A stretch of 63,910 bases of DNA, the filler included, from Licmophora abbreviata (Eukaryota): NCBI GenBank assembly GCA_900291995.1. It is 10 parts of 10 records of this genome, joined end to end, with 100 filler letters (N's around TTAATTAATTAA, not from the genome) between each part and the next. Parts side by side here need not be neighbours in the genome. Positions count along the whole stretch, not along the records: positions 48,320 to 62,510 come from OLMU01004001.1; 9 more parts are not named here. One strand, 5' to 3'. The notes under the pieces were generated by a model. It worked only from the letters and a program-made list of their open reading frames with translations, ran no database searches and was not told where the DNA came from. The translations under genes were made by a program, and so were the position numbers. Below, one piece after another: positions 1-63,910 of the stretch (the stretch's first letter is position 1; every line of letters starts with the position of its first letter).

Positions 1-140
1 TCACAGTGTCAACCCATCACAGCGCGCCATCAACATCACACTTCTTCTGTTGCTCTTGGAGAACACCACCAGAACGCACCGCTGTTCTAATTCATCGCAA
101 GGCAACAGGTTCACTACTGCGGTACGATCACCGTAGCACC

Positions 141-955
141 ATGTTTCTTTCCGACTTACTGGAGCCATACTTGAGACTTTCTGGAGGAAGGAATTGTCAG
201 TGTTTCAGTCAGCATGCCGTGATGTCTGATGATGTCACTTCGGCGTTCGATGATGATAATTTCGGGGAAACTGATCCAATTGACTCATTTGATGTCCGAC
301 TTAGCGCTGCTGATGTGTATCATGCGTATTGGGTTACTGCCCTTGCCCTTGTCGTCACCATTCTTGTGACATGCATCTTCTGTGACCCGCAATCTCGCTT
401 TTACCAACAAGGATTGGAAGACTGGATCAACGACGATGATCCTACGACGACGACGAGCAATGCGACCACAAGCGACAGGAAGAAGAAGGCTACACGAAAC
501 CCACCGGAGGCAATTACAGCGTCCCTACATTCGTGGAAGATTTCTAGCGAAGAGGTCGATCGAATGCCGCCTGACGACTGCTCATGCCCGATCTGCCTCA
601 TGGATTTCGGTATGTGTGTTGGAACGTCAGCAGGAAATAAGTTGTTTCTCTACCGGTTCTTTCGTTCGCGTTACTAACGGTTTGATTTCGTCGCCACTCG
701 TCTTTCTCCGCAGAACCGGGGAATACACTTTCACATAGCAAAAATGCCTGTCGACACCGCTTCCATGAAACATGTCTACGAGAATGGATGCACACACACT
801 CTTCCTGCCCTTGCTGTCGACAAGACCTGATACTACCGTCAAGCCCCTCGCAACAACGCGTCGATCCAACTAACGACAACAACTTGAATCTTTTGACGCC
901 ATGGCCACGAAATGTGCCACCGAACGACCCCACCTTTTGTCTGTTCATCTTCTAA
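141..955 (+). CDS. Transmembrane RING-H2 E3 ubiquitin ligase (ATL-like), 2 exons (141-609, 714-955)
   Basis: TM segment (YWVTALALVVTILVTCIFC), then CPICLMDF. GTATGT..CTAAC..CAG intron 610-713. Spliced continuation reads CRHRFHETCLREWMHTHSSCPCCR and ends at TAA 953-955. Confidence 0.85.
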
Positions 956-1333
956 AAAGAGAGACTCATTGTACTAGGAGTACGCGTTGAGACGCACTTG
1001 GGTTTCGCTGGCGCTTGGGAATTCGTACTAGAGATAGTGGCGTGTGCTTGAGAGACTGCCTTATTCCTCAATCCGAGCAACAATAACGATGAGACGCCCA
1101 CAGGTCCATCACAGTAATGTTTGTAGCAACGCAACTCAGTCGACTGAGTCTAGGAGTCGAGTCGACTTTTTTCGGCCTGACCCGCGCGGAATACAAATAA
1201 AATTAGCTTTGTCCACGCAAGCGTAAAAGACATTTCGAATTGAAATTCGAGATGGCGCGATGACGACGACGAGATCGGGAGACAGCAATGCAAAAGAAAA
1301 GATGGCGCAACGCACTAAAGACGTCCATCAAGA

Positions 1334-3856
1334 ATGATGTTATCAACTTTGGCCGTCGACGGTGGCCTCCAGTCTCTTTTGGCATCCGACGTCGCAAAGA
1401 AGGATGAGAGAAAGACCGCAGACGACTCAGGAAGCGACGAGGCTCACCCAGAGTCTTCCAAAACTGAGAATCGCCCCAAAGTACTATGCCTGGGCATTTC
1501 GTACCCCGACATTCGGACGCACATGGAAAACGAGGACTACTCGGAGGAACTTATGGACCGTCTATTGGTTCCGGGGCGGTCTTCATCCACTGAACTAGTG
1601 GTAGAGTGTGTCCGGCGAAACATTTTGACCGAAATGGATGGGCGGGACCTGAGCCGGATTTGGGCTATGGAGAACGAGTTTAATGTGCGAGCTTACACTG
1701 TTTCCCAAGAAGCCGCCGCCTCCTATCATCCTCAACAGCACGTTCACGCCAATTTTAACCGAACTTCATCCTTCATTCGATCGCTACAAAAGAACTTTGG
1801 AGAATCTGTTCGATTTCAGCAAATAATACTCGACTACTTCTGGATTCCGAAAGGTAGCTGGACCATGAGTCACTGGGCGCGAAGTTTCTTTCGCTCCACG
1901 CTGCCGCAGCTGGCGGCGTTTCTGGAGTATCCTGATGAAAATGACACAACGAGTTATCACAGTAGCAAGGCTGGACGTGGGGTTGTCTATCTGCCGTTCT
2001 GTCTTCACTGCATGAAGGAACTGATTGCGTCGCTAGACGTCGTGAAGAAATATTACAAGATTTCGTTTGTCTATCAGTGGGAACTTTCGGAACACCTCCT
2101 GTGGTCAGGGACGCAGACGATTGATGCCGACACAATGCAGCAATGGCTCGGCAAGCAGCGTGCCCAAGAAGAAATCTATTGCACGTTTTCACCTCGTGAC
2201 GTCCGCGAAGCTATGGAGCATGCCAACGTGACCAAGGGAGAGGTGATTCAAGTCTTGAGAGGAATCGAGAATTTCCAAGAGGCGCGGATGATTCGATTGC
2301 AGCCGTTAAGTCACCACAATCCTGCTCTAAAAGAGAAGTCGGTTACTGCGGCACCGGTAATAGACGAGCCGAAAGTGGGGCAGATACCCCCTCGCAGAAA
2401 ACCAAGACGACGGAAAGCGAAACATCAAGAGAAGACACGAAACGCGAACTGTAAGACAGCCACCCCTGCTAGCCAGCACGTAGAAGTTGGCGGGTTTGTT
2501 TCTCTGTTACCTCCACAGAGTGTAATTCATGGGTACGACAGCTTGCTTTCCAAGCCCACTTATGCCGACTCTGTTGAGTCTACAGCTGAAGAGTCGTTAT
2601 CGAGTTCGTCCTCGGAGTGCGACGACAGCAAGAGTGATATGGCAGAGGTGGACATCGCTGGTGATGCACTCAACTCGTCTAAACGGAGGAGGCTGTTCGG
2701 TCCGGTTCCAGATCTAGAAACTTACAGCAAGCTTGGCATGAAGGGTCATGCGAAAACTACATCTGAGCACCAAGTCGACGAAAACGATCATACGCTTGGA
2801 GCCGACAAATCGCATGCTATTTCGTCGCATCCAGTCGGTCGTTTCGTCGATCAACTGGATTGCCACGAGCTCACACAAGGCGCTGGCTCAAACGATGACG
2901 CAGATGAGTTACCAGTAGAAGAAATTGGGTTTGACGAAGTGGCTCTCAGCTCGTCGCCTCAAGAATCCGTACCTTCCATTTCACCACGAGCGTCCGTGTC
3001 GTCGATCCAAAGTGCTCCTTCTGAAAACGTTGAACAAAACAGCAAGCCCAATGTGCTCAGCGAAAAGATGCTTGATAGCACCCAATCATCCACAGTTGAG
3101 TCTGGTACACAAACGCATGTGCCAAAGAGATGTCAATCACACCATGCTAGTTCCCTTGAGACATGCACGGTACCCCTGTCGAAGAAGCGGCAGGTAAATA
3201 CTCTGCTAGACTTTCAGCTTTCGACTGCTCCGCTGCTGAATTTGGTACTCCGACACATTTCACTTTGCGAAGTCAACGAGACTGATCGCATCGGGATCTA
3301 CAGCTCGCGTGCCATCGGCTCCCCCGGCTTCGCCTGCTTATTTTGCGGTGGCAGGCCTGGCGATGGCAGATACTTTCCTCCCGCAGGTGCCTGTCACATT
3401 TTGGATATGGAAATGTTGGATAAATTCTGCGACCATTTCGCATATGGCTGCTCCCACAGTACTATGGAATTGCGAAAGTTGATTCGCTGGAAAACTGTTC
3501 AGAATCCCAAGCTGCCCCCCGATTTAGTGAGGAAGCACGAACACATTTTGAAGGAATTCTTCCAGATGCTGAGGCTTCTTCAAAAGAAATGGAAAGCTTC
3601 ACTCTGCCTTCATCAAGCTTCTCCACATGGCAAGAGAGGCGACGCAGAGGATCTAGCGCTGGTTCGGAACACAGCTGTGACAAATATCGAGGATCGCTCA
3701 CCGAGAATGTGCTCATTGATCGGACTCGGCGCCAATGGTCTGACCTCGCCTCAACCGACTGGTTCGTCACGGCGTGGAGCAAACTCCGGCCGCAAGCGTC
3801 AACGTGACGATCTCCCCTTGCTTTCCTCTCTGGCGGTGAATATGAATGTATCATAG
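1334..3856 (+). CDS. Uncharacterised 840-aa protein: N-terminal alpha/beta domain, Ser/acidic disordered linker with basic NLS-like patch, C-terminal Cys/His motif (GFACLFCGG..GRYFP..H..C)
   Basis: Uninterrupted long ORF; RRKPRRRKAK basic stretch; CxxC motif resembling a diatom-expanded family (from recall). Confidence 0.75.
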   Translation: MMLSTLAVDGGLQSLLASDVAKKDERKTADDSGSDEAHPESSKTENRPKVLCLGISYPDIRTHMENEDYSEELMDRLLVPGRSSSTELVVECVRRNILTEMDGRDLSRIWAMENEFNVRAYTVSQEAAASYHPQQHVHANFNRTSSFIRSLQKNFGESVRFQQIILDYFWIPKGSWTMSHWARSFFRSTLPQLAAFLEYPDENDTTSYHSSKAGRGVVYLPFCLHCMKELIASLDVVKKYYKISFVYQWELSEHLLWSGTQTIDADTMQQWLGKQRAQEEIYCTFSPRDVREAMEHANVTKGEVIQVLRGIENFQEARMIRLQPLSHHNPALKEKSVTAAPVIDEPKVGQIPPRRKPRRRKAKHQEKTRNANCKTATPASQHVEVGGFVSLLPPQSVIHGYDSLLSKPTYADSVESTAEESLSSSSSECDDSKSDMAEVDIAGDALNSSKRRRLFGPVPDLETYSKLGMKGHAKTTSEHQVDENDHTLGADKSHAISSHPVGRFVDQLDCHELTQGAGSNDDADELPVEEIGFDEVALSSSPQESVPSISPRASVSSIQSAPSENVEQNSKPNVLSEKMLDSTQSSTVESGTQTHVPKRCQSHHASSLETCTVPLSKKRQVNTLLDFQLSTAPLLNLVLRHISLCEVNETDRIGIYSSRAIGSPGFACLFCGGRPGDGRYFPPAGACHILDMEMLDKFCDHFAYGCSHSTMELRKLIRWKTVQNPKLPPDLVRKHEHILKEFFQMLRLLQKKWKASLCLHQASPHGKRGDAEDLALVRNTAVTNIEDRSPRMCSLIGLGANGLTSPQPTGSSRRGANSGRKRQRDDLPLLSSLAVNMNVS

Positions 3857-3977
3857 GACGAAGAGAGAAACGTCCCCGAACGACCAGCGTCCAATTTTTG
3901 GAAGGGTCGTAGCCTAAAGTGGTAATTGAAAGGTTTCGAACAGCACCCCGTTGTACACTACATCAATATTCTAAATT

Positions 3978-6041
3978 TTACGACATCCAGCCTTTGAACT
4001 TTTTCCCCATGCGATCCATAGATTTTTTCAGCTTCTGTGACGGCGGCGTTCCCGGAATCGGGGGAGTATCTGAAGAAGTGGCCTCCTTTGTTGGTGTCGT
4101 CAACATGCATTTTGACAAGTCCGGCACGACACCAGGCTTGTCGTCGGTGGTATGTGTTGCGCCTTGAAACAACGATGAAGGCTTCGGTTGACTGAAGTCT
4201 TTCGATGTGTATCCGGCAGTCTTCTGATTTTTATTCAGAAACGGCATTAGCATGGACCGTGAGCCAGGAGTCGCGGCTCTCTCCGACACACCGCCTTCAT
4301 GAGCTTGCGACAGCTCGCCAGCCGCCTTCGCCTCTTCTTTCCGCTCATTCCTACCAGCCTGATTCAAATGCAGAAAGGACTTCAGCATGGAGCGTTTCGC
4401 TGTGGAAGACTCGTCCTTTTCACCGTCAGACGTACCGGAAATACCGGTATTTGTATAGCCCTGAAATCCAATATCGTTTTCTGCCTCGTGCTGTTGATCG
4501 GTAGCTTTGATGGCCTTGCTGAGAAAATCCTTCTGTTTCCGACTCAGTGGCTCATTTCGAAAGGTCATGGCTAGCCTTTCGTCTTCGATGTGTGTCGCAT
4601 CCCAAATCTGGTCGAGCGTCCAGGTGAACACGGACTCGCCGTTGACTTTCAATAGACGCGCACCTAGAGGCGGCCGCACGTTGGTATTGCGGTCAAACCC
4701 ATGGTGACCACATACAAGAAATGAATGTGACTCAACTTCACCCTGTCCGTGCGCGAAGCCACTCTGGAGATGATTCTTTCCTAGGAAGGTATCAATGAGA
4801 TTCGTTTCTTTCTGTGGTGCATCAGTAGTCGTCTCCGTCGATGTAGACGCCGCTCGATTGCGCCCATCAATTGGACTTTCCGGCTGTAGTTGATAATTCA
4901 ACAGCCCCTTCTTGCGCTTCTCCACGACCATTCTCTGAAATTGCAGTCCAATTCTGGTTCCCGGTGGAAACGTCAGCTGGTAGTCGTTGTGATCATGGGG
5001 CGATACCAATACTTCGTCACTTGCGGTTCGGTACCGTACTGTCGCAACACCATCGTCCGTTATATAGGATTGCAATGTCGATACTGATGACACGGAAGAA
5101 TGATCATATGAGTCATGCTCGTCGCAATCATCTGGAAGCTGCTCCATTGGATCCAATCCCGCCATGTCGAGATCTGAAAAGACTGTATCCCGCGACGAGC
5201 ACCGACTTCGGTTCCCGGCAAGATCAAAGTCACTCGGTTCGCTGTGAAAGTCACGCTTCAGCGAGTGCTCCAGCCGCAGCAAACGCTCATGCGCCCGTAA
5301 TTGATTCGCGATACTCTGCTCCTCCACACACAACTCTTCTTCCTTCTTGACTTGATTCATGTACTGCTTCACGTGCTTGGCCATGGTCGTTCGTTCGTTC
5401 TGCGTTCGTTGAAGTTTGTGCTCCAGTTTTTGCGTCTTGCGGTGTAATTTTGATACGGCCTTTTCCAGCAGGCGGATGCGGTCATTCTTCTCTTCCAGCT
5501 GCTCTTGATAGGAATGCCACTCACGCACCTGCTGTTGGGCGTCTTCGTCGAGAGACACGAGCCGCGACTGCAGTCGATGAATGTGATGGGATAGGTGGGG
5601 AATACGAGAATCCTGGAGGATGGACAGTGAAAGCTTATCCAGCTGTGACTGGAGAGCGAGTGCATTGCTGCCTGAATGTTGGCAGTCTGATTGAGATGAG
5701 GTACTGGTAGGCATCATCGTGGCCGTGTAGTCATAGGTATCCAGCGATGCCAGCCTGGACAAGACATCCACAGCTTCCAGCAGAGCTTGAACGCCATCAT
5801 CGTCCGAATGCGAACTCTTCTCCTCAGATATTGGAGCTGAATGAAAACAGGATTCAATCCCGTCGTTCCTCGCCAGATCGTGTTCCGAGACACCCGATGC
5901 GTCCAAAGGCTCTGCGGATGACGCCGGTGATGGCAATGACGGATGATGGACTGAAGACTTCCCCGAACTTGTGAGTTCGGAAGAAGACTCCTCCGTAGAC
6001 AGAGCTCCGATTTCCGCCGTCCCTGCTGCGCAGCTTGTCAT
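3978..6041 (-). CDS. Uncharacterised coiled-coil protein with a possible PDZ-like region
   Basis: 687-aa ORF; heptad-rich QEQLEEKNDRIRLLEKAVSKL segment; RIGLQF...GARLLKVNGESV resembles a split PDZ fold. Confidence 0.7.
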   Translation of the reverse strand: MTSCAAGTAEIGALSTEESSSELTSSGKSSVHHPSLPSPASSAEPLDASGVSEHDLARNDGIESCFHSAPISEEKSSHSDDDGVQALLEAVDVLSRLASLDTYDYTATMMPTSTSSQSDCQHSGSNALALQSQLDKLSLSILQDSRIPHLSHHIHRLQSRLVSLDEDAQQQVREWHSYQEQLEEKNDRIRLLEKAVSKLHRKTQKLEHKLQRTQNERTTMAKHVKQYMNQVKKEEELCVEEQSIANQLRAHERLLRLEHSLKRDFHSEPSDFDLAGNRSRCSSRDTVFSDLDMAGLDPMEQLPDDCDEHDSYDHSSVSSVSTLQSYITDDGVATVRYRTASDEVLVSPHDHNDYQLTFPPGTRIGLQFQRMVVEKRKKGLLNYQLQPESPIDGRNRAASTSTETTTDAPQKETNLIDTFLGKNHLQSGFAHGQGEVESHSFLVCGHHGFDRNTNVRPPLGARLLKVNGESVFTWTLDQIWDATHIEDERLAMTFRNEPLSRKQKDFLSKAIKATDQQHEAENDIGFQGYTNTGISGTSDGEKDESSTAKRSMLKSFLHLNQAGRNERKEEAKAAGELSQAHEGGVSERAATPGSRSMLMPFLNKNQKTAGYTSKDFSQPKPSSLFQGATHTTDDKPGVVPDLSKCMLTTPTKEATSSDTPPIPGTPPSQKLKKSMDRMGKKFKGWMS

Positions 6042-6321
6042 TCTGAACCCCGGCTAGTCAGAAATCTCCAGAGTGCTGTGAATAGTCAGTAAATCGGAAT
6101 GCCGCATGTACCATCGTGACGAAAGATCGAATTGTGGCCCGTTTTGGATCACATGAAAGTCTTAGTGTTGGGATCGACTGAGTCGATTGAATCAAAAATC
6201 GGATGATTGACTCATTCGACTCGAGCTCTGCGCGCATCTGCTGGCAAAAGAGCGCGCAGCAGCATTGTTCGATTTCTTGTTGTTGAGCGATTTGATTTAG
6301 CGCACAAGACCTCGCCGCACC

Positions 6322-7214
6322 ATGACGGCCGCGGCTCTTTCGTGGGGCTGTGCCTTGCTGGCGTTTGCTCCATTCCTTTCGTTGCTCTTCGTTGTGTGTT
6401 ATCACAAGGCCCAGCTTGTCATCGTCGTGACGACGTCCGCATTTGCCTTTTTGCTGAGTTCGCTGGGAGCATCTCTGATTTGGTTCTTGTTCGACTTGGT
6501 CGGCTTGGGCGACCACGCCCTTCTCATTCTCCTTCCAGGAATTCTCGCTCAGTTCGTTGGAAGATGCGCGTTTACCAGAATCTATCACACGGTCGAGAAA
6601 GTCATCGAAATCAGCATTCAGCGTCACGAACAACACACGGACGAATTTCAAGAAACCATGAAGCTGCGACTCGAATTGAACGACTGGGCCTGCGGACTGG
6701 CGGCAGGCACGGCTTTGGTGGTATGCATGCCGTCTTACTCTATGGAACTCTCTTGGCGAGCGAATCCAACAATTTAGGAGTCTTGTATCAACCGAGCTGT
6801 CCCGGAATGCCCAGTCTGGTGGTCAGTGCCTTGAACACCTTCCTCTTTAGCATTCTCGACGTCGTCTGGATGCTACTGACATTCTATGGCCTTCGACAAC
6901 GTGAACTGAACTTACCAGAAGATTCTTCCACCTACCATCATCGACGGTGGGGTGCACTCTTGCAAAGATCCAAAAAGGGTGGAACAACTGCCTTGAAGGT
7001 GGTCTTACTCTCACACGCCGCCGCTTCCTTCACGACGACTGCCAACGGTTGGGACAGTGGCTGTGTCGTGTCACTGCCCGTGTTGACATGTATTACAATC
7101 GGGACGGTCGCTGCCTTTTGGGGAGGTGTGTCCAAAGTCTATCTTCCCATCAATCAGCGAGAACGCAGTGCGGCAGGGGAGAACCGCGAGACGCATGCAT
7201 TTCATGGTGAGTGA
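6322..7214 (+). CDS. APH1: Gamma-secretase subunit APH-1 (frameshift at ~6711, probably a missing G)
   Basis: N-terminus MTAAALSWGCALLAFAPFLSLL matches APH-1. Adding one G restores AAGTGFGGMHAV (GxxxG) and joins the second frame (LYQPSCP...SALNTFLFSILDVVWM...SHAAAS). Confidence 0.8.
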
Positions 7215-7791
7215 AAGCGTTGTCTGGATGCAATTTGCAAGCAATAAGAGATTATAGTCAGGATGAAGTAGCCCGTGGCAATCATTCGAAGACCTGGTCG
7301 ATCAATACTGCAATTAGACTAGATACCTGCTAGTTCTTGTGTAGAAAGTCGGACGTTTACGGCGTAGTTTGCGTCACATATAGTCCAGCTTCGCCAGTGT
7401 ACTCCTTGTACTCCTGAATTGTGAACTTTAGGTGAGGCATGTATTGTAGCAGTGTGTCTCTCATTAGTTTGACTGCTATCAACTAGTTTCCCTGAAACGA
7501 CAAAGAACGTCTCACACGTTGACACGATCCTTCTGCGGTCGCCAACCACGTCGACTAAATGTGTACCGGTATGTAGCAATGGGTGGCATCACCCTCGGGA
7601 AGTCGAAAGAACTCTCCAAACTGTCACTTCCACGAATCAATTTTTGGATCCTTCCGTAGAACCAGTAAAAGGCTCTACGTGCTGACGTATTCGTATCAAA
7701 ACGTGCTGCCATCAAGTCAATTTTGTTCGAAACGAAACCTTTTGTTGACACACACGTGATATGCTCACAAAGTGTAAGAGTTGGGTCAAGC

Positions 7792-9225
7792 ATGACACTA
7801 TTGACACCATTTCTTCAACGCAAACAAGCTAGCACTATGCCTTTTCCCGTTACAAAGCCTACGATTCGACGAAAATGTCTTGGAACCGCCTCTGCAGCCC
7901 TCGGGGTGGCCTTTTTGATGGCAGCAGGCCATAATCGTGGAGTGCTGGGCTTCTCTAGCAGACCTTTGCCAACATTCACGCATACCGTGCCCAAGACCAA
8001 GGCCAATCCTACGTCGTCCGTCTTCCGACCAGCCCTTCCTCGCACTCGACTTTGGGAGCAGCCCGATCAGCTCATCGACGTGGAGGTAGTGAGCGACGCC
8101 ACCGATGGTGCAATGGCCAATCCCACCATGTCAAAGAAGAAATCTACCGACCCGACTCCAGCCCTGGCTAAATACTTCAAGGACCAGAAGCATGCAGCTT
8201 CGGTCGCGGCCATTGCCGCCCTGGCGATGTCCCTCGTTTTGACTCCGCTTCCATCCTTTGCTGCCATGTCAGGCGGACGCATGGGTGGCTCCTTTTCGTC
8301 TCCATCCCGATCAATGTCGGTACCGAGCTCCCGAGGCTATAGCTCTGGGTATTCACGGGGATTCAGTTCTGGATATGGATCCGGATACTACTCGAGGGGT
8401 CCTAGTGTCTTTGTCTCTCCATATGTGAGTCCTTTCCCGTCCTTCAATCCATTCTACTCTCCTGGATACTATGGTGGAGGAGGCGTTATTGGCTACCGGG
8501 GTCCTGGTCTTTTGACGTTCTTGATGTTTGGTGGCCTCATGCTGGCTGCGACATCCGCCGTGAGCAGCGGTGGACGTGGCCTGACAACTTCGTGGAGCGA
8601 TTCAGATGTCTTTAGCGACGTCGCCGGAACCACAGCACTGGGGAGCGGAAACTCAGTCGTGCAAGTCAGTGTGGCATTGGAAGTTCCCAACCGCGACGAC
8701 CGCAATTCTATCTTGGGAGTGCTCGATCGATTGTCACGTACAGCTCGTACTGACAGCCGTGTGGGCATTCAGAACTTAACGAGTCAAGTGGCGCTGGAAC
8801 TGTTGCGTCGCAAGTCGTCGATTGTTTCTGCGTCGACCAACTACAAGCATTATCGCGATCGGACCAAGGCATTGCGTGATTTCAACGATCGATCTATCAA
8901 GGAGCGTGGAAAGTTCGAGCGGGAAACTGTGAGCAAATATGGCGGCGTCGATTATGGTCAAGGTGGGGATAGCTCACGAGGGGTAGATGGAAAGGCCACT
9001 ATGGTTGTAGTGACACTGCTCTTGACGATCGATGGAGACAGCACCAGCGTTCCGACTATTCGCTCGGCCAACGATGTTGAAGAGGCGCTACGAAAAATTG
9101 CTGCAGATGCCAAAGTTGACGACTGCCTCCAAGGCGCTGAGATTCTGTGGACGCCCGAGGATCGATCCGAGACATTGTCGCCCCGAGATGTTGTTGCCGA
9201 CTACCCTGAACTTCGATCTATCTAA
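7792..9225 (+). CDS. DUF1517 family protein (FLAP1-like), probably plastid-targeted; exact start uncertain (7792, 7837 or 7918)
   Basis: AMSGGRMGGSFS Gly/Ser-rich motif, a TM segment, then SVVQVSVAL...LELLRR...ERGKFERET...EILWTPEDRSETLS, the DUF1517 pattern. Confidence 0.85.
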   Translation: MTLLTPFLQRKQASTMPFPVTKPTIRRKCLGTASAALGVAFLMAAGHNRGVLGFSSRPLPTFTHTVPKTKANPTSSVFRPALPRTRLWEQPDQLIDVEVVSDATDGAMANPTMSKKKSTDPTPALAKYFKDQKHAASVAAIAALAMSLVLTPLPSFAAMSGGRMGGSFSSPSRSMSVPSSRGYSSGYSRGFSSGYGSGYYSRGPSVFVSPYVSPFPSFNPFYSPGYYGGGGVIGYRGPGLLTFLMFGGLMLAATSAVSSGGRGLTTSWSDSDVFSDVAGTTALGSGNSVVQVSVALEVPNRDDRNSILGVLDRLSRTARTDSRVGIQNLTSQVALELLRRKSSIVSASTNYKHYRDRTKALRDFNDRSIKERGKFERETVSKYGGVDYGQGGDSSRGVDGKATMVVVTLLLTIDGDSTSVPTIRSANDVEEALRKIAADAKVDDCLQGAEILWTPEDRSETLSPRDVVADYPELRSI

Positions 9226-9739
9226 GCTGCTTCGCGCGACACGCGTATAGACTATCGACCTCAAGGGACCCCAGAATTGTAAACATAGCTTCGTCCTGAT
9301 ACGGCTCTCTACTTTAGATTTCAGTGTGGCATGACCTTGCTTTTAGCTCGTCATATTGAGATCGTTAATGTGTGTTGCGTGCTCCCTCCATACACCCGCC
9401 ATCTAAATCTTGAAATATGCTGCCACGAAAACAGCTGAACCTGTGGTCAGAAGCCACACATGGCACGAAAAGAAAAGACACTGTTCAACGTTAATGAAGT
9501 GCTAGTTCTATCTAAATCTGCACTGAATAGTAGCCACAATCCACCACGCCCATTCCTTCCGATCTGCTTCTTTTTTCGTTCACATTGATGTCTTCAATCC
9601 TTCCTACGCCGAACAAACGTAGTAATGGTCACCAAGCGTTCAGTGAGACGCTCCTCCAATTCGTCAACAATACACACTGATATCTGACGATGCTCCATTC
9701 CAGCCCAGTAACCAATCTCATACCAGTCTTTCACTTTGC

Positions 9740-10406
9740 TCACCTCCCATTACCACCACCGCCACGCCCGGCACGTCCTCCACCACCCCGATCTCGGGAT
9801 CCGCGGTTGCGCGACGACGGGCGGCCTCCGCTCGAGCCATTTCCACTAGTACCACCGTCCTTTGGCGATCCACTGCGACGTCTCGATCGTCCGCCACGAG
9901 ATTTTTGCTCGACATCCAGCATGCGCCCATTCAACGAGAGCTGATCTTTTCGTTCCAGAGCCAAGAGCACCGGAGCCGGCGAGTCGAAATCGACAAATCC
10001 CAGTCCGCGACTCCCTGAGACGTTTGTTCCCATAATCTTCGCCTTTGTTTCTTTCGCAAATGGTTCAAACAGAGTCCGCACATCGCCCTCATTCATGTTG
10101 TCTGTCACGTTCTTGATGACAATCGTGCACTCGGGGTCTCGCTTGGGACGATTCTGCGTCGACTTTGAAGCTTCACTCGCTGCCGGTTTCATCCCCGTTG
10201 AAACATCTTTAGGAGGCGGCACTGCCTTTGTCATTTCCTTGTCGGCTACCTTCGGCGGCGCACGGACAGGAGATTGTGTCTTGGGAGTGTCACCGCCACT
10301 GGCGACCAAGCTAGCCCATGAGTTCGTCGCCGGCTTCTTCGGTATGGCATTCGTGGGGGACGGCGATTTCCTTCGTCCATCCTTCTTCGACTTTGACCTT
10401 CGTCTC
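9740..10406 (-). CDS. 3' part of a G3BP/NTF2-RRM-RGG-like RNA-binding protein (5' end lost in gap)
   Basis: TNSWASLV motif, RRM with TIVIKNV (RNP2) and RGLGFVDF (RNP1), RG/RGG-rich tail. Confidence 0.7.
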
Positions 10407-10506
10407 NNNNNNNNNNNNNNNNNNNNNNNNNNNNNNNNNNNNNNNNNNNNTTAATTAATTAANNNNNNNNNNNNNNNNNNNNNNNNNNNNNNNNNNNNNN
10501 NNNNNN
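10407..10506. other. Assembly gap linker N44-TTAATTAATTAA-N44. Identical linkers at 19557-19656, 27395-27494, 31791-31890, 38829-38928, 41495-41594, 43887-43986, 48220-48319 and 62511-62610
   Basis: Exactly 100 nt each, with a palindromic all-frame stop linker in the middle. Confidence 0.97.
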
Positions 10507-10868
10507 GGCCGATCGTCAGCGGCGTAGGCCCTCCTCCTGGCGGAGGGGTCGGCGGGCCACCACTGGAAGAAGGGGACGTCGTCGCCATGGCGCCGTCTCA
10601 CACCCCCGACACCAACAACGGGCAGCGAGAGCACTGTGGTCTCATCGACGTGGGCAACAACAACACGGCGCGCATCGCACTTTTTGGCCAGCATATGGTT
10701 TACGTACAATTCTACATGACATCAGTACTGACGACCACGAGTGGCTCAGCACCATCCATTCAGTTCTGCGTGGACTTCTACGTAGTTGATCGATTTGGAC
10801 CAATCAGCAGCTCATGGACACTTCTTGAGAACTCTAACGAGCCAGCCACCCCAATTGAGGAAAATTGA
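10507..10868 (+). CDS. Possible 3' fragment of an unknown gene after the gap
   Basis: Open frame from the gap edge to TGA at 10868 (Gly/Pro-rich, then beta-strand-like); no recognised family. Confidence 0.3.
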
Positions 10869-11063
10869 GGAAGAAGACCCGGAGATTTGATAAGTTCCAA
10901 TTGCCCTTCGGTCACGAACGTGTTTGTCGCCCGTGATACAGGTGTGCAAAACCAGACGCAAGGGACATCATTCCGAGTTGTTGTCGCGTTAAACTCATCA
11001 CACAATTTTCTGTTCCGACAACTCTGTCACAACCTTTCAAACTACTTCTCCCGACTCTTCATC

Positions 11064-11522
11064 ATGTCTTGCTCTTGTACTTCTTTCCTCCGGGGCTGTG
11101 TCGGTGTCTCTGTGACGCTGTGCTTCCTCTTGTTGGCCATCTTTGAGGCCGCCCTCGCCGTCCATGCGCCCATTATCGAGAAGGTGTCCGTGAATGAACT
11201 TCCTTTGGCCCTTCGCTATGTCAGCGGTGTCGCTTCTTTCCTTTGGATCTTCGCAATGGCTGTCATCGTCCAACGCTCGGGTCTCGCCAACCTCGGACTG
11301 TCGTACGATTTCGCCCTTTGGGCTACCTACGGACTGACTGCTGGGTGGATCGCCTGCACTGTCCTCAATGTCATGTCGGATAGCCGAGTTGAACGTGAGA
11401 TCTGGGGACCCGTCACCAGTGGTCTTGGTCTCCTCTGCCTTTTCCTGTCTTGTTCAGGATCGGAGGAGGAAGAAGAGGAAGAGCGTACCGGCATGGAGGA
11501 GCCCCTTTTGCGAGTGGTATAG
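11064..11522 (+). CDS. 4-TM membrane protein, tandem array copy 1
   Basis: FEAALA..LRYVSGVASFLWIFA..QRSGL..GL..EREIWGPVT; acidic tail ending MEEPLLRVV. Confidence 0.85.
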   Translation: MSCSCTSFLRGCVGVSVTLCFLLLAIFEAALAVHAPIIEKVSVNELPLALRYVSGVASFLWIFAMAVIVQRSGLANLGLSYDFALWATYGLTAGWIACTVLNVMSDSRVEREIWGPVTSGLGLLCLFLSCSGSEEEEEEERTGMEEPLLRVV

Positions 11523-12347
11523 ACACATCAGCTGCTTTCTCCTACTAAACGATCACACAGCTGGACGAAGGAATGGACGTTCCGTCAGAGCTTCTGGCGT
11601 TTCGTCGTTCTGCATACATGGCGTTAGGATTGTAACATAGAACATTTTACGAGAAGATGTGTCAAGTTCTGTCGTCCAATATTTATCTTTCTAGGTTGCT
11701 ACGAATCACAAAGGGAAGATGTTGATCTTTTCTGAAGACTTCAGTCACGATGCCCAATCACGCAATACACTATAGGGCGTACACGAGCGCCGCGCCGTCC
11801 ATGCTCAAGTCAGACATCACGAAAGCGGATCACACCAAGGTTCCAAGGTCTTGCTTCGCCGCTTGCTCGTATTCTATCCAATCAAATAATAGTACCAAGT
11901 CGCACTCGCACTCGCACTCTGTTGTCATTCGGTGCAATATCGGAATCTCGGTCTTTCCGATCGCGAGTAGTCTAGCATGGTCCCATGTATACTACTAGTT
12001 GGTCCAAGGTAGTTTAGGAAGCGATAAATCATTCGAGAGATAGAAAGTGCCTCGTAGTTCGGAAACTTAAATCCATAATCAATGGGCTCTCATGTACACT
12101 ATAATTCCTTGTGCCTGGGCGCTAATAGACGGAGATGACACACTCGCCTCCGACTCGTGACTCAATTCTCGGCGGACTCGGGACTTTTTGGCGCGCAACT
12201 TTGAGACACGAGATGAAGTTTGAAGTTAGTTGGCGCGCTCGCGCCGGTTGGAAGGCGCACCTGTGAGAAAATTTGAAAGACGTCATTAGGTAGATTCCAC
12301 GTCGGAACTGGTACATGGACCGTTGGATGCGTTGAGTTGGGCGGGAA

Positions 12348-12374
12348 GTTGTTGTTGTTGTTGTTGTTGTTGTT
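12348..12374 (+). repeat. (GTT)9 microsatellite upstream of array copy 2
   Basis: Nine perfect GTT units followed by degenerate units. Confidence 0.9.
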
Positions 12375-12447
12375 GCTGTAATTGCTGTTGTTGTGTAACA
12401 CGACCACATTCAGACGAATGCCGAGGCGCGGATGCATCGAAAGTACC

Positions 12448-12990
12448 ATGATTGCTCGGCTCCTCCTTCGTGCTGCGGCATCTATCGTCGCTAGTTCCTT
12501 CCTTTTCCTAAGCGTGTTCGAAGCCTCCCTCGCGGTCGAGACCCCGATAGCCGGAAAGGCATACAGCGACGTTGCGGACGACAATGATACGGTGGTCATG
12601 CTGCGATGTGCCAGTGTCGTGGCTTCGATTCTCTGGCTGTTTGCTGCTGTGATCTTTATTCATCATTCTGGACTTTTTGACTGTGGTCTCTCGTCAGACA
12701 TTTCGACCTTGACCGCTTGGGGCATCTCGGTCGGATGGAGTGTTTGCAGCGTTCTCTACATCGCACCGTCAACCACTGGCAAGTGGACCATATATCACCC
12801 ATACCCTGTGACACTACTACTTGCCGCAACATGCATACTCGTCACTTACAGCGGGCACCCAGAAATATTCGAAGAAGAGGAAGAAGAGCGAGAGGACCAA
12901 CCGCTCATCACAGTATCGTCCACAGTCGAGCGCCAGAAGGAAATACGCGAACCTTTGTTGAAAGCGGATGTGGCTGTGCAGGTTGTTTGA
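12448..12990 (+). CDS. 4-TM membrane protein, tandem array copy 2
   Basis: FEASLA..LRCASVVASILWLFAAVIFIHHSGL..CGL; tail EEEEEEREDQPLI..REPLLKADVAVQVV. Confidence 0.85.
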   Translation: MIARLLLRAAASIVASSFLFLSVFEASLAVETPIAGKAYSDVADDNDTVVMLRCASVVASILWLFAAVIFIHHSGLFDCGLSSDISTLTAWGISVGWSVCSVLYIAPSTTGKWTIYHPYPVTLLLAATCILVTYSGHPEIFEEEEEEREDQPLITVSSTVERQKEIREPLLKADVAVQVV

Positions 12991-13502
12991 TTCCATGCTT
13001 CCCATACAATTCATATCATTGAAGTATATATAAAATGACAAACTTTCTAAGTGTATGTTTCCAACAAGCATCATGGACATACCCTGGTGGATTTGGCTTG
13101 CCTACCAGTAGCTCGTCAAGGCATGTGTTGCGCTCCATAGATTCTCTCTAGCTAGCGTGCACGTTCGAAATCATTGCTCTAGGCCCTCTATTCCTTATTG
13201 TTTGCGAATGGCTGGCAAGCAGATCGACCTACTTTCACAACGGCTCAATTCGAAGTGCATGTCTTGCATCTTCTTTGTCGGTACACCATCACTCGATCGC
13301 ACAGCCGGTCAGACCTCGTCGACCATCATCACTTGTCCCGATGACGTCACATCATCATCATTGTGACCCTTCGATGACCACGATAAATGTCAGTGGCACA
13401 TTCCAAATTTTCCGAGTTGCGATGCCGCGTTCACAATTTTGTTCGGACTTATCAGGACCGCGGCGACACAGGCATCATCAACTGATGCACCAAGAAGCAA
13501 CC

Positions 13503-14063
13503 ATGACAAGTTCAATCGGTCTTTTCTTCCTTCGCTCTGCTGGAATCTTCGTGGCAGGCTTCTTCCTGTTCCTAAGCGTTTTCGAGGCGTCGCTTGCGAT
13601 CGACTTCCCGCTCATCGGCAGAGCGTATCAAGATGGCGACACAAACGAAGACATTCTTACCCTGCTCCGCTGCGCCAGTGTCGTGGCATCCGTACTTTGG
13701 CTCTTCGCTGCAGTGATCTTCATTCACCAGTCACAAATACTAGACTGCGGTCTTCCTTCCGACATTGTCAACCTGACGGCATCGGGTATCACTGCCGGAT
13801 GGGTCATCTGTAGTGTCGTCTACTTTGCCTCGGACAATGTCTCTGAGCGCCAAGCACTTTGTCCCATCACTGTGGCACTCGCTCTTATTTGTGCCTTCAT
13901 TTCATCCCACAATAGTACTTCTTCAGAGACAGGCGAGATGGAGAATGATTGTCAGTACACAATCTTGCCAGAAGAGAAAGTCGTGCCGAAGGCTTCAAGT
14001 CGACTAGAGCAGGACCTAGCCGAACCCTTGCTGAAGGCCCATACTGGAATCCAGATCGTTTAA
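13503..14063 (+). CDS. 4-TM membrane protein, tandem array copy 3 (closest to copy 2)
   Basis: FLFLSVFEASLA..LRCASVVASVLWLFAAVIFIHQS..CGL..ERQALCPIT; tail AEPLLKAHTGIQIV. Confidence 0.85.
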   Translation: MTSSIGLFFLRSAGIFVAGFFLFLSVFEASLAIDFPLIGRAYQDGDTNEDILTLLRCASVVASVLWLFAAVIFIHQSQILDCGLPSDIVNLTASGITAGWVICSVVYFASDNVSERQALCPITVALALICAFISSHNSTSSETGEMENDCQYTILPEEKVVPKASSRLEQDLAEPLLKAHTGIQIV

Positions 14064-14677
14064 TTAAATAGAAAGAACCGTAGTTGTGCAAATTCGCATG
14101 TCAGTTTTCTTCTTGGCGTCTGATGGTGTTGTATGTATAACTACGAAGCACTTCTCCGAGAAGTACTTGATACAGTCTGTAATTCCTGGTAGTCTAAATA
14201 TGCAGGCAGACAGCGAAACCATCATGACCCCATAAAGCTCTTATTGAGCAACAAGCCGACGAGTCGGGGCTGACTTAGACTTACTATAGATAAGCACAAA
14301 GGGAAGGGTGCTGCGATATAGACTCAAGAGATGTTCCCAACGAAACTGAAAATCGTGCGATCGTGCGACTTCAGTCAAATTTTCGGATGCTATTTAAAAT
14401 TTGGTGGGGTTCGCCCCTGACGTCACTGTTGCTACCCGGAGGTGGCATTGCGTGAACCTCTTATTATTGTTCCGTTTATATACTAATGAAAATATGGATA
14501 CGAGACGAGTATTGACCCTCGCATCACGATTTTCGTGTAAACAGGATCCAGATGGCGTCGTGTTCCCGGTATTATGGCTCAACCTCATTCATTGATCCCG
14601 ACAGTAACGACGACGGCGTCCCATCTCAACGTTCCTTTGTCTGTCATTGGACCTTTCCTTGCCTACACTATCCAACC

Positions 14678-15172
14678 ATGCTTCGTTGTGCTTGCCCAGA
14701 AATCGCTGGACTCGGCGTGACCGTCTTCTTTCTCCTTTTGAGCGCCTTCGAGGGAGCGCTGGCTCTTGGATTGGGTTTCGCAAGCGTCGACGACGAATTG
14801 CATAAGATGCCGGCTCCTCTTCGCTGCGCCAGTGTTATTGCTTGTTTTCTGTGGATGTTTGCCGCTGTCATTGTTGTTCAGCGCTCTGGTCTGTTATACT
14901 GTGGTCTCTCCCACGACTTTGTGCGCGCCGTGACTCACGGATTGGCTGCAGGCTGGACGCTCTGCACGTGCCTCCATCTTGCTTCCAGCAACCCCTTGGA
15001 GCGCTGGGGGTGGAGTCCCGTGACTTTGATGCTTGCATCGATTTGCTGGGTTCTTGCGAAGCACAAGAAAGCGAAATCGTCGGACGATGAATTCGAATCG
15101 GACGACGACGAGCTCAAGTTCGACGACGAAGTTGCCGTGGAATTGCAGGAACCTTTCCTCCCTGTGGTGTAA
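14678..15172 (+). CDS. 4-TM membrane protein, tandem array copy 4
   Basis: FEGALALG..PLRCASVIACFLWMFAAVIVVQRSGL..ERWGWSPVT; acidic tail ending QEPFLPVV. Confidence 0.85.
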   Translation: MLRCACPEIAGLGVTVFFLLLSAFEGALALGLGFASVDDELHKMPAPLRCASVIACFLWMFAAVIVVQRSGLLYCGLSHDFVRAVTHGLAAGWTLCTCLHLASSNPLERWGWSPVTLMLASICWVLAKHKKAKSSDDEFESDDDELKFDDEVAVELQEPFLPVV

Positions 15173-15773
15173 AGCTTACTACTAAGGTCAGCAGTCATTG
15201 AACTTCAAAAGGTAATTAACACTATGTTTTAGGATTATTTATTTCAAATTTGAAGTGAGTGTCGTCAATCGTTCTGCGAGGCAATTTCCGGGGAAGACAA
15301 ATTATTTGTTGTCTGAGGGAAGAAATGGTGTCGCTCAATTGGCTTCAGGATCCCACAACCTGTCATTGCAAGGACCTAATTGATTGGTAGCATTTTCCAT
15401 TTGTCCAGATGGTGGATCATCATTCATGTCATGCAGGTTGATGCGATTGATCGATTTGGTCCATCATCGTGTGAAGACTCCGCGAAATCTGCAGAAAAAT
15501 TCTGATGCCGTCGGCCTTCCTGCGCGCCAGCCTTCTCACGGCGCGTGTGCCTCGCGGTGTGTCAACTTTTGTCATCACAACTCACAACATCACAGGACAT
15601 TACACCAGAGGACATCATCATCATTCGCCCACCACATGAAAAGAGATCAAGCTTCTTTCTAAAACCTCCATGAACTGATACCTTTCCTCATTTGACCAAC
15701 ATGGACGGGCCGAAAAAGGCAACTCCTCTCTGAGAAAGTTCCCGCCGTCGTAGTACTCACAGTATCCAGAGCC

Positions 15774-16229
15774 ATGTTTCGTCGCTGCTCACTCCGTCGT
15801 ATCGCTGGAGTTCTTGGCACTTTCGGTTTTCTGTTTACAAGCGTTTTTCAGACAGCGCTTGCTCTTGGAGCTCCCCTCGGCTGGATATCATACGGCGGCT
15901 CGTGGAAGGGCGCAGTGCCTGTCTCCGTCCGATGCGTCAGTGGTGTCGCTGCCGTGGTTTGGTTGTTTGCCGCGGCTGTTGTCCTACAACGCTCAAACCT
16001 AATCATGATCGGGTTGCCCAACACACTAACGCGAAATTCCATCCGTATGTTTGCTGTGATCATGTCATTCGAGTTTGCCTTAAACTGTCTTACTCCCAGT
16101 CGCGCAGAGCTATTGATGTGGGCACCAACCACGTTTGTGATGGCAGTTTCCTGCATTTTCCTTGCCCACACGGGGAACGAAAGGCTCGATGGAGAAGAGC
16201 TATCTTTGCTAGAAAACACGACGACATGA
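15774..16229 (+). CDS. 4-TM membrane protein, tandem array copy 5 (most bacterial-like)
   Basis: FQTALALGAPLGWISYGGSWKGAVP..VRCVSGVAAVVWLFAAAVVLQRS..LNCLTPSRAELLMWAP; tail EELSLL. Confidence 0.85.
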   Translation: MFRRCSLRRIAGVLGTFGFLFTSVFQTALALGAPLGWISYGGSWKGAVPVSVRCVSGVAAVVWLFAAAVVLQRSNLIMIGLPNTLTRNSIRMFAVIMSFEFALNCLTPSRAELLMWAPTTFVMAVSCIFLAHTGNERLDGEELSLLENTTT

Positions 16230-16656
16230 CAGGTGCTTCTTGGTCAGGCCTAGACTGCAACAGTTGGAAATTTCCTCGCGAAGCGCTCAACATTATGCTG
16301 GGTTTGACATTGCGGCCGGAGCAACTGCGTTATCTCTGCCATGAATCGTCCCAAGTATTCATACACAGCGAACATCTTGTGCGCCGCCGCTAGTCTCGGG
16401 CGGCGTTAGCCTTCATCAGTATGTGCTACTCTGTAGTATCTGCATCATATGTTAGCCGAGCCAGCGATCGAAGGAACGAAATACACCCGGAAACAGTGTG
16501 ACTCACTCGACTCAACTCTCGCAACGGATCACGCGCTGCTGAATTGTGGCTCCGCGCTCCGCGATGGTAGTCTAGACTATCGCCACTTTTGGTGACGAGT
16601 CACAGCCGCGACAAAACGCATCATTTCTTGTGACTTTAGGAACCAAAGACGATACA

Positions 16657-17115
16657 ATGGCGACTCTCTCTTCAATCCAATATGTTGCTGGTGTCTTTGC
16701 AGCTTTTGGTTTTGCATTCATCTGTGGATTCGAAATTGCGTACGCTCTGACTGCCGCTGTCACCCATTCCTCGTCGCCAGTCTCGCTTCGTTGGGTCAGC
16801 GGTATGTCTTCATTCTTATGGATGTTCGCTTCTGCGTTGGTTTTGCATCGCTCGGGCTTGGTAGACATCGGATTGAATCCCCTGTACGCACGTGGCGCCA
16901 CATATGGTCTTGCGGCGGCCATGATGGTCGGATTTGGGCTAGTATGTTTCTGCTCGCTCAGTACGTCACGGTGGATATGGGGACCGACGACTCTTATTCT
17001 AGGGATTCTATGTCTCGTTCTTGCTCATCCGAAACCGGAGGAAGAATCCTCACGTGCAAGCAGCAACCCAGAATTCACTAGAGAACCTTTCTTGGCGGTC
17101 GCGGTCGTCATGTGA
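16657..17115 (+). CDS. 4-TM membrane protein, tandem array copy 6
   Basis: FEIAYAL..LRWVSGMSSFLWMFASALVLHRSGLVDIGL..RWIWGPTT; tail REPFLAVAVVM. Confidence 0.85.
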   Translation: MATLSSIQYVAGVFAAFGFAFICGFEIAYALTAAVTHSSSPVSLRWVSGMSSFLWMFASALVLHRSGLVDIGLNPLYARGATYGLAAAMMVGFGLVCFCSLSTSRWIWGPTTLILGILCLVLAHPKPEEESSRASSNPEFTREPFLAVAVVM

Positions 17116-17801
17116 TGATTGTCATTTCCGCAGTTTGGCTCATGGAAAGAGCTACATCTTGTGGCGCAGTCTTGTCGCGGATACCGCACTAAAGTGTACA
17201 TAGATAAGTCGTTACTCATGATTTTGTATACTTTGGGAGGAAACCCTTATTGCGAATCTCAATGCATGTTAGCGTTGAAAGTCTACACGATGGAGCGATG
17301 TCTTGGTCCTTTCCCATCCTACCATTTCCACTTCAAAACGTATGCTCCGCGTCCCAAGTTGATGTGCGCTCTCTGAAGCTGCAACGATATCGACCAAGCT
17401 CGCATACTCTAACTTAGCCTTTGCCATCCTCTTGCTGCGATACGCAAAAGCACGCCCCTATTACTCGCCATTGTATTATCTAGTATCGCAAAGATTAGTA
17501 CTGGCCGTCGTGCGTCATCCGCTTTCTCTTGTGCGTAAAAGATCTGATGGAGCGCGCACACTTGAGTTGTGCGCGAAGAGCGCGTCGCGCGCATTGAAGT
17601 TTCTTGTATTACTCATATCAAAATTCACCTTAACTGTTAAACAATCATTGCAATGTGATGTGAGCGAGAATGGCGTTTTGGATGCGCGTAGTGTGTTGCG
17701 AGTGTCACGCAAAAGTGCAAGGAACGCAAGCCAATTGTTCTTTGAGTTCTACTGCCGGGCTTAGCTTCTGAATCAATCACCCATTCGCTTCTGATATACC
17801 A

Positions 17802-18470
17802 ATGGAGCCTACCAACTTGAGGCTCCCCATGGGAGACTCGCCGGACTTTGAGTTGGACGATGGAAAGCTCGAAGTCGAGGAATCACCAAAATGGGGCACT
17901 GTTCCGTTGCTGGCTCTGTTTGTTCTAGCGATATTGACAGTTCATTTCACATGTGTAGTTGTGAACTACATTGTCTGTTTTTATCGCTTTCTTATGGTCT
18001 GGAACCAGATATTTCGAATGCATAGGGTGGAGCAGCAATGGATGCCGACCATTCCATGTTTATCTCAACGCACCATTGAGAATTCATTAGTGTCTCACGT
18101 GTACGAGACTATGTCAACCGCCGAACCCAAGAAAGAGATTGATATGGCTTGTCCAATCTGCCTTGGTGATTTCTGTAGGTAGTGAATAGAAGTTGCTCTG
18201 GTCCTTTCCGGATGCCGTCGAACTAACCCGCGGTCGTTCGCTTCCCATTCCTAAATTCTGTATAACGCAGACAGTACTGACCTCGTGAGTCATGGGCAAA
18301 ACTGTAACCACGTTTTTCACAGAGATTGTATATCAGTTTGGTTACAAAAGCAGCAAAGCTGCCCGTGCTGTCGACAGGATATTGCGTCACAACCCGAGAC
18401 TCCCGAAGAGCTATCAATGCTTTACGAATACTTCAAAATGTCGATTGCGATGGCTGGCCTCTCATCGTAA
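17802..18470 (+). CDS. Transmembrane RING-H2 E3 ubiquitin ligase, 2 exons (17802-18174, 18271-18470)
   Basis: TM segment, then CPICLGDF. Intron 18175-18270 (GTAGGT..CTAAC..CAG). Continuation CNHVFHRDCISVWLQKQQSCPCCR. Confidence 0.85.
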
Positions 18471-18588
18471 TGTAGAAATGGAAATCAACCCAGAGGTCCT
18501 CAGAAGACAGCGGTTGGTTGAGCTCACAAAGAAAGACTTAACTTACTATCGTCGTGTAAACTAAGGAGTTTCATAGCATTGCGTTGCT

Positions 18589-19556
18589 CTAGCTATCATA
18601 GCGTTCCGTCGTCACTTCGTCCAGGTTGAGAATGCCCGATATCGACTGGTTGTGCAGTGCTCGTGCGATAGCTTCTGCGAGCAAAGGAGCTACGTTCAAT
18701 TGTCGAATGTTGGCAGGCAGAGTCTCTTTTCCTACCGAATTCGATACAAGCAAATAGTCCAGCCCCTCCACGGCTTCAATGTTGTCGGTCGACGTAAAAA
18801 CACCGTGTGTCGCCCACATGTAAACGGATTCTGCTCCCGATTCCTTCAACTGCTGCACCCCTGCAACCAATGTGCTCCCAGTACTAATAATGTCGTCCAC
18901 AATAATGCACTTGCGTCCCTTTACATGACCAACGAGTTGAGGTTCAAAGTCTTTCTGGCCTCGGCTCTGTCGGCTCTTGGAAATGAAGGCCATTTCTACT
19001 TCCTCACCACTGAGGCGTTGCAGCACAGTACGAAAGTGGGCGGCACGTTCGACTTGCCCCTCGTGCGCTGCAACAACCGTCACCTTGGGATATTTGAGTT
19101 GACCATCTGTTCCTGACTCTTCCGCCATGGCGACAAGCTCCTCGTGAAAGTAAGCGGCAGCGACCGGTCCCGGAAGGAGATGCTGTATGTGGAAAGTATG
19201 ACGAAGAGAGTTCAAGACTTAGTCAGAGTCAGTTCTTGGAGTGCGGCGACAAACAACAAATCATTTCTCACCTCCACTGGAATCTTCGGTGGGAAGAAGC
19301 CAACGAGCGAGTCATTGTGCAAATCCATACACATGACGTGATCCACCCCGACTTCCTCCAACATGAGAGCCACATCAGCAGCCGCGATAGGTTCTCGCTT
19401 GAGCCGACGGTCCTGGCGGCTGTAGCCATAGTAGGGAATGACGGCTGTCACTGTCTTGGCGTTTGCCCTTCGAAATGTCGAGATCATCAACAAAAGCTCC
19501 ATCAACGCGTCGGAAGACGTGGTGGTGTTAATTATGTAAACATTCTTTCCACGTAC
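18589..19556 (-). CDS. PRS: Ribose-phosphate pyrophosphokinase (PRPP synthetase), 5' end lost in gap; intron 19183-19271
   Basis: [43 protein letters not shown]. Confidence 0.92.
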
Positions 19557-19656
19557 NNNNNNNNNNNNNNNNNNNNNNNNNNNNNNNNNNNNNNNNNNNN
19601 TTAATTAATTAANNNNNNNNNNNNNNNNNNNNNNNNNNNNNNNNNNNNNNNNNNNN

Positions 19657-22266
19657 GAGCAGGCTTACAGCCTTCAAGCTTTTTCAAACTTTCTCTCAGA
19701 TCCGAAGGTTTCTTCATCTGAAATTCCATCGTCGGGTCCATGGAGTCAGGGGTGAAGAAAGACTTCGAGCTCTTTCCAACGTCTCCATCTTGGTTGGGTG
19801 ACGCCGGATCGGCAGAAAATATTGCGGGGCCCGAATGATGAGACCGGGGGGACGACACAGATTCGCCATGCAAAAAACCGGTTCGGAACGGTGAGATCGA
19901 TCGATGTCTCTGCCCGTGCGATTTGCTGCGAGGAGTCAATGCATATGATGGCTTCGGATCCCAAGGGTAACTCTTGCGGGTCAGCAAATCGCGGGGCGAA
20001 CGAACTGGAGTCGATAGCACAGATATCACAGCCCTCTCGCGAGGTTCGGTGGAGTCGAGATCACGCAGTTCAATCGGGGACACGCGGGCTTTGCTCTCTT
20101 CATCTGCCAGGAGCTTGGCAGGCGACTCATCCTCTTCTTCCGTGCCATGTAGATCAATCGGTGAAACGCGCGACCTTGCGTGTTCATCTTCAAGAAGCTG
20201 CATTGCAGAGGCATCGGGCCCTTCTCGCCTCTCAATAGAATCATCGCGCTGACGAAACGTTTCGCTTACATCCTTGTTCTCGTCTTTCGATGGGGGCAGG
20301 GCAATCAAAGCAACAACGTTCTCGGATTCGGGGGTGCGGGACGAAGTTGGTGACAGATGCTGACTCGGCCAGACATCTAATCTTGCACTCTTGCCACTCG
20401 ACTTCGTCGAAGCACGGGATACGCCATCGCAGGAGGGACAAGAGCCATGGTCTTCCGGAGAGTACTTATTTCCATTGAGACGAGATGCGTCGTTGGATTC
20501 GGCACCAAGCGCTTCCTCCACCAAGCTTGCAATCTTTGGGGCCATTGGACTTGGAGGCACCTTGAATGGCGAGTCACCTTCACTAGAATCGCCTCCATCA
20601 GGATAGAAGACATCGTTGTCATAGTCCATGCTGATGCCATTCAATTTTGGGGGCGGTTGGATACGCGACACCGATTGCTCGTCATCGTCGATCAACGTGC
20701 TGGGTTGGATGCGACGAGTAATTCCCATGGTGTAGAGCGATTCTTCTTCAAAGCTCCCCATGGTTGCGTCCATGTCAACAAGTCGCTTCTTCTTGGGTGG
20801 CTTGCGTCCCGCTGTGTGCTCTCCCAAGGTAGTATTGGCCAAGGAACGATTATCATCATCCAGCTGCACCACTTCAGGCACAAATGGAAGCACCGATTGG
20901 CCCTGAGAGGAAGACTTGCTCGAAGAGGGACGTTTTCGACCCGATGTTGACGTTTCATAAGTGGCAGTCTGCGGATTAATGGGCGTGCGCACATCCTCCT
21001 CGTCCATGCTCTTCTGGCGGTCTCGATTGGAAGCGCACAGATAGAGAGAGAAGCAACAAGCCATTACTGCTACCGCGGTGCCACCTACAATGGCAGCAAC
21101 AACTCCCGGGCCGATCCCATCGGAGCTCGACGCAGGCACAATAACTTCTTCACTTGTGGGCTGCGCTGATGGAATGTCGTCAGACTCCATGGATGGCTGA
21201 GCTGTAGGTCCTGAGAGGGAAGAGTCCACTATCCGACTCGGCGACACAGAAGGCACAGACGACGGGAGGGTAGACGGTACCAACGTCGGCGAGGCTGAAG
21301 TCGGTGGTATGGTCGGAGACGGTGTGGGCATTCTCGAAGGCAATTCCGATGGGACCAACGACAGAAGTACTGATGGGCTGATAGAAGGTGCCTTCGTCGT
21401 AGGCACCGGTACAGTCGGAGAAGTAGTCGGCGCCTCGGTCGGGGCAGAGCTGGGCGCAGTCGTCGTGGGCACCGCGGATGGACTCGACGTTGGCGCTGTC
21501 GACGGTGCCAGCGTACTGGGTGCTTGGCTGGGCGTGGGAGTAGCCAGCTCTTCCAACACTTCCACGTCTAAGAGATCGTCAAAAGGCGGGAACGTCAAGA
21601 GCAAATTGCGCGTCCGCACGCGGCCACCACGGCCACGATTGAAGCCATTCTCTACGAGATCATACACTTCATCGTCAGTAGTAGGTTCGACGTCATCAGA
21701 TGACGTGACATAGACAACTTGTTGCAACAAGATTTCGATGGAAAGGTAGTTGGGACCTAAACTCTCGGCACCAGTGTCGTAGTCTCGGTTGGTGGCGAGC
21801 AAAGTGCATTCGTTATCAGTTGCATTCGTTTCAATGATGAGATTCACGTCTGCTGCAGAGTTTCTCACTTGAGACCCCGAGGCCTAGAGGACGAAGTTAA
21901 GAAAAGAAGACAAGGACAGTAAGAAACAAAATTGAGATCTGACCTGTATGCAGCAGCAAGATGGAGACTCCATTTATGCCGTACCTGATCGTGAATGACA
22001 CTACAGAGCGCATCCACGGCCTCATTGGTCGGATCCAAAGTCTCCAACATTTCGGCCGTCGTTTCGGTGACAAAGTGGAGCGCCAAGACAATGGAAACAA
22101 CATGCGTGGAGGTTGTTTCGACCAAGAGACGCTGCTGCTGCTGACGAGAAGTACGAAGGTGATGGGTCACCACGGCACTAGTCTGGTCGGACGTCGACAG
22201 CATGAACGTAGTCCCAATAGACACGGCCAACAGGCCCAATATCATGAGAGCAGCGGCGACCTTCAT
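19657..22266 (-). CDS. Mucin-like Pro/Thr/Ser-rich membrane protein; intron 21884-21984; 3' end runs into gap
   Basis: Hydrophobic N-terminus, phase-0 GT-AG intron joining two ORFs, PTxxPS repeats, TM segment GVVAAIVGGTAVAVMACCFSLYLC, long Ser-rich cytoplasmic tail. Confidence 0.75.
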
Positions 22267-22915
22267 GATGACAATGAAGCGCCTCTTGATTCACCCGAAC
22301 GCGAGAACTTTTCTGTTTCTCTCTTTATGATCAAGCGAGGAGGAGGAGCGTGATGCTTCCAAGTTGTTGTCGCTCTTGTTGTTTTTATAGTGAGTCGACC
22401 GTTGATGAACGCAATGATGTGATTGGAATAGGCCATCTTGGCGTCTCCACGACAGGTCGGAGACATCTCGCCTTTTCTCCCTACAGTTTTCTCATAGAGG
22501 CAGTTGATCCACAGTGGAGAGACCACGGCGGTGCGGGGAGGAGTGGTATTCGCCATGGAGGTACAGTGTCGGTATACCGCCGCCACCATCGTGGTGACGC
22601 CGTCAAGTGATGTCTCGCCGAAAGTTGAAAACAAAATTGAAAATTGGGAATTTGGGTCTGCACCCCGCCCGTATTACTTCGCACACACAATGTACGAGTA
22701 GTATCATACTGAAATTGAGTATGTATCATCTTGTACAAACTCTACGAACGGTCTGTCCCGCGCCGGTGGTGCTCTCTTCCTGCCGAGATCCGCTCTGAGC
22801 TCTGAAGCACGGCGCAACCACGACAGAAAGACGACGGACGACACTGCCTTTTGTCAGCGTCGATTGACCCTCTATTGTTCTTGATCGTTCGCCCTAGTCT
22901 CCAATCCCATTCACA

Positions 22916-25855
22916 ATGATGCCAAGTCGCGATTCGCTAGCTCGTGAGGACGAAGATCCGACGGCCAAGGCGTACAGCAACATTTCCGAGAAGCTCGAAT
23001 CTTGGACGTCACCCCGCCTCAACACTTTGTATCGACGACCCCAGTATCCCCCAGACTCTGTCGAGTGGATGGAGCAAGAGACCGAGCAGGAAGCCGAGGA
23101 TGACTTGGACTCTTCCACCCCAGCGGATGGACAGTGCACTCCCGTCATTTCCAACTCGGCCAAGAAGAGAAAGACTGTAGTGTCTGTACCTGCTGAAGCG
23201 CTGCTACCACCATCATCACTTCCTCTGGACGCGTCTCCTGCAGTGCTGCGTACCAAGACTCTCTTTTCGTCCGCCACGTCTCAGGTACACGAGTATCGTC
23301 GCTTTCACGAAATTCTCCTCACTTATACCACCGAGCGACGCCAGCTTTCGCAACGCTGGGAACAGGCCATTGCCGGCTACATCATCCGTGGCGATGACGA
23401 ACGTCGGGAACAGCAAGAACGTCAACTCGAGCTGGAGTATCTTCGAAGCTTGGCTGCAACGTGTGCGTCTTTGTCCTATGATAGCAGCGACGATAGTCTC
23501 ATGTCGAGTAAGACTAGCAACAACGACGATGTGGCTTGGTTGGAGGCCAATGCGTGGTCCCTGCTTGTGACGCTGCGTTCGCTCGGACGTGAGTTTCTTC
23601 TCTGGGACAATGCCAGCATGGAAGTTCAAGAACAACAGGAAACATCCAATGACATGCAGGTCGACGAGATGACTACTTCACAGCATGTCACTCCCGCTCA
23701 GCTCGTAGAAGAACTCTACCAGTCCAAGCCCTCCTTGCAGCGTCGCAAAAGCATTCTCCTTTGGCTTCAGCAGTGTCGCGGGCGGAACAGCGATGGTGTT
23801 GACGTGTCTGCAACTCCACGCAAAACCATGTGGCCTGATTCTCTACGACAGTTGTCGCAAGGTGCTCCGGACGTTGGTACGAACAAGGTGACTCGACTCG
23901 ATCCAGACGCACCGTTGCTTGCAAAGTGCAGTAGCAACCACCAGAATCCTCTCTACGGCAAGGACGACGAGCACGACCAGGAACTACTGCAAAAGTGCTT
24001 GAACTACATCTTGGCGGGGCGCATGGACCAAGCCTTTGCGGTTTGTGAACAGTACGGTCAGCCCTGGCGGTGTGCGGCTTGGAGCGGTGGGCAGTGGGAA
24101 GGAGTGGAGGTGGACACCAATGCTCGCAAGCACAGGCTCGTTGGGAATCCGAATAGAGCTCTGTGGAAACGAACGTGCTGGACACTGGCCGGATCAGACT
24201 CCGTTTCATCGCAGGAGTCGGCCATTTACGCTCTCCTATCGAATCACTTGGAAACTGCGCTTTCCAACACGGCACTGCGTACTTGGGAGTCTGGCTTGTT
24301 TGCATGTCTTGACGCATCACTACAACGTGCCGAAGACGAGCACGTCTTTTCCAAGCTTCCTCGTTGCGATAAGGCAGAGCGAGAACATCTGCAAGCCACA
24401 ATGTCGGCGGTGGTACAGTGCCGCAATGAGGAAGCGATTCTCAGATGGCTCGAGTCCTCTCCGTTCCCTGAGCTTCGCGTCAACGACGATCCCTTGCGTG
24501 ATGTCATGGCTTCATTTCTTGTGGGCCACTCTGTCGTGCTGGGGTGCGTCCTCGATCACGGCGGCAACCTTGCGGCTAGTTCCCCACCATCCTTCTTGAG
24601 ATTTTTGACACATCTGGTCTTGTACTTGGATTCGTTGTCTGCGTCGACTGCACCACTTCCCTGGAACGAAACCGACCTCGAGGACGCCAAGAACAACTTA
24701 CTTCACTCGTATTTGAATTCGATCTCTTCCCATCCCGACTTGTGGCGTCTCATGACCCTCTACGCCTCTCTACTTCCGGAGGAGATGATGCTGGAGGTCT
24801 TCCCCTCCATGTTGGTGCCGATTGAAGACAATACAGAACGGGCCATTGTGGGAAAGCAGATGCAGAATCTTCTTGGGTCTGGTGTTGACACTATTGTGTT
24901 GCGAGAAGTCGTGAGGCTGCTGCGTGACGACGAACAGCGACAAATGCGGTCCATCACGTGGCTGTGTCATAGCAGGGCGCACTGGGGTGACGCCCTTATT
25001 TGCACCAATACGTTGTTGCGGCAGTGGCTCTTGTCGTCGGACGACCAGATCTTGAAGGCGCTCCAGTTTGCACAAGAGTTTCTCCCGGACGAAGTCGTTA
25101 CGGAAGCGGAGATGACCTCGTCTGATATGGACGTCGACATGCACTCGTCTGATCAAGGCAGCGACCCAATCACTCGGCTTGGTGGTGCAAGACTTGAGTT
25201 CGGGGCCCTTATTTGCTATTTGGACGCCCGCAAGGCGTTCTTGAAGTGGAAGGACACCATAGACAAGACAATGCCGGCAACAACATCTTCCACTGTGGTG
25301 GCGGACTCGTCATCATTCAACAGTACCGAGAAGGAGATTGCTCGTTCTATGGAGAAGCGAGAGTTTCAGCGACAGAAACAACAAGATAGTCGTCGGCTGG
25401 TGGAAGCCGCCGACTCTGCTCGGGAACAGCTGATGCAAGTCCTTCAGTACGACGGTGGCTGGCTTCTACTTGACACTGACGACAAAGCTCTAGCCGAAGA
25501 CCAAAACGAGGCCCGACGAGTGGAGGAGATCAACACTCTTCATCGCCGATACTTGCCGCACACTGTATTCATGCTCCATAGCCTGTGTGACGAGACGGGG
25601 ACATGGATGGAATCCTCGCTCGACGATGCGGTCGCGGTCCTTGGCAATAATGCCCTTTCTCTTCTCGACAGCACTGATAGCTTCACCTCGTCTCCCCTTT
25701 CTCCGCTGTATTGGGTTCGTCACGCAACCTCGTTGGCGAACCTGGTCGCCTCAGACGAGTATGCTATCCAAGACGCTTTTGACGAGACTAACGAGCATCA
25801 CTTTGCTGATCTCATGGCCGAGGCGGAAGTGCGAGAGTTGCAGCTCATGGCGTGA
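22916..25855 (+). CDS. NUP107: Nuclear pore complex protein Nup107/Nup84
   Basis: RLDPDAP, GQPWRCAAWSGG, GNPNRALWKRTCW and ESAIYALLS motifs in a 979-aa helical protein. Confidence 0.85.
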   Translation: MMPSRDSLAREDEDPTAKAYSNISEKLESWTSPRLNTLYRRPQYPPDSVEWMEQETEQEAEDDLDSSTPADGQCTPVISNSAKKRKTVVSVPAEALLPPSSLPLDASPAVLRTKTLFSSATSQVHEYRRFHEILLTYTTERRQLSQRWEQAIAGYIIRGDDERREQQERQLELEYLRSLAATCASLSYDSSDDSLMSSKTSNNDDVAWLEANAWSLLVTLRSLGREFLLWDNASMEVQEQQETSNDMQVDEMTTSQHVTPAQLVEELYQSKPSLQRRKSILLWLQQCRGRNSDGVDVSATPRKTMWPDSLRQLSQGAPDVGTNKVTRLDPDAPLLAKCSSNHQNPLYGKDDEHDQELLQKCLNYILAGRMDQAFAVCEQYGQPWRCAAWSGGQWEGVEVDTNARKHRLVGNPNRALWKRTCWTLAGSDSVSSQESAIYALLSNHLETALSNTALRTWESGLFACLDASLQRAEDEHVFSKLPRCDKAEREHLQATMSAVVQCRNEEAILRWLESSPFPELRVNDDPLRDVMASFLVGHSVVLGCVLDHGGNLAASSPPSFLRFLTHLVLYLDSLSASTAPLPWNETDLEDAKNNLLHSYLNSISSHPDLWRLMTLYASLLPEEMMLEVFPSMLVPIEDNTERAIVGKQMQNLLGSGVDTIVLREVVRLLRDDEQRQMRSITWLCHSRAHWGDALICTNTLLRQWLLSSDDQILKALQFAQEFLPDEVVTEAEMTSSDMDVDMHSSDQGSDPITRLGGARLEFGALICYLDARKAFLKWKDTIDKTMPATTSSTVVADSSSFNSTEKEIARSMEKREFQRQKQQDSRRLVEAADSAREQLMQVLQYDGGWLLLDTDDKALAEDQNEARRVEEINTLHRRYLPHTVFMLHSLCDETGTWMESSLDDAVAVLGNNALSLLDSTDSFTSSPLSPLYWVRHATSLANLVASDEYAIQDAFDETNEHHFADLMAEAEVRELQLMA

Positions 25856-26133
25856 AGAGAACGAGGGAAGCTCTCGAACTAGGTAGCCGGGAACTCTATG
25901 GACTCTATTTAGCGAGGTCGCCTTAATAAACCCTTCGACATGGCTAAAAACACACCTCAGTCATGTGCGCAAACTTCCTATGAAACGATGTTAGTCTATC
26001 CTATGAGTAACAACTCGTCCTGAATATGCATGCGACTACGCTGTGGTATCGAATGTTGAACATGTATTTTTTGACGCGGAAGCATAGATACCATAGCTGC
26101 AGCATGATCTCGTTGGGCTCGAGCATCGACGAG

Positions 26134-27709
26134 CTAGAGCAGCGTAGCGACGACACTGAGTAGGGCCATCGAACGTGGCAAGGGGCCCGTCGTCGACGAA
26201 GTGAGACCGCTACTGGTTTGGGGAGACAACCCGGTTGAAATCATGGGAGCCGCTGCACAGCAGAGTTCCCCAAAGTTGCGCTGCAATCCAGAGCAAACTA
26301 AAGCGTCGGGTGCCATCGTTCCGACATACTCGGCCTCGCTACAGGAAATTCCGGCATCAGGATCGGCGAGACGCGCGGTGTCAGGGAGTGCTTGTGCGTT
26401 GTTGTCACAGAGACGACAGGCTTGACCGTCTGAAATCGGATTAGTGCATCCACATGCGACGCCAGCTGTAGCTTGAATTGCTGTGCATTGACGGGAGTCT
26501 CCGATGGTTTCGGCCAATACAGCAAAGTCGCCACATGTGCCGCTCGCGTCGAGGCGCTGGAAGAGTCTGGGAGGTGGCATGCCATTTTCACACAGAGTGC
26601 AGGAGGGTGCGTCAAGTACGGGTGCTTCACAATCACACAGGTTCACGCCAATATAAAAGTAGGTCTGGCAACGCTTTTCGTCAGCGAGACCTAGATCGAC
26701 TTCTTCGTCAAGTCGGCCGCAAGTGACTTCTTCGCCGTTGACAATATCGATGACTTCGTTAGGATAAGAAACCCGAGACCCATCCGGGCAAACTGCCGTA
26801 CACGGCGGTGGCTCTCCAAAGACTTCGACACAACCGCATTCCGAAGCTGCGTAGGTCTTGATCACGTCGCAGTCATAGTCGGAGGTAATTGTACTAGCAA
26901 TCTCTTCCACGTCTGCACACGTGAGGCCGTTCGAAAGAACAGACTTGGGAAAGAGAGAAGGTCGGCCGTCGTTACAGAGTGAGCATGATGGCTTGGGGAT
27001 CGGTGGGCAGTCACAGATGGAAGAGAGAGTCGCAATCTCGTTGCACTGTTCTTGGTCCGAAATCGTGGTGGCGATGAACTCCAGCTCCTCGCAAGTGACA
27101 TCGAGTCCAGGGATCTCGTACGAACGCGAAAGAGGCGAGCGTCCGTCCGGACACAGCGTGCAGGACGGCGTGACATCTGGGCACTGACACCAAGGAGCGT
27201 AGACTCGAAAGTCGGGACATTCCTCGGCGTCGGCCCCCAACGCGATGGATTGAGCGACACCACACGTCACTTCGGCCAATGGAATGAATATATCTTCGAT
27301 GACGTTCGATCCGTCCGGACAGACGGTGCAGGACGCGTTGGCGACTGCGCCCAAGCTCGGAGGGTCTTGAGGAGGAGCGACGACACAGCCGCAGNNNNNN
27401 NNNNNNNNNNNNNNNNNNNNNNNNNNNNNNNNNNNNNNTTAATTAATTAANNNNNNNNNNNNNNNNNNNNNNNNNNNNNNNNNNNNNNNNNNNNTGCAGA
27501 AAAGCAGTCACTTGGAGATCCAGGCAGGCATCGGAAGTGGAGGCGATTCCGCTGGAAGCCATCACGAGGTGAGAACAGCTTGTTCCATTTGAAAGCGTCA
27601 TGGATGCGTTCCAGGCGGAGCCGTCGACGCACGGAAAGCATACGTCAGGCTCGAGCGCGAACGAGCAAGCAGCGAGGAGCGTGGTGATGGAGAGAGAGAC
27701 AAGCATCAT
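26134..27709 (-). CDS. Secreted or cell-surface Cys-rich repeat protein (about 7 CxxCx[DN]G units), interrupted by a gap; possible GPI anchor
   Basis: Signal peptide MMLVSLSITTLLAACSFA; repeated CxLCxDG..TC..C..CxC units on both sides of the gap; Ser/Thr linker and hydrophobic C-terminus. Confidence 0.8.
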
Positions 27710-28425
27710 GATGGAGACAGCTTAGCTAGCGGCGAGGGTGTCATTCACTGAAGATTGTGATCTCTGCAGGGCGGTTTGAATCGAAGGAGCTATGACCGTC
27801 TACGGTGAAGCTCAGTAGCTGGCCTACGGAGTCCCTGTCATTTTGGGCGGGAAATCGGATACCTTTTTCGGCTTCCATTCCCAGGATTTCTTTTTCAACA
27901 TGGCATAGCAAGAGCGTTTCAATATCGGACGCACCTTTCACTTAACCGGTGGGTTCTCGAGTCGCAAGGCGGACGGATGGTTATAGGCAAACGCACCGAA
28001 TGAGAAGAAGAAGGTCGCAGCATGATCGTGAGGCTGTCGGCAAACGCCGCCTTGGCCAGAATCATGGGCTACCATTCGTGCTTGGCCCTGGAAAAGCGCA
28101 GCCCTACCTCTCTGGTCGTCTCCTCCGCTTCATGATGCTCCTACCAAGCTCAACTGGGACGTAGTCACGCGTTGGCCTCCGAACACCATCGTCATTGTGA
28201 TGCCTCGTCGTTTTGTCGTCATTGCTCGTGTCGCCGTCGTCATCTGCATCCGCGCGACTTTCCGTCATTGATGCGATATTGAATTCCTGATTCCGCTGTC
28301 GGCTGCCTGTCGTCTATCGAACGCGCCCACATGGACTGGACTACATATCCCTAGCTCAATCTAGAGAGACAGAAAGACAACTACAACACTCAAGGCTACG
28401 ATTCAGTTCTTCTCCTGCAAATTTT

Positions 28426-30057
28426 CTACTCTATCTCCTCAATTAGTACTCGACGTGGTGGCGAGCCGTCTATCAAACCTACATTTTCTGCTTTGCCAAG
28501 TTTGGAATCTGAGAGTTCGTCGGAATGCAATTTTGACGCAAGTTCTGGCCTATTCAATTCAATGCCACTCTCCTCATCCGTGGAACACGCAGAGCTGTTG
28601 TCACTAGAGTTCGTTTCGTCGTCACTTTCGTCTTCGCTCCCGCTGTCACCGCTCTCGGCCGAACAACTGCTTCCCACCTGAAGACGCTCCTCAATAGCTT
28701 CCAAGTCAAGGCCCAGCGAGTCTTTTTCGATTCCTTTCTCCAAGATATGAGACAAGGAACGTGCCAGTGATAGGATCTGATCGGCTTTGACGCGCCGCTG
28801 CAGCCAAGCAAGGTAGTGATCAATGTACAAGCGATTCCCCAGATACTGAAATTCACTCTTGTCCAGGATCGATCGGACACGCAGAAAGCACCGAATGACA
28901 CATCGCCGACCCTTACGTAGAATCGTTTGTACTTGATCCCAGCAGTAGCGAGTTAAATCCAAATTTCGCAAATATGGATAGATCAGGGCTCGCCGCGTCG
29001 AGAATTGAACTACCATATCCAGCGTATCGGTGCTCTTGTACTCCTCCAACCAGCTCAGAGTACAGCTCAATATGGAAACTGTCCAGGAAGATTCAACTGT
29101 TGGATCACCATCCGTCAGCAAATAATCATAAACGCATGCGAACAAAATATCTAACAATCCCATCGAAAGAGATTCGTGTTGTTCCGATGATATGATGTCA
29201 GGCAAGAGCGGATAAGGTATGGCTGCCAGCTGTGCCGATTCCTCTTGTGTAAAGTATACAGTCGAAACTGCAATAGCAGGACTTTCGTCTGTCGTGAGCG
29301 TCGCAAGGGAGGCCGTGAGGCTGTCGATGTTCGATGGTGCCGTTTCCTCGTTCCAGTGAGATTCCATTGCCATGGCCGATTGGTAGATGTAGTCATCTTG
29401 GAGATCCAAGTCGCCAAGATAGCGATCCGGATCAAACGCTTCTTGTTCGGACCGTCTTCTCATCTCTCTTCGGTCATGTGCATCTGTTTCGTCGGGATTT
29501 GGAAGTTGTAGCATTTCGGTCGCGATACCTTCACGCGCCAGGTCTGTGAACATACCAGCATGTTGATTCAGAAAACCATAGTGCGGTCGAATTGCACTTT
29601 TCCAATCTGACAATGGTGCTGCGGACCCATCAGCGGACTCAGTTTCTGCCATTTCTTCTTCTTCTTCTGAAGAATCCCCACACTCGTTCTCTTGACTGGA
29701 CACAATCGAAATGCCGGCTCCTCCGACTCGCCCAGCTGCCGCAGCTGCTTTGGGAGACACTAGCGCTCCTGTCAGATCCAAATCGGGCCATATGCCAGGT
29801 TCTTGCTTGCGCAGTCGTAGCATCACCATCCCTCCCTCTCGCGATGGATCATATTGAGCACACTCACTTTCTTCGTCTTGTTGGAATGAAAGTGGAAACG
29901 TCAGCACCAACAAGTACGGCGGACTCGAAAAATGGAGGACAGGTCCATCGACGACGACTTCGACCGAATTCACCGAAACTCGAACGTGAGGAACCCGAAT
30001 TTGCACAAAGACGTTACTTTCATCTTGAGATAAAGCAAAGTGAGGAGTAATGGGCAT
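28426..30057 (-). CDS. SHQ1: H/ACA RNP assembly factor SHQ1
   Basis: MPITPHFALSQD CS-domain start, YGFLNQH, FDPDRYLGD, GDPTVESSWT, RRALIYPYLRN. Confidence 0.92.
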   Translation of the reverse strand: MPITPHFALSQDESNVFVQIRVPHVRVSVNSVEVVVDGPVLHFSSPPYLLVLTFPLSFQQDEESECAQYDPSREGGMVMLRLRKQEPGIWPDLDLTGALVSPKAAAAAGRVGGAGISIVSSQENECGDSSEEEEEMAETESADGSAAPLSDWKSAIRPHYGFLNQHAGMFTDLAREGIATEMLQLPNPDETDAHDRREMRRRSEQEAFDPDRYLGDLDLQDDYIYQSAMAMESHWNEETAPSNIDSLTASLATLTTDESPAIAVSTVYFTQEESAQLAAIPYPLLPDIISSEQHESLSMGLLDILFACVYDYLLTDGDPTVESSWTVSILSCTLSWLEEYKSTDTLDMVVQFSTRRALIYPYLRNLDLTRYCWDQVQTILRKGRRCVIRCFLRVRSILDKSEFQYLGNRLYIDHYLAWLQRRVKADQILSLARSLSHILEKGIEKDSLGLDLEAIEERLQVGSSCSAESGDSGSEDESDDETNSSDNSSACSTDEESGIELNRPELASKLHSDELSDSKLGKAENVGLIDGSPPRRVLIEEIE

Positions 30058-30275
30058 GGTAAGGATGAAACTTGACCTACACAAGCAACAAGTTTCTTTC
30101 AATTGATGTGATGCCCGGCGTCCGCGGCGACGACGAGAGAGAGATACAACTCGCTCGACGGCCAGACTCAGCGTGAACAACACGCAATCCGGTGGCGAAC
30201 ACGATGTAATCTGCCAATAGACACACTTCCTGATCGGTTCGTAAAGCAAATGAAAGAGCTACCTATACTTGACTG

Positions 30276-31397
30276 CTACCTATGAGAGCGTGCGGTGCGA
30301 CTGGAAGAACTGTTTTCTCTCTGTAGTGAAGTCAGTCGACGTACGCCATTGTCCCACGTCGTACCTGTTTGCAAGGCCAAGCTCAATGGCGTCTTTCCTA
30401 CCTTGTTGCGAATCTTTGATGCTTGTGGATACTCACTCACCAGAACTGATAGCGCCATAGCCTTCCGAGATACAGAGGCGGCATCAGTGATATCCCACCC
30501 GGCAACGCCATGGAGCGGCAGGTTGCCAGTGAGCTCATCCGCAGACCGCACCTGCTGTGGCGAGGCTCGCATGGCTAGGATCAGGAATGGGAGAGGACAG
30601 TCTTTAACTTGAGCTGCAGCATGAATGACATTGAACGAGGGAGCAGGTTTGGACTTTGATCTCTTGTGAAAGTGTTCCGCTTGAAGCAACAAGACCGCGC
30701 ATTCCCAAACCCAAAAAGCTGTCAAATTGGTGGTCGATGTGCTCCCGTTCGCGGCACTGACGCCAGAAGAGCGAACCTGACGTCGAGCGCGCAGTTTGGC
30801 AGTCGTTGAATGTGCTTCCTCCAAGGCGACCTGCTCCAGAACTTCAAACGAGTTGCATTCGAACAAGACATCCAGAGATTTAGCAACCGATGGCATGCTT
30901 TCCTTGTGCGACAAAATGACCTTGAGGATGGAAAACCATCCTTGCGCTTTCACTTTTTTGGATCTTCGCGTTATCATATCTTTCTTTACCTGAGACAACG
31001 CCATGATGTGTATGTTCAATGGGGAAAGGCCGTTGCGACAAACCACAAGGAGACTCTTGGGTGCGAACTGCAGTATCAGTTCTACCACCTGCTGATCTTC
31101 GTCGAGGGCCTTGAGACTGCCCTCGGACATATGAATAGCATGCATCAACGGAGTGTATCCATACTTTCCATCGCATGTGGTCGCTGCATCCGGATAGGCT
31201 TGGAGCAGGGCGCGAATTGCAGCGATGCGTGTGTCGCCAGCTCTTTTCGCGCGGATGGCCAGATGAAGCGCTGTCAACTTGGTTTCGGGGTTCACATGGG
31301 CTGCTTCATCCGGGTCCGACGAAGCCCTCTGAGCCACCTTGACCCATTTCTCTGCTTCAATGAGCCGATGCAGCTCTAAGGTGTCTGGATTCACCAT
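30276..31397 (-). CDS. Ankyrin-repeat-like protein (diatom-type)
   Basis: LTALHLAI, GYTPLMHA, GNLPLH and GKTPLSLA ankyrin-like motifs. Confidence 0.75.
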   Translation of the reverse strand: MVNPDTLELHRLIEAEKWVKVAQRASSDPDEAAHVNPETKLTALHLAIRAKRAGDTRIAAIRALLQAYPDAATTCDGKYGYTPLMHAIHMSEGSLKALDEDQQVVELILQFAPKSLLVVCRNGLSPLNIHIMALSQVKKDMITRRSKKVKAQGWFSILKVILSHKESMPSVAKSLDVLFECNSFEVLEQVALEEAHSTTAKLRARRQVRSSGVSAANGSTSTTNLTAFWVWECAVLLLQAEHFHKRSKSKPAPSFNVIHAAAQVKDCPLPFLILAMRASPQQVRSADELTGNLPLHGVAGWDITDAASVSRKAMALSVLVSEYPQASKIRNKVGKTPLSLALQTGTTWDNGVRRLTSLQRENSSSSRTARSHR

Positions 31398-31671
31398 GGT
31401 CGTGCTCTCATCTCACTTTTTGTTCTTTCGATGCTCGTGGTCGAGTTCAGGAGTCATTTTCGATTTAGTTTCTATCAAAATGACCAAGAAATAGGCCCAG
31501 CGCGCTTCTGCGAGATGTTATGACGCGCGACAAAACCGATGAGAGAGCGCCGAGAGAGGTGACGACGAGAGTTGCGGCCACAGTATAGTGTTATGACAAA
31601 ATGACGCTTCAGGCGGTAGATTAGCAAATAATAATAAGTCCAGGTCATTCGCTGCAACATAACTTATCGCC

Positions 31672-33607
31672 TTATCTTTGAACCTGGTTCTCAGAATCAC
31701 CCGGAGCGTTGCCGTGCCACTTTCCTCCTAGAACAGACGGGTCCGTACGTAGCACTTCAAAGATGGTCAACAGCTGCATGAGATCTTTCTNNNNNNNNNN
31801 NNNNNNNNNNNNNNNNNNNNNNNNNNNNNNNNNNTTAATTAATTAANNNNNNNNNNNNNNNNNNNNNNNNNNNNNNNNNNNNNNNNNNNNAACAGCTGCA
31901 TAAGATCTTTCTTGGCTCGTTGCGCACTGTGCTTCCTTCGTTCCTGTTGCTCCTTCGCACTGTCTATCTTTTCGGCTGTCGCCGCAATGCCAAAAGGGAA
32001 CAGGCCCGACAATGGGTCTCGAATGCCCAGTGCCTGTGGATACACGCGGACAAGCTTCCGTACACCCTTGTCCCAATGTGTCTGCGACTCCAACGCCAAG
32101 CATAATGGTGTCTTTCCATATGAGTCTATTTTCTTTGCGGCCTCTGGGTTTTCTCGAAGTAGCAAATCGATGCCAAGTGCTTTCCGCGACATTACGACTG
32201 CATTGTCAATTTTCGAATTCCGGGCACCCCAGGTGCACACCCAGTGCAAGGGGTAACGGCTTTCCATAGTCATATCACATGGCTCTCGCACCTTGGTTGG
32301 AAACGCTCTCATTGTAAGCATAAGGATAGGCAACGGGCAGCCCTCAACGAGTGCGGCTGCATGAACTGCGAAGAACGGTGCACCTGGCCTTTTAACGTGA
32401 AGCGTCCCGTACTTCAACAAGAGCACGGTCCACTGCCAGAGCCACCAAGTACGAAATGGGCTGGAAGAGACGCCTTGGTGTCATTGCCGCCGGGCTTGCT
32501 TCGACGCTGGTCGTCCTGCTGGGAAATTGCATCTTGAATCATCGCCCCATTGCATTTGTACAGGAGCTCGAGTGGACTCGTTGACAGACCGCCTTGAAAC
32601 TCGACACTCGTACTACTCGTTAGCTCGACAAGGTGTTGTCGGGCCATGCGGGGGTCGTGCTCCAGAAGCACACGTAGAACGGACACAGGTGTCCGGCCGG
32701 GGTGCGCCGGTCCTGCCGGCGAACAGGGTTCGAGCGCCCCACGAGTCAGACTGTAGCTCACAACATGGATGCCCACTGGGCTCAAACCGGAATTGGTGAG
32801 AATCGACAGACTCTTCTTTCGATTTTTCGTCAGAATACGTGCAACCTTTTCCGACTCGATAAACATATCTTGAGGTGGCTCTTCCTGTTTGCCCAGAATG
32901 AGTTGGTCAATGTATTTCTTCCTCAGTTGTTCGCCATCCTCACCGACGTTCGTTTGCTGCCGAAGTCTCTGCTGTTTAACTTGTTCAGCGATTTCTTCGT
33001 CCACGTTTCCAATGACATCGGTTTTCAAAGAAAACTCACTACCCGAGGATACAGTTTCAAGCTTGCCCGGATAGGGAGGGACTAGACTAGCATATGCCAA
33101 CGGTGTGAAACCCACTTTCTTACAACGCCGATATGCCGAATTGGGATAGGCTTTGATCAATGCTCGAATGACGTCAGTTGGTGCTGGGGCATCGTAGTCA
33201 CCCCACAGAGAGCGTACTGACTGCGTTTTGAGATCTGCTGATACAACCGAGCACCTCGAATAGCTCGCTCGAGAGATGACAGCGAGGTGAAGGGCTGTAG
33301 TTCCGTCGGTATGCACATATTTCGCTTCTCTTGACGCCACCTTTGCCCTCAAGGCAACTCGTGACCATTGACGACCCAGAGCGAGTCGGTACAATTCTGG
33401 AACTCTTCGCTCTCGAAGTAACTGAAAAGAGGAGGCAATGGAAACATGTTTTCCCTCGACCACTGATGGTGTAGTGGTCTTCGAATTCGTCGCTCGCTTT
33501 CTGGTCAAGCCGACTCGCTCTGGCGGCAGGCTTTGAAACTTTGCTTCTCCTCTCTGAGAGAGTGGTTCCGTCGGTTCCTCGTTCATGATTCTTACGTCGG
33601 GCTGCAT
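31672..33607 (-). CDS. Ankyrin-repeat-like protein, tandem paralog of 30276-31397; frameshift at ~32445-32480; spans a false gap
   Basis: GTTALHLA, GFTPLAYA, WWLWQWTVLLL, YPLHWVC, GKTPLCLA, GLFPFGIAA. The C-terminus LLTIFEVLRTDPSVL..QR* lies on the other side of the gap. Confidence 0.7.
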
Positions 33608-33901
33608 GTTCCATCGGTTCCTTGTTTGTCGGCTTTGCTGTGCTTCACGAGTCGAATGACGAGATACCGGTACGAGATGACGACGCCCCGCGGGTTTTGT
33701 GATCATCGCGCACCTCCACGACCATCCGAGATCGGCTGGCATCCGGGAATGGGAAGTCACTCTGGCATAAAGTGTGAGGACATTCCTTGTTCGGGGTTCG
33801 AACGTTCAAACTTTTTCACGAATCCCACCAGTTTGGATGCACGACGAGAGCTAGACTCTATTAGTTTCTCTTTACACCTCATGAATGCTAGTCAGATGCA
33901 A

Positions 33902-35776
33902 CTAATCATCGAAATTCGGCGGCTTCGACCATGGCTTCAGTTCGAGATACTTCTCTTCCTCGGCCAAGGACGCCGCTTTCCAGTCATTTCGAAACAACAG
34001 TACTGGACGCTGCCATCGATCTTGACAGATCATGATACCAAACAGTTTTCCATCAGCATCTGCTTTGTCCACTGCGTCCCAGCCGCCGTCTACCCATCGA
34101 GCTAATGTATACCCGAGAGGCTCCATGATGGATTTGACACCGTACTCGTTTTCCAGACGAGCCTGGACGACTTCAAACTGCAGCTGGCCGACCGCTGCAA
34201 GCATTAGAGGACCACCGCCGTCGTCGTTTCGTTGACGCAGTGCCTGGACGGCACCTTCGTCCAGCAGTTGGTCCAGCCCCTTTCGAAAAGCCTTATAGTC
34301 AGAAGGATTCGGACTTCGAATGTACCCAAACTTTTCCGGAGAAAAGGAAGGAATACCGGGAAATGCAACCTTGCTGCTGCCAGTAAAGAGAGTGTCGCCG
34401 ATAGCAAAGTTTCCAGGATTGTTGATCCCGATCACATCTCCCGGGTATGCCACTTCCACACTACTCCGATCGTTTCCAAATAGGGCCTGTGCCTGAGCAA
34501 GATTGTACTTTTTCCCTTGTTTTGATCGCGAGTGTCCCACCTTGATACCTTTTTCGTAGACACCCGACACTACACGCACGTACGCCAATCGATCGCGATG
34601 TTTCGGATCGAGGTTGGCCTGTGTCTTGAAAACAAATCCTGTGAACTCCTCGTGCTCCGGTCCAATCAGCCTTTCGTCGCCATCAGCGCCGTCATTGCTG
34701 CCACCTTTCTTCGTTTCTGCCACACCCTTTGCCGCTACTCGGCCAAGTGGTTTCGTGCCCATGTCACAAAACTTGTCGAGAAAAAGCTGAACACCAAAAT
34801 TCGTCATGGCAGACCCGAAAAATAGTGGGCTCTGGTCAGCTGCCATTACTCGTTCCAAATCAAGCGGATTCAAGAGTTCCTTCAGCAGCTCAGCATCCTC
34901 CAACAACTTGTCGTAGAGTTCGTCATCGTCAATCAATTCCTTCAATCGGTCGGTCTCTTCCAAGGGCACTTCAAGTACTTCTGCCTTTCCACCTCGTGTG
35001 GCGGCTTTCTGGTACAGGTGAACTACATTCGTTAATCGATCCAAGACTCCTTTGAAGCGATCGCCATCTCCAATGGGCCAAAGAATGGGGTGCGTCTCCA
35101 GTCCGAATTCTGTTTCGATCTGATCCATAATTTCGTAGGGACTCAAGGCAGGTCGATCCATCTTGTTGCAAAAGGTAAATAGTGGGAGTCGTCTCATCCT
35201 GCATACTTCAAACAGTTTTCGGGTCTGTGGTTCCAGTCCCTTGGCCGCATCCAACAGCATGACCGCATTGTCAGCAGCCGCGAGAGCCCGATACGTGTCC
35301 TCACTGAAATCTTGATGTCCCGGTGTGTCCAGTATGTTGATGCGGAGTGCATTGTAATCAAAGTTCATGACAGTACTGCTGATGCTAATGCCGCGCTGCT
35401 GTTCCATTTCCATGAAATCCGATTGCGTGGCACGCTGTTCGGCCTTTTGGCGTACGGCACCGGCCTGCTGCAGTGCGCCGCCGTACAACAAGAGCTTCTC
35501 TGTCATGGTCGTTTTCCCACTGTCGGGATGACTGATAATGGCGAGATTGCGGCGGCGGTCAATTTCTGGTCGAGGGGCTTTGAAGGATGGCGACGACGAA
35601 GCTGTGGTCGAGTCGTCAGTGGCTGCCGAAAAAAGGAGTGGCGATGTCGCTGAACTGATGAAAGGATGACATGTTGACGAAGCCGTGGAAGTCAAGAAGG
35701 CACCCCCTTTCTGAATTATCAGCAAACACAACACTAGAAGCAGACGAGGCAGCGGATTTCGTCTGTGGACAGGCAT
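33902..35776 (-). CDS. prfC: Peptide chain release factor 3, plastid-targeted
   Basis: RRRNLAIISHPDSGKTTMTEKLLLYGGA, DTPGHQDFSEDTYR, NKMDR, ANLDPKHRDR, AVGQLQFEV; signal peptide followed by GGA-F. Confidence 0.93.
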   Translation of the reverse strand: MPVHRRNPLPRLLLVLCLLIIQKGGAFLTSTASSTCHPFISSATSPLLFSAATDDSTTASSSPSFKAPRPEIDRRRNLAIISHPDSGKTTMTEKLLLYGGALQQAGAVRQKAEQRATQSDFMEMEQQRGISISSTVMNFDYNALRINILDTPGHQDFSEDTYRALAAADNAVMLLDAAKGLEPQTRKLFEVCRMRRLPLFTFCNKMDRPALSPYEIMDQIETEFGLETHPILWPIGDGDRFKGVLDRLTNVVHLYQKAATRGGKAEVLEVPLEETDRLKELIDDDELYDKLLEDAELLKELLNPLDLERVMAADQSPLFFGSAMTNFGVQLFLDKFCDMGTKPLGRVAAKGVAETKKGGSNDGADGDERLIGPEHEEFTGFVFKTQANLDPKHRDRLAYVRVVSGVYEKGIKVGHSRSKQGKKYNLAQAQALFGNDRSSVEVAYPGDVIGINNPGNFAIGDTLFTGSSKVAFPGIPSFSPEKFGYIRSPNPSDYKAFRKGLDQLLDEGAVQALRQRNDDGGGPLMLAAVGQLQFEVVQARLENEYGVKSIMEPLGYTLARWVDGGWDAVDKADADGKLFGIMICQDRWQRPVLLFRNDWKAASLAEEEKYLELKPWSKPPNFDD

Positions 35777-36207
35777 GGTCGGTAATAGAGTTCTTCTTCT
35801 CGGTCTCACACATCGGCGTCGCTTCGAATGTTCTTTTTCACCATTTTTCTGTGGCTGTGATGGCTGAATCAAAGTTTGGCGGGAAGTGCGTCAGTTTGAG
35901 TCGATGAAGTCGTATGAGAGATTTGAGTCGAATGCGTCGTATTGCTAAGTAAACCTCGGCCACAAATTCGAAGCACATGCATCACACTGGCGCATCTTAG
36001 TCACTCTCGTCTTCATCCTCGACGTACATCAACACTGCATCAAAGGTGCCCTCTAACGCCAGTGCATTATCGCTTGGACGGCGAGACTGAAGCAGGTTCT
36101 GCGCGGTTGTTGGACGTGCTCTTTCTTTTGATAGCTGGAAGCGAATTTTTTATTGGGCTTATTTCGCTTCATTCCTAAAGTTTCAGTTTTGCATTAGACA
36201 CATCACA

Positions 36208-37696
36208 ATGTCCGGGCAGTCAGCACAACAAGGCACGCTCATTGCGACCGCCGTGGGAGCCGCCATTGCCGGCGCCAGCTTGGCCTTTGCCATGATGAAA
36301 TTCGCAGAACGCAAGGAGAAAAGCGGCTCGGAAATTCGCCCATCCTACATTTACTCGAATGAACCCGTCGTTGCCGAGGACGCTTCTACGTCGTCTCTCC
36401 CGACGACGACCGGCGACCGAGTCTTGTTGCCGCACAATCACGAAGAGAAAATGCGACAACGTATCGCGGCGCGAGTGGCAATCGAAGATGACAACACCAA
36501 GCCTCGAAACTCTGTCACAGTACGAGTGCCAGCGACGTCGGCCAATGTCGGCCCTGGATGTAAGTGGAAAGAAAGATGTGTCTGCGAACTACATGTGTGG
36601 CTAGAAATAGGAATTCTCATCCCTCCTAACACACTGACTCCCTCACGTTTTGCGTAGACGACTGCATTGGTATGGCGGTTGACTTATGGGCAGAAGTGAC
36701 TGTGGAACGCGCCGACAAGTTCGAAATCATCGCCGAGGGGGAAGGTGCCGAGCTAATGCCCAAGGATTCCTCCAATTTCCTAGTCATTGGTGTCAAGGCG
36801 GCCTTTGACACCGCCAACAAGCCAGTGCCCGTTCTGAAGTACCATGTGAACTGTCAGATTCCGTACGCTAGGGGTCTGGGTAGTTCCAGTGCCGCAATTG
36901 TCGCGGGAATCATTGCTGGATTGGTGCTGGCAGGGCATCGACTGCCATGCTGGGGATCCGAAGCCTTCTTGCAGATTGCGGCCAGTATTGAGGTGACGTG
37001 TCAGACTTTGTGTTCTGAATTGACTCGACGGATGCGCCGCGAATCGAAGGCTCTCTCACAATCATGACTACTCTTTCACAACTTCAGGGTCACCCGGACA
37101 ATGTCGCTCCTGCCATTTACGGGGGCGTGCAGCTTGGAATTCACAATGGCACACGATGGGAAACAGAACGCGTGCCGTGTCCCGCCGGACTGCAGTTGGT
37201 CGTCTTCATTCCCGACTTTGAGGGCAAAACCTCGGCAGCCCGCAACGTGCTGGAGGCCAGCATCCCGCGAGCGGACGCAGCATTCAATATCTCCCGTGCA
37301 GCATTTTTGGTACATGCGTTGTGCACCGGCAATTTGGATAACTTGAAATGGGCTGTGCAAGACAAAATGCACCAACCGCAACGTGGTCAGCACTTGTACA
37401 AGTATCTGTACCCTATGATCGAAGCGGCCGAACATGCGGGAGCCTGCTGTGCCTACCTGAGTGGGGCTGGTCCGTCTGTCATGGCGATCACATCGGGTGC
37501 AAGTGGTGACGTGTTCACGCAACGAGAATCGGAACGCACTGATTCTGCGGTGGCGAATGCCATGCTGGCTGCAGCACACGACATGGGTGTAAATGGCAAA
37601 GTATTGGTCAGCAATGTGGTGAATGAAGGGGCTCGTGTCGTCAAGGTGGATCCTCCATTCAGTAGCGGAGTCATCAGGTACCGAGACAACATCTAA
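36208..37696 (+). CDS. thrB: Homoserine kinase (GHMP family), 3 exons; introns 36560-36657 and 36993-37087
   Basis: Spliced VPATSANVGPGYDCIGMA, IPYARGLGSSSAA, IEGHPDNVAPA, LSGAGPS. Confidence 0.93.
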
Positions 37697-37924
37697 GCGA
37701 AGTGAATGACGACTGGAGTAGCGTGTGTGGTGGGTAGAATACCTGGTATGGTTGACATTGGAGCGGGAATGAACCGTCTTTTGTTCTCAAATCAATCTAG
37801 ATTCTACTCTCTCGTCGCCCATAGCCGCGATGCGGGAAACGATGAGCAATAATCCGTGTCGATGCGACAAAAAAGAAGCGAGTAAATTTTACAATATCGG
37901 ATGATCCACATTATAGGGTCGAAG

Positions 37925-38750
37925 TTAAGGTCCCATATTCGTATGATCATCACTAGGCTCTGCTGCAGCTGGAAGAGTACTCACTACATGGATGAGATCT
38001 TTCATGACATCAGAAGGTGTAAGGATACCCATCAGATGACCCGTATCGTCCTTGAATGTCCATGACACGATGAATACAAAGTGGAATGAGTACTGCATCA
38101 CATCGCACAACAGCAGAAAGATCACACGTCTCTATATGACTCACCACTACCGGCAAGTGATGCATCTTTTCCGTCGCCATGATTTCTGCCGCAACCCGCA
38201 TGGGCGTATTGGGCGAAACTGTCCGAGGGTTCACAGTCATAATGTCAGAGACCTGCTTTCCACAAATCTTTTTTGCGGCTTCGATATAGTGAGCAACTGT
38301 TTCGGTGGAGCCCTCCATAGGAAGTAAGGCGCCCTCGAAGGCTTCCTTTTGAAGAAAATCAAACGCACTGACGACACCCAGAAGGATTGTTCCCGTTCGA
38401 TCATCCACGACGGGAGCTCCCGATACTCCCCAAGCGGCCAACCTGTTGATGGCATCTTCGACTGGTTCATCAGGATGCAGTGTCTTCGGCGTCTGAGTCA
38501 TCCTGTCGGCGACTGTGATGAGTGTAAAAATGTAAGAAGGGTCGAATCGCGTGAGGTGTCAGGACAAATAGCCCATACTATCATTGCGATTGTCGACAAG
38601 GCCTCCATTTCTGCACGTACCGACATGTTTGGGAAACGTTGACACGGGGGTCCCAACAAAGACGCGTTGACTGTTTCCTGCGAAGGCGTTGGTCACATAC
38701 GGAAGCCACAAGACGGCACAAACGGCAGCGAAAGTTCGAAGAATCTTCAT
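37925..38750 (-). CDS. CBS-pair protein (CBSX-like), plastid-targeted; introns 38513-38578 and 38051-38144
   Basis: Signal peptide then TNA-F; VSGAPVVD..LGVVSAFDFL; VSDIMT..HHLPVVDD..GILTPSDV after splicing. Confidence 0.85.
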
Positions 38751-39295
38751 GGTGATGGAAAGTGGAAAGTGCCATGATGTGGCCCGAAATCGGATGAGAA
38801 GACCTCGCCGATGACGAGCGCGAGGAGCNNNNNNNNNNNNNNNNNNNNNNNNNNNNNNNNNNNNNNNNNNNNTTAATTAATTAANNNNNNNNNNNNNNNN
38901 NNNNNNNNNNNNNNNNNNNNNNNNNNNNTACACCTCAAACACATAACAACCGGTGGTGTGTTAGCAATTCAAGACACAAGATCGACTAGAGAGTGATCTG
39001 CACGGATTGGAGGAGATCTTGGGTGAGCTGGTTAATCCGTGAACTGGCCCCCTTACACGGCAATCAAGAGATGGACATGATCGATTGCGCACCCAGCGCG
39101 TGATAGCATACGTAGTGTAACTCTTTTTCGTGGTATTAATCTAGTTTCTGGAACCGACAAGTCAATGATGTATGTCCGTCAAGCGGTATGACACAGAATC
39201 GAGTCGGTTATCATCGGCATAGCAAAGTAGACACGGCATTGCTGTCGTGCGTGCAGTATATCCAAAAGGACGGTTCGACTTTCCTCACATGTCGC

Positions 39296-39744
39296 TTACA
39301 GTTCCACACGTTCCGGTGAAACATTCTGTGACGACACCTCGTTCACTGGCGGAGGCATGATCATTCCCACAGACGATGGTTCGACACCAGATTCCTTCAT
39401 AAGCTCCTCAATGCTCCGTTCGAGCTCATCCATGCGCCCGCTCATATCATCCATGCGGCCCAGAATAGTGTCTCCCATGACTTTGAATTTCGTTTGCTGA
39501 AGTAGAAAACGAGACACGTGAGCAAAGAAAGGCACCAGGAAGTGATAGTGTATTCAATATGCACGTAGTGAAAACGTGGTTCTCTCGTCGCTACACGCAC
39601 TGACCGGCGTCGTACCATCTGCTCCAGTAAATCCTGGACAAAAATATCCACATCTGTTGAGTCTTGTGTCTCGGACGAATCGTTACTTCTACTAATAGTC
39701 TTAGAAGTAGCCGATTGCATGTTCTTATTGCTTTTGGAGGCCAT
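39296..39744 (-). CDS. HSBP1: Heat shock factor binding protein 1; intron 39497-39615
   Basis: Spliced FVQDLLEQMQTKFKVMGDTILGRMDDMSGRMDELERSIEELM. Confidence 0.88.
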
Positions 39745-39958
39745 GGTGAATCGAATCGACACAAGCACTCTACGAGTATTCCCTGACGACACACACAGCA
39801 CGATATTCAATATGATACAAAATGACGCCGCGCTCTCACACAGCCTTGATGTCAGTGCAGCGCGCACCTCCATTCGCGCGGTCCGTCGCGATCTTCGAAC
39901 TCTCGAAACTTTCTTGACATTTCCCATTTCGATCGACTTGACTCACACACCATGAACC

Positions 39959-41286
39959 ATGACTGTCGACACCATCCTCTCCGTCTCGTCGTCCCACCGC
40001 TGGCCTGCCGAGTGGGAACCTCATCAGGCTTGTCTACTGCTTTATCCGCATAGTCCATATACGTTTCGATCGAACTGTGTACCCGCACAAGGAGAAGTAT
40101 TGAACGTCGCCAGAACAATTGTGAAGGCATCCGAGTCGAGTGACAGCTGTAGCAGCGAAGATGTCCTTCTGTTTTGTAAGGATACTGAGCAAGCCGTGAA
40201 ACTAAAAGAGGAACTAATGACAGAAGAAGAAGAAGAAACGTCTGGTGGCCGTATTCATGTCCTGGTGTGTCCAAGTGACGACACGTGGGCGCGAGACACG
40301 GGGCCGACGTTTCTGTTGAATACGATGCATTCTTCCAACAGCAGCAGCAGCAGTGAATCGCTCACGTCAGTAGTGGGACTGGACTGGGATTTCAACGCTT
40401 ACGGTGGGCCAGAGGAGGGATGCTACTGGCCTTGTGAACTGGATAAGGCTGTTTGCAAAACCATGTGTCGAGAATTGGCGTTGCATTACAACGACGAAAT
40501 GTATGCGTCACTACTACCTACACGCAAAATTCCGATTGTTTTGGAGGGCGGCTCCATTCATACGGATGGACAAGGGACCGTATTGACCACGGAGGAGTGT
40601 TTGCTCCATGCGAATCGAAATCCGCATCTTTCCAAGTTACAGATTGAAGCAATACTTTTGGAGTCGCTGGGGTGTAACAAAGTGATTTGGCTTCCTTTCG
40701 GACTTGCGGCAGACAAGGACACCAACGGACATGTCGACAACATGGCGTGCTTTGTGCGGCCCACCGAAATTGTTCTAAGCTGGACTGATGATGAAGAAAA
40801 GGACCCCGATAATTATCAACGCTGTCGGTCGGCAATGGATGTGCTGACGAAGGAGGTTGACGCGCAAGGACGAGAGTTGGTCGTTCACAAGCTCTACCTT
40901 CCGCCTCCCATGGTACGAGTGCGAATAGTGCTGTCCATGATGTCATTCCTTTGCAGATTTTGACCTTCTGTTTCTATTCGCAATCTTCACTCATCATCAT
41001 ACTTCAGTACTATACAGCACAAGATGTGGAAACGCTGACACCCTTTGATGGCATCGTCGATCGGAGCGTAGGACAACGACTCGCTGCCTCGTATGTCAAC
41101 TTTTATATTGCAAATACGTGCGTTGTGGTACCGCAGTTTGGCGAGGAGCCATATGATACAGGAGCTATTCGTGTACTACAACCCCTCTTTCTGAGCAGAC
41201 GAGTAGTAGGGGTTCCGTCACGAGAGATTCTATTGGGCGGAGGCAACGTTCATTGTATTACCCAGCAACTGCCGAAATTACAGTAG
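39959..41286 (+). CDS. aguA: Agmatine deiminase (agmatine iminohydrolase); intron 40913-41007
   Basis: WPAEWEPH, DDTWARDTGP, DWDFNAYGG, LEGGSIHTDGQGT, TNGHVDN, ASYVNFY, GGGNVHCITQQ with the catalytic Cys. Confidence 0.93.
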
Positions 41287-41356
41287 AGAATAGAAAGTAC
41301 CAATAGACATGTACTATCATCTTTGATATGAACATTGCATGAGATGCTACTTTGTT

Positions 41357-41494
41357 TTAGCGCCTCGCAACGGTCACCTTCAGTGGCACCGAATGTCCTC
41401 CCGCCAACGAAATCTTGGCCAAATAGTCCCCCAGCTGTCGCACCTGAGTCGTACAGGGCGAGCTTGTGTCCATGTCGTCCAGCAAGGCCTCTTC
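41357..41494 (-). CDS. Probable 3' end of an organellar ribosomal protein bL9 gene (rest in gap)
   Basis: Minus-strand frame not in the ORF track reads ..TQVRQLGDYLAKISLAGGHSVPLKVTVARR*, resembling the L9 C-terminal I/V-K/R-x-LG-x-Y..LKV-x-V pattern. Confidence 0.5.
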   Translation of the reverse strand, partial: EEALLDDMDTSSPCTTQVRQLGDYLAKISLAGGHSVPLKVTVARR

Positions 41495-41594
41495 NNNNNN
41501 NNNNNNNNNNNNNNNNNNNNNNNNNNNNNNNNNNNNNNTTAATTAATTAANNNNNNNNNNNNNNNNNNNNNNNNNNNNNNNNNNNNNNNNNNNN

Positions 41595-42871
41595 AGGTAG
41601 ATGAGCCAGCTACTACGATTGCGTACGCTTGGACGCTCACGAAATGCGGCGACTTTCAAAGCAGTGCCGAAGGCATGATTGATAGCGCATTGGTACTTCG
41701 ACACTCGGTACACCTCAACAGCGTTCGCACCCCCTCCTCTGGAAGCAAATATGACTACAAAATGTACGTCCTAGTCCATCCTCGGGCAGCTTCCTGTACC
41801 GACGTCTTGGAAGATGCCGGCTATCATGTCAAGATTCTCGAACCGCCCGTTGATCCTGCCAACATTCAGGGCGAGTTTCTTCGAAAGACGGTCCATCGAG
41901 AATGGTGTTGTGGCAGTGACGAGTTCATCAAACTTTACGCGTATACACTAGTGGATCACCCAGTGGTGGTGCATTTAGATATCGATTTCATGTTTATCAA
42001 GCCCATGGACGACTTGATTGACGGAATGTTGCTGAAAGGCGCGGAGGGGGAGGCGGCTCGTGCCTCCATCGTTACGCAGTACCCCGCCAACACGACGTTC
42101 CCCGAAAAGATTGAAGCGTATCTCACACGTGACTACCAGCAAGTGCAGCCAGGACAGACCCCACTGTTTCAAGCCGGCTTCATGGTCGTACAGCCCGACC
42201 TCGAAGTCTTTGAAGACATCAAGTCCGTGATCCTCAAAGGCGATTACCGTGAAGGCTCCGGGTGGGGCGGGAAAGGATACCACAACCTCGTTGGTGCCAA
42301 GGCCATGCAAGGCTTGATTGCTTATTATTACGATCAGATTCGGCCAGGCGTAAGTGTCGAGCTGAACGGCTGTCGATACAACTACATGGGCGGTGCCAAT
42401 ACCTACCGGGGTGTTCCGAATTTTATGCCCAGACGACACCCAGAGTGGGTTGGAAAGTGCCGCGTCGATGGCACCATGAATTGTGAAAATTGCGAACAGA
42501 CAGACGTAGATTTGATACACAGCATTCACTATACGAACTGCCGCAAGCCATGGAACTGTATTGGCGTTGTGTTGGAAAAGGGGCAAGACAAGAAATCGCA
42601 AGGGATCGATGAGCGCAACAGCAACTTTACACAGTGCATGAAGTTGGTGCGAAAGTGGCATGAATATCGAACTGACTTAGAAGATAAAGTATTGGCGTTG
42701 ACCGAAGGGCAGGAAGCGACTGCTCTACAGGGGCGCATGCGGAACGGAACGTTCAAAACGGAAACTTTCATGGGTCACTGCAATTCGAACGGGCAGTTGG
42801 GGTACATTCAGATGAGCGACAGCAACTCTGCCAGGTTGTTCTCAAGAATATACGGTAGTAGCGAGTTGTAG
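41595..42871 (+). CDS. Glycosyltransferase family 8-like protein, 5' end in gap
   Basis: FIKLYAYTL, VVHLDIDF (DxD), FQAGFMVVQP, MQGLIAYYY, HYTNCRKPW. Confidence 0.75.
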
Positions 42872-43235
42872 TATGATATGCTATCACCATAGAAAACATC
42901 AGTCACATATCGGTACTCTTGCGTGTCCACTTATTTTGAAGGCAGATAAAGGCATTAGATAGTACGTGGGCTCCAGACTATACGCCCGTCTTCGATATCT
43001 CGGACGCCTTGGTGCATCATGAGAGTTGGAGAGTAGCACACGGTTTAACGGGACCGCGTCGTCACTCAAATTGTGACGCTCTAGTATGCACTATCGTCAG
43101 GTTTTATTGGATAGCACCATCTCAGAGGGCCTACGTAGTGCAACTCAGAGTTTTCGGCCCGCGATGACTCACTCTACGAGCGTCTCCACAATAACCCTGA
43201 CATCTCTAGACTACGTTACGCCACTTGCAAAGAGC

Positions 43236-45120
43236 CTAAGGTGTTGCCAACTCCGCTGTTTCGTTTATGGCTCCCTCCCCGATAGAGAGCGTTTCCACTA
43301 CGCAGTCGTCTTCAAAGAAACACTTGTGCAATTGCAAGACTGCATCTTCCAGCTGATCGTCGCTCAGAATGAACGAAATGTTGACCTTGGAAGCACCTTG
43401 ACTCATCATCTCCACCTTCATTCCTTGCGACGAAAATACTCGAAAGACCGTCGCTAGCACCTCGGAACTACGCTCCACATCTGTAATGAGTGTCAAGATG
43501 GAACGTTTCTGCTTGAGCGTCACTTCGGCATACGGCGACATTTCCTCCATAAGAGCGCGAATGTCTCCCATGTCTTGCTTCTTGTCCAACGTCAACGATA
43601 CTGATACTTCCGAGCTAGCCAGAACGTCTACCGACAGCTTGTGCTTTTCAAAGTCTCCAAAGACATGTGACAAAAACCCATACGCCCCCAACATCTGTGT
43701 CGAGTGGATATCCATCAACTTGATGTCTCGTTTGAATGTAATGGCCGTCACCTGTGTGACGATACATGGACGAGAGACGAATAAGATGAGCGACCGACAA
43801 TTTCAAACACACGACGCAGACATCATACTACTTGGCATTACGTACCAATCTACCTTCCATAGGATTGTTTTCAATAACCGTACCAANNNNNNNNNNNNNN
43901 NNNNNNNNNNNNNNNNNNNNNNNNNNNNNNTTAATTAATTAANNNNNNNNNNNNNNNNNNNNNNNNNNNNNNNNNNNNNNNNNNNNCCCCAATCGCCGTT
44001 GCGGTCAAGTCACTCCCACCCCGTCCCAAAGTGGTAATCTTTCCATCCGGATCGTGTCCAATGAATCCCGTAACAACTGCGACGACATTTGGATCCAGCT
44101 TTCCAAACGCATTTCGCACCGCCTCTTCATGGTTTGGCAACAACTTGGCGTCCCCAAAGTGTCCATCCGTGTACATTCCAATATCCCACGCATCGAAGGC
44201 TTGTGCCGGCACTCCGATCTGATTCAGACGTGCAGCCATGATCCGGACACTGCAGCGCTCTCCGTACGACACGAGCTGATCGAGCGACTTTGGAGATAGT
44301 TCTTGGATCAAACGAACCCCATTCAGCATGTCTTCGCATTCGTTCAGTAGGTCTTCGACTTCCTTGTTGGTATTGGAGGGAAACTCAAAATTTGTAATGG
44401 TGGCCTTGTGCAATGTACGAATGGCATCGATGCAAACACGGCCCTCTGTTTTGTTCGAGAAGGATGTTATAACAGAACTGACAGTGTAAGTTTCGTGAGT
44501 TTTGGTATCCTCCTCCCGTTCGAGTTCGGTTCACTACGATCACTTTGATACAATATACTCACCCAGCGCGAAGTCTCCGGCACCCAGTAAGCTGTTCGTC
44601 GTCTTGCCCATGGCACTGCAAACGACTGCCCGTGGACGAACGCCCGCAGCGATTTGATCTTTGATGAGCTGTGCAACGTGATCAATTCGACTGTAATCAG
44701 CCAAGGAAGAGCCTCCAAACTTCATGACCACGTCGGTAGTACTCTGCATAAGAGGTAGGATAGTGGAAAAAGTGCCGGAAACTACGGTCAGACAGTGGTG
44801 GTCGTCTCACGGAGGGCATCATATTGTCCTCTACGCACATTCCAACTTACATCTGAATTTCCGTTTCCATTGGTGCGGGAAATGCTCATACCATTGCGGT
44901 AGTCTCCCACGGCATCACCGTCGACGTCGTCGTCGCCAGCGTTGCTCACGGCAGCAGCTGGCAGAATTACGGAACGCGAATTGTAAACTGTAGCATATCT
45001 AGTTGGTCTGGGAGACACAAAAGCTTGTATGAAATGCGCAGCGCAGAGTGATCGTAGATGCAGCAACACTGCTACTCCTTTGAGTCCCAGTCTTTTGCTT
45101 GGAAGCGTCGCCATGGTCAT
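43236..45120 (-). CDS. lysC: Aspartate kinase, plastid-targeted; introns 44744-44850, 44446-44562 and 43752-43845; internal gap
   Basis: Signal peptide then QA-F; VVMKFGGSS, VCSAMGKTT, SYGERCS, TTLGRGGSDLTA; two ACT domains (GFLSHVF..SEVSVSLT, SQGASKVNISF). Confidence 0.92.
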
Positions 45121-45397
45121 GGTTCTTTTTGGAATGCGAACGGCGACGAAAAAGCAGAAACAAGTTCTGTTTTGGAATTTGAGTTTTTTGGAGTTCGGAG
45201 GTAGAAATTTGTGCGGCTGAGAACGGTCGAAAAGGGGGAGAAGGTCGACGATTTGATGTAACTCCGGATTCCTTCCGAGCAAGCCATCGCAATCTACGAG
45301 CTCGCGAGCTCGCATATCAAAATTGCGAAGGCTCGTTTTGAGTTTCCTCGCGGTGTTCTGTTTCATCTCGTCGTCACAACAACATTCCGGCGCGACC

Positions 45398-46558
45398 ATG
45401 ACGAGGATCATAATGACGATGAGCAACACCGCGTTGCGGCTGTCGCTACGACTCGTCGCATTGACATGCCTCTTCCTCTTCTCCCCTGTACCCAATTTCT
45501 GTTACGCCTTTCTCCCTCCATTATCCCATTCTTCAAAAAATTCTTCTTCTAATTTCCCCCTATTTTGCCAATTATTAGGCATGAATTGCAAGACGCCTAC
45601 TGACTTTGTCTTTTCCTTTCAAGGCTTTTGCGAACGAGGCGGTCGAACCGATGTCCACAGTGACGGATGGGGCCTTGCCTTTTATCAAGGAAAGGGTGTC
45701 CGCGGCCTGCATGACGTCGAGGCAGCCTGCGAAAGTCCCCTGGCCAAGTTCCTGAGCAGCGATGACACCCCACCCATTCAAACTCTCAACATGATCTCGC
45801 ATATACGGTATGCGACACAGGGAGAGGTCGATTTGGCCAATGTTCATCCATTTCAGCGGGAGATGTGGGGTATACAGTGGTGCTTTGCACATAATGGAGA
45901 CTGTCCGTCGTTTGGAAAGGAGCGGCAACGAAGTTCGCCCACGTGGTTGGGGGATGTGGAAGGGGAAGCAATCTATCATCCTGTGGGCGACACCGACTCG
46001 GAAGCTGTCTTTTGTGCAATATTAAATGCTTTGCGTGCCCAGTTTACAACCCTGCCCTCGCTGCCTGTACTTCACGAGTATTTGCAGCGTGTGTGTCTAG
46101 AGATTGTGGACCATCACCCCGACGACAACGTCATACTGAACCTTTTGTTGACATGCGGACCACACATCCAGTGGGCCTACTCGTGGCCAGGGGCACGCCC
46201 CGGTTCCAACGTATGGAACGGCCTGCACTACATCGTACGAGAACCACCATTCGAAAAGGCACAATTGCGAGATCTGGATTACGAAGTGGATTTTTCCTCC
46301 ATCACGTCGGACGAGGATCGTGTGGCCGTGATCGCCACGAAACCCCTGACGCTCAAGGAAGTGTGGACCGAAGTCAAGCGAGGTGAGCTCATCATGTTTG
46401 ATGAGGGATTGCCACATAAGCTACCAGAGGATTGTTTTGACGCTGAACTGCATGGACATGGACTAGAGTCTAGTGTATTGAAGCGACCCGTGTTGGAAGA
46501 AGATATGCGGCGATTCCACGTTGCGAATAGGACCGAGTATGCAGGTGGTGGCATTTAA
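45398..46558 (+). CDS. Class II (Ntn) glutamine amidotransferase, YafJ/EgtC/Dug3-like, with a bipartite presequence
   Basis: CQLLGMN, HSDGWGLAFY, SHIRYAT, NVHPF, FAHNG, GDTDSE, IATKPLT..W; N-terminal signal then CYA-F. Confidence 0.88.
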   Translation: MTRIIMTMSNTALRLSLRLVALTCLFLFSPVPNFCYAFLPPLSHSSKNSSSNFPLFCQLLGMNCKTPTDFVFSFQGFCERGGRTDVHSDGWGLAFYQGKGVRGLHDVEAACESPLAKFLSSDDTPPIQTLNMISHIRYATQGEVDLANVHPFQREMWGIQWCFAHNGDCPSFGKERQRSSPTWLGDVEGEAIYHPVGDTDSEAVFCAILNALRAQFTTLPSLPVLHEYLQRVCLEIVDHHPDDNVILNLLLTCGPHIQWAYSWPGARPGSNVWNGLHYIVREPPFEKAQLRDLDYEVDFSSITSDEDRVAVIATKPLTLKEVWTEVKRGELIMFDEGLPHKLPEDCFDAELHGHGLESSVLKRPVLEEDMRRFHVANRTEYAGGGI

Positions 46559-46659
46559 CGCGTTCGTTATGCGAGTCTTCTTCTTATTATCATAGTATTA
46601 TTATACATTAGTAGAGCAGTCAATCGGTCAAGCAACCTTTGATGGGGGTTGTGTGGTAA

Positions 46660-48174
46660 CTATTCAAACTCCTCGAAAGCAGCAAACGTGGCATCATCCA
46701 TATGTCCTGACATGCGTGACATAGAACTACGGTACGATCTCAACGAGTCTCTTCGGTACGACGACAATCGCGTCGCTTGGCCCGATAAGTCCTCTTTCGT
46801 AAACAACACGGATGCCCTGCGGAAACCGAGTATTGCCGCCATGCCCGTCAGGATCACGATCAGCTCCAATACGAGAATGTTGTGGAGACTCCCGTCCCGG
46901 AAGGCGATGCAATATGTTGTGCTCGGACTCTGACATGTCACTCGATACGAAAGCATATACCCGAGCGCACTCGAAAGTCCATTCTGAAATTCGATGTTGG
47001 CGAAGGCACCCTCCTTCTCGTAAGCAAAGTAATCGACAAAGACGGACTTTAGGGTGCTCTCAAAGGTGGCGCGACCAACACCTTGCAGCGAATACACTAG
47101 CAGCAATCCGCCTAGGCTCCATCGGTCTAGATCCGGTAGAAGAACGAACGGAAGTGCCACACAACTAAAGGCCGATGCACCCACCATCAACACAGCCCCC
47201 TTTCCAAATCTTCTCACGAGGTAATAATGAAACCACAGACTGCAAGCTGCGGCAACAATGGCACAGAGAGCTGCGAAACCCCCTACGTATTTTGAATTGT
47301 CGTCGTGCAGGACAATCCGCACCGCTTGTCCCGATACGAAAGAATTCAGAAAGGCTCCAGAGAATCCAAATGCGGCATTTAGCCCAATCATATACTTCAT
47401 CTTGGAATCGTCTCGTAGCAGTTGCAGCGCAGCTGTCAGTTTGTACCATACCGACTCGTTACCGCGACCGATTGAGGAAGCTGGTGGATAGTTCTTTACA
47501 CACGTCATCATGCCGAGCGTCGACAAGACAGCGATTGCGGCATAAACACCAAAGATACGAGACCATGCCTTGTCACGTTGCGCCAAAATGGAAGACACTA
47601 AGTGCAGAAATGCTTCTTCCGTCAGATAAATGGCTGCAAAGATTCCCGCTAGCAACGATGTAGACGAAGCCCAGTCACAACTCCCACTAAACAAAGAATG
47701 CTCCTCCGCGGCTTGCGCAAAGTATGCCCCTTGCGAAGTCCAAAATACACCCCCTCCAATGCCTCCTATAGTTGCTCCAAGTAGCACAATCCAAGTTCTG
47801 GCACTGGGATCGCTTCCTGCTAGAACGGCCAGAGTAAAGGACAGCACGTACACACAATAGAGCGACATTCCCAAGACGATTCCATTGCGTGCCCCTAGTC
47901 TTTTTACCACGTATGTCGCCCCCACTAGTGCCGACAGTGTATAAGATAAATACAGCACTCCGGATTGCGTTGCTCCGATTGCTCCCAGCCGTGCCGTTGC
48001 AAGCGCCATGCACGCAAGGACGCAGCAAACATTGGTCGAGGCCAAAAAGGCAAAAACCACGAAATTTAGCACGGTCAGACGAGCTCCCAACAAGTTACGG
48101 GGAGCGACTTCCAGCTGGAGTAGACTGGTTGACTCGGTTGCATGCTGCTGATGAGGCTGCGGATTGCTCTTCAT
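46660..48174 (-). CDS. UNC-93-like MFS membrane protein
   Basis: LGAIG..SGVLY, GARNGIVLG..YCVY, GGGVFWTSQGAYF; about 12 hydrophobic segments; N-terminal ESTSLL. Confidence 0.8.
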   Translation of the reverse strand: MKSNPQPHQQHATESTSLLQLEVAPRNLLGARLTVLNFVVFAFLASTNVCCVLACMALATARLGAIGATQSGVLYLSYTLSALVGATYVVKRLGARNGIVLGMSLYCVYVLSFTLAVLAGSDPSARTWIVLLGATIGGIGGGVFWTSQGAYFAQAAEEHSLFSGSCDWASSTSLLAGIFAAIYLTEEAFLHLVSSILAQRDKAWSRIFGVYAAIAVLSTLGMMTCVKNYPPASSIGRGNESVWYKLTAALQLLRDDSKMKYMIGLNAAFGFSGAFLNSFVSGQAVRIVLHDDNSKYVGGFAALCAIVAAACSLWFHYYLVRRFGKGAVLMVGASAFSCVALPFVLLPDLDRWSLGGLLLVYSLQGVGRATFESTLKSVFVDYFAYEKEGAFANIEFQNGLSSALGYMLSYRVTCQSPSTTYCIAFRDGSLHNILVLELIVILTGMAAILGFRRASVLFTKEDLSGQATRLSSYRRDSLRSYRSSMSRMSGHMDDATFAAFEEFE

Positions 48175-48633
48175 GGTAACAAGAGGTGAAGATTACGACA
48201 GAACCATCATCATCGTGATNNNNNNNNNNNNNNNNNNNNNNNNNNNNNNNNNNNNNNNNNNNNTTAATTAATTAANNNNNNNNNNNNNNNNNNNNNNNNN
48301 NNNNNNNNNNNNNNNNNNNCAGAACCATCATCATCGTGATGGCCTCGTCGGCGGCGCGATATGTTTGATTTATGTGTCGAGACACGTGACCCAGTTTTGA
48401 TCCAGTCACATATAGTCACGACTGAAACGCAGGTAAGGTTACTCACTCAGCGCGAGATTTTGTTTGTGATGTTTTGACCATGAGCGAGTGTGATCACACC
48501 GCAGCATCATATAGATTACGATGCGGCGCTGTGTCCGTTTTCGGAGACCAATTGGACGTTGATCAGGAACTATATCGAAGACCTTACTACAGATTGTATT
48601 GATTTAATGTCTCTTCACGAAGAAATTTCCACA

Positions 48634-50125
48634 ATGAGCTACGAACGAGTACCCTCCACGACGCCGCAACAGGAAGCTGATGCTGCTGATCAGTTCCAAG
48701 ACGGTGGAAGTCTCCGGAACATCATCGTTACTACCACAGAGGCGGATTTCAGTCACAGCCTGCGTTGTCAAAGACGCGTTGTTCGAAACTTTATCATAAT
48801 GACAATTTTGTTCAGTGCCAATCACGGGTGTACGGTTACATGTCTGGCACTCGCTACGGCACGATTGGGTTCCATTGGAGCCTGGCAGTCGGGTACCTTG
48901 TATCTCACGTACACGCTTTCCGCCTTGTTGGGTGCGACCTATATCACCAAGACAATCGGAGGACGCAATGCCATGATGGCCGGAATGGGCCTGTACTGTG
49001 CCTATGTGGGATGTTTCTGGTATGCCTCCGCTGCTTCTAACAGTAGGGAGACTGTCGTGATTCTGGGGGCCGCGATCGGAGGAATCGGAGCTGGATTATT
49101 TGGACTGGCCAAGGGGCCTTCTTTACGCAAGCATCACAAGATCATGCTGCGTGTAATCATCAGGGAACCCGCTCCCGACAGAACTCAACTTCATTTTTGG
49201 CTGGCATCTTTGCGTTCATCTACCTTGTGGAAGAAGTCATCTTGCGATCCTTGTCGACTATTACTGGAAACCACAGGTTGGTCTTGGAAAACTATCTTTG
49301 GGCTGTATACTATCATTGCTATCGTATCGACGATCGGTATGCTCTGGGTACGTAACTACCCTTCCTCTGACCAAGAGTTCACTTCATCAGAGTCCCAATT
49401 TGCGAAAGTGACAGCGGCTGGCCTACTGCTGTGGAAGGACCCGAAAAATGAAGCACATGATTGGATTGAATGCCGTGTTTGGATTTGCGGGTGCCTTTGT
49501 GAATTCATATGTCAACGGCCAAGTCGTGCGGGTCGCTTTGAACGACCCAGACTCAAAATATGTGGGAAGTCTCTCTGCATGGCTGGCCGCTGTCGCTGCC
49601 ATAATGAGTCTCGTGTTGGCACGTGTTTCACAACGAGTCGGAAAGGGACCAGTGTTGGTTTCGGGTGCGATCTGCTTTCTACTTGTGGCATTTCTCTTTG
49701 TTCTGCAGCCGAATATCTCGTCGCAATGGGGGTGGGCTAAATTGCTTCTCGTCTATGCTCTTCAAGGTACAGGCCGTGCCACGTTTGAAAGTACGCTCAA
49801 GGCGACCTTTGCCGATTTCTTTGGTTCGTACGAAAAGGAGGGAGCCTTTGCCAATATCATTCTGCAAAATGGGCTTGCGAGTGCGGTTGGATACGTAATG
49901 ACATTTCGACTCCAGTGTTCTGTACCGAGCTCGTATTGTGTAGAGTATCAAGATGGATCTCTTCACAATGTTTTGGTATTCGAAACTGTTGTGATAGTTA
50001 CGGCGCTGGCGGCAATCTTGGGATACTGGCGTGCGTCCACAATACACCAACACGAGCAAGACGCCAGGGCGGAAGACATGGATCTACGGGAGGACGACAG
50101 TGACGAACCAGTAATTTTAACATAA
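48634..50125 (+). pseudogene. UNC-93-like MFS paralog with three frameshifts (~49100, ~49260, ~49445): pseudogene or sequencing error
   Basis: Colinear with 46660-48174 (GRATFESTLKA, YEKEGAFANI, DGSLHN) once three indels are corrected; two of them are in homopolymers. Confidence 0.65.
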
Positions 50126-50192
50126 CAAGACAGTCGACGCGAAGCTAGTTTCTTCTACGATGCGAACTGTTAGAGAAGTAGCTGTATCGCAC

Positions 50193-53100
50193 TCAGGAAT
50201 GTGCCCAATGCGGAGTTTCGTCATCAATGTCCCACGGATAATTGACGACTCGGTTCATGCCGCGCGGCCAGCCATCGTGAGACGTAGCTGTTAGCCCAGG
50301 GATCGCCTTTACCAGTCCTCCCGCAAAGTTTTCAGCTCGTTCGCCACCATCGTCTTCTTCGGTGTAGGCGAACAAATATACGCTGATACCGGTCCGGCCA
50401 TCCCATGTCGCGATGGCACTCCCATGCGATGAAAACCCGACCACGACGCATCCATCACCAATAGGCACAACCTGGGCGTCGGAGCTCTGGGCGCTCATGC
50501 CCTCTACTGCCACCAATACAGACTGAACGGCATTCTTGAATAAAGCTGCGGTGAGCCGTGTTTCCGGAATTATCGAAAACTGAATGAGTTCTTGTTCGCC
50601 CATGGGTTGCTGTGACACCCACTGCTGGAGAGGTAGTGTGGAATCATAGTCTTGATGTGAAAATGTCACTGAAGGCTCGAAGTCTGCAACATATGTCATG
50701 AGACCATTCATGATGCGTCGAACTTCCCCGATGAGACCGGTCTTGGTTTCGATCCTCGCAATAACGTCGACGAGATGCGAATAGAAGTGAGCATCTCCCG
50801 ACGAAAACACACCCAGTTCTAAGCCAGTGCCGGTGCCGTTGAAGACGACCTCTGCACGATAGGCTGGGTCAAACTTGACTAAGTCGGCACGGAAGCGGTC
50901 CAACAGTGCTCTGTGCCATGATTCAGACGAATCGAGTGATATCGCCAGAACGGCATGATCTTCCTCGAGTAAGTCCAATCGCAAGCCCTTTCTACTTAGA
51001 ATTTTGTGGATATCTGACCCATGGCAAGCGGCGCCTTTGGGTCGATTACAATGGCGCCGATTTTGCCGTCCGAAGTAACCAGTTCGTCCAGACGCCGGAG
51101 AGTATCGCTTTCGCATTTCAACATGCGCCTCGAGGAGTCTGCTGAGCTCTCCGATCCAGCAACAACGCTCGGGCACGTCCATACAGGGAATACTTTCTGG
51201 CCCAAGCCATTCGTTTCGAACGTCTTCGCAAGCAAGTCCAGGCTGCTGCACGAGCTCGACTGTTCGCCACACAAGGCGACAACTCTAGTATTTTCTTCTT
51301 TTATCATCAGGCAGCTTTCCTCAAGAAGGGAATCCACCTCACTCTGTTCCGGGAGAGCGCCTCGGGCACTGTCGGGAAGAGGTTCGCACACGTCGGTAAT
51401 CTGGGGCCCGACCGCCACGTTGCCCTTCTTCGGCGAGGCTCCGAACATGCCACCCGTGATAATGCGATACGAGGATGGAGACGTGCTACCAACGGCCGTG
51501 ACAAGGTGTTTCTTTGCGACCTCTTGCTTCTCGATGCTACTCCAAAGCAAAAGGTCAAAAGCACAGTAGTCGCCACCGGGCCATGTTCGAGCAACTGCGA
51601 ACCCTTCGCGAAGGACAAAGACTAGCTCGTCGACTGCCCCTTCTTTAGAAGGGGACTGCATGACTGACAATTCGTCTAGGCCTGCATTTTTCAAGGCCGC
51701 GCTCAAGCTATTCTTCAGGGAAGACGGTGATGCGTTCTTGAGATATTCTGCGTCCTCGGCCTCGAGGATCATGAGAACACCAAAGCCCCCAATCGCTGCT
51801 TCCCCCAAGCTTTTCAGCTCTACATCAGGTGCCCTACAGAGCTTGTGTGAATGAGAGCTATTGCTCACATAGTTATACCAGATACCGAATTGATTCTCCT
51901 CTTCATTTAGTGGTGGAAGATACAGCGTGTCGATTCCATGGTCCTTTGGCGTCTTTCGGAGCAAATCCACAGTGTTGCTACCCACGGTGATACCTTGCTT
52001 ACAAAGCAAAGGAACATCAATATAATACAGATCGACGGCGTAATCGGTAAACGCATTCGCCGTTCCCCATTCCCAGTCCTCGTTCCTTGCAATGACTCCA
52101 TCCTTCTTGAGAAGGAGAAGCGCTGCGGCCATGATGTTGAGTTCCTCGGTCACTTTTAGTATCTCGGCGACTTCAGTCTGCAAGTCGAGAAGCACGATAT
52201 CGAAGGTACCGTAATACTCTTGCGGGAGCAAAAGAAGACTTTTGGAGGCATCGCCATACCACCACTGCAATCGCTCGTCGTCCCAGTGGGGCTGTGTACC
52301 AAAGTTCTTGAAGCTGCTCCTGACGACATTGTGATCGAGTTCCAGCCCCACTGCAAGCTCCAGGGAAGGGTATTTGAGAATTTCGTGAACTATCATATTG
52401 TCGCCTCCTCCGATAAAGGCGATCCGTTTGACTTCGTCGACGAAACGCGCGGGGTAGTGAACAAATACCTCGTGGTAGTGCGGACGGAAGCTCGAGCAGG
52501 CTTGGAGATGGCCATTCAAGGCGAGGCATGTATCATCATGCTCTTTGCTGTACTTGTAATCTATCGTTTGAAACTGAGACTCGGTACCGTCCCATTCCTC
52601 GTATTCCCAGTGACTGTACAATGTAGAACAGACCTCCTCGGTATAGTGTCCAATGCCAGGCTCTTCCAAGTCATCGTAAAGGCGAGACTCGTCGTCCGCA
52701 CAGGATACATCGCCATCGGCGGAAATGACACATTCCTCCTCTTCATGTCCACTCTCCTGTATCGCATATTCCAGTGCTGTCAAAAGAGCATCGTAGAACT
52801 CCATACAAAGGGATCTCTCGTGGTCCGAGGCCATCCCCGCGGCACTGGATGTAACATAATCGCCGAGATCTCGAAGTCGCCGCAGATGTCCTCGGAAGAA
52901 GTTCATCTCAAACTCATCCGGCTCCTCCGAAAGCCATGTTAGTTTCAGTCGATCTGTCCCAGGCTGCTCATCCAGTTCCATCACAATATCTTCATAGGGA
53001 TCTTCCGTCGGAAACAACCAACGCCTTGGATACTGCTCCACAAATCCAAAGTCCCTGACCATATGCGGCAGTCCATACGAGAGGGAAAACTCCTTGCAGT

Positions 53101-53854
53101 CGACACATTCATTGTAGGATATATACATTTCTTCTCCAGCTTTGACATCTCGAGAAGCAAAGGCGGTAACGTCCTTTCCTTCGTGTATACTGTTGCTGTA
53201 CACGTTCGTCCAAGGCGCATTCCGGTGGTTGAACATGTCATAGAGGGGAACCATTGTATCATCCCAACTGCGTCGAACGACCAACAAGTAGATTTCTTCC
53301 CCTTCCTCACTACTACCGCTCCCTCCACAGTCCTCTTCAAAGGAACTTTCGGTTGCACGCGTCGGATACAATTCTCTCCCGATAATGGTAGTCAACAGTT
53401 CCTTCCCCTCGTCCGACCACGAAGCAGGTAAATGTCCCTTGTATGTATCTCCATCCAAGAGATAGTGTACATAGGGAGCAAATTCCGACTCCTCCCCGAG
53501 CTCCCGTTGATGCATGAGAGTGCGCGTCAAGTCGCAGATGTCGTCCGAGTCTGGTCCTGCCTTTAGGAGACAATCTTGAGGAAGAACCATGAGTGTTTCC
53601 TTTTCGGGAATGTCTTGGGAGGCAAAGACGCCAATGGGAGAGTCATCGTCGGAATTGTCGATACGTCGGAGTTCTAATTTGGGATTGAAGTAGCCTCCTC
53701 TAGAACGGAGCCAATCAATCTGAGCTTCTCCTTGATTCAATTTGGTTTCTGAATTCATGGGAGCCACCGCGGCATCCGTCGTCCCCGGCATCCAGCGAGC
53801 GTTGAACGCCGCTGTCAAAGTAAGCAATATTGACAGAAGAGTTCGTTGCGTCAT
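50193..53854 (-). CDS. Multidomain fusion: signal peptide, SET methyltransferase, spermidine-synthase-type aminopropyltransferase and two degenerate AdoMetDC-like domains; frameshift at ~51010
   Basis: SET: GVFASQDI, PLYDMFNH, AGEEMYISYN. Aminopropyltransferase: YHEVFVH, FIGGGDNMIVHEILKYP, ELD, GDA, FDIVLLD. AdoMetDC-like: LREGFAVARTWP..CAFDL and GSAIATWDG. One added base joins MGQI to xHKILS. Confidence 0.8.
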
Positions 53855-54131
53855 GGTCAAGGTATGAAACAACAGCAAAATCTATGGAATGCGTCTTGTG
53901 AGCAATGCACACAAGATCTTTCAATAGAAACAAGAATGCGTTGTGTGCTAGCCGTTGAGAAACAACAAGCGCGCGTAACCTCACTTCACACTTCCGGGTT
54001 TGCGATACCATCTGACCGGCGGGCGTTCGGACCGGAAAGCGTGATGTGACATAGCGTGCCGACTAGACCGACCATGACGAGGATCAGACGTGCCGGTCTC
54101 TCGCCGTCGTGCTTCCATTCACCATAGTATC

Positions 54132-55529
54132 ATGACCATGCCGCTCAAGGAGCAAAAGGAGGCGTTCGTGACTGGCCATACAGGAACGACCGTCTTGGAA
54201 ATTCTCGTCGTATGTGTCTCGTCCCCCGTAGGTCTGTTTTTGTGGACGCAAACCATGGGTCGATGGAGACGAACGTCGGCGCACATTAGTGCTTCTCTGC
54301 TAGAAGCCACTGCTGTCTTGCTACCCATGGCACTCTGTCAGACGAGCTACTTGTATCCTTGGGGTGTGGGACTGCTCGTACTGGAAGCCTCTGTCGCTGC
54401 TCTGACTCTTTTTCTCCACGACACGCCGTCCTCTCCCTCGACGCCATCCAACGCCACTCCCACTACCAGTAGGAGTCTTGCGATACTAACGTTCACGTGT
54501 TATCGCTCCACGATACTCTTTCTGACCTTTGTTGCCATTCTGGCCGTCGACTTTCGCATATTCCCTCGACGATTCGCCAAGACGGAAGTCTATGGATATG
54601 GATGGATGGATCTAGGAGCTGCCAGTTTTGTTGTCGCAGCGGGACTGTCGTCGTCGAGGGCGAGGGGTAAGACAAGGATGAAGAAGAAGAAGACTAGTAC
54701 TATACTTTTCGCAATGGGAAAACGAGTACTACCATTGTTGTTGCTGGGAGGAATTCGATTGGCTACCAACAAGGGACTGGAGTATCAGGAGCATGTGTCC
54801 GAATATGGCGTCCACTGGAACTTTTTCTTTACTTTGGCAGTGGTGACACCTCTCGCGTCACTCGTGGGATCCAGGAGACGGCGAGGGATATGGACACCTA
54901 TGGCTCTACTGATACTCTATCAATATGCCTTGTCGACACAAGGATTGCAAACCTACGTGGAGGAGGGAACGCGACAGCATCGAGAACCCAGCGCCGGCGT
55001 GTTTTGTCAGGTGTTTGCTGCCAATCGAGAGGGCATTCTGGGATGCATTGGATACCTTGCTCTCTATCTCAGTAGCGAATGTATAGGACGACTCTGTCTG
55101 TGGGAGGATAAAAGCGTCTCGACGTCAGTGAATCTATGGTTGGCAGCAGTACTGCTGTGGGGTGCCCATTGGTTCTTGACGAGTGTCTTGGCGATTCAAG
55201 TCTCACGGCGCACCACAAATGCCTCGTTTTGCGCTTGGGCATTGGCACACAATGTCACCATGTTGGCACTGATTCAAATGGTCACGTCGACGATGACTCA
55301 TACTTTCACTCCTCCGATATTGCATGCCATCAATCAACACGGACTAATTGTCTTTGTCGTGGCCAATCTACTGACGGGTTTGGTCAATATCTCGATGAAT
55401 ACGCTGGCTGCGAGCGACGGCATGGCGATGCTTATCCTGTTCCTCTACCTTGCTGCAGTTTCAACTATCTCGCTTTCGTTGGAGCTGCTGCTTCCCACAC
55501 GCCACTATGATGGCGCAAAGAAGGACTGA
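54132..55529 (+). CDS. PIGW: GPI inositol acyltransferase PIG-W/GWT1
   Basis: KEAFVTGHTGT, ILAVDFRIFPRRFAKTE, MDLG, YQEHVSEYGVHWNFFFTL, ANREGI, VSRR, ANLLTGLVN. Confidence 0.93.
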   Translation: MTMPLKEQKEAFVTGHTGTTVLEILVVCVSSPVGLFLWTQTMGRWRRTSAHISASLLEATAVLLPMALCQTSYLYPWGVGLLVLEASVAALTLFLHDTPSSPSTPSNATPTTSRSLAILTFTCYRSTILFLTFVAILAVDFRIFPRRFAKTEVYGYGWMDLGAASFVVAAGLSSSRARGKTRMKKKKTSTILFAMGKRVLPLLLLGGIRLATNKGLEYQEHVSEYGVHWNFFFTLAVVTPLASLVGSRRRRGIWTPMALLILYQYALSTQGLQTYVEEGTRQHREPSAGVFCQVFAANREGILGCIGYLALYLSSECIGRLCLWEDKSVSTSVNLWLAAVLLWGAHWFLTSVLAIQVSRRTTNASFCAWALAHNVTMLALIQMVTSTMTHTFTPPILHAINQHGLIVFVVANLLTGLVNISMNTLAASDGMAMLILFLYLAAVSTISLSLELLLPTRHYDGAKKD

Positions 55530-55648
55530 CAGCACGATTCGGTCACATGACCAACCAGGCTAGTAGAAAATAGAAATGTTGTTGTTTGCAAGCTAGATTT
55601 CTCGTAGTATTTATTGTACACCTTTCAAGCTTGAAGGGTAGCCCACGC

Positions 55649-56965
55649 TCACGCTGCTGCGGCCTTCCGCTCATCGTAGAGTGGAAGCGGTTCTCTCGAG
55701 TTCCCCAAGCGCCGCAAGTAGACAAAGGCATCCGTGCCGTACCCTTCCATGCTCATGAGATCAATGTCACCGCCAAAGTATCTAGCATACGATCGAGATA
55801 TCGGAAGACCGTAACCTAGGCCAGCAATGGGTGACTCGGCACTGTGGTCGGCAATGAAACCCTCTTGCACTGAAGGATCGGCAGTGGTATAGAGATAACT
55901 CCAAATCTTGTCCATTTGACTTCTAGGAATACCACCACCCTCGTCCGTCACTTTGATAACCACATCCTCGTTTTCCGTTCCATCCGCGATAATGACCGTC
56001 ACGGGAGGATAATCGTCTGCGTCAACACCATGATTCTCCACCGTCGCTCGCATAGCATTCTTCAACAGTTCCAATAGAATGTAATGTAAATGCGTCGGCA
56101 TGTATGGAAATGTTAGGTCAATTCGTCCATTGATTACCAAGTCAGGTGCAATGCCATACTTGCGTTCGCACATCATGGTGGCATCGAGTCCGGCTGCCTG
56201 GACAATTTCGTGCGGAGAAGTCGCCTGGCAAATCATCCCGACATAGTCGGGCAGTGGCTCTCCTCGCAATGCGAGATACTGTCCAGCAAGAACTCGCATG
56301 CCAACCCTTGACATATAGAATCGATCCAGGAATGCATGACAACCATCCAGTTCAGAAAAGTCTAGTAGCTTCTTCTTGCTATTGGGCAGCTGAATGTCGC
56401 CAGACTTGACGGCGTCGCGTAGTTCGAACGCACCCCGAGCCATCTGAATCAAGACAGAAGAGTGTTTCAAGTACAACTGCTCGAGACTCTCCGCAAAGAG
56501 CTCTTCATCGCCCGGAGTCTGGATGGCAGGCTGCTTGAGGAGCTCTAGAAAACTCTGAATGTAGATACCCTTGACAGTCTGCACAGAAGGCATATCACGC
56601 ATGTACGGGACTTGATCGAGATCTTGTATTCGGTGAGCCAAGCGAATTGGCATTTCTTTCCGGATAAAGCTGGCGACCTGCATCAGGATCCTTTCAGTGG
56701 CCACTTGATGCTCGAGTTCTATAGCTTCATCCTTGTACGTCTTTCCAAGCAATTCACCTCGCCCCGTCTTCATTAGAGTCTGCAGAGAGGCGGAAGTCTG
56801 CTTCTTCTTTGTATATTCTTGTACCAACGCAGCGATATCCTCCGGTATCGTCGAATATGGACGATTTCGAACTGCCGTCATCAGAGAACTAGCATGGCTT
56901 CGAATTGGGGTTGTTTGAAACGTATGTCGAGCCATCAGTCGACTCGATCTCATCCAGGATGCCAT
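55649..56965 (-). CDS. PDK: Mitochondrial pyruvate dehydrogenase kinase (PDK/BCKDK family)
   Basis: Arg/Ser-rich presequence, EMPIRLAHR, FLDRFYMSRVGMR, ELLKNAMRAT, DEGGGIP, AGLGYGLPISR. Confidence 0.9.
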   Translation of the reverse strand: MASWMRSSRLMARHTFQTTPIRSHASSLMTAVRNRPYSTIPEDIAALVQEYTKKKQTSASLQTLMKTGRGELLGKTYKDEAIELEHQVATERILMQVASFIRKEMPIRLAHRIQDLDQVPYMRDMPSVQTVKGIYIQSFLELLKQPAIQTPGDEELFAESLEQLYLKHSSVLIQMARGAFELRDAVKSGDIQLPNSKKKLLDFSELDGCHAFLDRFYMSRVGMRVLAGQYLALRGEPLPDYVGMICQATSPHEIVQAAGLDATMMCERKYGIAPDLVINGRIDLTFPYMPTHLHYILLELLKNAMRATVENHGVDADDYPPVTVIIADGTENEDVVIKVTDEGGGIPRSQMDKIWSYLYTTADPSVQEGFIADHSAESPIAGLGYGLPISRSYARYFGGDIDLMSMEGYGTDAFVYLRRLGNSREPLPLYDERKAAAA

Positions 56966-57496
56966 TCTGGATCTCAGGAGTTTCTATGGATCAGTTCTGT
57001 AAGGTGGAGGGAGCCGGGCAGCTGCAGTTTAGAAGCAGCAACGAGGGTACCGTCAAAGAGTGTCGAGACTGTGATGTGTGATGTCAAATGCCAAACATGA
57101 CGCCGGCCACATCGCGTCGTTGAACAGACCGTGCAGGGGGACATCAGTCTTGCAAAGGATGGGCACTGCGGTGTGCAATTCCAATTCGCCTTCCAAGCGG
57201 TCTCACCGACGATTGACGATTGAATAGCCCGGTCATCGTCATGCACAACCGAGTCATTAGAGTCATCGAGTACATATGCTTCAATGACTTTGCAATCACG
57301 GATCAGCCAGTGGATTATGTAGAAACATAGCTACAATGCCCAATGACTCAGTCTTGGACGAAAATGTCTTGGGCCGACCAAATTGAGCTCACAATTCTTT
57401 CAGCCTTTTCCTTTTCCGTGTCATTTCAAATTGACACGATCTCGTTTGCATCCCCCCTCATTGTTGTCTAAGTTCATCCCACAGCACATTGAAATC

Positions 57497-58216
57497 ATGG
57501 TTGCCATAAAGCAAAACCCCCTTCGTCTGAAGAAGCAAGACAGTTGCTCTTCCCTTTCTTCCGCCGAGATCGAGACGAACGCCGGGCCTCTTGAGAAACA
57601 AACGCCCATCCAAGAAGAACGTCCTCGCAGGTCCGTGCGATTTGCTCCAGAGATCGATATCTTTGACGTAGAGCACGTCAACGACTTATCTCAACACGAA
57701 GTCTCGCGCATGTGGTACTCTCGCGAGGAGTTCGGTCAAATTCGTGCCGAGTACCAGACCACAGTCCGTATCATGTCCACCGCACGGGACCTCTCTGACA
57801 GCGACGAACACTGTCCGAGGGGATTGGAATATCGAACCCGCACTGGTTCTCGTGCACGTCAGCTCAATAAAATGACAGCTGTCTCTGCTGTATTGGACGA
57901 ACAAGATCAGCAATACAAGGAGGGCAAGCATAACGACGAACTTTTGTCGCGTGTCTACCAACATGTCAACCGTTCCTGTCGCGAGGCAGCTTTGGAACTG
58001 GGCATGAATGACGCACAAGCAGCACATGGAAGTGATTTCTACTACAACACGTTTGGTATGATTGGTAAGGCGCAAAGAAAACGTGGCGGCGACAAGAAGA
58101 AGACATCGCGCGTCCAGCGTCTATTCAAACAAGCCAGCCTTCGACGACTACAAGTCTTGGACGACATCAATACCATCATGCGACGGGGCAGCGCCACTGC
58201 AGTCACAACCGTTTAA
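57497..58216 (+). CDS. Uncharacterised protein of the diatom-type 'SVRF..WYS..RGLE..AVLDEQ' family
   Basis: Clean ORF with motifs RSVRF, MWYSREEF, CPRGLE and AVLDEQDQQ (family recalled, not searched). Confidence 0.75.
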   Translation: MVAIKQNPLRLKKQDSCSSLSSAEIETNAGPLEKQTPIQEERPRRSVRFAPEIDIFDVEHVNDLSQHEVSRMWYSREEFGQIRAEYQTTVRIMSTARDLSDSDEHCPRGLEYRTRTGSRARQLNKMTAVSAVLDEQDQQYKEGKHNDELLSRVYQHVNRSCREAALELGMNDAQAAHGSDFYYNTFGMIGKAQRKRGGDKKKTSRVQRLFKQASLRRLQVLDDINTIMRRGSATAVTTV

Positions 58217-58811
58217 TGGAATACTGAACGTCGCTTATGCAATGTTAATAAGACATAAAACTTGAAAAAAACTCTACTACGCTAGCCAACAGACGCCCCG
58301 ACTAATATCAGCGCCAACCTCCTAAGCTCGAGTCGCGTCTTAGCTCTAATAGCTATAGTCTTCGTCTGCTGACAAATCAAGACCACAATGCCTCGGCGAA
58401 TGACAGAATGACCTTTGACTGGACCTTTCTTATGCCCGGGCGTCTCTTTCTGAAAAAAAACTCTGCAATTGTGGGCATAGATGGACAAACATCTATAGTG
58501 CCTGTGACACAGTACGAGTTGGGATGCAAAGACGCCTTCGTCTGGCCTGTGCTCGAGCAGCAGGGTCGTGACGCCGTGCCCATACGAACAGTACCAGGCT
58601 CGTACAGGTTGATTGGCGCTGAACATTGTTTCGTGCCAGCCCAGGGTCCTGTCAAAGGTTTTGAATAGTATTCGGCTCCAGCCGAGGACTCGATGCAGTG
58701 ACATTGCTATCGCTTCTATTCCTGACTGGTTGGGTGTTTCTCACACTTGACAAATAGGCTCGCTCCAGGCAGCTCTACGCGTTATGAACTCTGCGACCAG
58801 TATCAGTTTCA

Positions 58812-59294
58812 TTATTTAAGTACCGATGGTTTAATATCAAAGATTCCCATGTCCGTGTCTGGACGGAAGCCTTTTCCGAGGTCATACCCATGCTGTCTAG
58901 CCTCGTGGTCGTTGGGTTTGGGTGACTTGCTACGAAAGTAAAAGAGCTGGCGAATTTCACGGATCTCTTGCTTCTCTTTGCTTGGCTTTTCAGAACCGCA
59001 GCAGCTTCCGCCATCGGGTGCCGCATCTTTCTGCAGACGAGACTGCAAAATGACGTAAGCTTCCTTGGTCTGCAAATGATAATAACCAAAGCCATACGTG
59101 CCAGGGCCCCAGACGTAGTGTTGTTTGAGTTCTCCTTGTTTGGGACTAGCGATGAACGCCGGCGCTCCTTCCGGACTCGTCTCGTTGGGTTTCAGCCACA
59201 CTGAACCTTCCATTGGATACGTTCCATGAGGAGAATTGCTGAGCTCAGGAACAAAACGAGCCATGCTCGCGTTGAGCTCACTGGCAGTGGCCAT
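58812..59294 (-). CDS. Uncharacterised small soluble protein
   Basis: ACCATGG start context, AT-rich TATA-like TTTATAAA about 95 nt upstream, globular-looking core YVWGPGTYGFGYYHLQTKEAY. Confidence 0.55.
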   Translation of the reverse strand: MATASELNASMARFVPELSNSPHGTYPMEGSVWLKPNETSPEGAPAFIASPKQGELKQHYVWGPGTYGFGYYHLQTKEAYVILQSRLQKDAAPDGGSCCGSEKPSKEKQEIREIRQLFYFRSKSPKPNDHEARQHGYDLGKGFRPDTDMGIFDIKPSVLK

Positions 59295-59734
59295 GGTGGG
59301 AGGGATGAATGCAAGACGAGTTACAAACGACTTTGGAACTCCAACAAGACAGCGCGAGCGTATCGACACTCTTCAACGGCGAGCTTTGTTTATAAAAGGT
59401 TCAACACGCAGCACGCTTTCAGTTTGATTGTAATATTCTTTGCTTCCGGCATCAAAGTGATGACGAAACAGAAAACAGCAGAAGAGTTGCAGATTGTCGT
59501 CGGCAGCAAGTTTGATACGACTAGTGCAGTATATACGCTTCGTATGTAGAAAGACGTCTAGAAAGTGTACCAAGTATCTGCCATGATCTGCGAGGTCGAA
59601 CATTTCGAGTGAGTCGTGTCGTGGTCTGGATCGCTGATGCTTCACAGAAGCGCGAAGAGAGTAGATCTACCTGCTAGTATCATCCGCATGAACTCTACGG
59701 CTAAAGAGAACTATAACCTGCCCAGATTTTACAT

Positions 59735-60955
59735 TTACAAGTGGCACTCGTATCGATGACTCGCATTGTGCAGATTAAAATTGACCTTCGTCACGAGCTT
59801 CGCCAAGGTGGACATGCGTCCTGCCGGTCCATTGTAAGAGCTTGGCACGACATTCATCACGAGACCTTGTACTACAGAGGAAGATGACAGCAAGAATAGG
59901 TCCAACCACGTACAGTACTCTCCTGTAACATGAAGATACGACGAGGGTACACAGTCGGTGGTGTACAAGCCTTGTGCACGCGCCAGCTGTTTGACTTGTT
60001 CGTGGTCGGACGCCAAAAAGTACATGATAGTACTATTCTTGTTGTTGTTGTTGGCAGACGTATCCTCGCGCGGATACAAGCCCTCGGCAAGGCGTCGTGC
60101 ACACTCGAGCATGCGTTCGAAATCCGCCTGCAGACCATGCGTTCGCACGTCGGCGTGAAGTTGCGTCTTGTTGGCAAAGGCAACGGCGTCGCCCGTTCGA
60201 AAATGAATACCAATAATCTTGTTGTTGGCATTTCGACTGTGTAGTTTCAATTGCTTTTCGTGAAACAGGAGTTCTCGTTGCAAGGATGCAGTCGGTTGAA
60301 AGAGTATATGAAACCAACAGGGATCAAACACCGTGGATGAGAAACTTCTATCAGTATCAGTCGCAAAGAAATGAGCAAAACTTGGTTCAAGACCCCAGTC
60401 TTGTGCTCGAGTCGTTCGATGGGATACATCGTAGGATCGATAGTGCAAGACGTCCGCCAACCACGCCGGAGTATTCTTGACATCTTTGTACACGGTACTG
60501 GGTGGCAGTTCCACCACGTTTGTCAAGGGGTAGTCCAATTGTATCGAAACATTGTGCTGCAAGGCATAGTGTACCTTGGGGAGCAGATTGAGCGTGCGAT
60601 CGCCTACACCAGCACAAGCATCGCAGTGTCCCCAGAGGGATTGACACCACGTTCGGTGACAGCAAAAGACGACGGGATGATGCTGTGGAGAAGTAGATTG
60701 AATGAAATCAAATTGGTTTGCTTGATCTCGACACTGAAAGGGTATCCGCGACCAACGAAGATTCGTCTCGCGGGACACGACGAGCGGCGAGTGGTCGAGT
60801 GTTGATGCATCCTGACGGTGATGAAGGGCGGAGTGAAGGACAAGATTCAAGCTGACGTAGATACCAACGAGAAGCAGTATCAGAAACTTCCACAGAGACC
60901 GTCTGGATCGACGATCAACGATTGTGGTCATACTGAGAGTTCTTCCTTTACTCAA
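59735..60955 (-). CDS. Type II membrane putative fucosyltransferase (GT-B, GT11/GT23-like motifs)
   Basis: Basic N-terminus and TM anchor, GVGDR, IIGIHFRTGD (motif I), YFLASD (motif II), DLFLLS..ST (motif III-like). Confidence 0.65.
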   Translation of the reverse strand: MSKGRTLSMTTIVDRRSRRSLWKFLILLLVGIYVSLNLVLHSALHHRQDASTLDHSPLVVSRETNLRWSRIPFQCRDQANQFDFIQSTSPQHHPVVFCCHRTWCQSLWGHCDACAGVGDRTLNLLPKVHYALQHNVSIQLDYPLTNVVELPPSTVYKDVKNTPAWLADVLHYRSYDVSHRTTRAQDWGLEPSFAHFFATDTDRSFSSTVFDPCWFHILFQPTASLQRELLFHEKQLKLHSRNANNKIIGIHFRTGDAVAFANKTQLHADVRTHGLQADFERMLECARRLAEGLYPREDTSANNNNKNSTIMYFLASDHEQVKQLARAQGLYTTDCVPSSYLHVTGEYCTWLDLFLLSSSSVVQGLVMNVVPSSYNGPAGRMSTLAKLVTKVNFNLHNASHRYECHL

Positions 60956-61234
60956 TCATCCCATTGCGGACGCTGCAACAGCACCACGCGGCGTCGTCAT
61001 GGTCGGCGGCGCATGTTCGATGCTGTAAGCTCTGCTACAGTTCGCTGTACGGTGGTTCAATCCTTAGCGCGATCACGCGCGCTTGTTTGGAATTGTGTTC
61101 TGTTTCAATTTCGCGCCGTTTTCCGACACTTTTTAACAATTGGAGACGCAACATTGGCCATGATGATGTCGTGATGAGAGTACATGAACACTATCCATGT
61201 CAGCGGAAGTCTGGCGCTACTGCGCTGCTGTAGG

Positions 61235-62491
61235 ATGAGGATAGTCCGTCGATATTACGTCCTACTAGCGGCGGTACTCTTGCTGTCCGTCTATCTCGCC
61301 GTTCGACTGCCTTCCATCCAGACAAGCACCTCTGTCATTCTTTTTGTCCCTCGTGATGGCAACGCGGATGATGAAGACGGCCGTCCACAAATCACAATCA
61401 GAAAACCAACGCTCACTCATGCTGGTGTCTCTGATCAATTTCCATATGTCGACGACCTAGACAACACAACGGCATGGCCAAATCGATACTGCAATTTGAA
61501 CCAGACCGAGTGGACGTCTTCTTCTTGGAAACGTCGAGCTCCATACTTCATGCTCATGGGAGCAAAAAAGAGTGGCACTACTTCCCTCACGAGATATTTG
61601 GAACGACATTCTCTCGTGTTACCGGCACGCACCAAGGAACTCTTGTTTTTCTTGAGACGCAATTTGGACAATCGTCGCACGGAATTCGTAGATGCAGATG
61701 GACGTGTCAAGGTACAGGAAGTCCGAAGAGCTCTGTATTACGAAGATCGAGGCGGAAGTCTGACGCGGCCGCCCAAGTTCGACTACAACTTTACACTCTT
61801 GCAAGAGCATCCCAAGTGGATTTCCTTTGATGCGTCACCGGGTGTACACTTGTACAGTGGCATTCATTTGCGACATGTACTGTGCACGTGTCCGTGGATC
61901 AAGATATTGCTGATCGTTCGTGAACCCGTCCATCGACTCTGGTCGCATTACAACTTTCTCCGCACCTACAAATGGGCGGAAGGCAGCGAAATGATGAGTT
62001 CGTTTGAGGCATTTGTAGATCACGACATGCGCAAGTTGGAAGCAGCCGGTGTATTGCAGTTTCCAAAGAATAGTTCGTTTGCTGACTCGCAGGAAGAGTA
62101 TGAAGCGTGGTTGCGGCATGTCCAAGACCCGGCTACCGGAGACGCTCCTGTAACGCGGGGATTGTATGCCGTGCCTATCGGGCACTGGTTTCGCGTGTTC
62201 CGAGCTATGGGAAGAGACCCGACAAAGGATATTTTGGTAGTGCGATATGATGATGTGCACAAGAAAACTATTTCTACTGTGAATCGAATCTATCGATGGT
62301 TGGGACTTCCTGATGAGATGATTAATCCGGCTTTAAAGGCGGTCATGGTGTCGAACTATGAAGGTCGCTCCCTGAAGCCAGAAACAGAGAGAAAGTTGCA
62401 AGAGTTCTACAAGCCCTATGTGACGAGGCTGTACGAGATTCTTGGAGATGACTGGGGTCGATGGGAGCAGAGTTATCTAGACGACGCATAA
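61235..62491 (+). CDS. Golgi-type sulfotransferase (heparan sulfate 3-O/N-sulfotransferase-like fold)
   Basis: N-terminal TM anchor, GAKKSGTTSL (5'-PSB), KELLFF, DASP, REPVHRLWSHY (3'-PB), RGLYA, LQEFYKPY. Confidence 0.85.
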   Translation: MRIVRRYYVLLAAVLLLSVYLAVRLPSIQTSTSVILFVPRDGNADDEDGRPQITIRKPTLTHAGVSDQFPYVDDLDNTTAWPNRYCNLNQTEWTSSSWKRRAPYFMLMGAKKSGTTSLTRYLERHSLVLPARTKELLFFLRRNLDNRRTEFVDADGRVKVQEVRRALYYEDRGGSLTRPPKFDYNFTLLQEHPKWISFDASPGVHLYSGIHLRHVLCTCPWIKILLIVREPVHRLWSHYNFLRTYKWAEGSEMMSSFEAFVDHDMRKLEAAGVLQFPKNSSFADSQEEYEAWLRHVQDPATGDAPVTRGLYAVPIGHWFRVFRAMGRDPTKDILVVRYDDVHKKTISTVNRIYRWLGLPDEMINPALKAVMVSNYEGRSLKPETERKLQEFYKPYVTRLYEILGDDWGRWEQSYLDDA

Positions 62492-62646
62492 GAACTAATT
62501 TGAGTGGGAGNNNNNNNNNNNNNNNNNNNNNNNNNNNNNNNNNNNNNNNNNNNNTTAATTAATTAANNNNNNNNNNNNNNNNNNNNNNNNNNNNNNNNNN
62601 NNNNNNNNNNCATGGAAGCATGCGCGAAGATTCTTCTGCAGCATCC

Positions 62647-63910
62647 ATGTTTCTACCATCGCCGATTCAGCCGTATCGGCGTCGCACCACTGGCATGCCA
62701 GAAACTTCCTTTCTCCACTCTCCGTCCACACCGACAACAGACCATACCATGGGACGTCAAGAAGCCGATGATGCCTCCTCATCTTTTCACTTGTTCAATC
62801 ATTCCTTTGACGATGGCATGAATGAAGAAGCAGGTGATGGAGACTGGCAACATCCGCCACAACTTTATTATCACCCTACTTTGGAACACACCGCTCCACC
62901 CTCTTGGCGTACTCCTACCAAAGGCAATCCCAACAGTGACATTTCGCTTCCGGCTTTGGACTATGCTGACTTGTCTCCCATTAAGCTTGAAGACGCGGAA
63001 CTGGAACAGCGACGCGGACACCGTCGTTCCCCAGCTCTCTTGTCGGAACCATTGCCTTTAGTGCCACTCCGTCTCCATCACTGCCGCCGCCGGAGCTCAA
63101 CAACAATAATTCAATCCAGTTTTACTCGTCTGGTGGTGTGTCGAATCCATTGTTTGTTTTGCGATCGTCTCGACGCGCGTTTGCAAACTGCACCTTCCTC
63201 TTGTCATGCCTTCGGCATCCGGAGCATCCATGTGCGGTCAACATGAATGAACAACCCTATGGATCCGTGGATCACTATCAAGGACGATCCAATCAAGCCT
63301 ATCATGTGAGTTTAATAGGAGTACATGAGACTTTTGAATGCAGGTGTGCGTGCCGATTTCTTGTTTCTAAGATGTCTTTTGCTCACTCTCTGTCTTGATT
63401 ACGTCGTATAGAACATCATGTCGGACCCAATCGTTGTCGCCATGGCCGTTCGCCGGGTCGAGGCGTCCATTTGTGCCTTTGGTGGTACCGTCACGAAGCC
63501 GACGGCGTCCATTTTTCGCAAAAACGAGACTCTGTATGAGCAGGTCCTTCACAAACGCTTTTTTGTAAGCGCCACCCATGTCTCTTGGGCGCTGGAAGAG
63601 AATCCGCCGGTGCAACTTTCGACTGCGGCGACTCCCCGTCTAATTGATTCGCATACGAGCGGTACGAGTGATAAGAGCAGAGGAGGAGCTTCGCAGGATG
63701 CATTGAAGTCACCCCCTTCCTTCTCGCATCTGCAAGTGGCTCCACGCTCCGACGAGACAGGAAGAAGCACCCCGAGTCCGACCCCTTCCGAGCTTGCCAT
63801 GACCAGCTTGGAACCTCCCAAGATGAAGTATCGCTGCAAGCTCTGCGGTCAGCCAAAGCAGAACCACAATTGCCCCTATCGACGTTCCATCCAGCGTAGC
63901 ATTGGAGTCT
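62647..63910 (+). CDS. Uncharacterised Pro/Ser-rich protein with CxxC-x4-H-x-C-like motif; frameshift ~63010-63050; intron 63306-63411; 3' end beyond window; start uncertain
   Basis: Phase-0 GTGAGT..TAG intron joins to an open frame ending KYRCKLCGQPKQNHNCPYRRSIQRSIGV. Confidence 0.55.

What the first reader, a model, noticed from the sequence alone, without database searches (positions are those of the whole stretch)
11064..17115. Six-copy tandem array of an uncharacterised intronless 4-TM protein family
Seen: six same-strand single-exon genes of 151-186 aa, about 0.9-1.4 kb apart, with no assembly gap inside the array. They share F[EQ]xxxAL/LA, R[CYW][AV]S, W[ILM]FA, [RHQ]S-x-[LI]-x3-GL and (ER)..W-x-P-x-T..C. 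The copies are strongly diverged, with copies 2 and 3 closest, yet all ORFs are intact. The TM1-TM2 loop differs in every copy. Inference: an old expansion retained by selection, possibly subunits of a hetero-oligomeric channel or transporter, or a diversified sensor set. I cannot assign any known function, which makes it the best candidate here for an undescribed system.
Basis: partly seen in the sequence, partly recalled or inferred. Interest (0 to 1): 0.78.

Follow-up and report, generated by a model that had tools for sequence, protein, structure and literature searches.

The report
Bacterial membrane gene multiplied in alga
Six neighbouring genes in this alga, probably a diatom, descend from one small membrane-protein gene apparently taken from bacteria; they gained a tail resembling a vacuole address label, one kept the ancestral form and five were remodelled, but what they bind is unknown.

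Summary
The array is real: six intact, intronless, same-strand 4-TM genes, the genome's only family members. Synonymous sites are saturated while replacement sites are constrained. They are not orphans. They belong to an unnamed, widespread bacterial family of about 130 aa (676 clusters), a remote sister of DUF3995 (HHalign 90%). The six copies and 18 tail-bearing relatives (2 from MMETSP) group together among bacterial sequences, nearest an Actinomycetes MAG. Bacteria-to-alga transfer is therefore likely. Eukaryote-type members carry an acidic dileucine-like tail: strict motif in 8 of 24 versus 0 of 114 others. Diatoms use such motifs for vacuolar sorting. Copy 5 keeps the family signature. 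The other five form one clade that swapped Q for E, lost the [WY]GG loop and mostly lost an invariant Asn. Copies 4, 5 and 6 have orthologues elsewhere. In 26 of 80 bacterial loci a PadR-type regulator is adjacent, suggesting inducible small-molecule or envelope protection. Best reading: a bacterial stress-protection membrane protein, retargeted to the vacuole and diversified in its luminal pocket. Function, location and expression are untested.

The parts
11064..11522 (+). Copy 1 (152 aa), derived type: Q->E at the end of TM1, [WY]GG loop lost, TM3 Asn and ER kept; acidic tail ending EEPLL
12448..12990 (+). Copy 2 (180 aa; 190 from the ATG at 12418), most derived (Asn->Tyr, ER lost), sister of copy 3; tail has strict EDQPLI plus REPLL
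13503..14063 (+). Copy 3 (186 aa; ORF open from 13341), derived, sister of copy 2; tail ends AEPLL
14678..15172 (+). Copy 4 (164 aa), derived (Asn->His); orthologues P0006/P0156 at 76% identity; acidic tail ending EPFL
15774..16229 (+). Copy 5 (151 aa), ancestral type: keeps FQ, GAPLG, YGG and the TM3 Asn; orthologue P0008 (50%); strict EELSLL motif
16657..17115 (+). Copy 6 (152 aa), earliest branch of the derived clade; orthologue P0007 (49%); tail ends EPFL
9740..10588 (-). Left boundary, not part of the array: RRM gene whose probable start (10588) lies on the array's contig, divergent from copy 1; the assembly gap falls inside this gene (inferred)
17802..18476 (+). Right boundary, not part of the array: RING-H2-type gene with a GT-AG intron at 18175-18270 on the same contig, showing a eukaryotic context (end coordinate approximate)

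Best explanation
History (well supported): one gene of an unnamed bacterial 4-TM family, a sister of DUF3995, entered an ancestor of this alga, probably from an actinobacterium-like donor. It gained an acidic C-terminal tail with a dileucine motif and was duplicated head-to-tail to six copies, at least partly before this species split from a relative. Copy 5 kept the ancestral residues; the other five descend from one remodelled copy. Mechanism (inferred): the protein sits with both ends in the cytosol. The family's near-invariant residues (Q26, GxPxG...[WY]GG loop, R53, S56, N104, S107, E112, R113; copy-5 numbering) lie at the TM1-TM2 and TM3-TM4 ends and form a ligand pocket on the outer face. 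In bacteria this is a PadR-repressed, small-molecule-inducible protective protein that binds or moves an amphipathic or aromatic compound at the membrane surface. In the alga the tail sorts it to the vacuole or endolysosome with the pocket facing the lumen. Copy 5 does the old job, and the five derived copies (fixed Q->E, new loops, R53/S56/W63/P118 kept) handle other ligands. Shown: array, selection, kinship, asymmetry, motif enrichment, PadR linkage. Inferred: direction of transfer, topology, vacuolar location, ligand binding.
For: Family: 676 clusters at E<=0.001; 144 GTDB stretches, of the 80 kept 68 Actinomycetota and 8 Chloroflexota. Trees: six copies plus 18 tail-bearing rows form one clade (SH-aLRT 95; 86). 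The careful tree puts them with L007 (Actinomycetes MAG), P0010 and P0012 at 99/95, with the derived clade at 99/89. Host context: GT-AG introns in two neighbours on the same contig, and GC3 0.51-0.63 against 0.48-0.61 in 16 other window ORFs. Selection; copy 4 and P0006 76% identical. Signature residues are 88-100% conserved in 82 bacterial-type rows and kept in copy 5 and P0008; Q->E is shared by copies 1-4, 6, P0006 and P0007. Strict [DE]xxxL[LI] in 8 of 24 eukaryote-type tails (1.27 expected by shuffling) against 0 of 114 others. Diatom vacuolar targeting by EGTPLL is reported in PMC11085791 (passages). PadR neighbour in 26 of 80 loci, 20 same-strand upstream and 6 divergent; 5 of the 26 were checked and all 5 are PadR plus Vir_act_alpha_C. 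Precedent for a PadR-cotranscribed protective 4-TM protein: BC4207 (PMC2774856, passages).
Against: No expression, localisation or ligand data. Only copies 2 and 5 carry the strict dileucine motif; the wider pattern that covers all six (20 of 24 rows) was chosen after seeing the data. Only 43 of the 114 bacterial-type rows have a tail of 12 residues or more. Only 2 of the 18 'eukaryote-type' rows have a eukaryote source label (MMETSP); the rest were picked by eye. In the careful tree P0051 and P0080 are unresolved against three bacterial rows, and the tree has no outgroup root. 54 of 80 bacterial loci lack the PadR neighbour, including L007, the named bacterial row nearest the algal clade. PadR loci cluster on the tree (10 changes against 22 shuffled), so they are not 26 independent events. 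The GTDB sample was drawn with an actinobacterial-type pattern. The charge bias for topology is modest. Homology to BC4207 was not tested.
Confidence: 0.4

Rival explanations
1. The six are subunits of one hetero-oligomeric channel or transporter, with copy 5 as the active subunit and the derived copies as accessory subunits.
For: A 130-residue 4-TM core is small for transport as a monomer (inference). Asymmetric divergence with long retention fits obligate heteromers. Copies 4, 5 and 6 are all retained in another organism, and P0006 and P0008 both lie on 10,026-bp ENA contigs.
Against: Bacteria carry one copy (5 of 5 genomes; no second copy in 80 loci), and the genome-wide total here is six in one array, as expected from unequal crossing-over alone. 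No fold match to a known channel stands out. The spacers share no conserved block beyond 12-17-nt matches.
Confidence: 0.18
2. The family is a small membrane-embedded enzyme acting on a lipid or hydrophobic substrate. Copy 5 is the active enzyme and the five derived copies are enzymes with altered chemistry or pseudo-enzyme regulators.
For: Near-invariant polar residues Q, R, S, N, S, E, R on one predicted face look like an active site. Zn-dependent dehydrogenases (11 of 80 loci) and SDRs (7 of 80) recur nearby. One hit is fused to an Rce1-like domain (P0125).
Against: No conserved His or Cys for metal or redox chemistry in the 102-row alignment. No structural or sequence match to an enzyme. 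The enzyme neighbours are common genes and lie at varying distances.
Confidence: 0.2
3. They are tetraspanin- or NACHO-like scaffolds or assembly chaperones for other membrane proteins, each copy serving a different client.
For: Best structural matches are CD9 (Z 9.8, rmsd 3.6, 114 aligned), Fc-epsilon-RI chain (Z 9.4) and NACHO/TMEM35A (Z 9.2 and 9.1, near full length, in both models).
Against: These Z values are below the roughly 13 that the tool asks of helical bundles and tie with de novo bundles. Profile comparison with DoxX_2 gives 0.1%. The TM2-TM3 loop is short and faces the cytosol, unlike a tetraspanin.
Confidence: 0.1
4. No new function: the copies are kept for dosage or for split expression patterns, and the derived five are constrained only to fold and traffic.
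For: Five copies lost the family's most conserved loop. Tandem arrays are very common in diatoms (4594 tandem genes in Seminavis; PMC7335047, passages).
Against: The Q->E change is fixed in all seven derived rows, R53/S56/W63/S74/P118 are invariant in all nine array-clade rows, and copy 4 is 76% identical to its orthologue, including parts of its new loop.
Confidence: 0.12

Closest known systems
Unnamed bacterial ~130-aa 4-TM 'hypothetical protein' family (FQxALAxGAPxGxAAWGG...LRxxS...NxxSxSxxER..P)
   Same: Full-length homology: best E 1e-22 against the six-copy profile for bacterial-type rows; 28-44% identity of bacterial P0012 to all six copies; ESM Atlas clusters are 100% bacterial.
   Different: Bacterial members are single-copy, often PadR-linked, and lack the acidic dileucine tail. 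Five of the six algal copies have lost the signature loop.
DUF3995 (PF13160)
   Same: HHalign probability 90.3%, E 1.5e-6, 124 columns over all four helices; 29 of 102 family rows hit PF13160 at E<=1, best 1.6e-6; similar size.
   Different: None of the rows whose scores were shown reaches the 34.3-bit cut-off. DUF3995 has H/Y-W-A-x-G where this family has FQxxLAxG, and lacks the N/S/ER motif as such. DUF3995 itself has no known function.
PadR subfamily-1 operons; BC4206-BC4207 of Bacillus cereus
   Same: PadR gene directly upstream of a small 4-TM membrane gene. BC4207 raises AS-48 tolerance when overexpressed (PMC2774856, passages).
   Different: BC4206 is subfamily 2 (PMC3506622, passages); the regulators here are ~180-aa subfamily 1 with Vir_act_alpha_C. 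Homology of BC4207 to this family was not tested.
Nitzschia sing1 alginate-lyase families (PMC11960938)
   Same: Same evolutionary pattern in a diatom: one bacterial gene, head-to-tail tandem copies, one line keeping the old function, others remodelled and linked to the endomembrane system.
   Different: There a known enzyme with measured activities; here an unnamed 4-TM family with no known activity and only six copies.
Tetraspanins, MS4A and NACHO/TMEM35A
   Same: Four-helix membrane bundle, Z 9-10.
   Different: 7-10% identity, no large cysteine-rich loop, no profile match to DoxX_2.

Membership tests
Unnamed bacterial 4-TM family | Full-length sequence homology | tested here: met
   bacterial P0012 finds all six copies at E 2e-19 to 2e-6.
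Unnamed bacterial 4-TM family | Signature Q26, GxPxG, [WY]GG, R53, S56, N104, E112 | tested here: met
   Met by copy 5 (R113 is Leu) and P0008.
Unnamed bacterial 4-TM family | Same signature in copies 1-4 and 6 | tested here: not met
   Q->E in all five, GG loop lost in all five, N104 kept only in copy 1; R53, S56 and P118 kept. They are derived variants.
DUF3995 (PF13160) | Pfam gathering score 34.3 bits | tested here: not met
   Copy 4 only, E 0.83; P0002 16.1 bits; best family row E 1.6e-6, bit score not shown.
DUF3995 (PF13160) | Remote profile homology over the whole domain | tested here: met
   HHalign 90.3%, 124 columns against 9 members; a 3-member subset gave only 3.7% and a single member 0.7%.
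DoxX-like / NACHO | Profile similarity to DoxX_2 | tested here: not met
   Probability 0.1% against 10 members.
DoxX-like / NACHO | Shared fold | tested here: inconclusive
   Z 9.2, rmsd 3.6, 117 aligned; Z 9.1, rmsd 4.0, 109 aligned; within the range of generic bundles.
Tetraspanin | Large extracellular loop between TM3 and TM4 with CCG motif (definition recalled) | tested here: not met
   TM3-TM4 link is about 4 residues in both models; no CCG in the alignment.
Dileucine-sorted vacuolar membrane protein | [DE]xxxL[LI] in a C-terminal tail | tested here: inconclusive
   Strict in copies 2 and 5 and in 8 of 24 clade rows; EPLL/EPFL variants in the other four copies.
Dileucine-sorted vacuolar membrane protein | LL-dependent tonoplast localisation | not testable with these tools
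   Needs GFP fusions.
Horizontally acquired gene | Nested among bacterial homologues, on a host contig | tested here: met
   (unrooted, about 140 columns); introns in same-contig neighbours.
Hetero-oligomeric channel or transporter | Subunits bind each other and conduct a solute | not testable with these tools
   Needs co-purification and transport assays.

The most novel reading that the evidence does not exclude
An undescribed bacterial family of PadR-controlled toxin-binding or transporting membrane proteins was captured by diatoms, moved to the vacuole by a newly gained dileucine tail, and radiated into a set whose luminal pockets differ, with a shared Q->E switch that could couple them to vacuolar pH. 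This would be a vacuolar system for sequestering or sensing bacterial or aromatic small molecules, with a new 4-TM ligand-binding mechanism.
Probability: 0.15. Interest if true: 0.75.

Novelty: new variant of a known kind. Interest (0 to 1): 0.46.

Why it matters
It gives an unnamed, widespread bacterial membrane family its first handles: kinship with DUF3995, a PadR subfamily-1 partner that makes the inducing molecule findable, and a candidate pocket. In the alga it is a compact natural experiment: one ancestral-type copy beside five remodelled ones, each with a putative sorting tail, so retargeting and neofunctionalisation of a transferred membrane protein can be tested directly. The pattern itself (transfer, tandem duplication, divergence) is already known in diatoms, which limits the surprise.

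Tried and rejected
Expression: no RNA holder listed; one run with a 0.06 word share. Laid, it gave 8 short contig pieces, several intergenic; no evidence either way. Homodimer prediction of copy 5, residues 1-136: no answer, score 0.00, alignment not used; not evidence for or against binding. Orthologue DNA for cross-species dN/dS: the first metagenome scan confirmed 0 of 97 candidates; the second gave 28 loci, all bacterial-type with GC 0.63-0.73. Foldseek against PDB and BFVD: nothing at E<=0.001. PDB sequence search with the 102-row profile: best E 1.2. NCBIfam and PADLOC: nothing meaningful. Plasmid and phage collections: no match. SWEET/MtN3 (E 0.068, copy 1 only): rejected as chance. Longer forms: 4 hits, including joins to a transposase and an MFS protein that look like read-through of neighbours; a weak search. 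Bacterial contamination: rejected. Assembly artefact or alleles: rejected, since synonymous sites are saturated and the spacers are unrelated. A seventh copy: only a E 0.68 fragment on C1790. Earlier findings of the scan: none. Literature: 'DUF3995' occurs in 1 paper, about another protein; searches showed no description of this family in their listings. An unnamed family cannot be searched by name, and supplementary tables of diatom HGT catalogues were not examined and may list members.
Full report
Observation. The six ORFs are there as described: 11064-11522, 12448-12990, 13503-14063, 14678-15172, 15774-16229 and 16657-17115, all on the + strand, single-exon, 883-1384 bp start to start, with no N run among them. 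Fourteen columns besides Met1 are invariant in 6 of 6. Identity is 22-47%, highest for copies 2 and 3. AlphaFold gives four long helices for copy 5 (pLDDT 91.9) and copy 1 (87.4). Two searches of the 29-Mb own genome found these six and nothing else of significance.

Host and boundaries. The array lies on one contig with a RING-H2-type gene and a PRPP synthetase gene, each with a GT-AG intron (18175-18270; 19183-19271), so it is eukaryotic DNA. GC3 of the copies (0.51-0.63) matches 16 other window ORFs (0.48-0.61). The host is probably a diatom: two window genes begin with a signal peptide followed by AF, as in complex-plastid presequences (motif recalled). This was not confirmed by a taxonomic tool. 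On the left, an RRM gene appears to start at 10588 on the - strand and span the gap, so six is probably the full count.

Selection. In the TM core all 15 pairs have pS 0.67-0.83, near the random level, against pN 0.29-0.52, and every bootstrap interval for pS-pN is above zero (protein-guided alignment, dS saturated, so no exact ratio). The spacers share only 12-17-nt matches. Copy 4 is 76% identical to P0006/P0156; copies 5 and 6 match P0008 and P0007 at about 50%. These duplications are older than a split from another organism. P0006 and P0008 both sit on ENA contigs of 10,026 bp, which hints at a conserved array, but I could not read those contigs.

Family. The six-copy profile finds 676 clusters at E<=0.001, of which the best 150 were listed. 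Most are about 130-aa proteins with FQxALAxGAPxGxAAWGG...LRxxS...NxxSxSxxER..P. A GTDB scan confirmed 144 of 177 candidates; of the 80 kept, 68 are Actinomycetota and 8 Chloroflexota (the pattern came from an actinobacterial-type alignment, so this is biased). No Pfam or NCBIfam model is met. 29 of 102 rows hit DUF3995 at E<=1, and the profile matches nine DUF3995 members at 90.3% over 124 columns, against 0.1% for a DoxX_2 control. Smaller DUF3995 inputs scored 3.7% and 0.7%. So this is an unnamed sister family of DUF3995, not a member. Structure searches give only generic 4-helix matches (CD9 Z 9.8; NACHO Z 9.1-9.2).

Origin. I picked 18 hits by eye as eukaryote-type from their tails, then built a tree of 138 of 161 rows (23 short rows dropped). 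The 18 and the six copies formed one clade (SH-aLRT 95; 86 in a 43-row tree). In the careful 69-row tree, 22 of the 24 group at 94/80, and all 24 sit with L007 (an Actinomycetes MAG), P0010 and P0012 at 99/95. Only P0051 and P0096 carry a eukaryote source label (MMETSP), which shows that relatives are transcribed. A small eukaryote-type clade inside a large bacterial family is best read as bacteria-to-alga transfer, though the tree is unrooted and short.

Asymmetry. The array resolves as (copy 5, P0008) against ((copy 6, P0007), (copy 1, ((2,3),(4,P0006)))), with the derived clade at 99/89. In 82 bacterial-type rows Q26, G32, P34, G36, G41, G42, R53, S56, N104, S107, S109, E112, R113 and P118 are 88-100% conserved. 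Copy 5 and P0008 keep nearly all of them. All seven derived rows have Glu at 26 and no GG loop, six have lost N104, and all keep R53, S56, W63 and P118. The conserved residues fall at the TM1-TM2 and TM3-TM4 ends, that is on one face. Charge bias modestly favours both termini inside, which makes that face external in bacteria and luminal in the alga (inference).

Tail. Strict [DE]xxxL[LI] occurs in 8 of 24 eukaryote-type tails (1.27 expected by shuffling) and 0 of 114 others, only 43 of which have tails of 12 or more residues. A looser pattern chosen afterwards covers 20 of 24 against 0 of 114. Among the six, copies 2 and 5 are strict and the rest end in EPLL or EPFL. PMC11085791 (passages) states that dileucine motifs such as C-terminal EGTPLL target proteins to diatom vacuoles, citing Schreiber et al. 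2017, which I saw only as a citation. PMC5640241 (passages) gives the plant parallel.

Bacterial context. A PadR-like gene is adjacent in 26 of 80 loci: 20 same-strand directly upstream and 6 divergent. Five were checked and all are PadR plus Vir_act_alpha_C, the size and layout of subfamily 1, whose members include phenolic-acid and vanillate repressors and an efflux-pump repressor (PMC5728393 and PMC3506622, passages). BC4207, a PadR-cotranscribed 4-TM protein, raises AS-48 tolerance (PMC2774856, passages); this is an analogy, homology untested. Against: 54 loci lack PadR, including L007, and PadR loci cluster on the tree. Bacteria carry one copy.

Mechanism and rivals. I favour an inducible protective membrane protein with an outer-face ligand pocket, retargeted to the vacuole and diversified (0.4). 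The history alone I put near 0.8 and the vacuolar location near 0.55. Rivals: membrane enzyme with pseudo-enzyme copies (0.2), hetero-oligomeric channel (0.18), retention without new function (0.12), scaffold or chaperone (0.1).

Novelty. The pattern has a close precedent in Nitzschia sing1 alginate lyases (PMC11960938, passages), and tandem arrays are common in diatoms (PMC7335047, passages). The family, its PadR link, its algal branch and the tail gain were not found in my literature searches (listings and passages only; supplements of HGT catalogues not seen). Verdict: real, selected, a new variant of a known kind, function untested; interest 0.46.

Noticed in passing
window 9740-10588 (-): RRM protein with an RGG-rich end whose probable start lies across the gap; looks like a G3BP/NTF2-RRM gene (recalled), divergent from copy 1 with about 475 bp between starts.
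   Followed up: partly
window 17802-18476 (+): TM-anchored RING-H2-type E3 ligase gene with a 96-bp intron, 687 bp after copy 6; a functional link to the array is untested.
   Followed up: partly
window 12339-12386: (TTG)n microsatellite just upstream of copy 2.
   Followed up: no
window N runs, e.g. 10407-10506: All nine gaps are two runs of 44 N around a 12-base insert (TTAATTAATTAA in the two read), an assembly linker and not biology.
   Followed up: yes
window 6322-6777 (+) and 7792-9225 (+): Aph-1 (gamma-secretase subunit) exon and a DUF1517 gene upstream of the array.
   Followed up: no
window 46660-48174 (-) and 48607-50125 (+): Two divergently arranged ORFs with similar N-terminal sequence (a LATARLG stretch), probably a duplicated membrane-protein pair on either side of a gap.
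   Followed up: no
P0125, P0183 (protein hits): Bacterial family members fused behind an Rce1-like domain (P0125) and behind an unnamed multi-TM domain (P0183); single cases.
   Followed up: partly
L010, L013, L016, L026, L053: A DinB-family gene lies divergently upstream of the family gene in 5 of 80 bacterial loci.
   Followed up: no
L081:4878-5441; L113:1201-1929: Bacterial family genes matched in two frames, probably frameshifted.
   Followed up: no

Follow-up and report, generated by a model that had tools for sequence, protein, structure and literature searches.

A SET, aminopropyltransferase, and AdoMetDC-like fusion gene of Licmophora abbreviata as a candidate for amine modification in the diatom secretory pathway

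The routes by which diatoms synthesize long-chain polyamines, and by which silaffin lysines come to be methylated and polyamine-modified, have long been debated in biomineralization research, and the family of fusion proteins combining SET, aminopropyltransferase (APT), and dead AdoMetDC domains represents the main candidate for both modifications. A locus of Licmophora abbreviata (GenBank assembly GCA_900291995.1) raises the question of whether such a fusion is encoded there, whether this copy is intact, and on which amines its product might act. The window analyzed is a stretch of 63,910 nucleotides consisting of ten joined parts of this genome, and all positions given refer to it. Our analysis confirmed that the SET + APT + AdoMetDC-like fusion gene is real (Table 1). 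As a whole, we consider it best explained, with a probability of roughly 60%, as belonging to the diatom fusion family and encoding a protein that would aminopropylate and methylate amines in the secretory pathway, its single frameshift being artefactual, allelic, or recent.

The gene comprises approximately 1,221 codons (948 + 1 + 272) plus the stop codon at 50193-50195, in line with the ~1,220 amino acids after one frameshift correction given in the original prediction. In BLASTP alignments to six full-length homologues, the match to ORF A ended at residues 948-952 and that to ORF B began at residues 82-89 of the respective frame, so that both ORFs can be joined into one collinear protein. 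Diatom homologues with a length of 1,168-1,237 aa are collinear with this reconstruction, the best of them sharing 53% identity. The structural models considered below are those of homologues being 53% (P0003) and ~41% (L010) identical to the window protein; for the closest homologue, at 53-55% identity to the window protein, the AF2 model reached a pLDDT of 90.9 and a pTM of 0.87.

Table 1. Features of the fusion gene in window coordinates.
Feature	Position	Strand	Description and basis
Whole gene	50193..53854	-	Single exon, two frames offset by one missing base; ORFs and collinear homologues
ORF A	50996..53881	-	Met at 53854, 952 aa to stop
ORF B	50193..51284	-	Overlaps ORF A
Start codon and hydrophobic N-terminus, probable ER signal peptide	53795..53854	-	h-region at residues 5-17; translation
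SET module with helical C-lobe, SETD3/SETD6/Rubisco-LSMT class	52775..53737	-	Residues ~40-360; Pfam SET 75-248
Aminopropyltransferase, spermidine-synthase fold	51935..52645	-	Residues ~404-640; GGGD 482-485; catalytic-position Asp 557
AdoMetDC-like domain 1, predicted non-catalytic	51395..51817	-	Glu750-Gly751 at processing Glu-Ser position
Rossmann-like middle domain	50706..51358	-	Split by frameshift; limits mapped from homologues
One-base deletion relative to all homologues	51009..51013	-	Sequence and homologue alignments
AdoMetDC-like domain 2, predicted non-catalytic, C-terminal	50196..50642	-	Homologue model and hhalign

An organism name is attached to 11 of the 89 matches, all 11 being diatoms, and the nearest match of the neighboring GWT1 gene is a diatom GWT1, in line with a diatom-borne family. 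A SET domain, an APT, and a dead AdoMetDC were found on one polypeptide in a diatom, i.e., the domain combination of the diatom fusions. Diatom AdoMetDC/APT/SET fusions, some of them carrying an AdoMetDC that is catalytically dead, were reportedly proposed in silico by Michael (FEBS Lett 2011;585:2627). The window gene resembles these fusions in its three kinds of domains, its diatom origin, the dead AdoMetDC, and a probable N-terminal secretory signal; for both, polyamines or silaffin lysines are the proposed targets of methylation and aminopropylation. It differs from them as a copy with at best 53% identity to sequenced relatives that carries a frameshift. The window gene is a further member of this already proposed, uncharacterized diatom fusion family. 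Published passages likewise propose a role in the formation of long-chain polyamines for diatom fusions of AdoMetDC and APT, in some cases extended by an N-methyltransferase domain (PMC3820600, PMC6356823, PMC12029483), and a December 2025 paper describes the fusion proteins as still unstudied and in need of study. These passages agree with the original prediction, in which the fusions were regarded as proposed long-chain polyamine enzymes lacking proof. Within the literature covered, which mostly leaves out subscription journals, no biochemical, genetic, knockout, or expression study of a family member was found.

The status of this particular copy depends on the frameshift. At the junction, frame A ends with MGQI followed by a stop and frame B reads IHKILS, where the homologous sequences run MGQI, a single Leu or Val, and HK; hence, one base is missing at ~51009-51013. 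An intron was rejected as explanation because the homologues are collinear and zero residues are skipped relative to them; furthermore, a GT..AG pair would span only 24-27 nt, compared with ~100 nt for the genuine GT..AG introns within the window. Programmed -1 frameshifting was rejected as well, a slippery heptamer being absent at the site as judged by eye. The deletion is present in the window sequence but in none of 58 related loci (80 loci fetched) with matches on either side of the junction, each of which holds both sides in one frame. This would fit a frameshift that is real and fixed, leaving either a pseudogene or only a truncated 952-aa product without half of the Rossmann-like domain and without the last AdoMetDC-like domain. 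A neighboring UNC-93-like gene of this contig is frame-broken as well, which points in the same direction. However, frame B remains open for 272 codons past the deletion, the ratio of downstream to upstream identity (0.87) equals that in 28 pairs of intact homologues (0.86 +/- 0.06), and every invariant residue of the C-terminal domains is kept. Given an open downstream frame whose conservation equals that of intact relatives, the lesion appears to be artefactual or very recent. In addition, a similar break in the presumably single-copy Aph-1 gene suggests indel errors in the assembly. We therefore regard a fixed lesion as doubtful, and an old pseudogene as less likely than an assembly error, allelic variation, or a lesion of very recent origin. 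Assembled contigs from four sequencing runs yielded 17 aligned pieces with zero indels, all of them located outside 50917-51083. A search of sequencing runs by word content returned no RNA run, the best DNA run containing 0.28 of the words, and metagenome contigs scanned for an exact pattern spanning the site, with 3-6 bases allowed in its middle, gave 0 matches. Experiments would ideally not start from the window copy, because it is frameshifted in the assembly.

Starting from the N-terminus of the reconstructed protein, a signal peptide had been predicted. A hydrophobic N-terminus is present in 37 of the 46 family proteins starting with Met, the window protein included, according to a crude test requiring a 9-aa window with a Kyte-Doolittle score of at least 2.0 upstream of the SET start. 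The hydrophobic stretch itself thus stands, and its function as a signal peptide is probable as far as such a crude hydrophobicity test can tell. Targeting to the plastid, for which an Ala-Phe cleavage motif was considered, was rejected, because the SET domain begins within ~5-20 residues of the hydrophobic stretch in most homologues and leaves no room for a transit peptide.

The SET domain was recognized by Pfam on the window protein (37.7 bits vs. a cut-off of 22.4, E 3e-9), and the family profile retrieved SETD6 (7.3e-11), SETD3 (5e-8), and the Rubisco large-subunit methyltransferase LSMT (1e-6) from the PDB. In the homologue model, the SET fold is followed by a C-terminal helical lobe, and the best structural matches are SETD3 (6mbj_A, Z 20.8, 294 aligned residues), SETD6 (3qxy_A, Z 20.4), and LSMT (1mlv_A, Z 18.3). 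The likeness to these three enzymes therefore extends over SET and C-lobe with 290-294 aligned residues and Z 18-21, at only 14-18% identity. The NH and Tyr motifs named in the original prediction are kept and align with those of SETD3, though with a single-sequence E-value of only 0.14. Across the family, the His is found in 51 of 56, the Asn in all 56, and Tyr247, which we take to be the catalytic Tyr of the module, in 45 of 57 members. Two features set the window protein apart from the three enzymes, namely a probable signal peptide and the fusion to polyamine-type domains. As the module belongs to the SETD3/SETD6/LSMT class acting on protein substrates, we lean towards protein lysines rather than free polyamines as its substrate; the target atom is uncertain, since this class includes the histidine methyltransferase SETD3.

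In the APT domain, the residues for cofactor binding and catalysis are near-invariant. Pfam Spermine_synth (PF01564) matched residues 459-598 of the window protein with 57.6 bits (cut-off 22.9, E 1.5e-15), and PDB spermidine synthases were retrieved at E 1.9e-10 with the window protein and at 2.5e-15 with the family profile. The model of homologue P0003 superimposes on 2e5w_A with Z 23.4 and an rmsd of 3.0 over 244 aligned residues (Foldseek E 1.7e-10), and the fold is shared with further spermidine synthases (PDB 1uir, 2pwp; Z 23). The GGGD motif and Asp557 align with the GGGD and the catalytic Asp of Plasmodium falciparum spermidine synthase, so that the spermidine-synthase fold, the GGGD, and an Asp at the catalytic position were all correctly foreseen. 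The Asp of GGGD, which favors decarboxylated SAM over SAM, is kept in 64 of 64 family rows, the ribose-binding Glu505 in 64 of 65, and the adenine-binding Asp535 in 65 of 65. Of the two Asp residues in the D-S-S-D-P motif, the catalytic one comes first; the residue aligned with it, Asp557, is an Asp in 64 of 65 rows. The second Asp of this motif, which binds the far amine of putrescine in spermidine synthases, is replaced along with the Pro: the window protein has Thr560/Glu561, and the position is variable across the family. This altered acceptor pocket suggests an acceptor amine other than putrescine. A further difference from spermidine synthases is the embedding of the domain in a 1,221-aa fusion with a probable secretory signal.

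Both findings bear on the first option of the original prediction, namely that the enzyme elongates and N-methylates soluble long-chain polyamines and not protein lysines. We know of no SET enzyme with free polyamines as substrate, and the module matches the whole architecture of protein-side-chain enzymes, C-lobe included; moreover, the Asp found at the acceptor site in spermidine synthases is missing. In favor of this option, the APT fold and its cofactor motifs are intact, and passages of the literature propose such fusions as long-chain polyamine synthases. Taken together, we consider free polyamines as the substrate rather unlikely.

For AdoMetDC-like domain 1, Pfam AdoMet_dc reached 13.8 bits on the window protein, i.e., below the cut-off of 25, and a precomputed PF02675 match exists in 27 of the 89 homologues. 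A single-sequence search of the domain against the PDB returned nothing relevant, the family profile alone matching the AdoMetDC of A. aeolicus and T. maritima (E 4.8e-4 to 6.5e-4); another search of the PDB with the family profile gave AdoMetDC at 8.5e-4. The homologue model of domain 1 resembles the prokaryotic class 1 enzymes (PF02675) 2iii_A (Z 15.7) and 1vr7_A (Z 15.3). Domain 2 has no Pfam match in the window protein. The model of the L010 C-terminus is closest to the N-domain of human spermine synthase (3c6k_A, Z 10.8), followed by 2iii_A (Z 10.7) and 1vr7_A (Z 10.4), with Foldseek reporting 1vr7_B at E 2.3e-4 and a target TM-score of 0.64. Domains 1 and 2 align with each other in hhalign at E 4.8e-4 and a probability of 32%. 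Human AdoMetDC (1msv) aligns with the model of the closest homologue over 225 residues (Z 13.8, model residues 653..1157), spanning both domains, which would thus pack together like the two halves of the eukaryotic enzyme. The AdoMetDC-like folds of the original prediction are in this way borne out on the models of homologues.

The "machine" of the original prediction would not be self-sufficient. In the profile alignment of domain 1, the Glu-Ser of AdoMetDC faces Glu-Gly, the Gly being present in 65 of 65 family rows, and in domain 2 Gly occupies the position of the Ser in 60 of 65 rows. A Ser-Ser-His in the last domain was rejected as processing site, as the profile alignment places a Gly at the Ser position. 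Compared with active AdoMetDC, neither a pyruvoyl group nor decarboxylase activity would be expected; judged by these residues, both domains have an AdoMetDC-like fold but are probably no decarboxylases. With the pyruvoyl-forming Ser replaced by Gly, the protein would be unable to make its own decarboxylated SAM. This adds the prediction that decarboxylated SAM must arrive in trans. Precedents for such domains are human spermine synthase, in which a dead AdoMetDC-like domain resides beside an APT-type fold, and the T. brucei prozyme (5tvf), a dead relative sharing the AdoMetDC fold.

Between both AdoMetDC-like domains resides a Rossmann-like domain, the one part missed in the otherwise sustained domain reading (SET, APT, AdoMetDC-like). 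The model of the intact homologue L010 shows a class I methyltransferase/aminopropyltransferase-like topology with moderate similarity to known structures (Z 8-10 overall; 4dzr Z 10.1, 3gjy Z 9.7, 9q41 Z 9.1), and Foldseek matched the spermidine synthase of T. maritima at E 8.8e-5. Sequence homology to PDB chains was not found for this domain. A Gly-rich cofactor loop is absent, and four Cys and one invariant Asp are conserved. A duplication of the APT domain was considered as its origin and dropped, sequence support being absent (hhalign probability 0.2%).

Combining these parts, we propose the following mode of action. The protein would enter the secretory pathway via its predicted N-terminal signal peptide. 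With decarboxylated SAM as donor, the APT would transfer aminopropyl groups to an amine, which may sit on a lysine side chain in a silaffin-type protein or at the tip of a polyamine chain under construction. Methylation of these amines with SAM would fall to the SET module, the two AdoMetDC-like domains and the degenerate Rossmann-like domain might serve as scaffold or ligand-binding parts, and a separate active decarboxylase would supply the decarboxylated SAM. The model requires both SAM and decarboxylated SAM in the lumen, and to our knowledge neither is known from the ER, the Golgi, or the silica deposition vesicle. The domain map, i.e., a SET module from the class acting on proteins, an APT whose cofactor site is intact and whose acceptor site is changed, the dead AdoMetDC pair, and the Rossmann-like domain, can guide the design of constructs. 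A more specific version, in which the family is the missing lumenal enzyme building methylated oligo-propylamine chains directly on silaffin lysines, is speculative and in our view quite unlikely to be right in full: here, the SET module would dock and methylate the substrate, the APT would extend the chain, and the dead AdoMetDC pair together with the Rossmann-like domain would hold decarboxylated SAM or the chain for processivity.

The link to silica may be drawn from the restriction to diatoms and from the co-expression of related families in another species. In Seminavis, cell-wall genes peak at cytokinesis, and so do 24 diatom-specific SET genes and 8 AMDC-APT genes. Diatom-restricted SET proteins are likened to the window protein by description only, the former being proposed modifiers of cell-wall proteins and polyamines. 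Resting on these two lines, the silica link leaves room for a secreted or organellar protein methyltransferase unrelated to silica, the APT-like and AdoMetDC-like parts of which would be purely structural; by their residues, two of the five globular domains are demonstrably devoid of catalytic function, and a third lacks a cofactor motif. Across 64-65 family members, the APT retains its cofactor and catalytic residues almost without exception, which is not expected for a purely structural domain. We consider this alternative highly improbable.

Several observations concern the surroundings of the gene. The UNC-93-like gene on the same contig has one frame break at an A-run near 49445 and two more seen by eye, and an intact paralogue is located next door; since the broken copy adjoins an intact one, local gene decay is possible there. 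The break in the Aph-1 gene of the window occurs without an intron. Finally, an atlas look-up returned, as a lead only, a PABS cluster mostly from Bacillariophyta with a score of 0.82.

Used as a protein query, the first ORF of the fusion gene retrieved 89 relatives, the best of which are 50-53% identical and 1,168-1,237 aa long. In alignments of six of these, the match to the first ORF extends as far as residues 948-952, and the match to the second ORF starts at residues 82-89 of that frame. Zero residues are skipped at the junction, which, together with the form of the window's real introns (GT..AG, about 100 nt), rules out an intron at this site. Frame A here reads ...MGQI followed by a stop and frame B reads IHKILS..., while the relatives show MGQI, one Leu or Val, and HK; consequently, one base is missing at 51009-51013, in accordance with the original prediction, which had guessed a frameshift at ~51010. 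Within a set of 80 related metagenome loci, 58 matched both sides of the frameshift, all 58 having them in one frame. With the frames joined, the whole protein would comprise about 1,221 aa.

A fixed, real lesion appears to us a somewhat doubtful origin of this frameshift. An old pseudogene is unlikely, considering the 272 codons still open past the frameshift and a downstream/upstream identity ratio of 0.87, compared with 0.86 +/- 0.06 for intact homologues (28 pairs). Furthermore, a like frame break in the Aph-1 gene (gamma-secretase subunit), consisting of two overlapping frames split near 6700 with too little space for an intron, resembles another one-base deletion and points to indel errors in the assembly. 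Local decay would in turn be consistent with the adjoining UNC-93-like gene, which shows one certain frame change at five consecutive A near 49445 and two probable ones near 49095 and 49270, both determined by eye versus its paralogue. This gene lies tail to tail with the fusion gene, ending 68 nt from the fusion stop. A pattern scan of metagenome contigs for the frameshift site gave 0 matches, and none of the sequencing runs examined spans it.

Features of the window, Pfam domains of the window protein, and structural matches to the model of its closest intact homologue, P0003
Feature	Location	Strand	Details
First ORF (frame A)	Met 53854 to stop 50996-50998	-	952 aa
Second ORF (frame B)	open 51284 to stop 50193-50195	-	363 aa, other frame
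Pfam SET	residues 75-248		E 3e-9, above cut-off
Pfam Spermine_synth	residues 459-598		E 1.5e-15, above cut-off
Fusion gene's contig	48320-62510
GWT1 (GPI inositol acyltransferase)	54078-55529	+
Sulfotransferase-domain gene	61178-62488	+
UNC-93-like MFS transporter gene	48484-50125	+	frame changes
UNC-93-like MFS transporter gene	46663-48192	-	intact
Aph-1 gene	6207-7211	+	split
Agmatine deiminase gene	39956-41283	+	PAD_porph E 1e-72
Spacers 1-5	10407-10506, 19557-19656, 27395-27494, 31791-31890, 38829-38928
Spacers 6-9	41495-41594, 43887-43986, 48220-48319, 62511-62610
Spermidine synthase, 2e5w_A			Z 23.4, rmsd 3.0, 244 aligned
SETD3, 6mbj_A	model 3-333		Z 20.8, 294 aligned
SETD6, 3qxy_A			Z 20.4, 290 aligned
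Rubisco LSMT, 1mlv_A			Z 18.3, 292 aligned
AdoMetDC, A. aeolicus, 2iii_A	model 655-786		Z 15.7
AdoMetDC, T. maritima, 1vr7_A			Z 15.3, rmsd 2.3
Human AdoMetDC, 1msv_A	model 653..1157		Z 13.8, 225 aligned

The window protein matched PDB spermidine synthases (1.9e-10) and retains YHE, GGGD, Gly-Asp, the Glu that follows strand 2, and, from the D-S-S-D-P motif, the first Asp; this motif's second Asp and its Pro are replaced. A family profile based on 66 rows (alignment A1) matched spermidine synthases (2.5e-15), SETD6 (7.3e-11), also SETD3 and Rubisco LSMT, and prokaryotic AdoMetDC (8.5e-4). The aminopropyltransferase domain is predicted to be active, as hardly any variation is seen across the family at the positions for cofactor binding and catalysis (GGGD Asp 64/64, Glu505 64/65, Asp535 65/65, Asp557 64/65). 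The SET module likewise looks active; its motifs align with SETD3, conservation being 51/56 for His, 56/56 for Asn, and 45/57 for Tyr247. In some family members (P0011, P0072, and P0080), precomputed Pfam domains of the Agenet/Tudor type (PF05641, PF18359, PF18115) occur besides SET or in its place.

For the AdoMetDC-like part, Pfam AdoMet_dc scored under its cut-off (residues 706-791) and the second ORF had no Pfam match. A profile of domain 1 matched the A. aeolicus and T. maritima AdoMetDC with E 4.8e-4 to 6.5e-4, their processing Glu-Ser facing Glu-Gly; Gly occupies the Ser position in all 65 rows. Domain 2 gave a weak alignment to domain 1 (hhalign E 4.8e-4, probability 32%); the Gly recurs there in 60 of 65 rows. 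Judged from these residues, both domains are dead, with no pyruvoyl group being formed, and the protein would therefore generate no decarboxylated SAM of its own. One related metagenome locus, omitted from alignment A4, contains two in-frame stops within domain 1 (L044:591-947).

In place of the broken window protein, we folded P0003 (53% identity by BLASTP, 55% in the family alignment; pLDDT 90.9, pTM 0.87) and compared the model with 48,161 chains by a Foldseek-independent search; Foldseek itself agreed for the synthase and SETD3. As the human AdoMetDC match covers both AdoMetDC-like domains, the pair, distant in sequence, packs in the model as do the halves of eukaryotic AdoMetDC. In addition, the last 401 residues of L010, an intact metagenome locus sharing about 41% identity with the window protein, were folded (pLDDT 88.9). 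For the last domain, the structural matches were human spermine synthase (3c6k_A, Z 10.8), in its AdoMetDC-like N-terminal domain, and AdoMetDC (Z 10.7 and 10.4). Preceding this is a Rossmann-like domain with class I methyltransferase/spermidine-synthase-like topology (Z 8-10; Foldseek, T. maritima spermidine synthase, E 8.8e-5). This middle domain showed no sequence similarity to PDB chains or, by hhalign (probability 0.2%), to the active aminopropyltransferase domain; it lacks a Gly-rich loop, while four Cys are conserved and a single Asp is invariant. The frameshift falls within this domain, which was absent from the original prediction.

A hydrophobic stretch at residues 5-17 is consistent with a putative ER signal peptide; 37 of 46 M-start family proteins passed a crude hydrophobicity test, SET following directly in most. 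Organism names accompany 11 of the 89 relatives, all of them diatoms: seven in full (Odontella, Seminavis, Nitzschia, Epithemia, Cylindrotheca, Thalassiosira, Skeletonema) and four truncated, beginning with Amphi- or Coret(h)-. The GWT1 gene of the fusion gene's contig shares 51% identity with its Fragilaria crotonensis counterpart, its best match to any protein reaching 52%; together with the all-diatom names, this indicates a diatom for which no close relative has been sequenced.

The prediction of one frameshifted ~1,220-aa SET/aminopropyltransferase/AdoMetDC-like protein was thus confirmed by collinear relatives, Pfam, and homologue models. Its interpretation as a long-chain polyamine machine was partly supported, holding for the domains and the diatom family, while self-sufficiency was lost with both dead AdoMetDC-like domains. 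The abstract of Michael 2011 reportedly describes other arrangements of fusions with catalytically dead AdoMetDC, said to possibly dimethylate silaffins and transfer polyamines onto them; we take the architecture of the window gene to be of this type. Beyond domain and motif level, we infer a secretory-pathway enzyme that would modify amines in two ways, adding aminopropyl groups from decarboxylated SAM provided in trans and methyl groups from SAM. Among possible acceptors we favor lysines of silaffin-type proteins, since the SET module belongs to a class with protein substrates and the Asp that anchors putrescine is missing. A scaffold or binding role, such as the dead AdoMetDC-like domain plays in spermine synthase, may fall to the dead pair and to the Rossmann-like domain.

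The gene adds one member to a family that has been known from in silico work since 2011 but awaits characterization; added here are a refined domain map, the family-wide dead state of both AdoMetDC-like domains, and the frameshift position. Three reviews quoting or paraphrasing Michael (FEBS Lett 2011) describe diatom fusions of bacterial-type AdoMetDC and aminopropyltransferase, at times with a histone-type N-methyltransferase domain, that "potentially" make and N-methylate long-chain polyamines (PMC3820600, PMC6356823, PMC12029483). In December 2025, a paper of the Michael laboratory counted 32 such proteins in Nitzschia inconspicua and stated that they still need study. In the literature searched, no biochemical or knockout study of these fusions was found. 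According to a Seminavis preprint, 24 diatom-specific SET genes and 8 AMDC-APT genes peak with cell-wall genes at cytokinesis.

GWT1 and the fusion gene are arranged head to head, GWT1 being about 270 nt away from the fusion start, and the sulfotransferase-domain gene follows further along the contig. Many of the related metagenome contigs (L001-L080) measure 3.6-4.7 kb, with an intronless ORF covering nearly the whole length. The window being ten contigs chained by artificial 100-nt linkers (nine identical spacers of 44 N, TTAATTAATTAA, 44 N), neighborhood across spacers is no genomic evidence. Near-identical flanks on both sides of the spacers at 31791 and 48220 look as if the contigs overlapped. 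The agmatine deiminase gene (putrescine pathway) is interrupted by a single GT..AG intron, about 100 nt long, and is located on another contig than the fusion gene.
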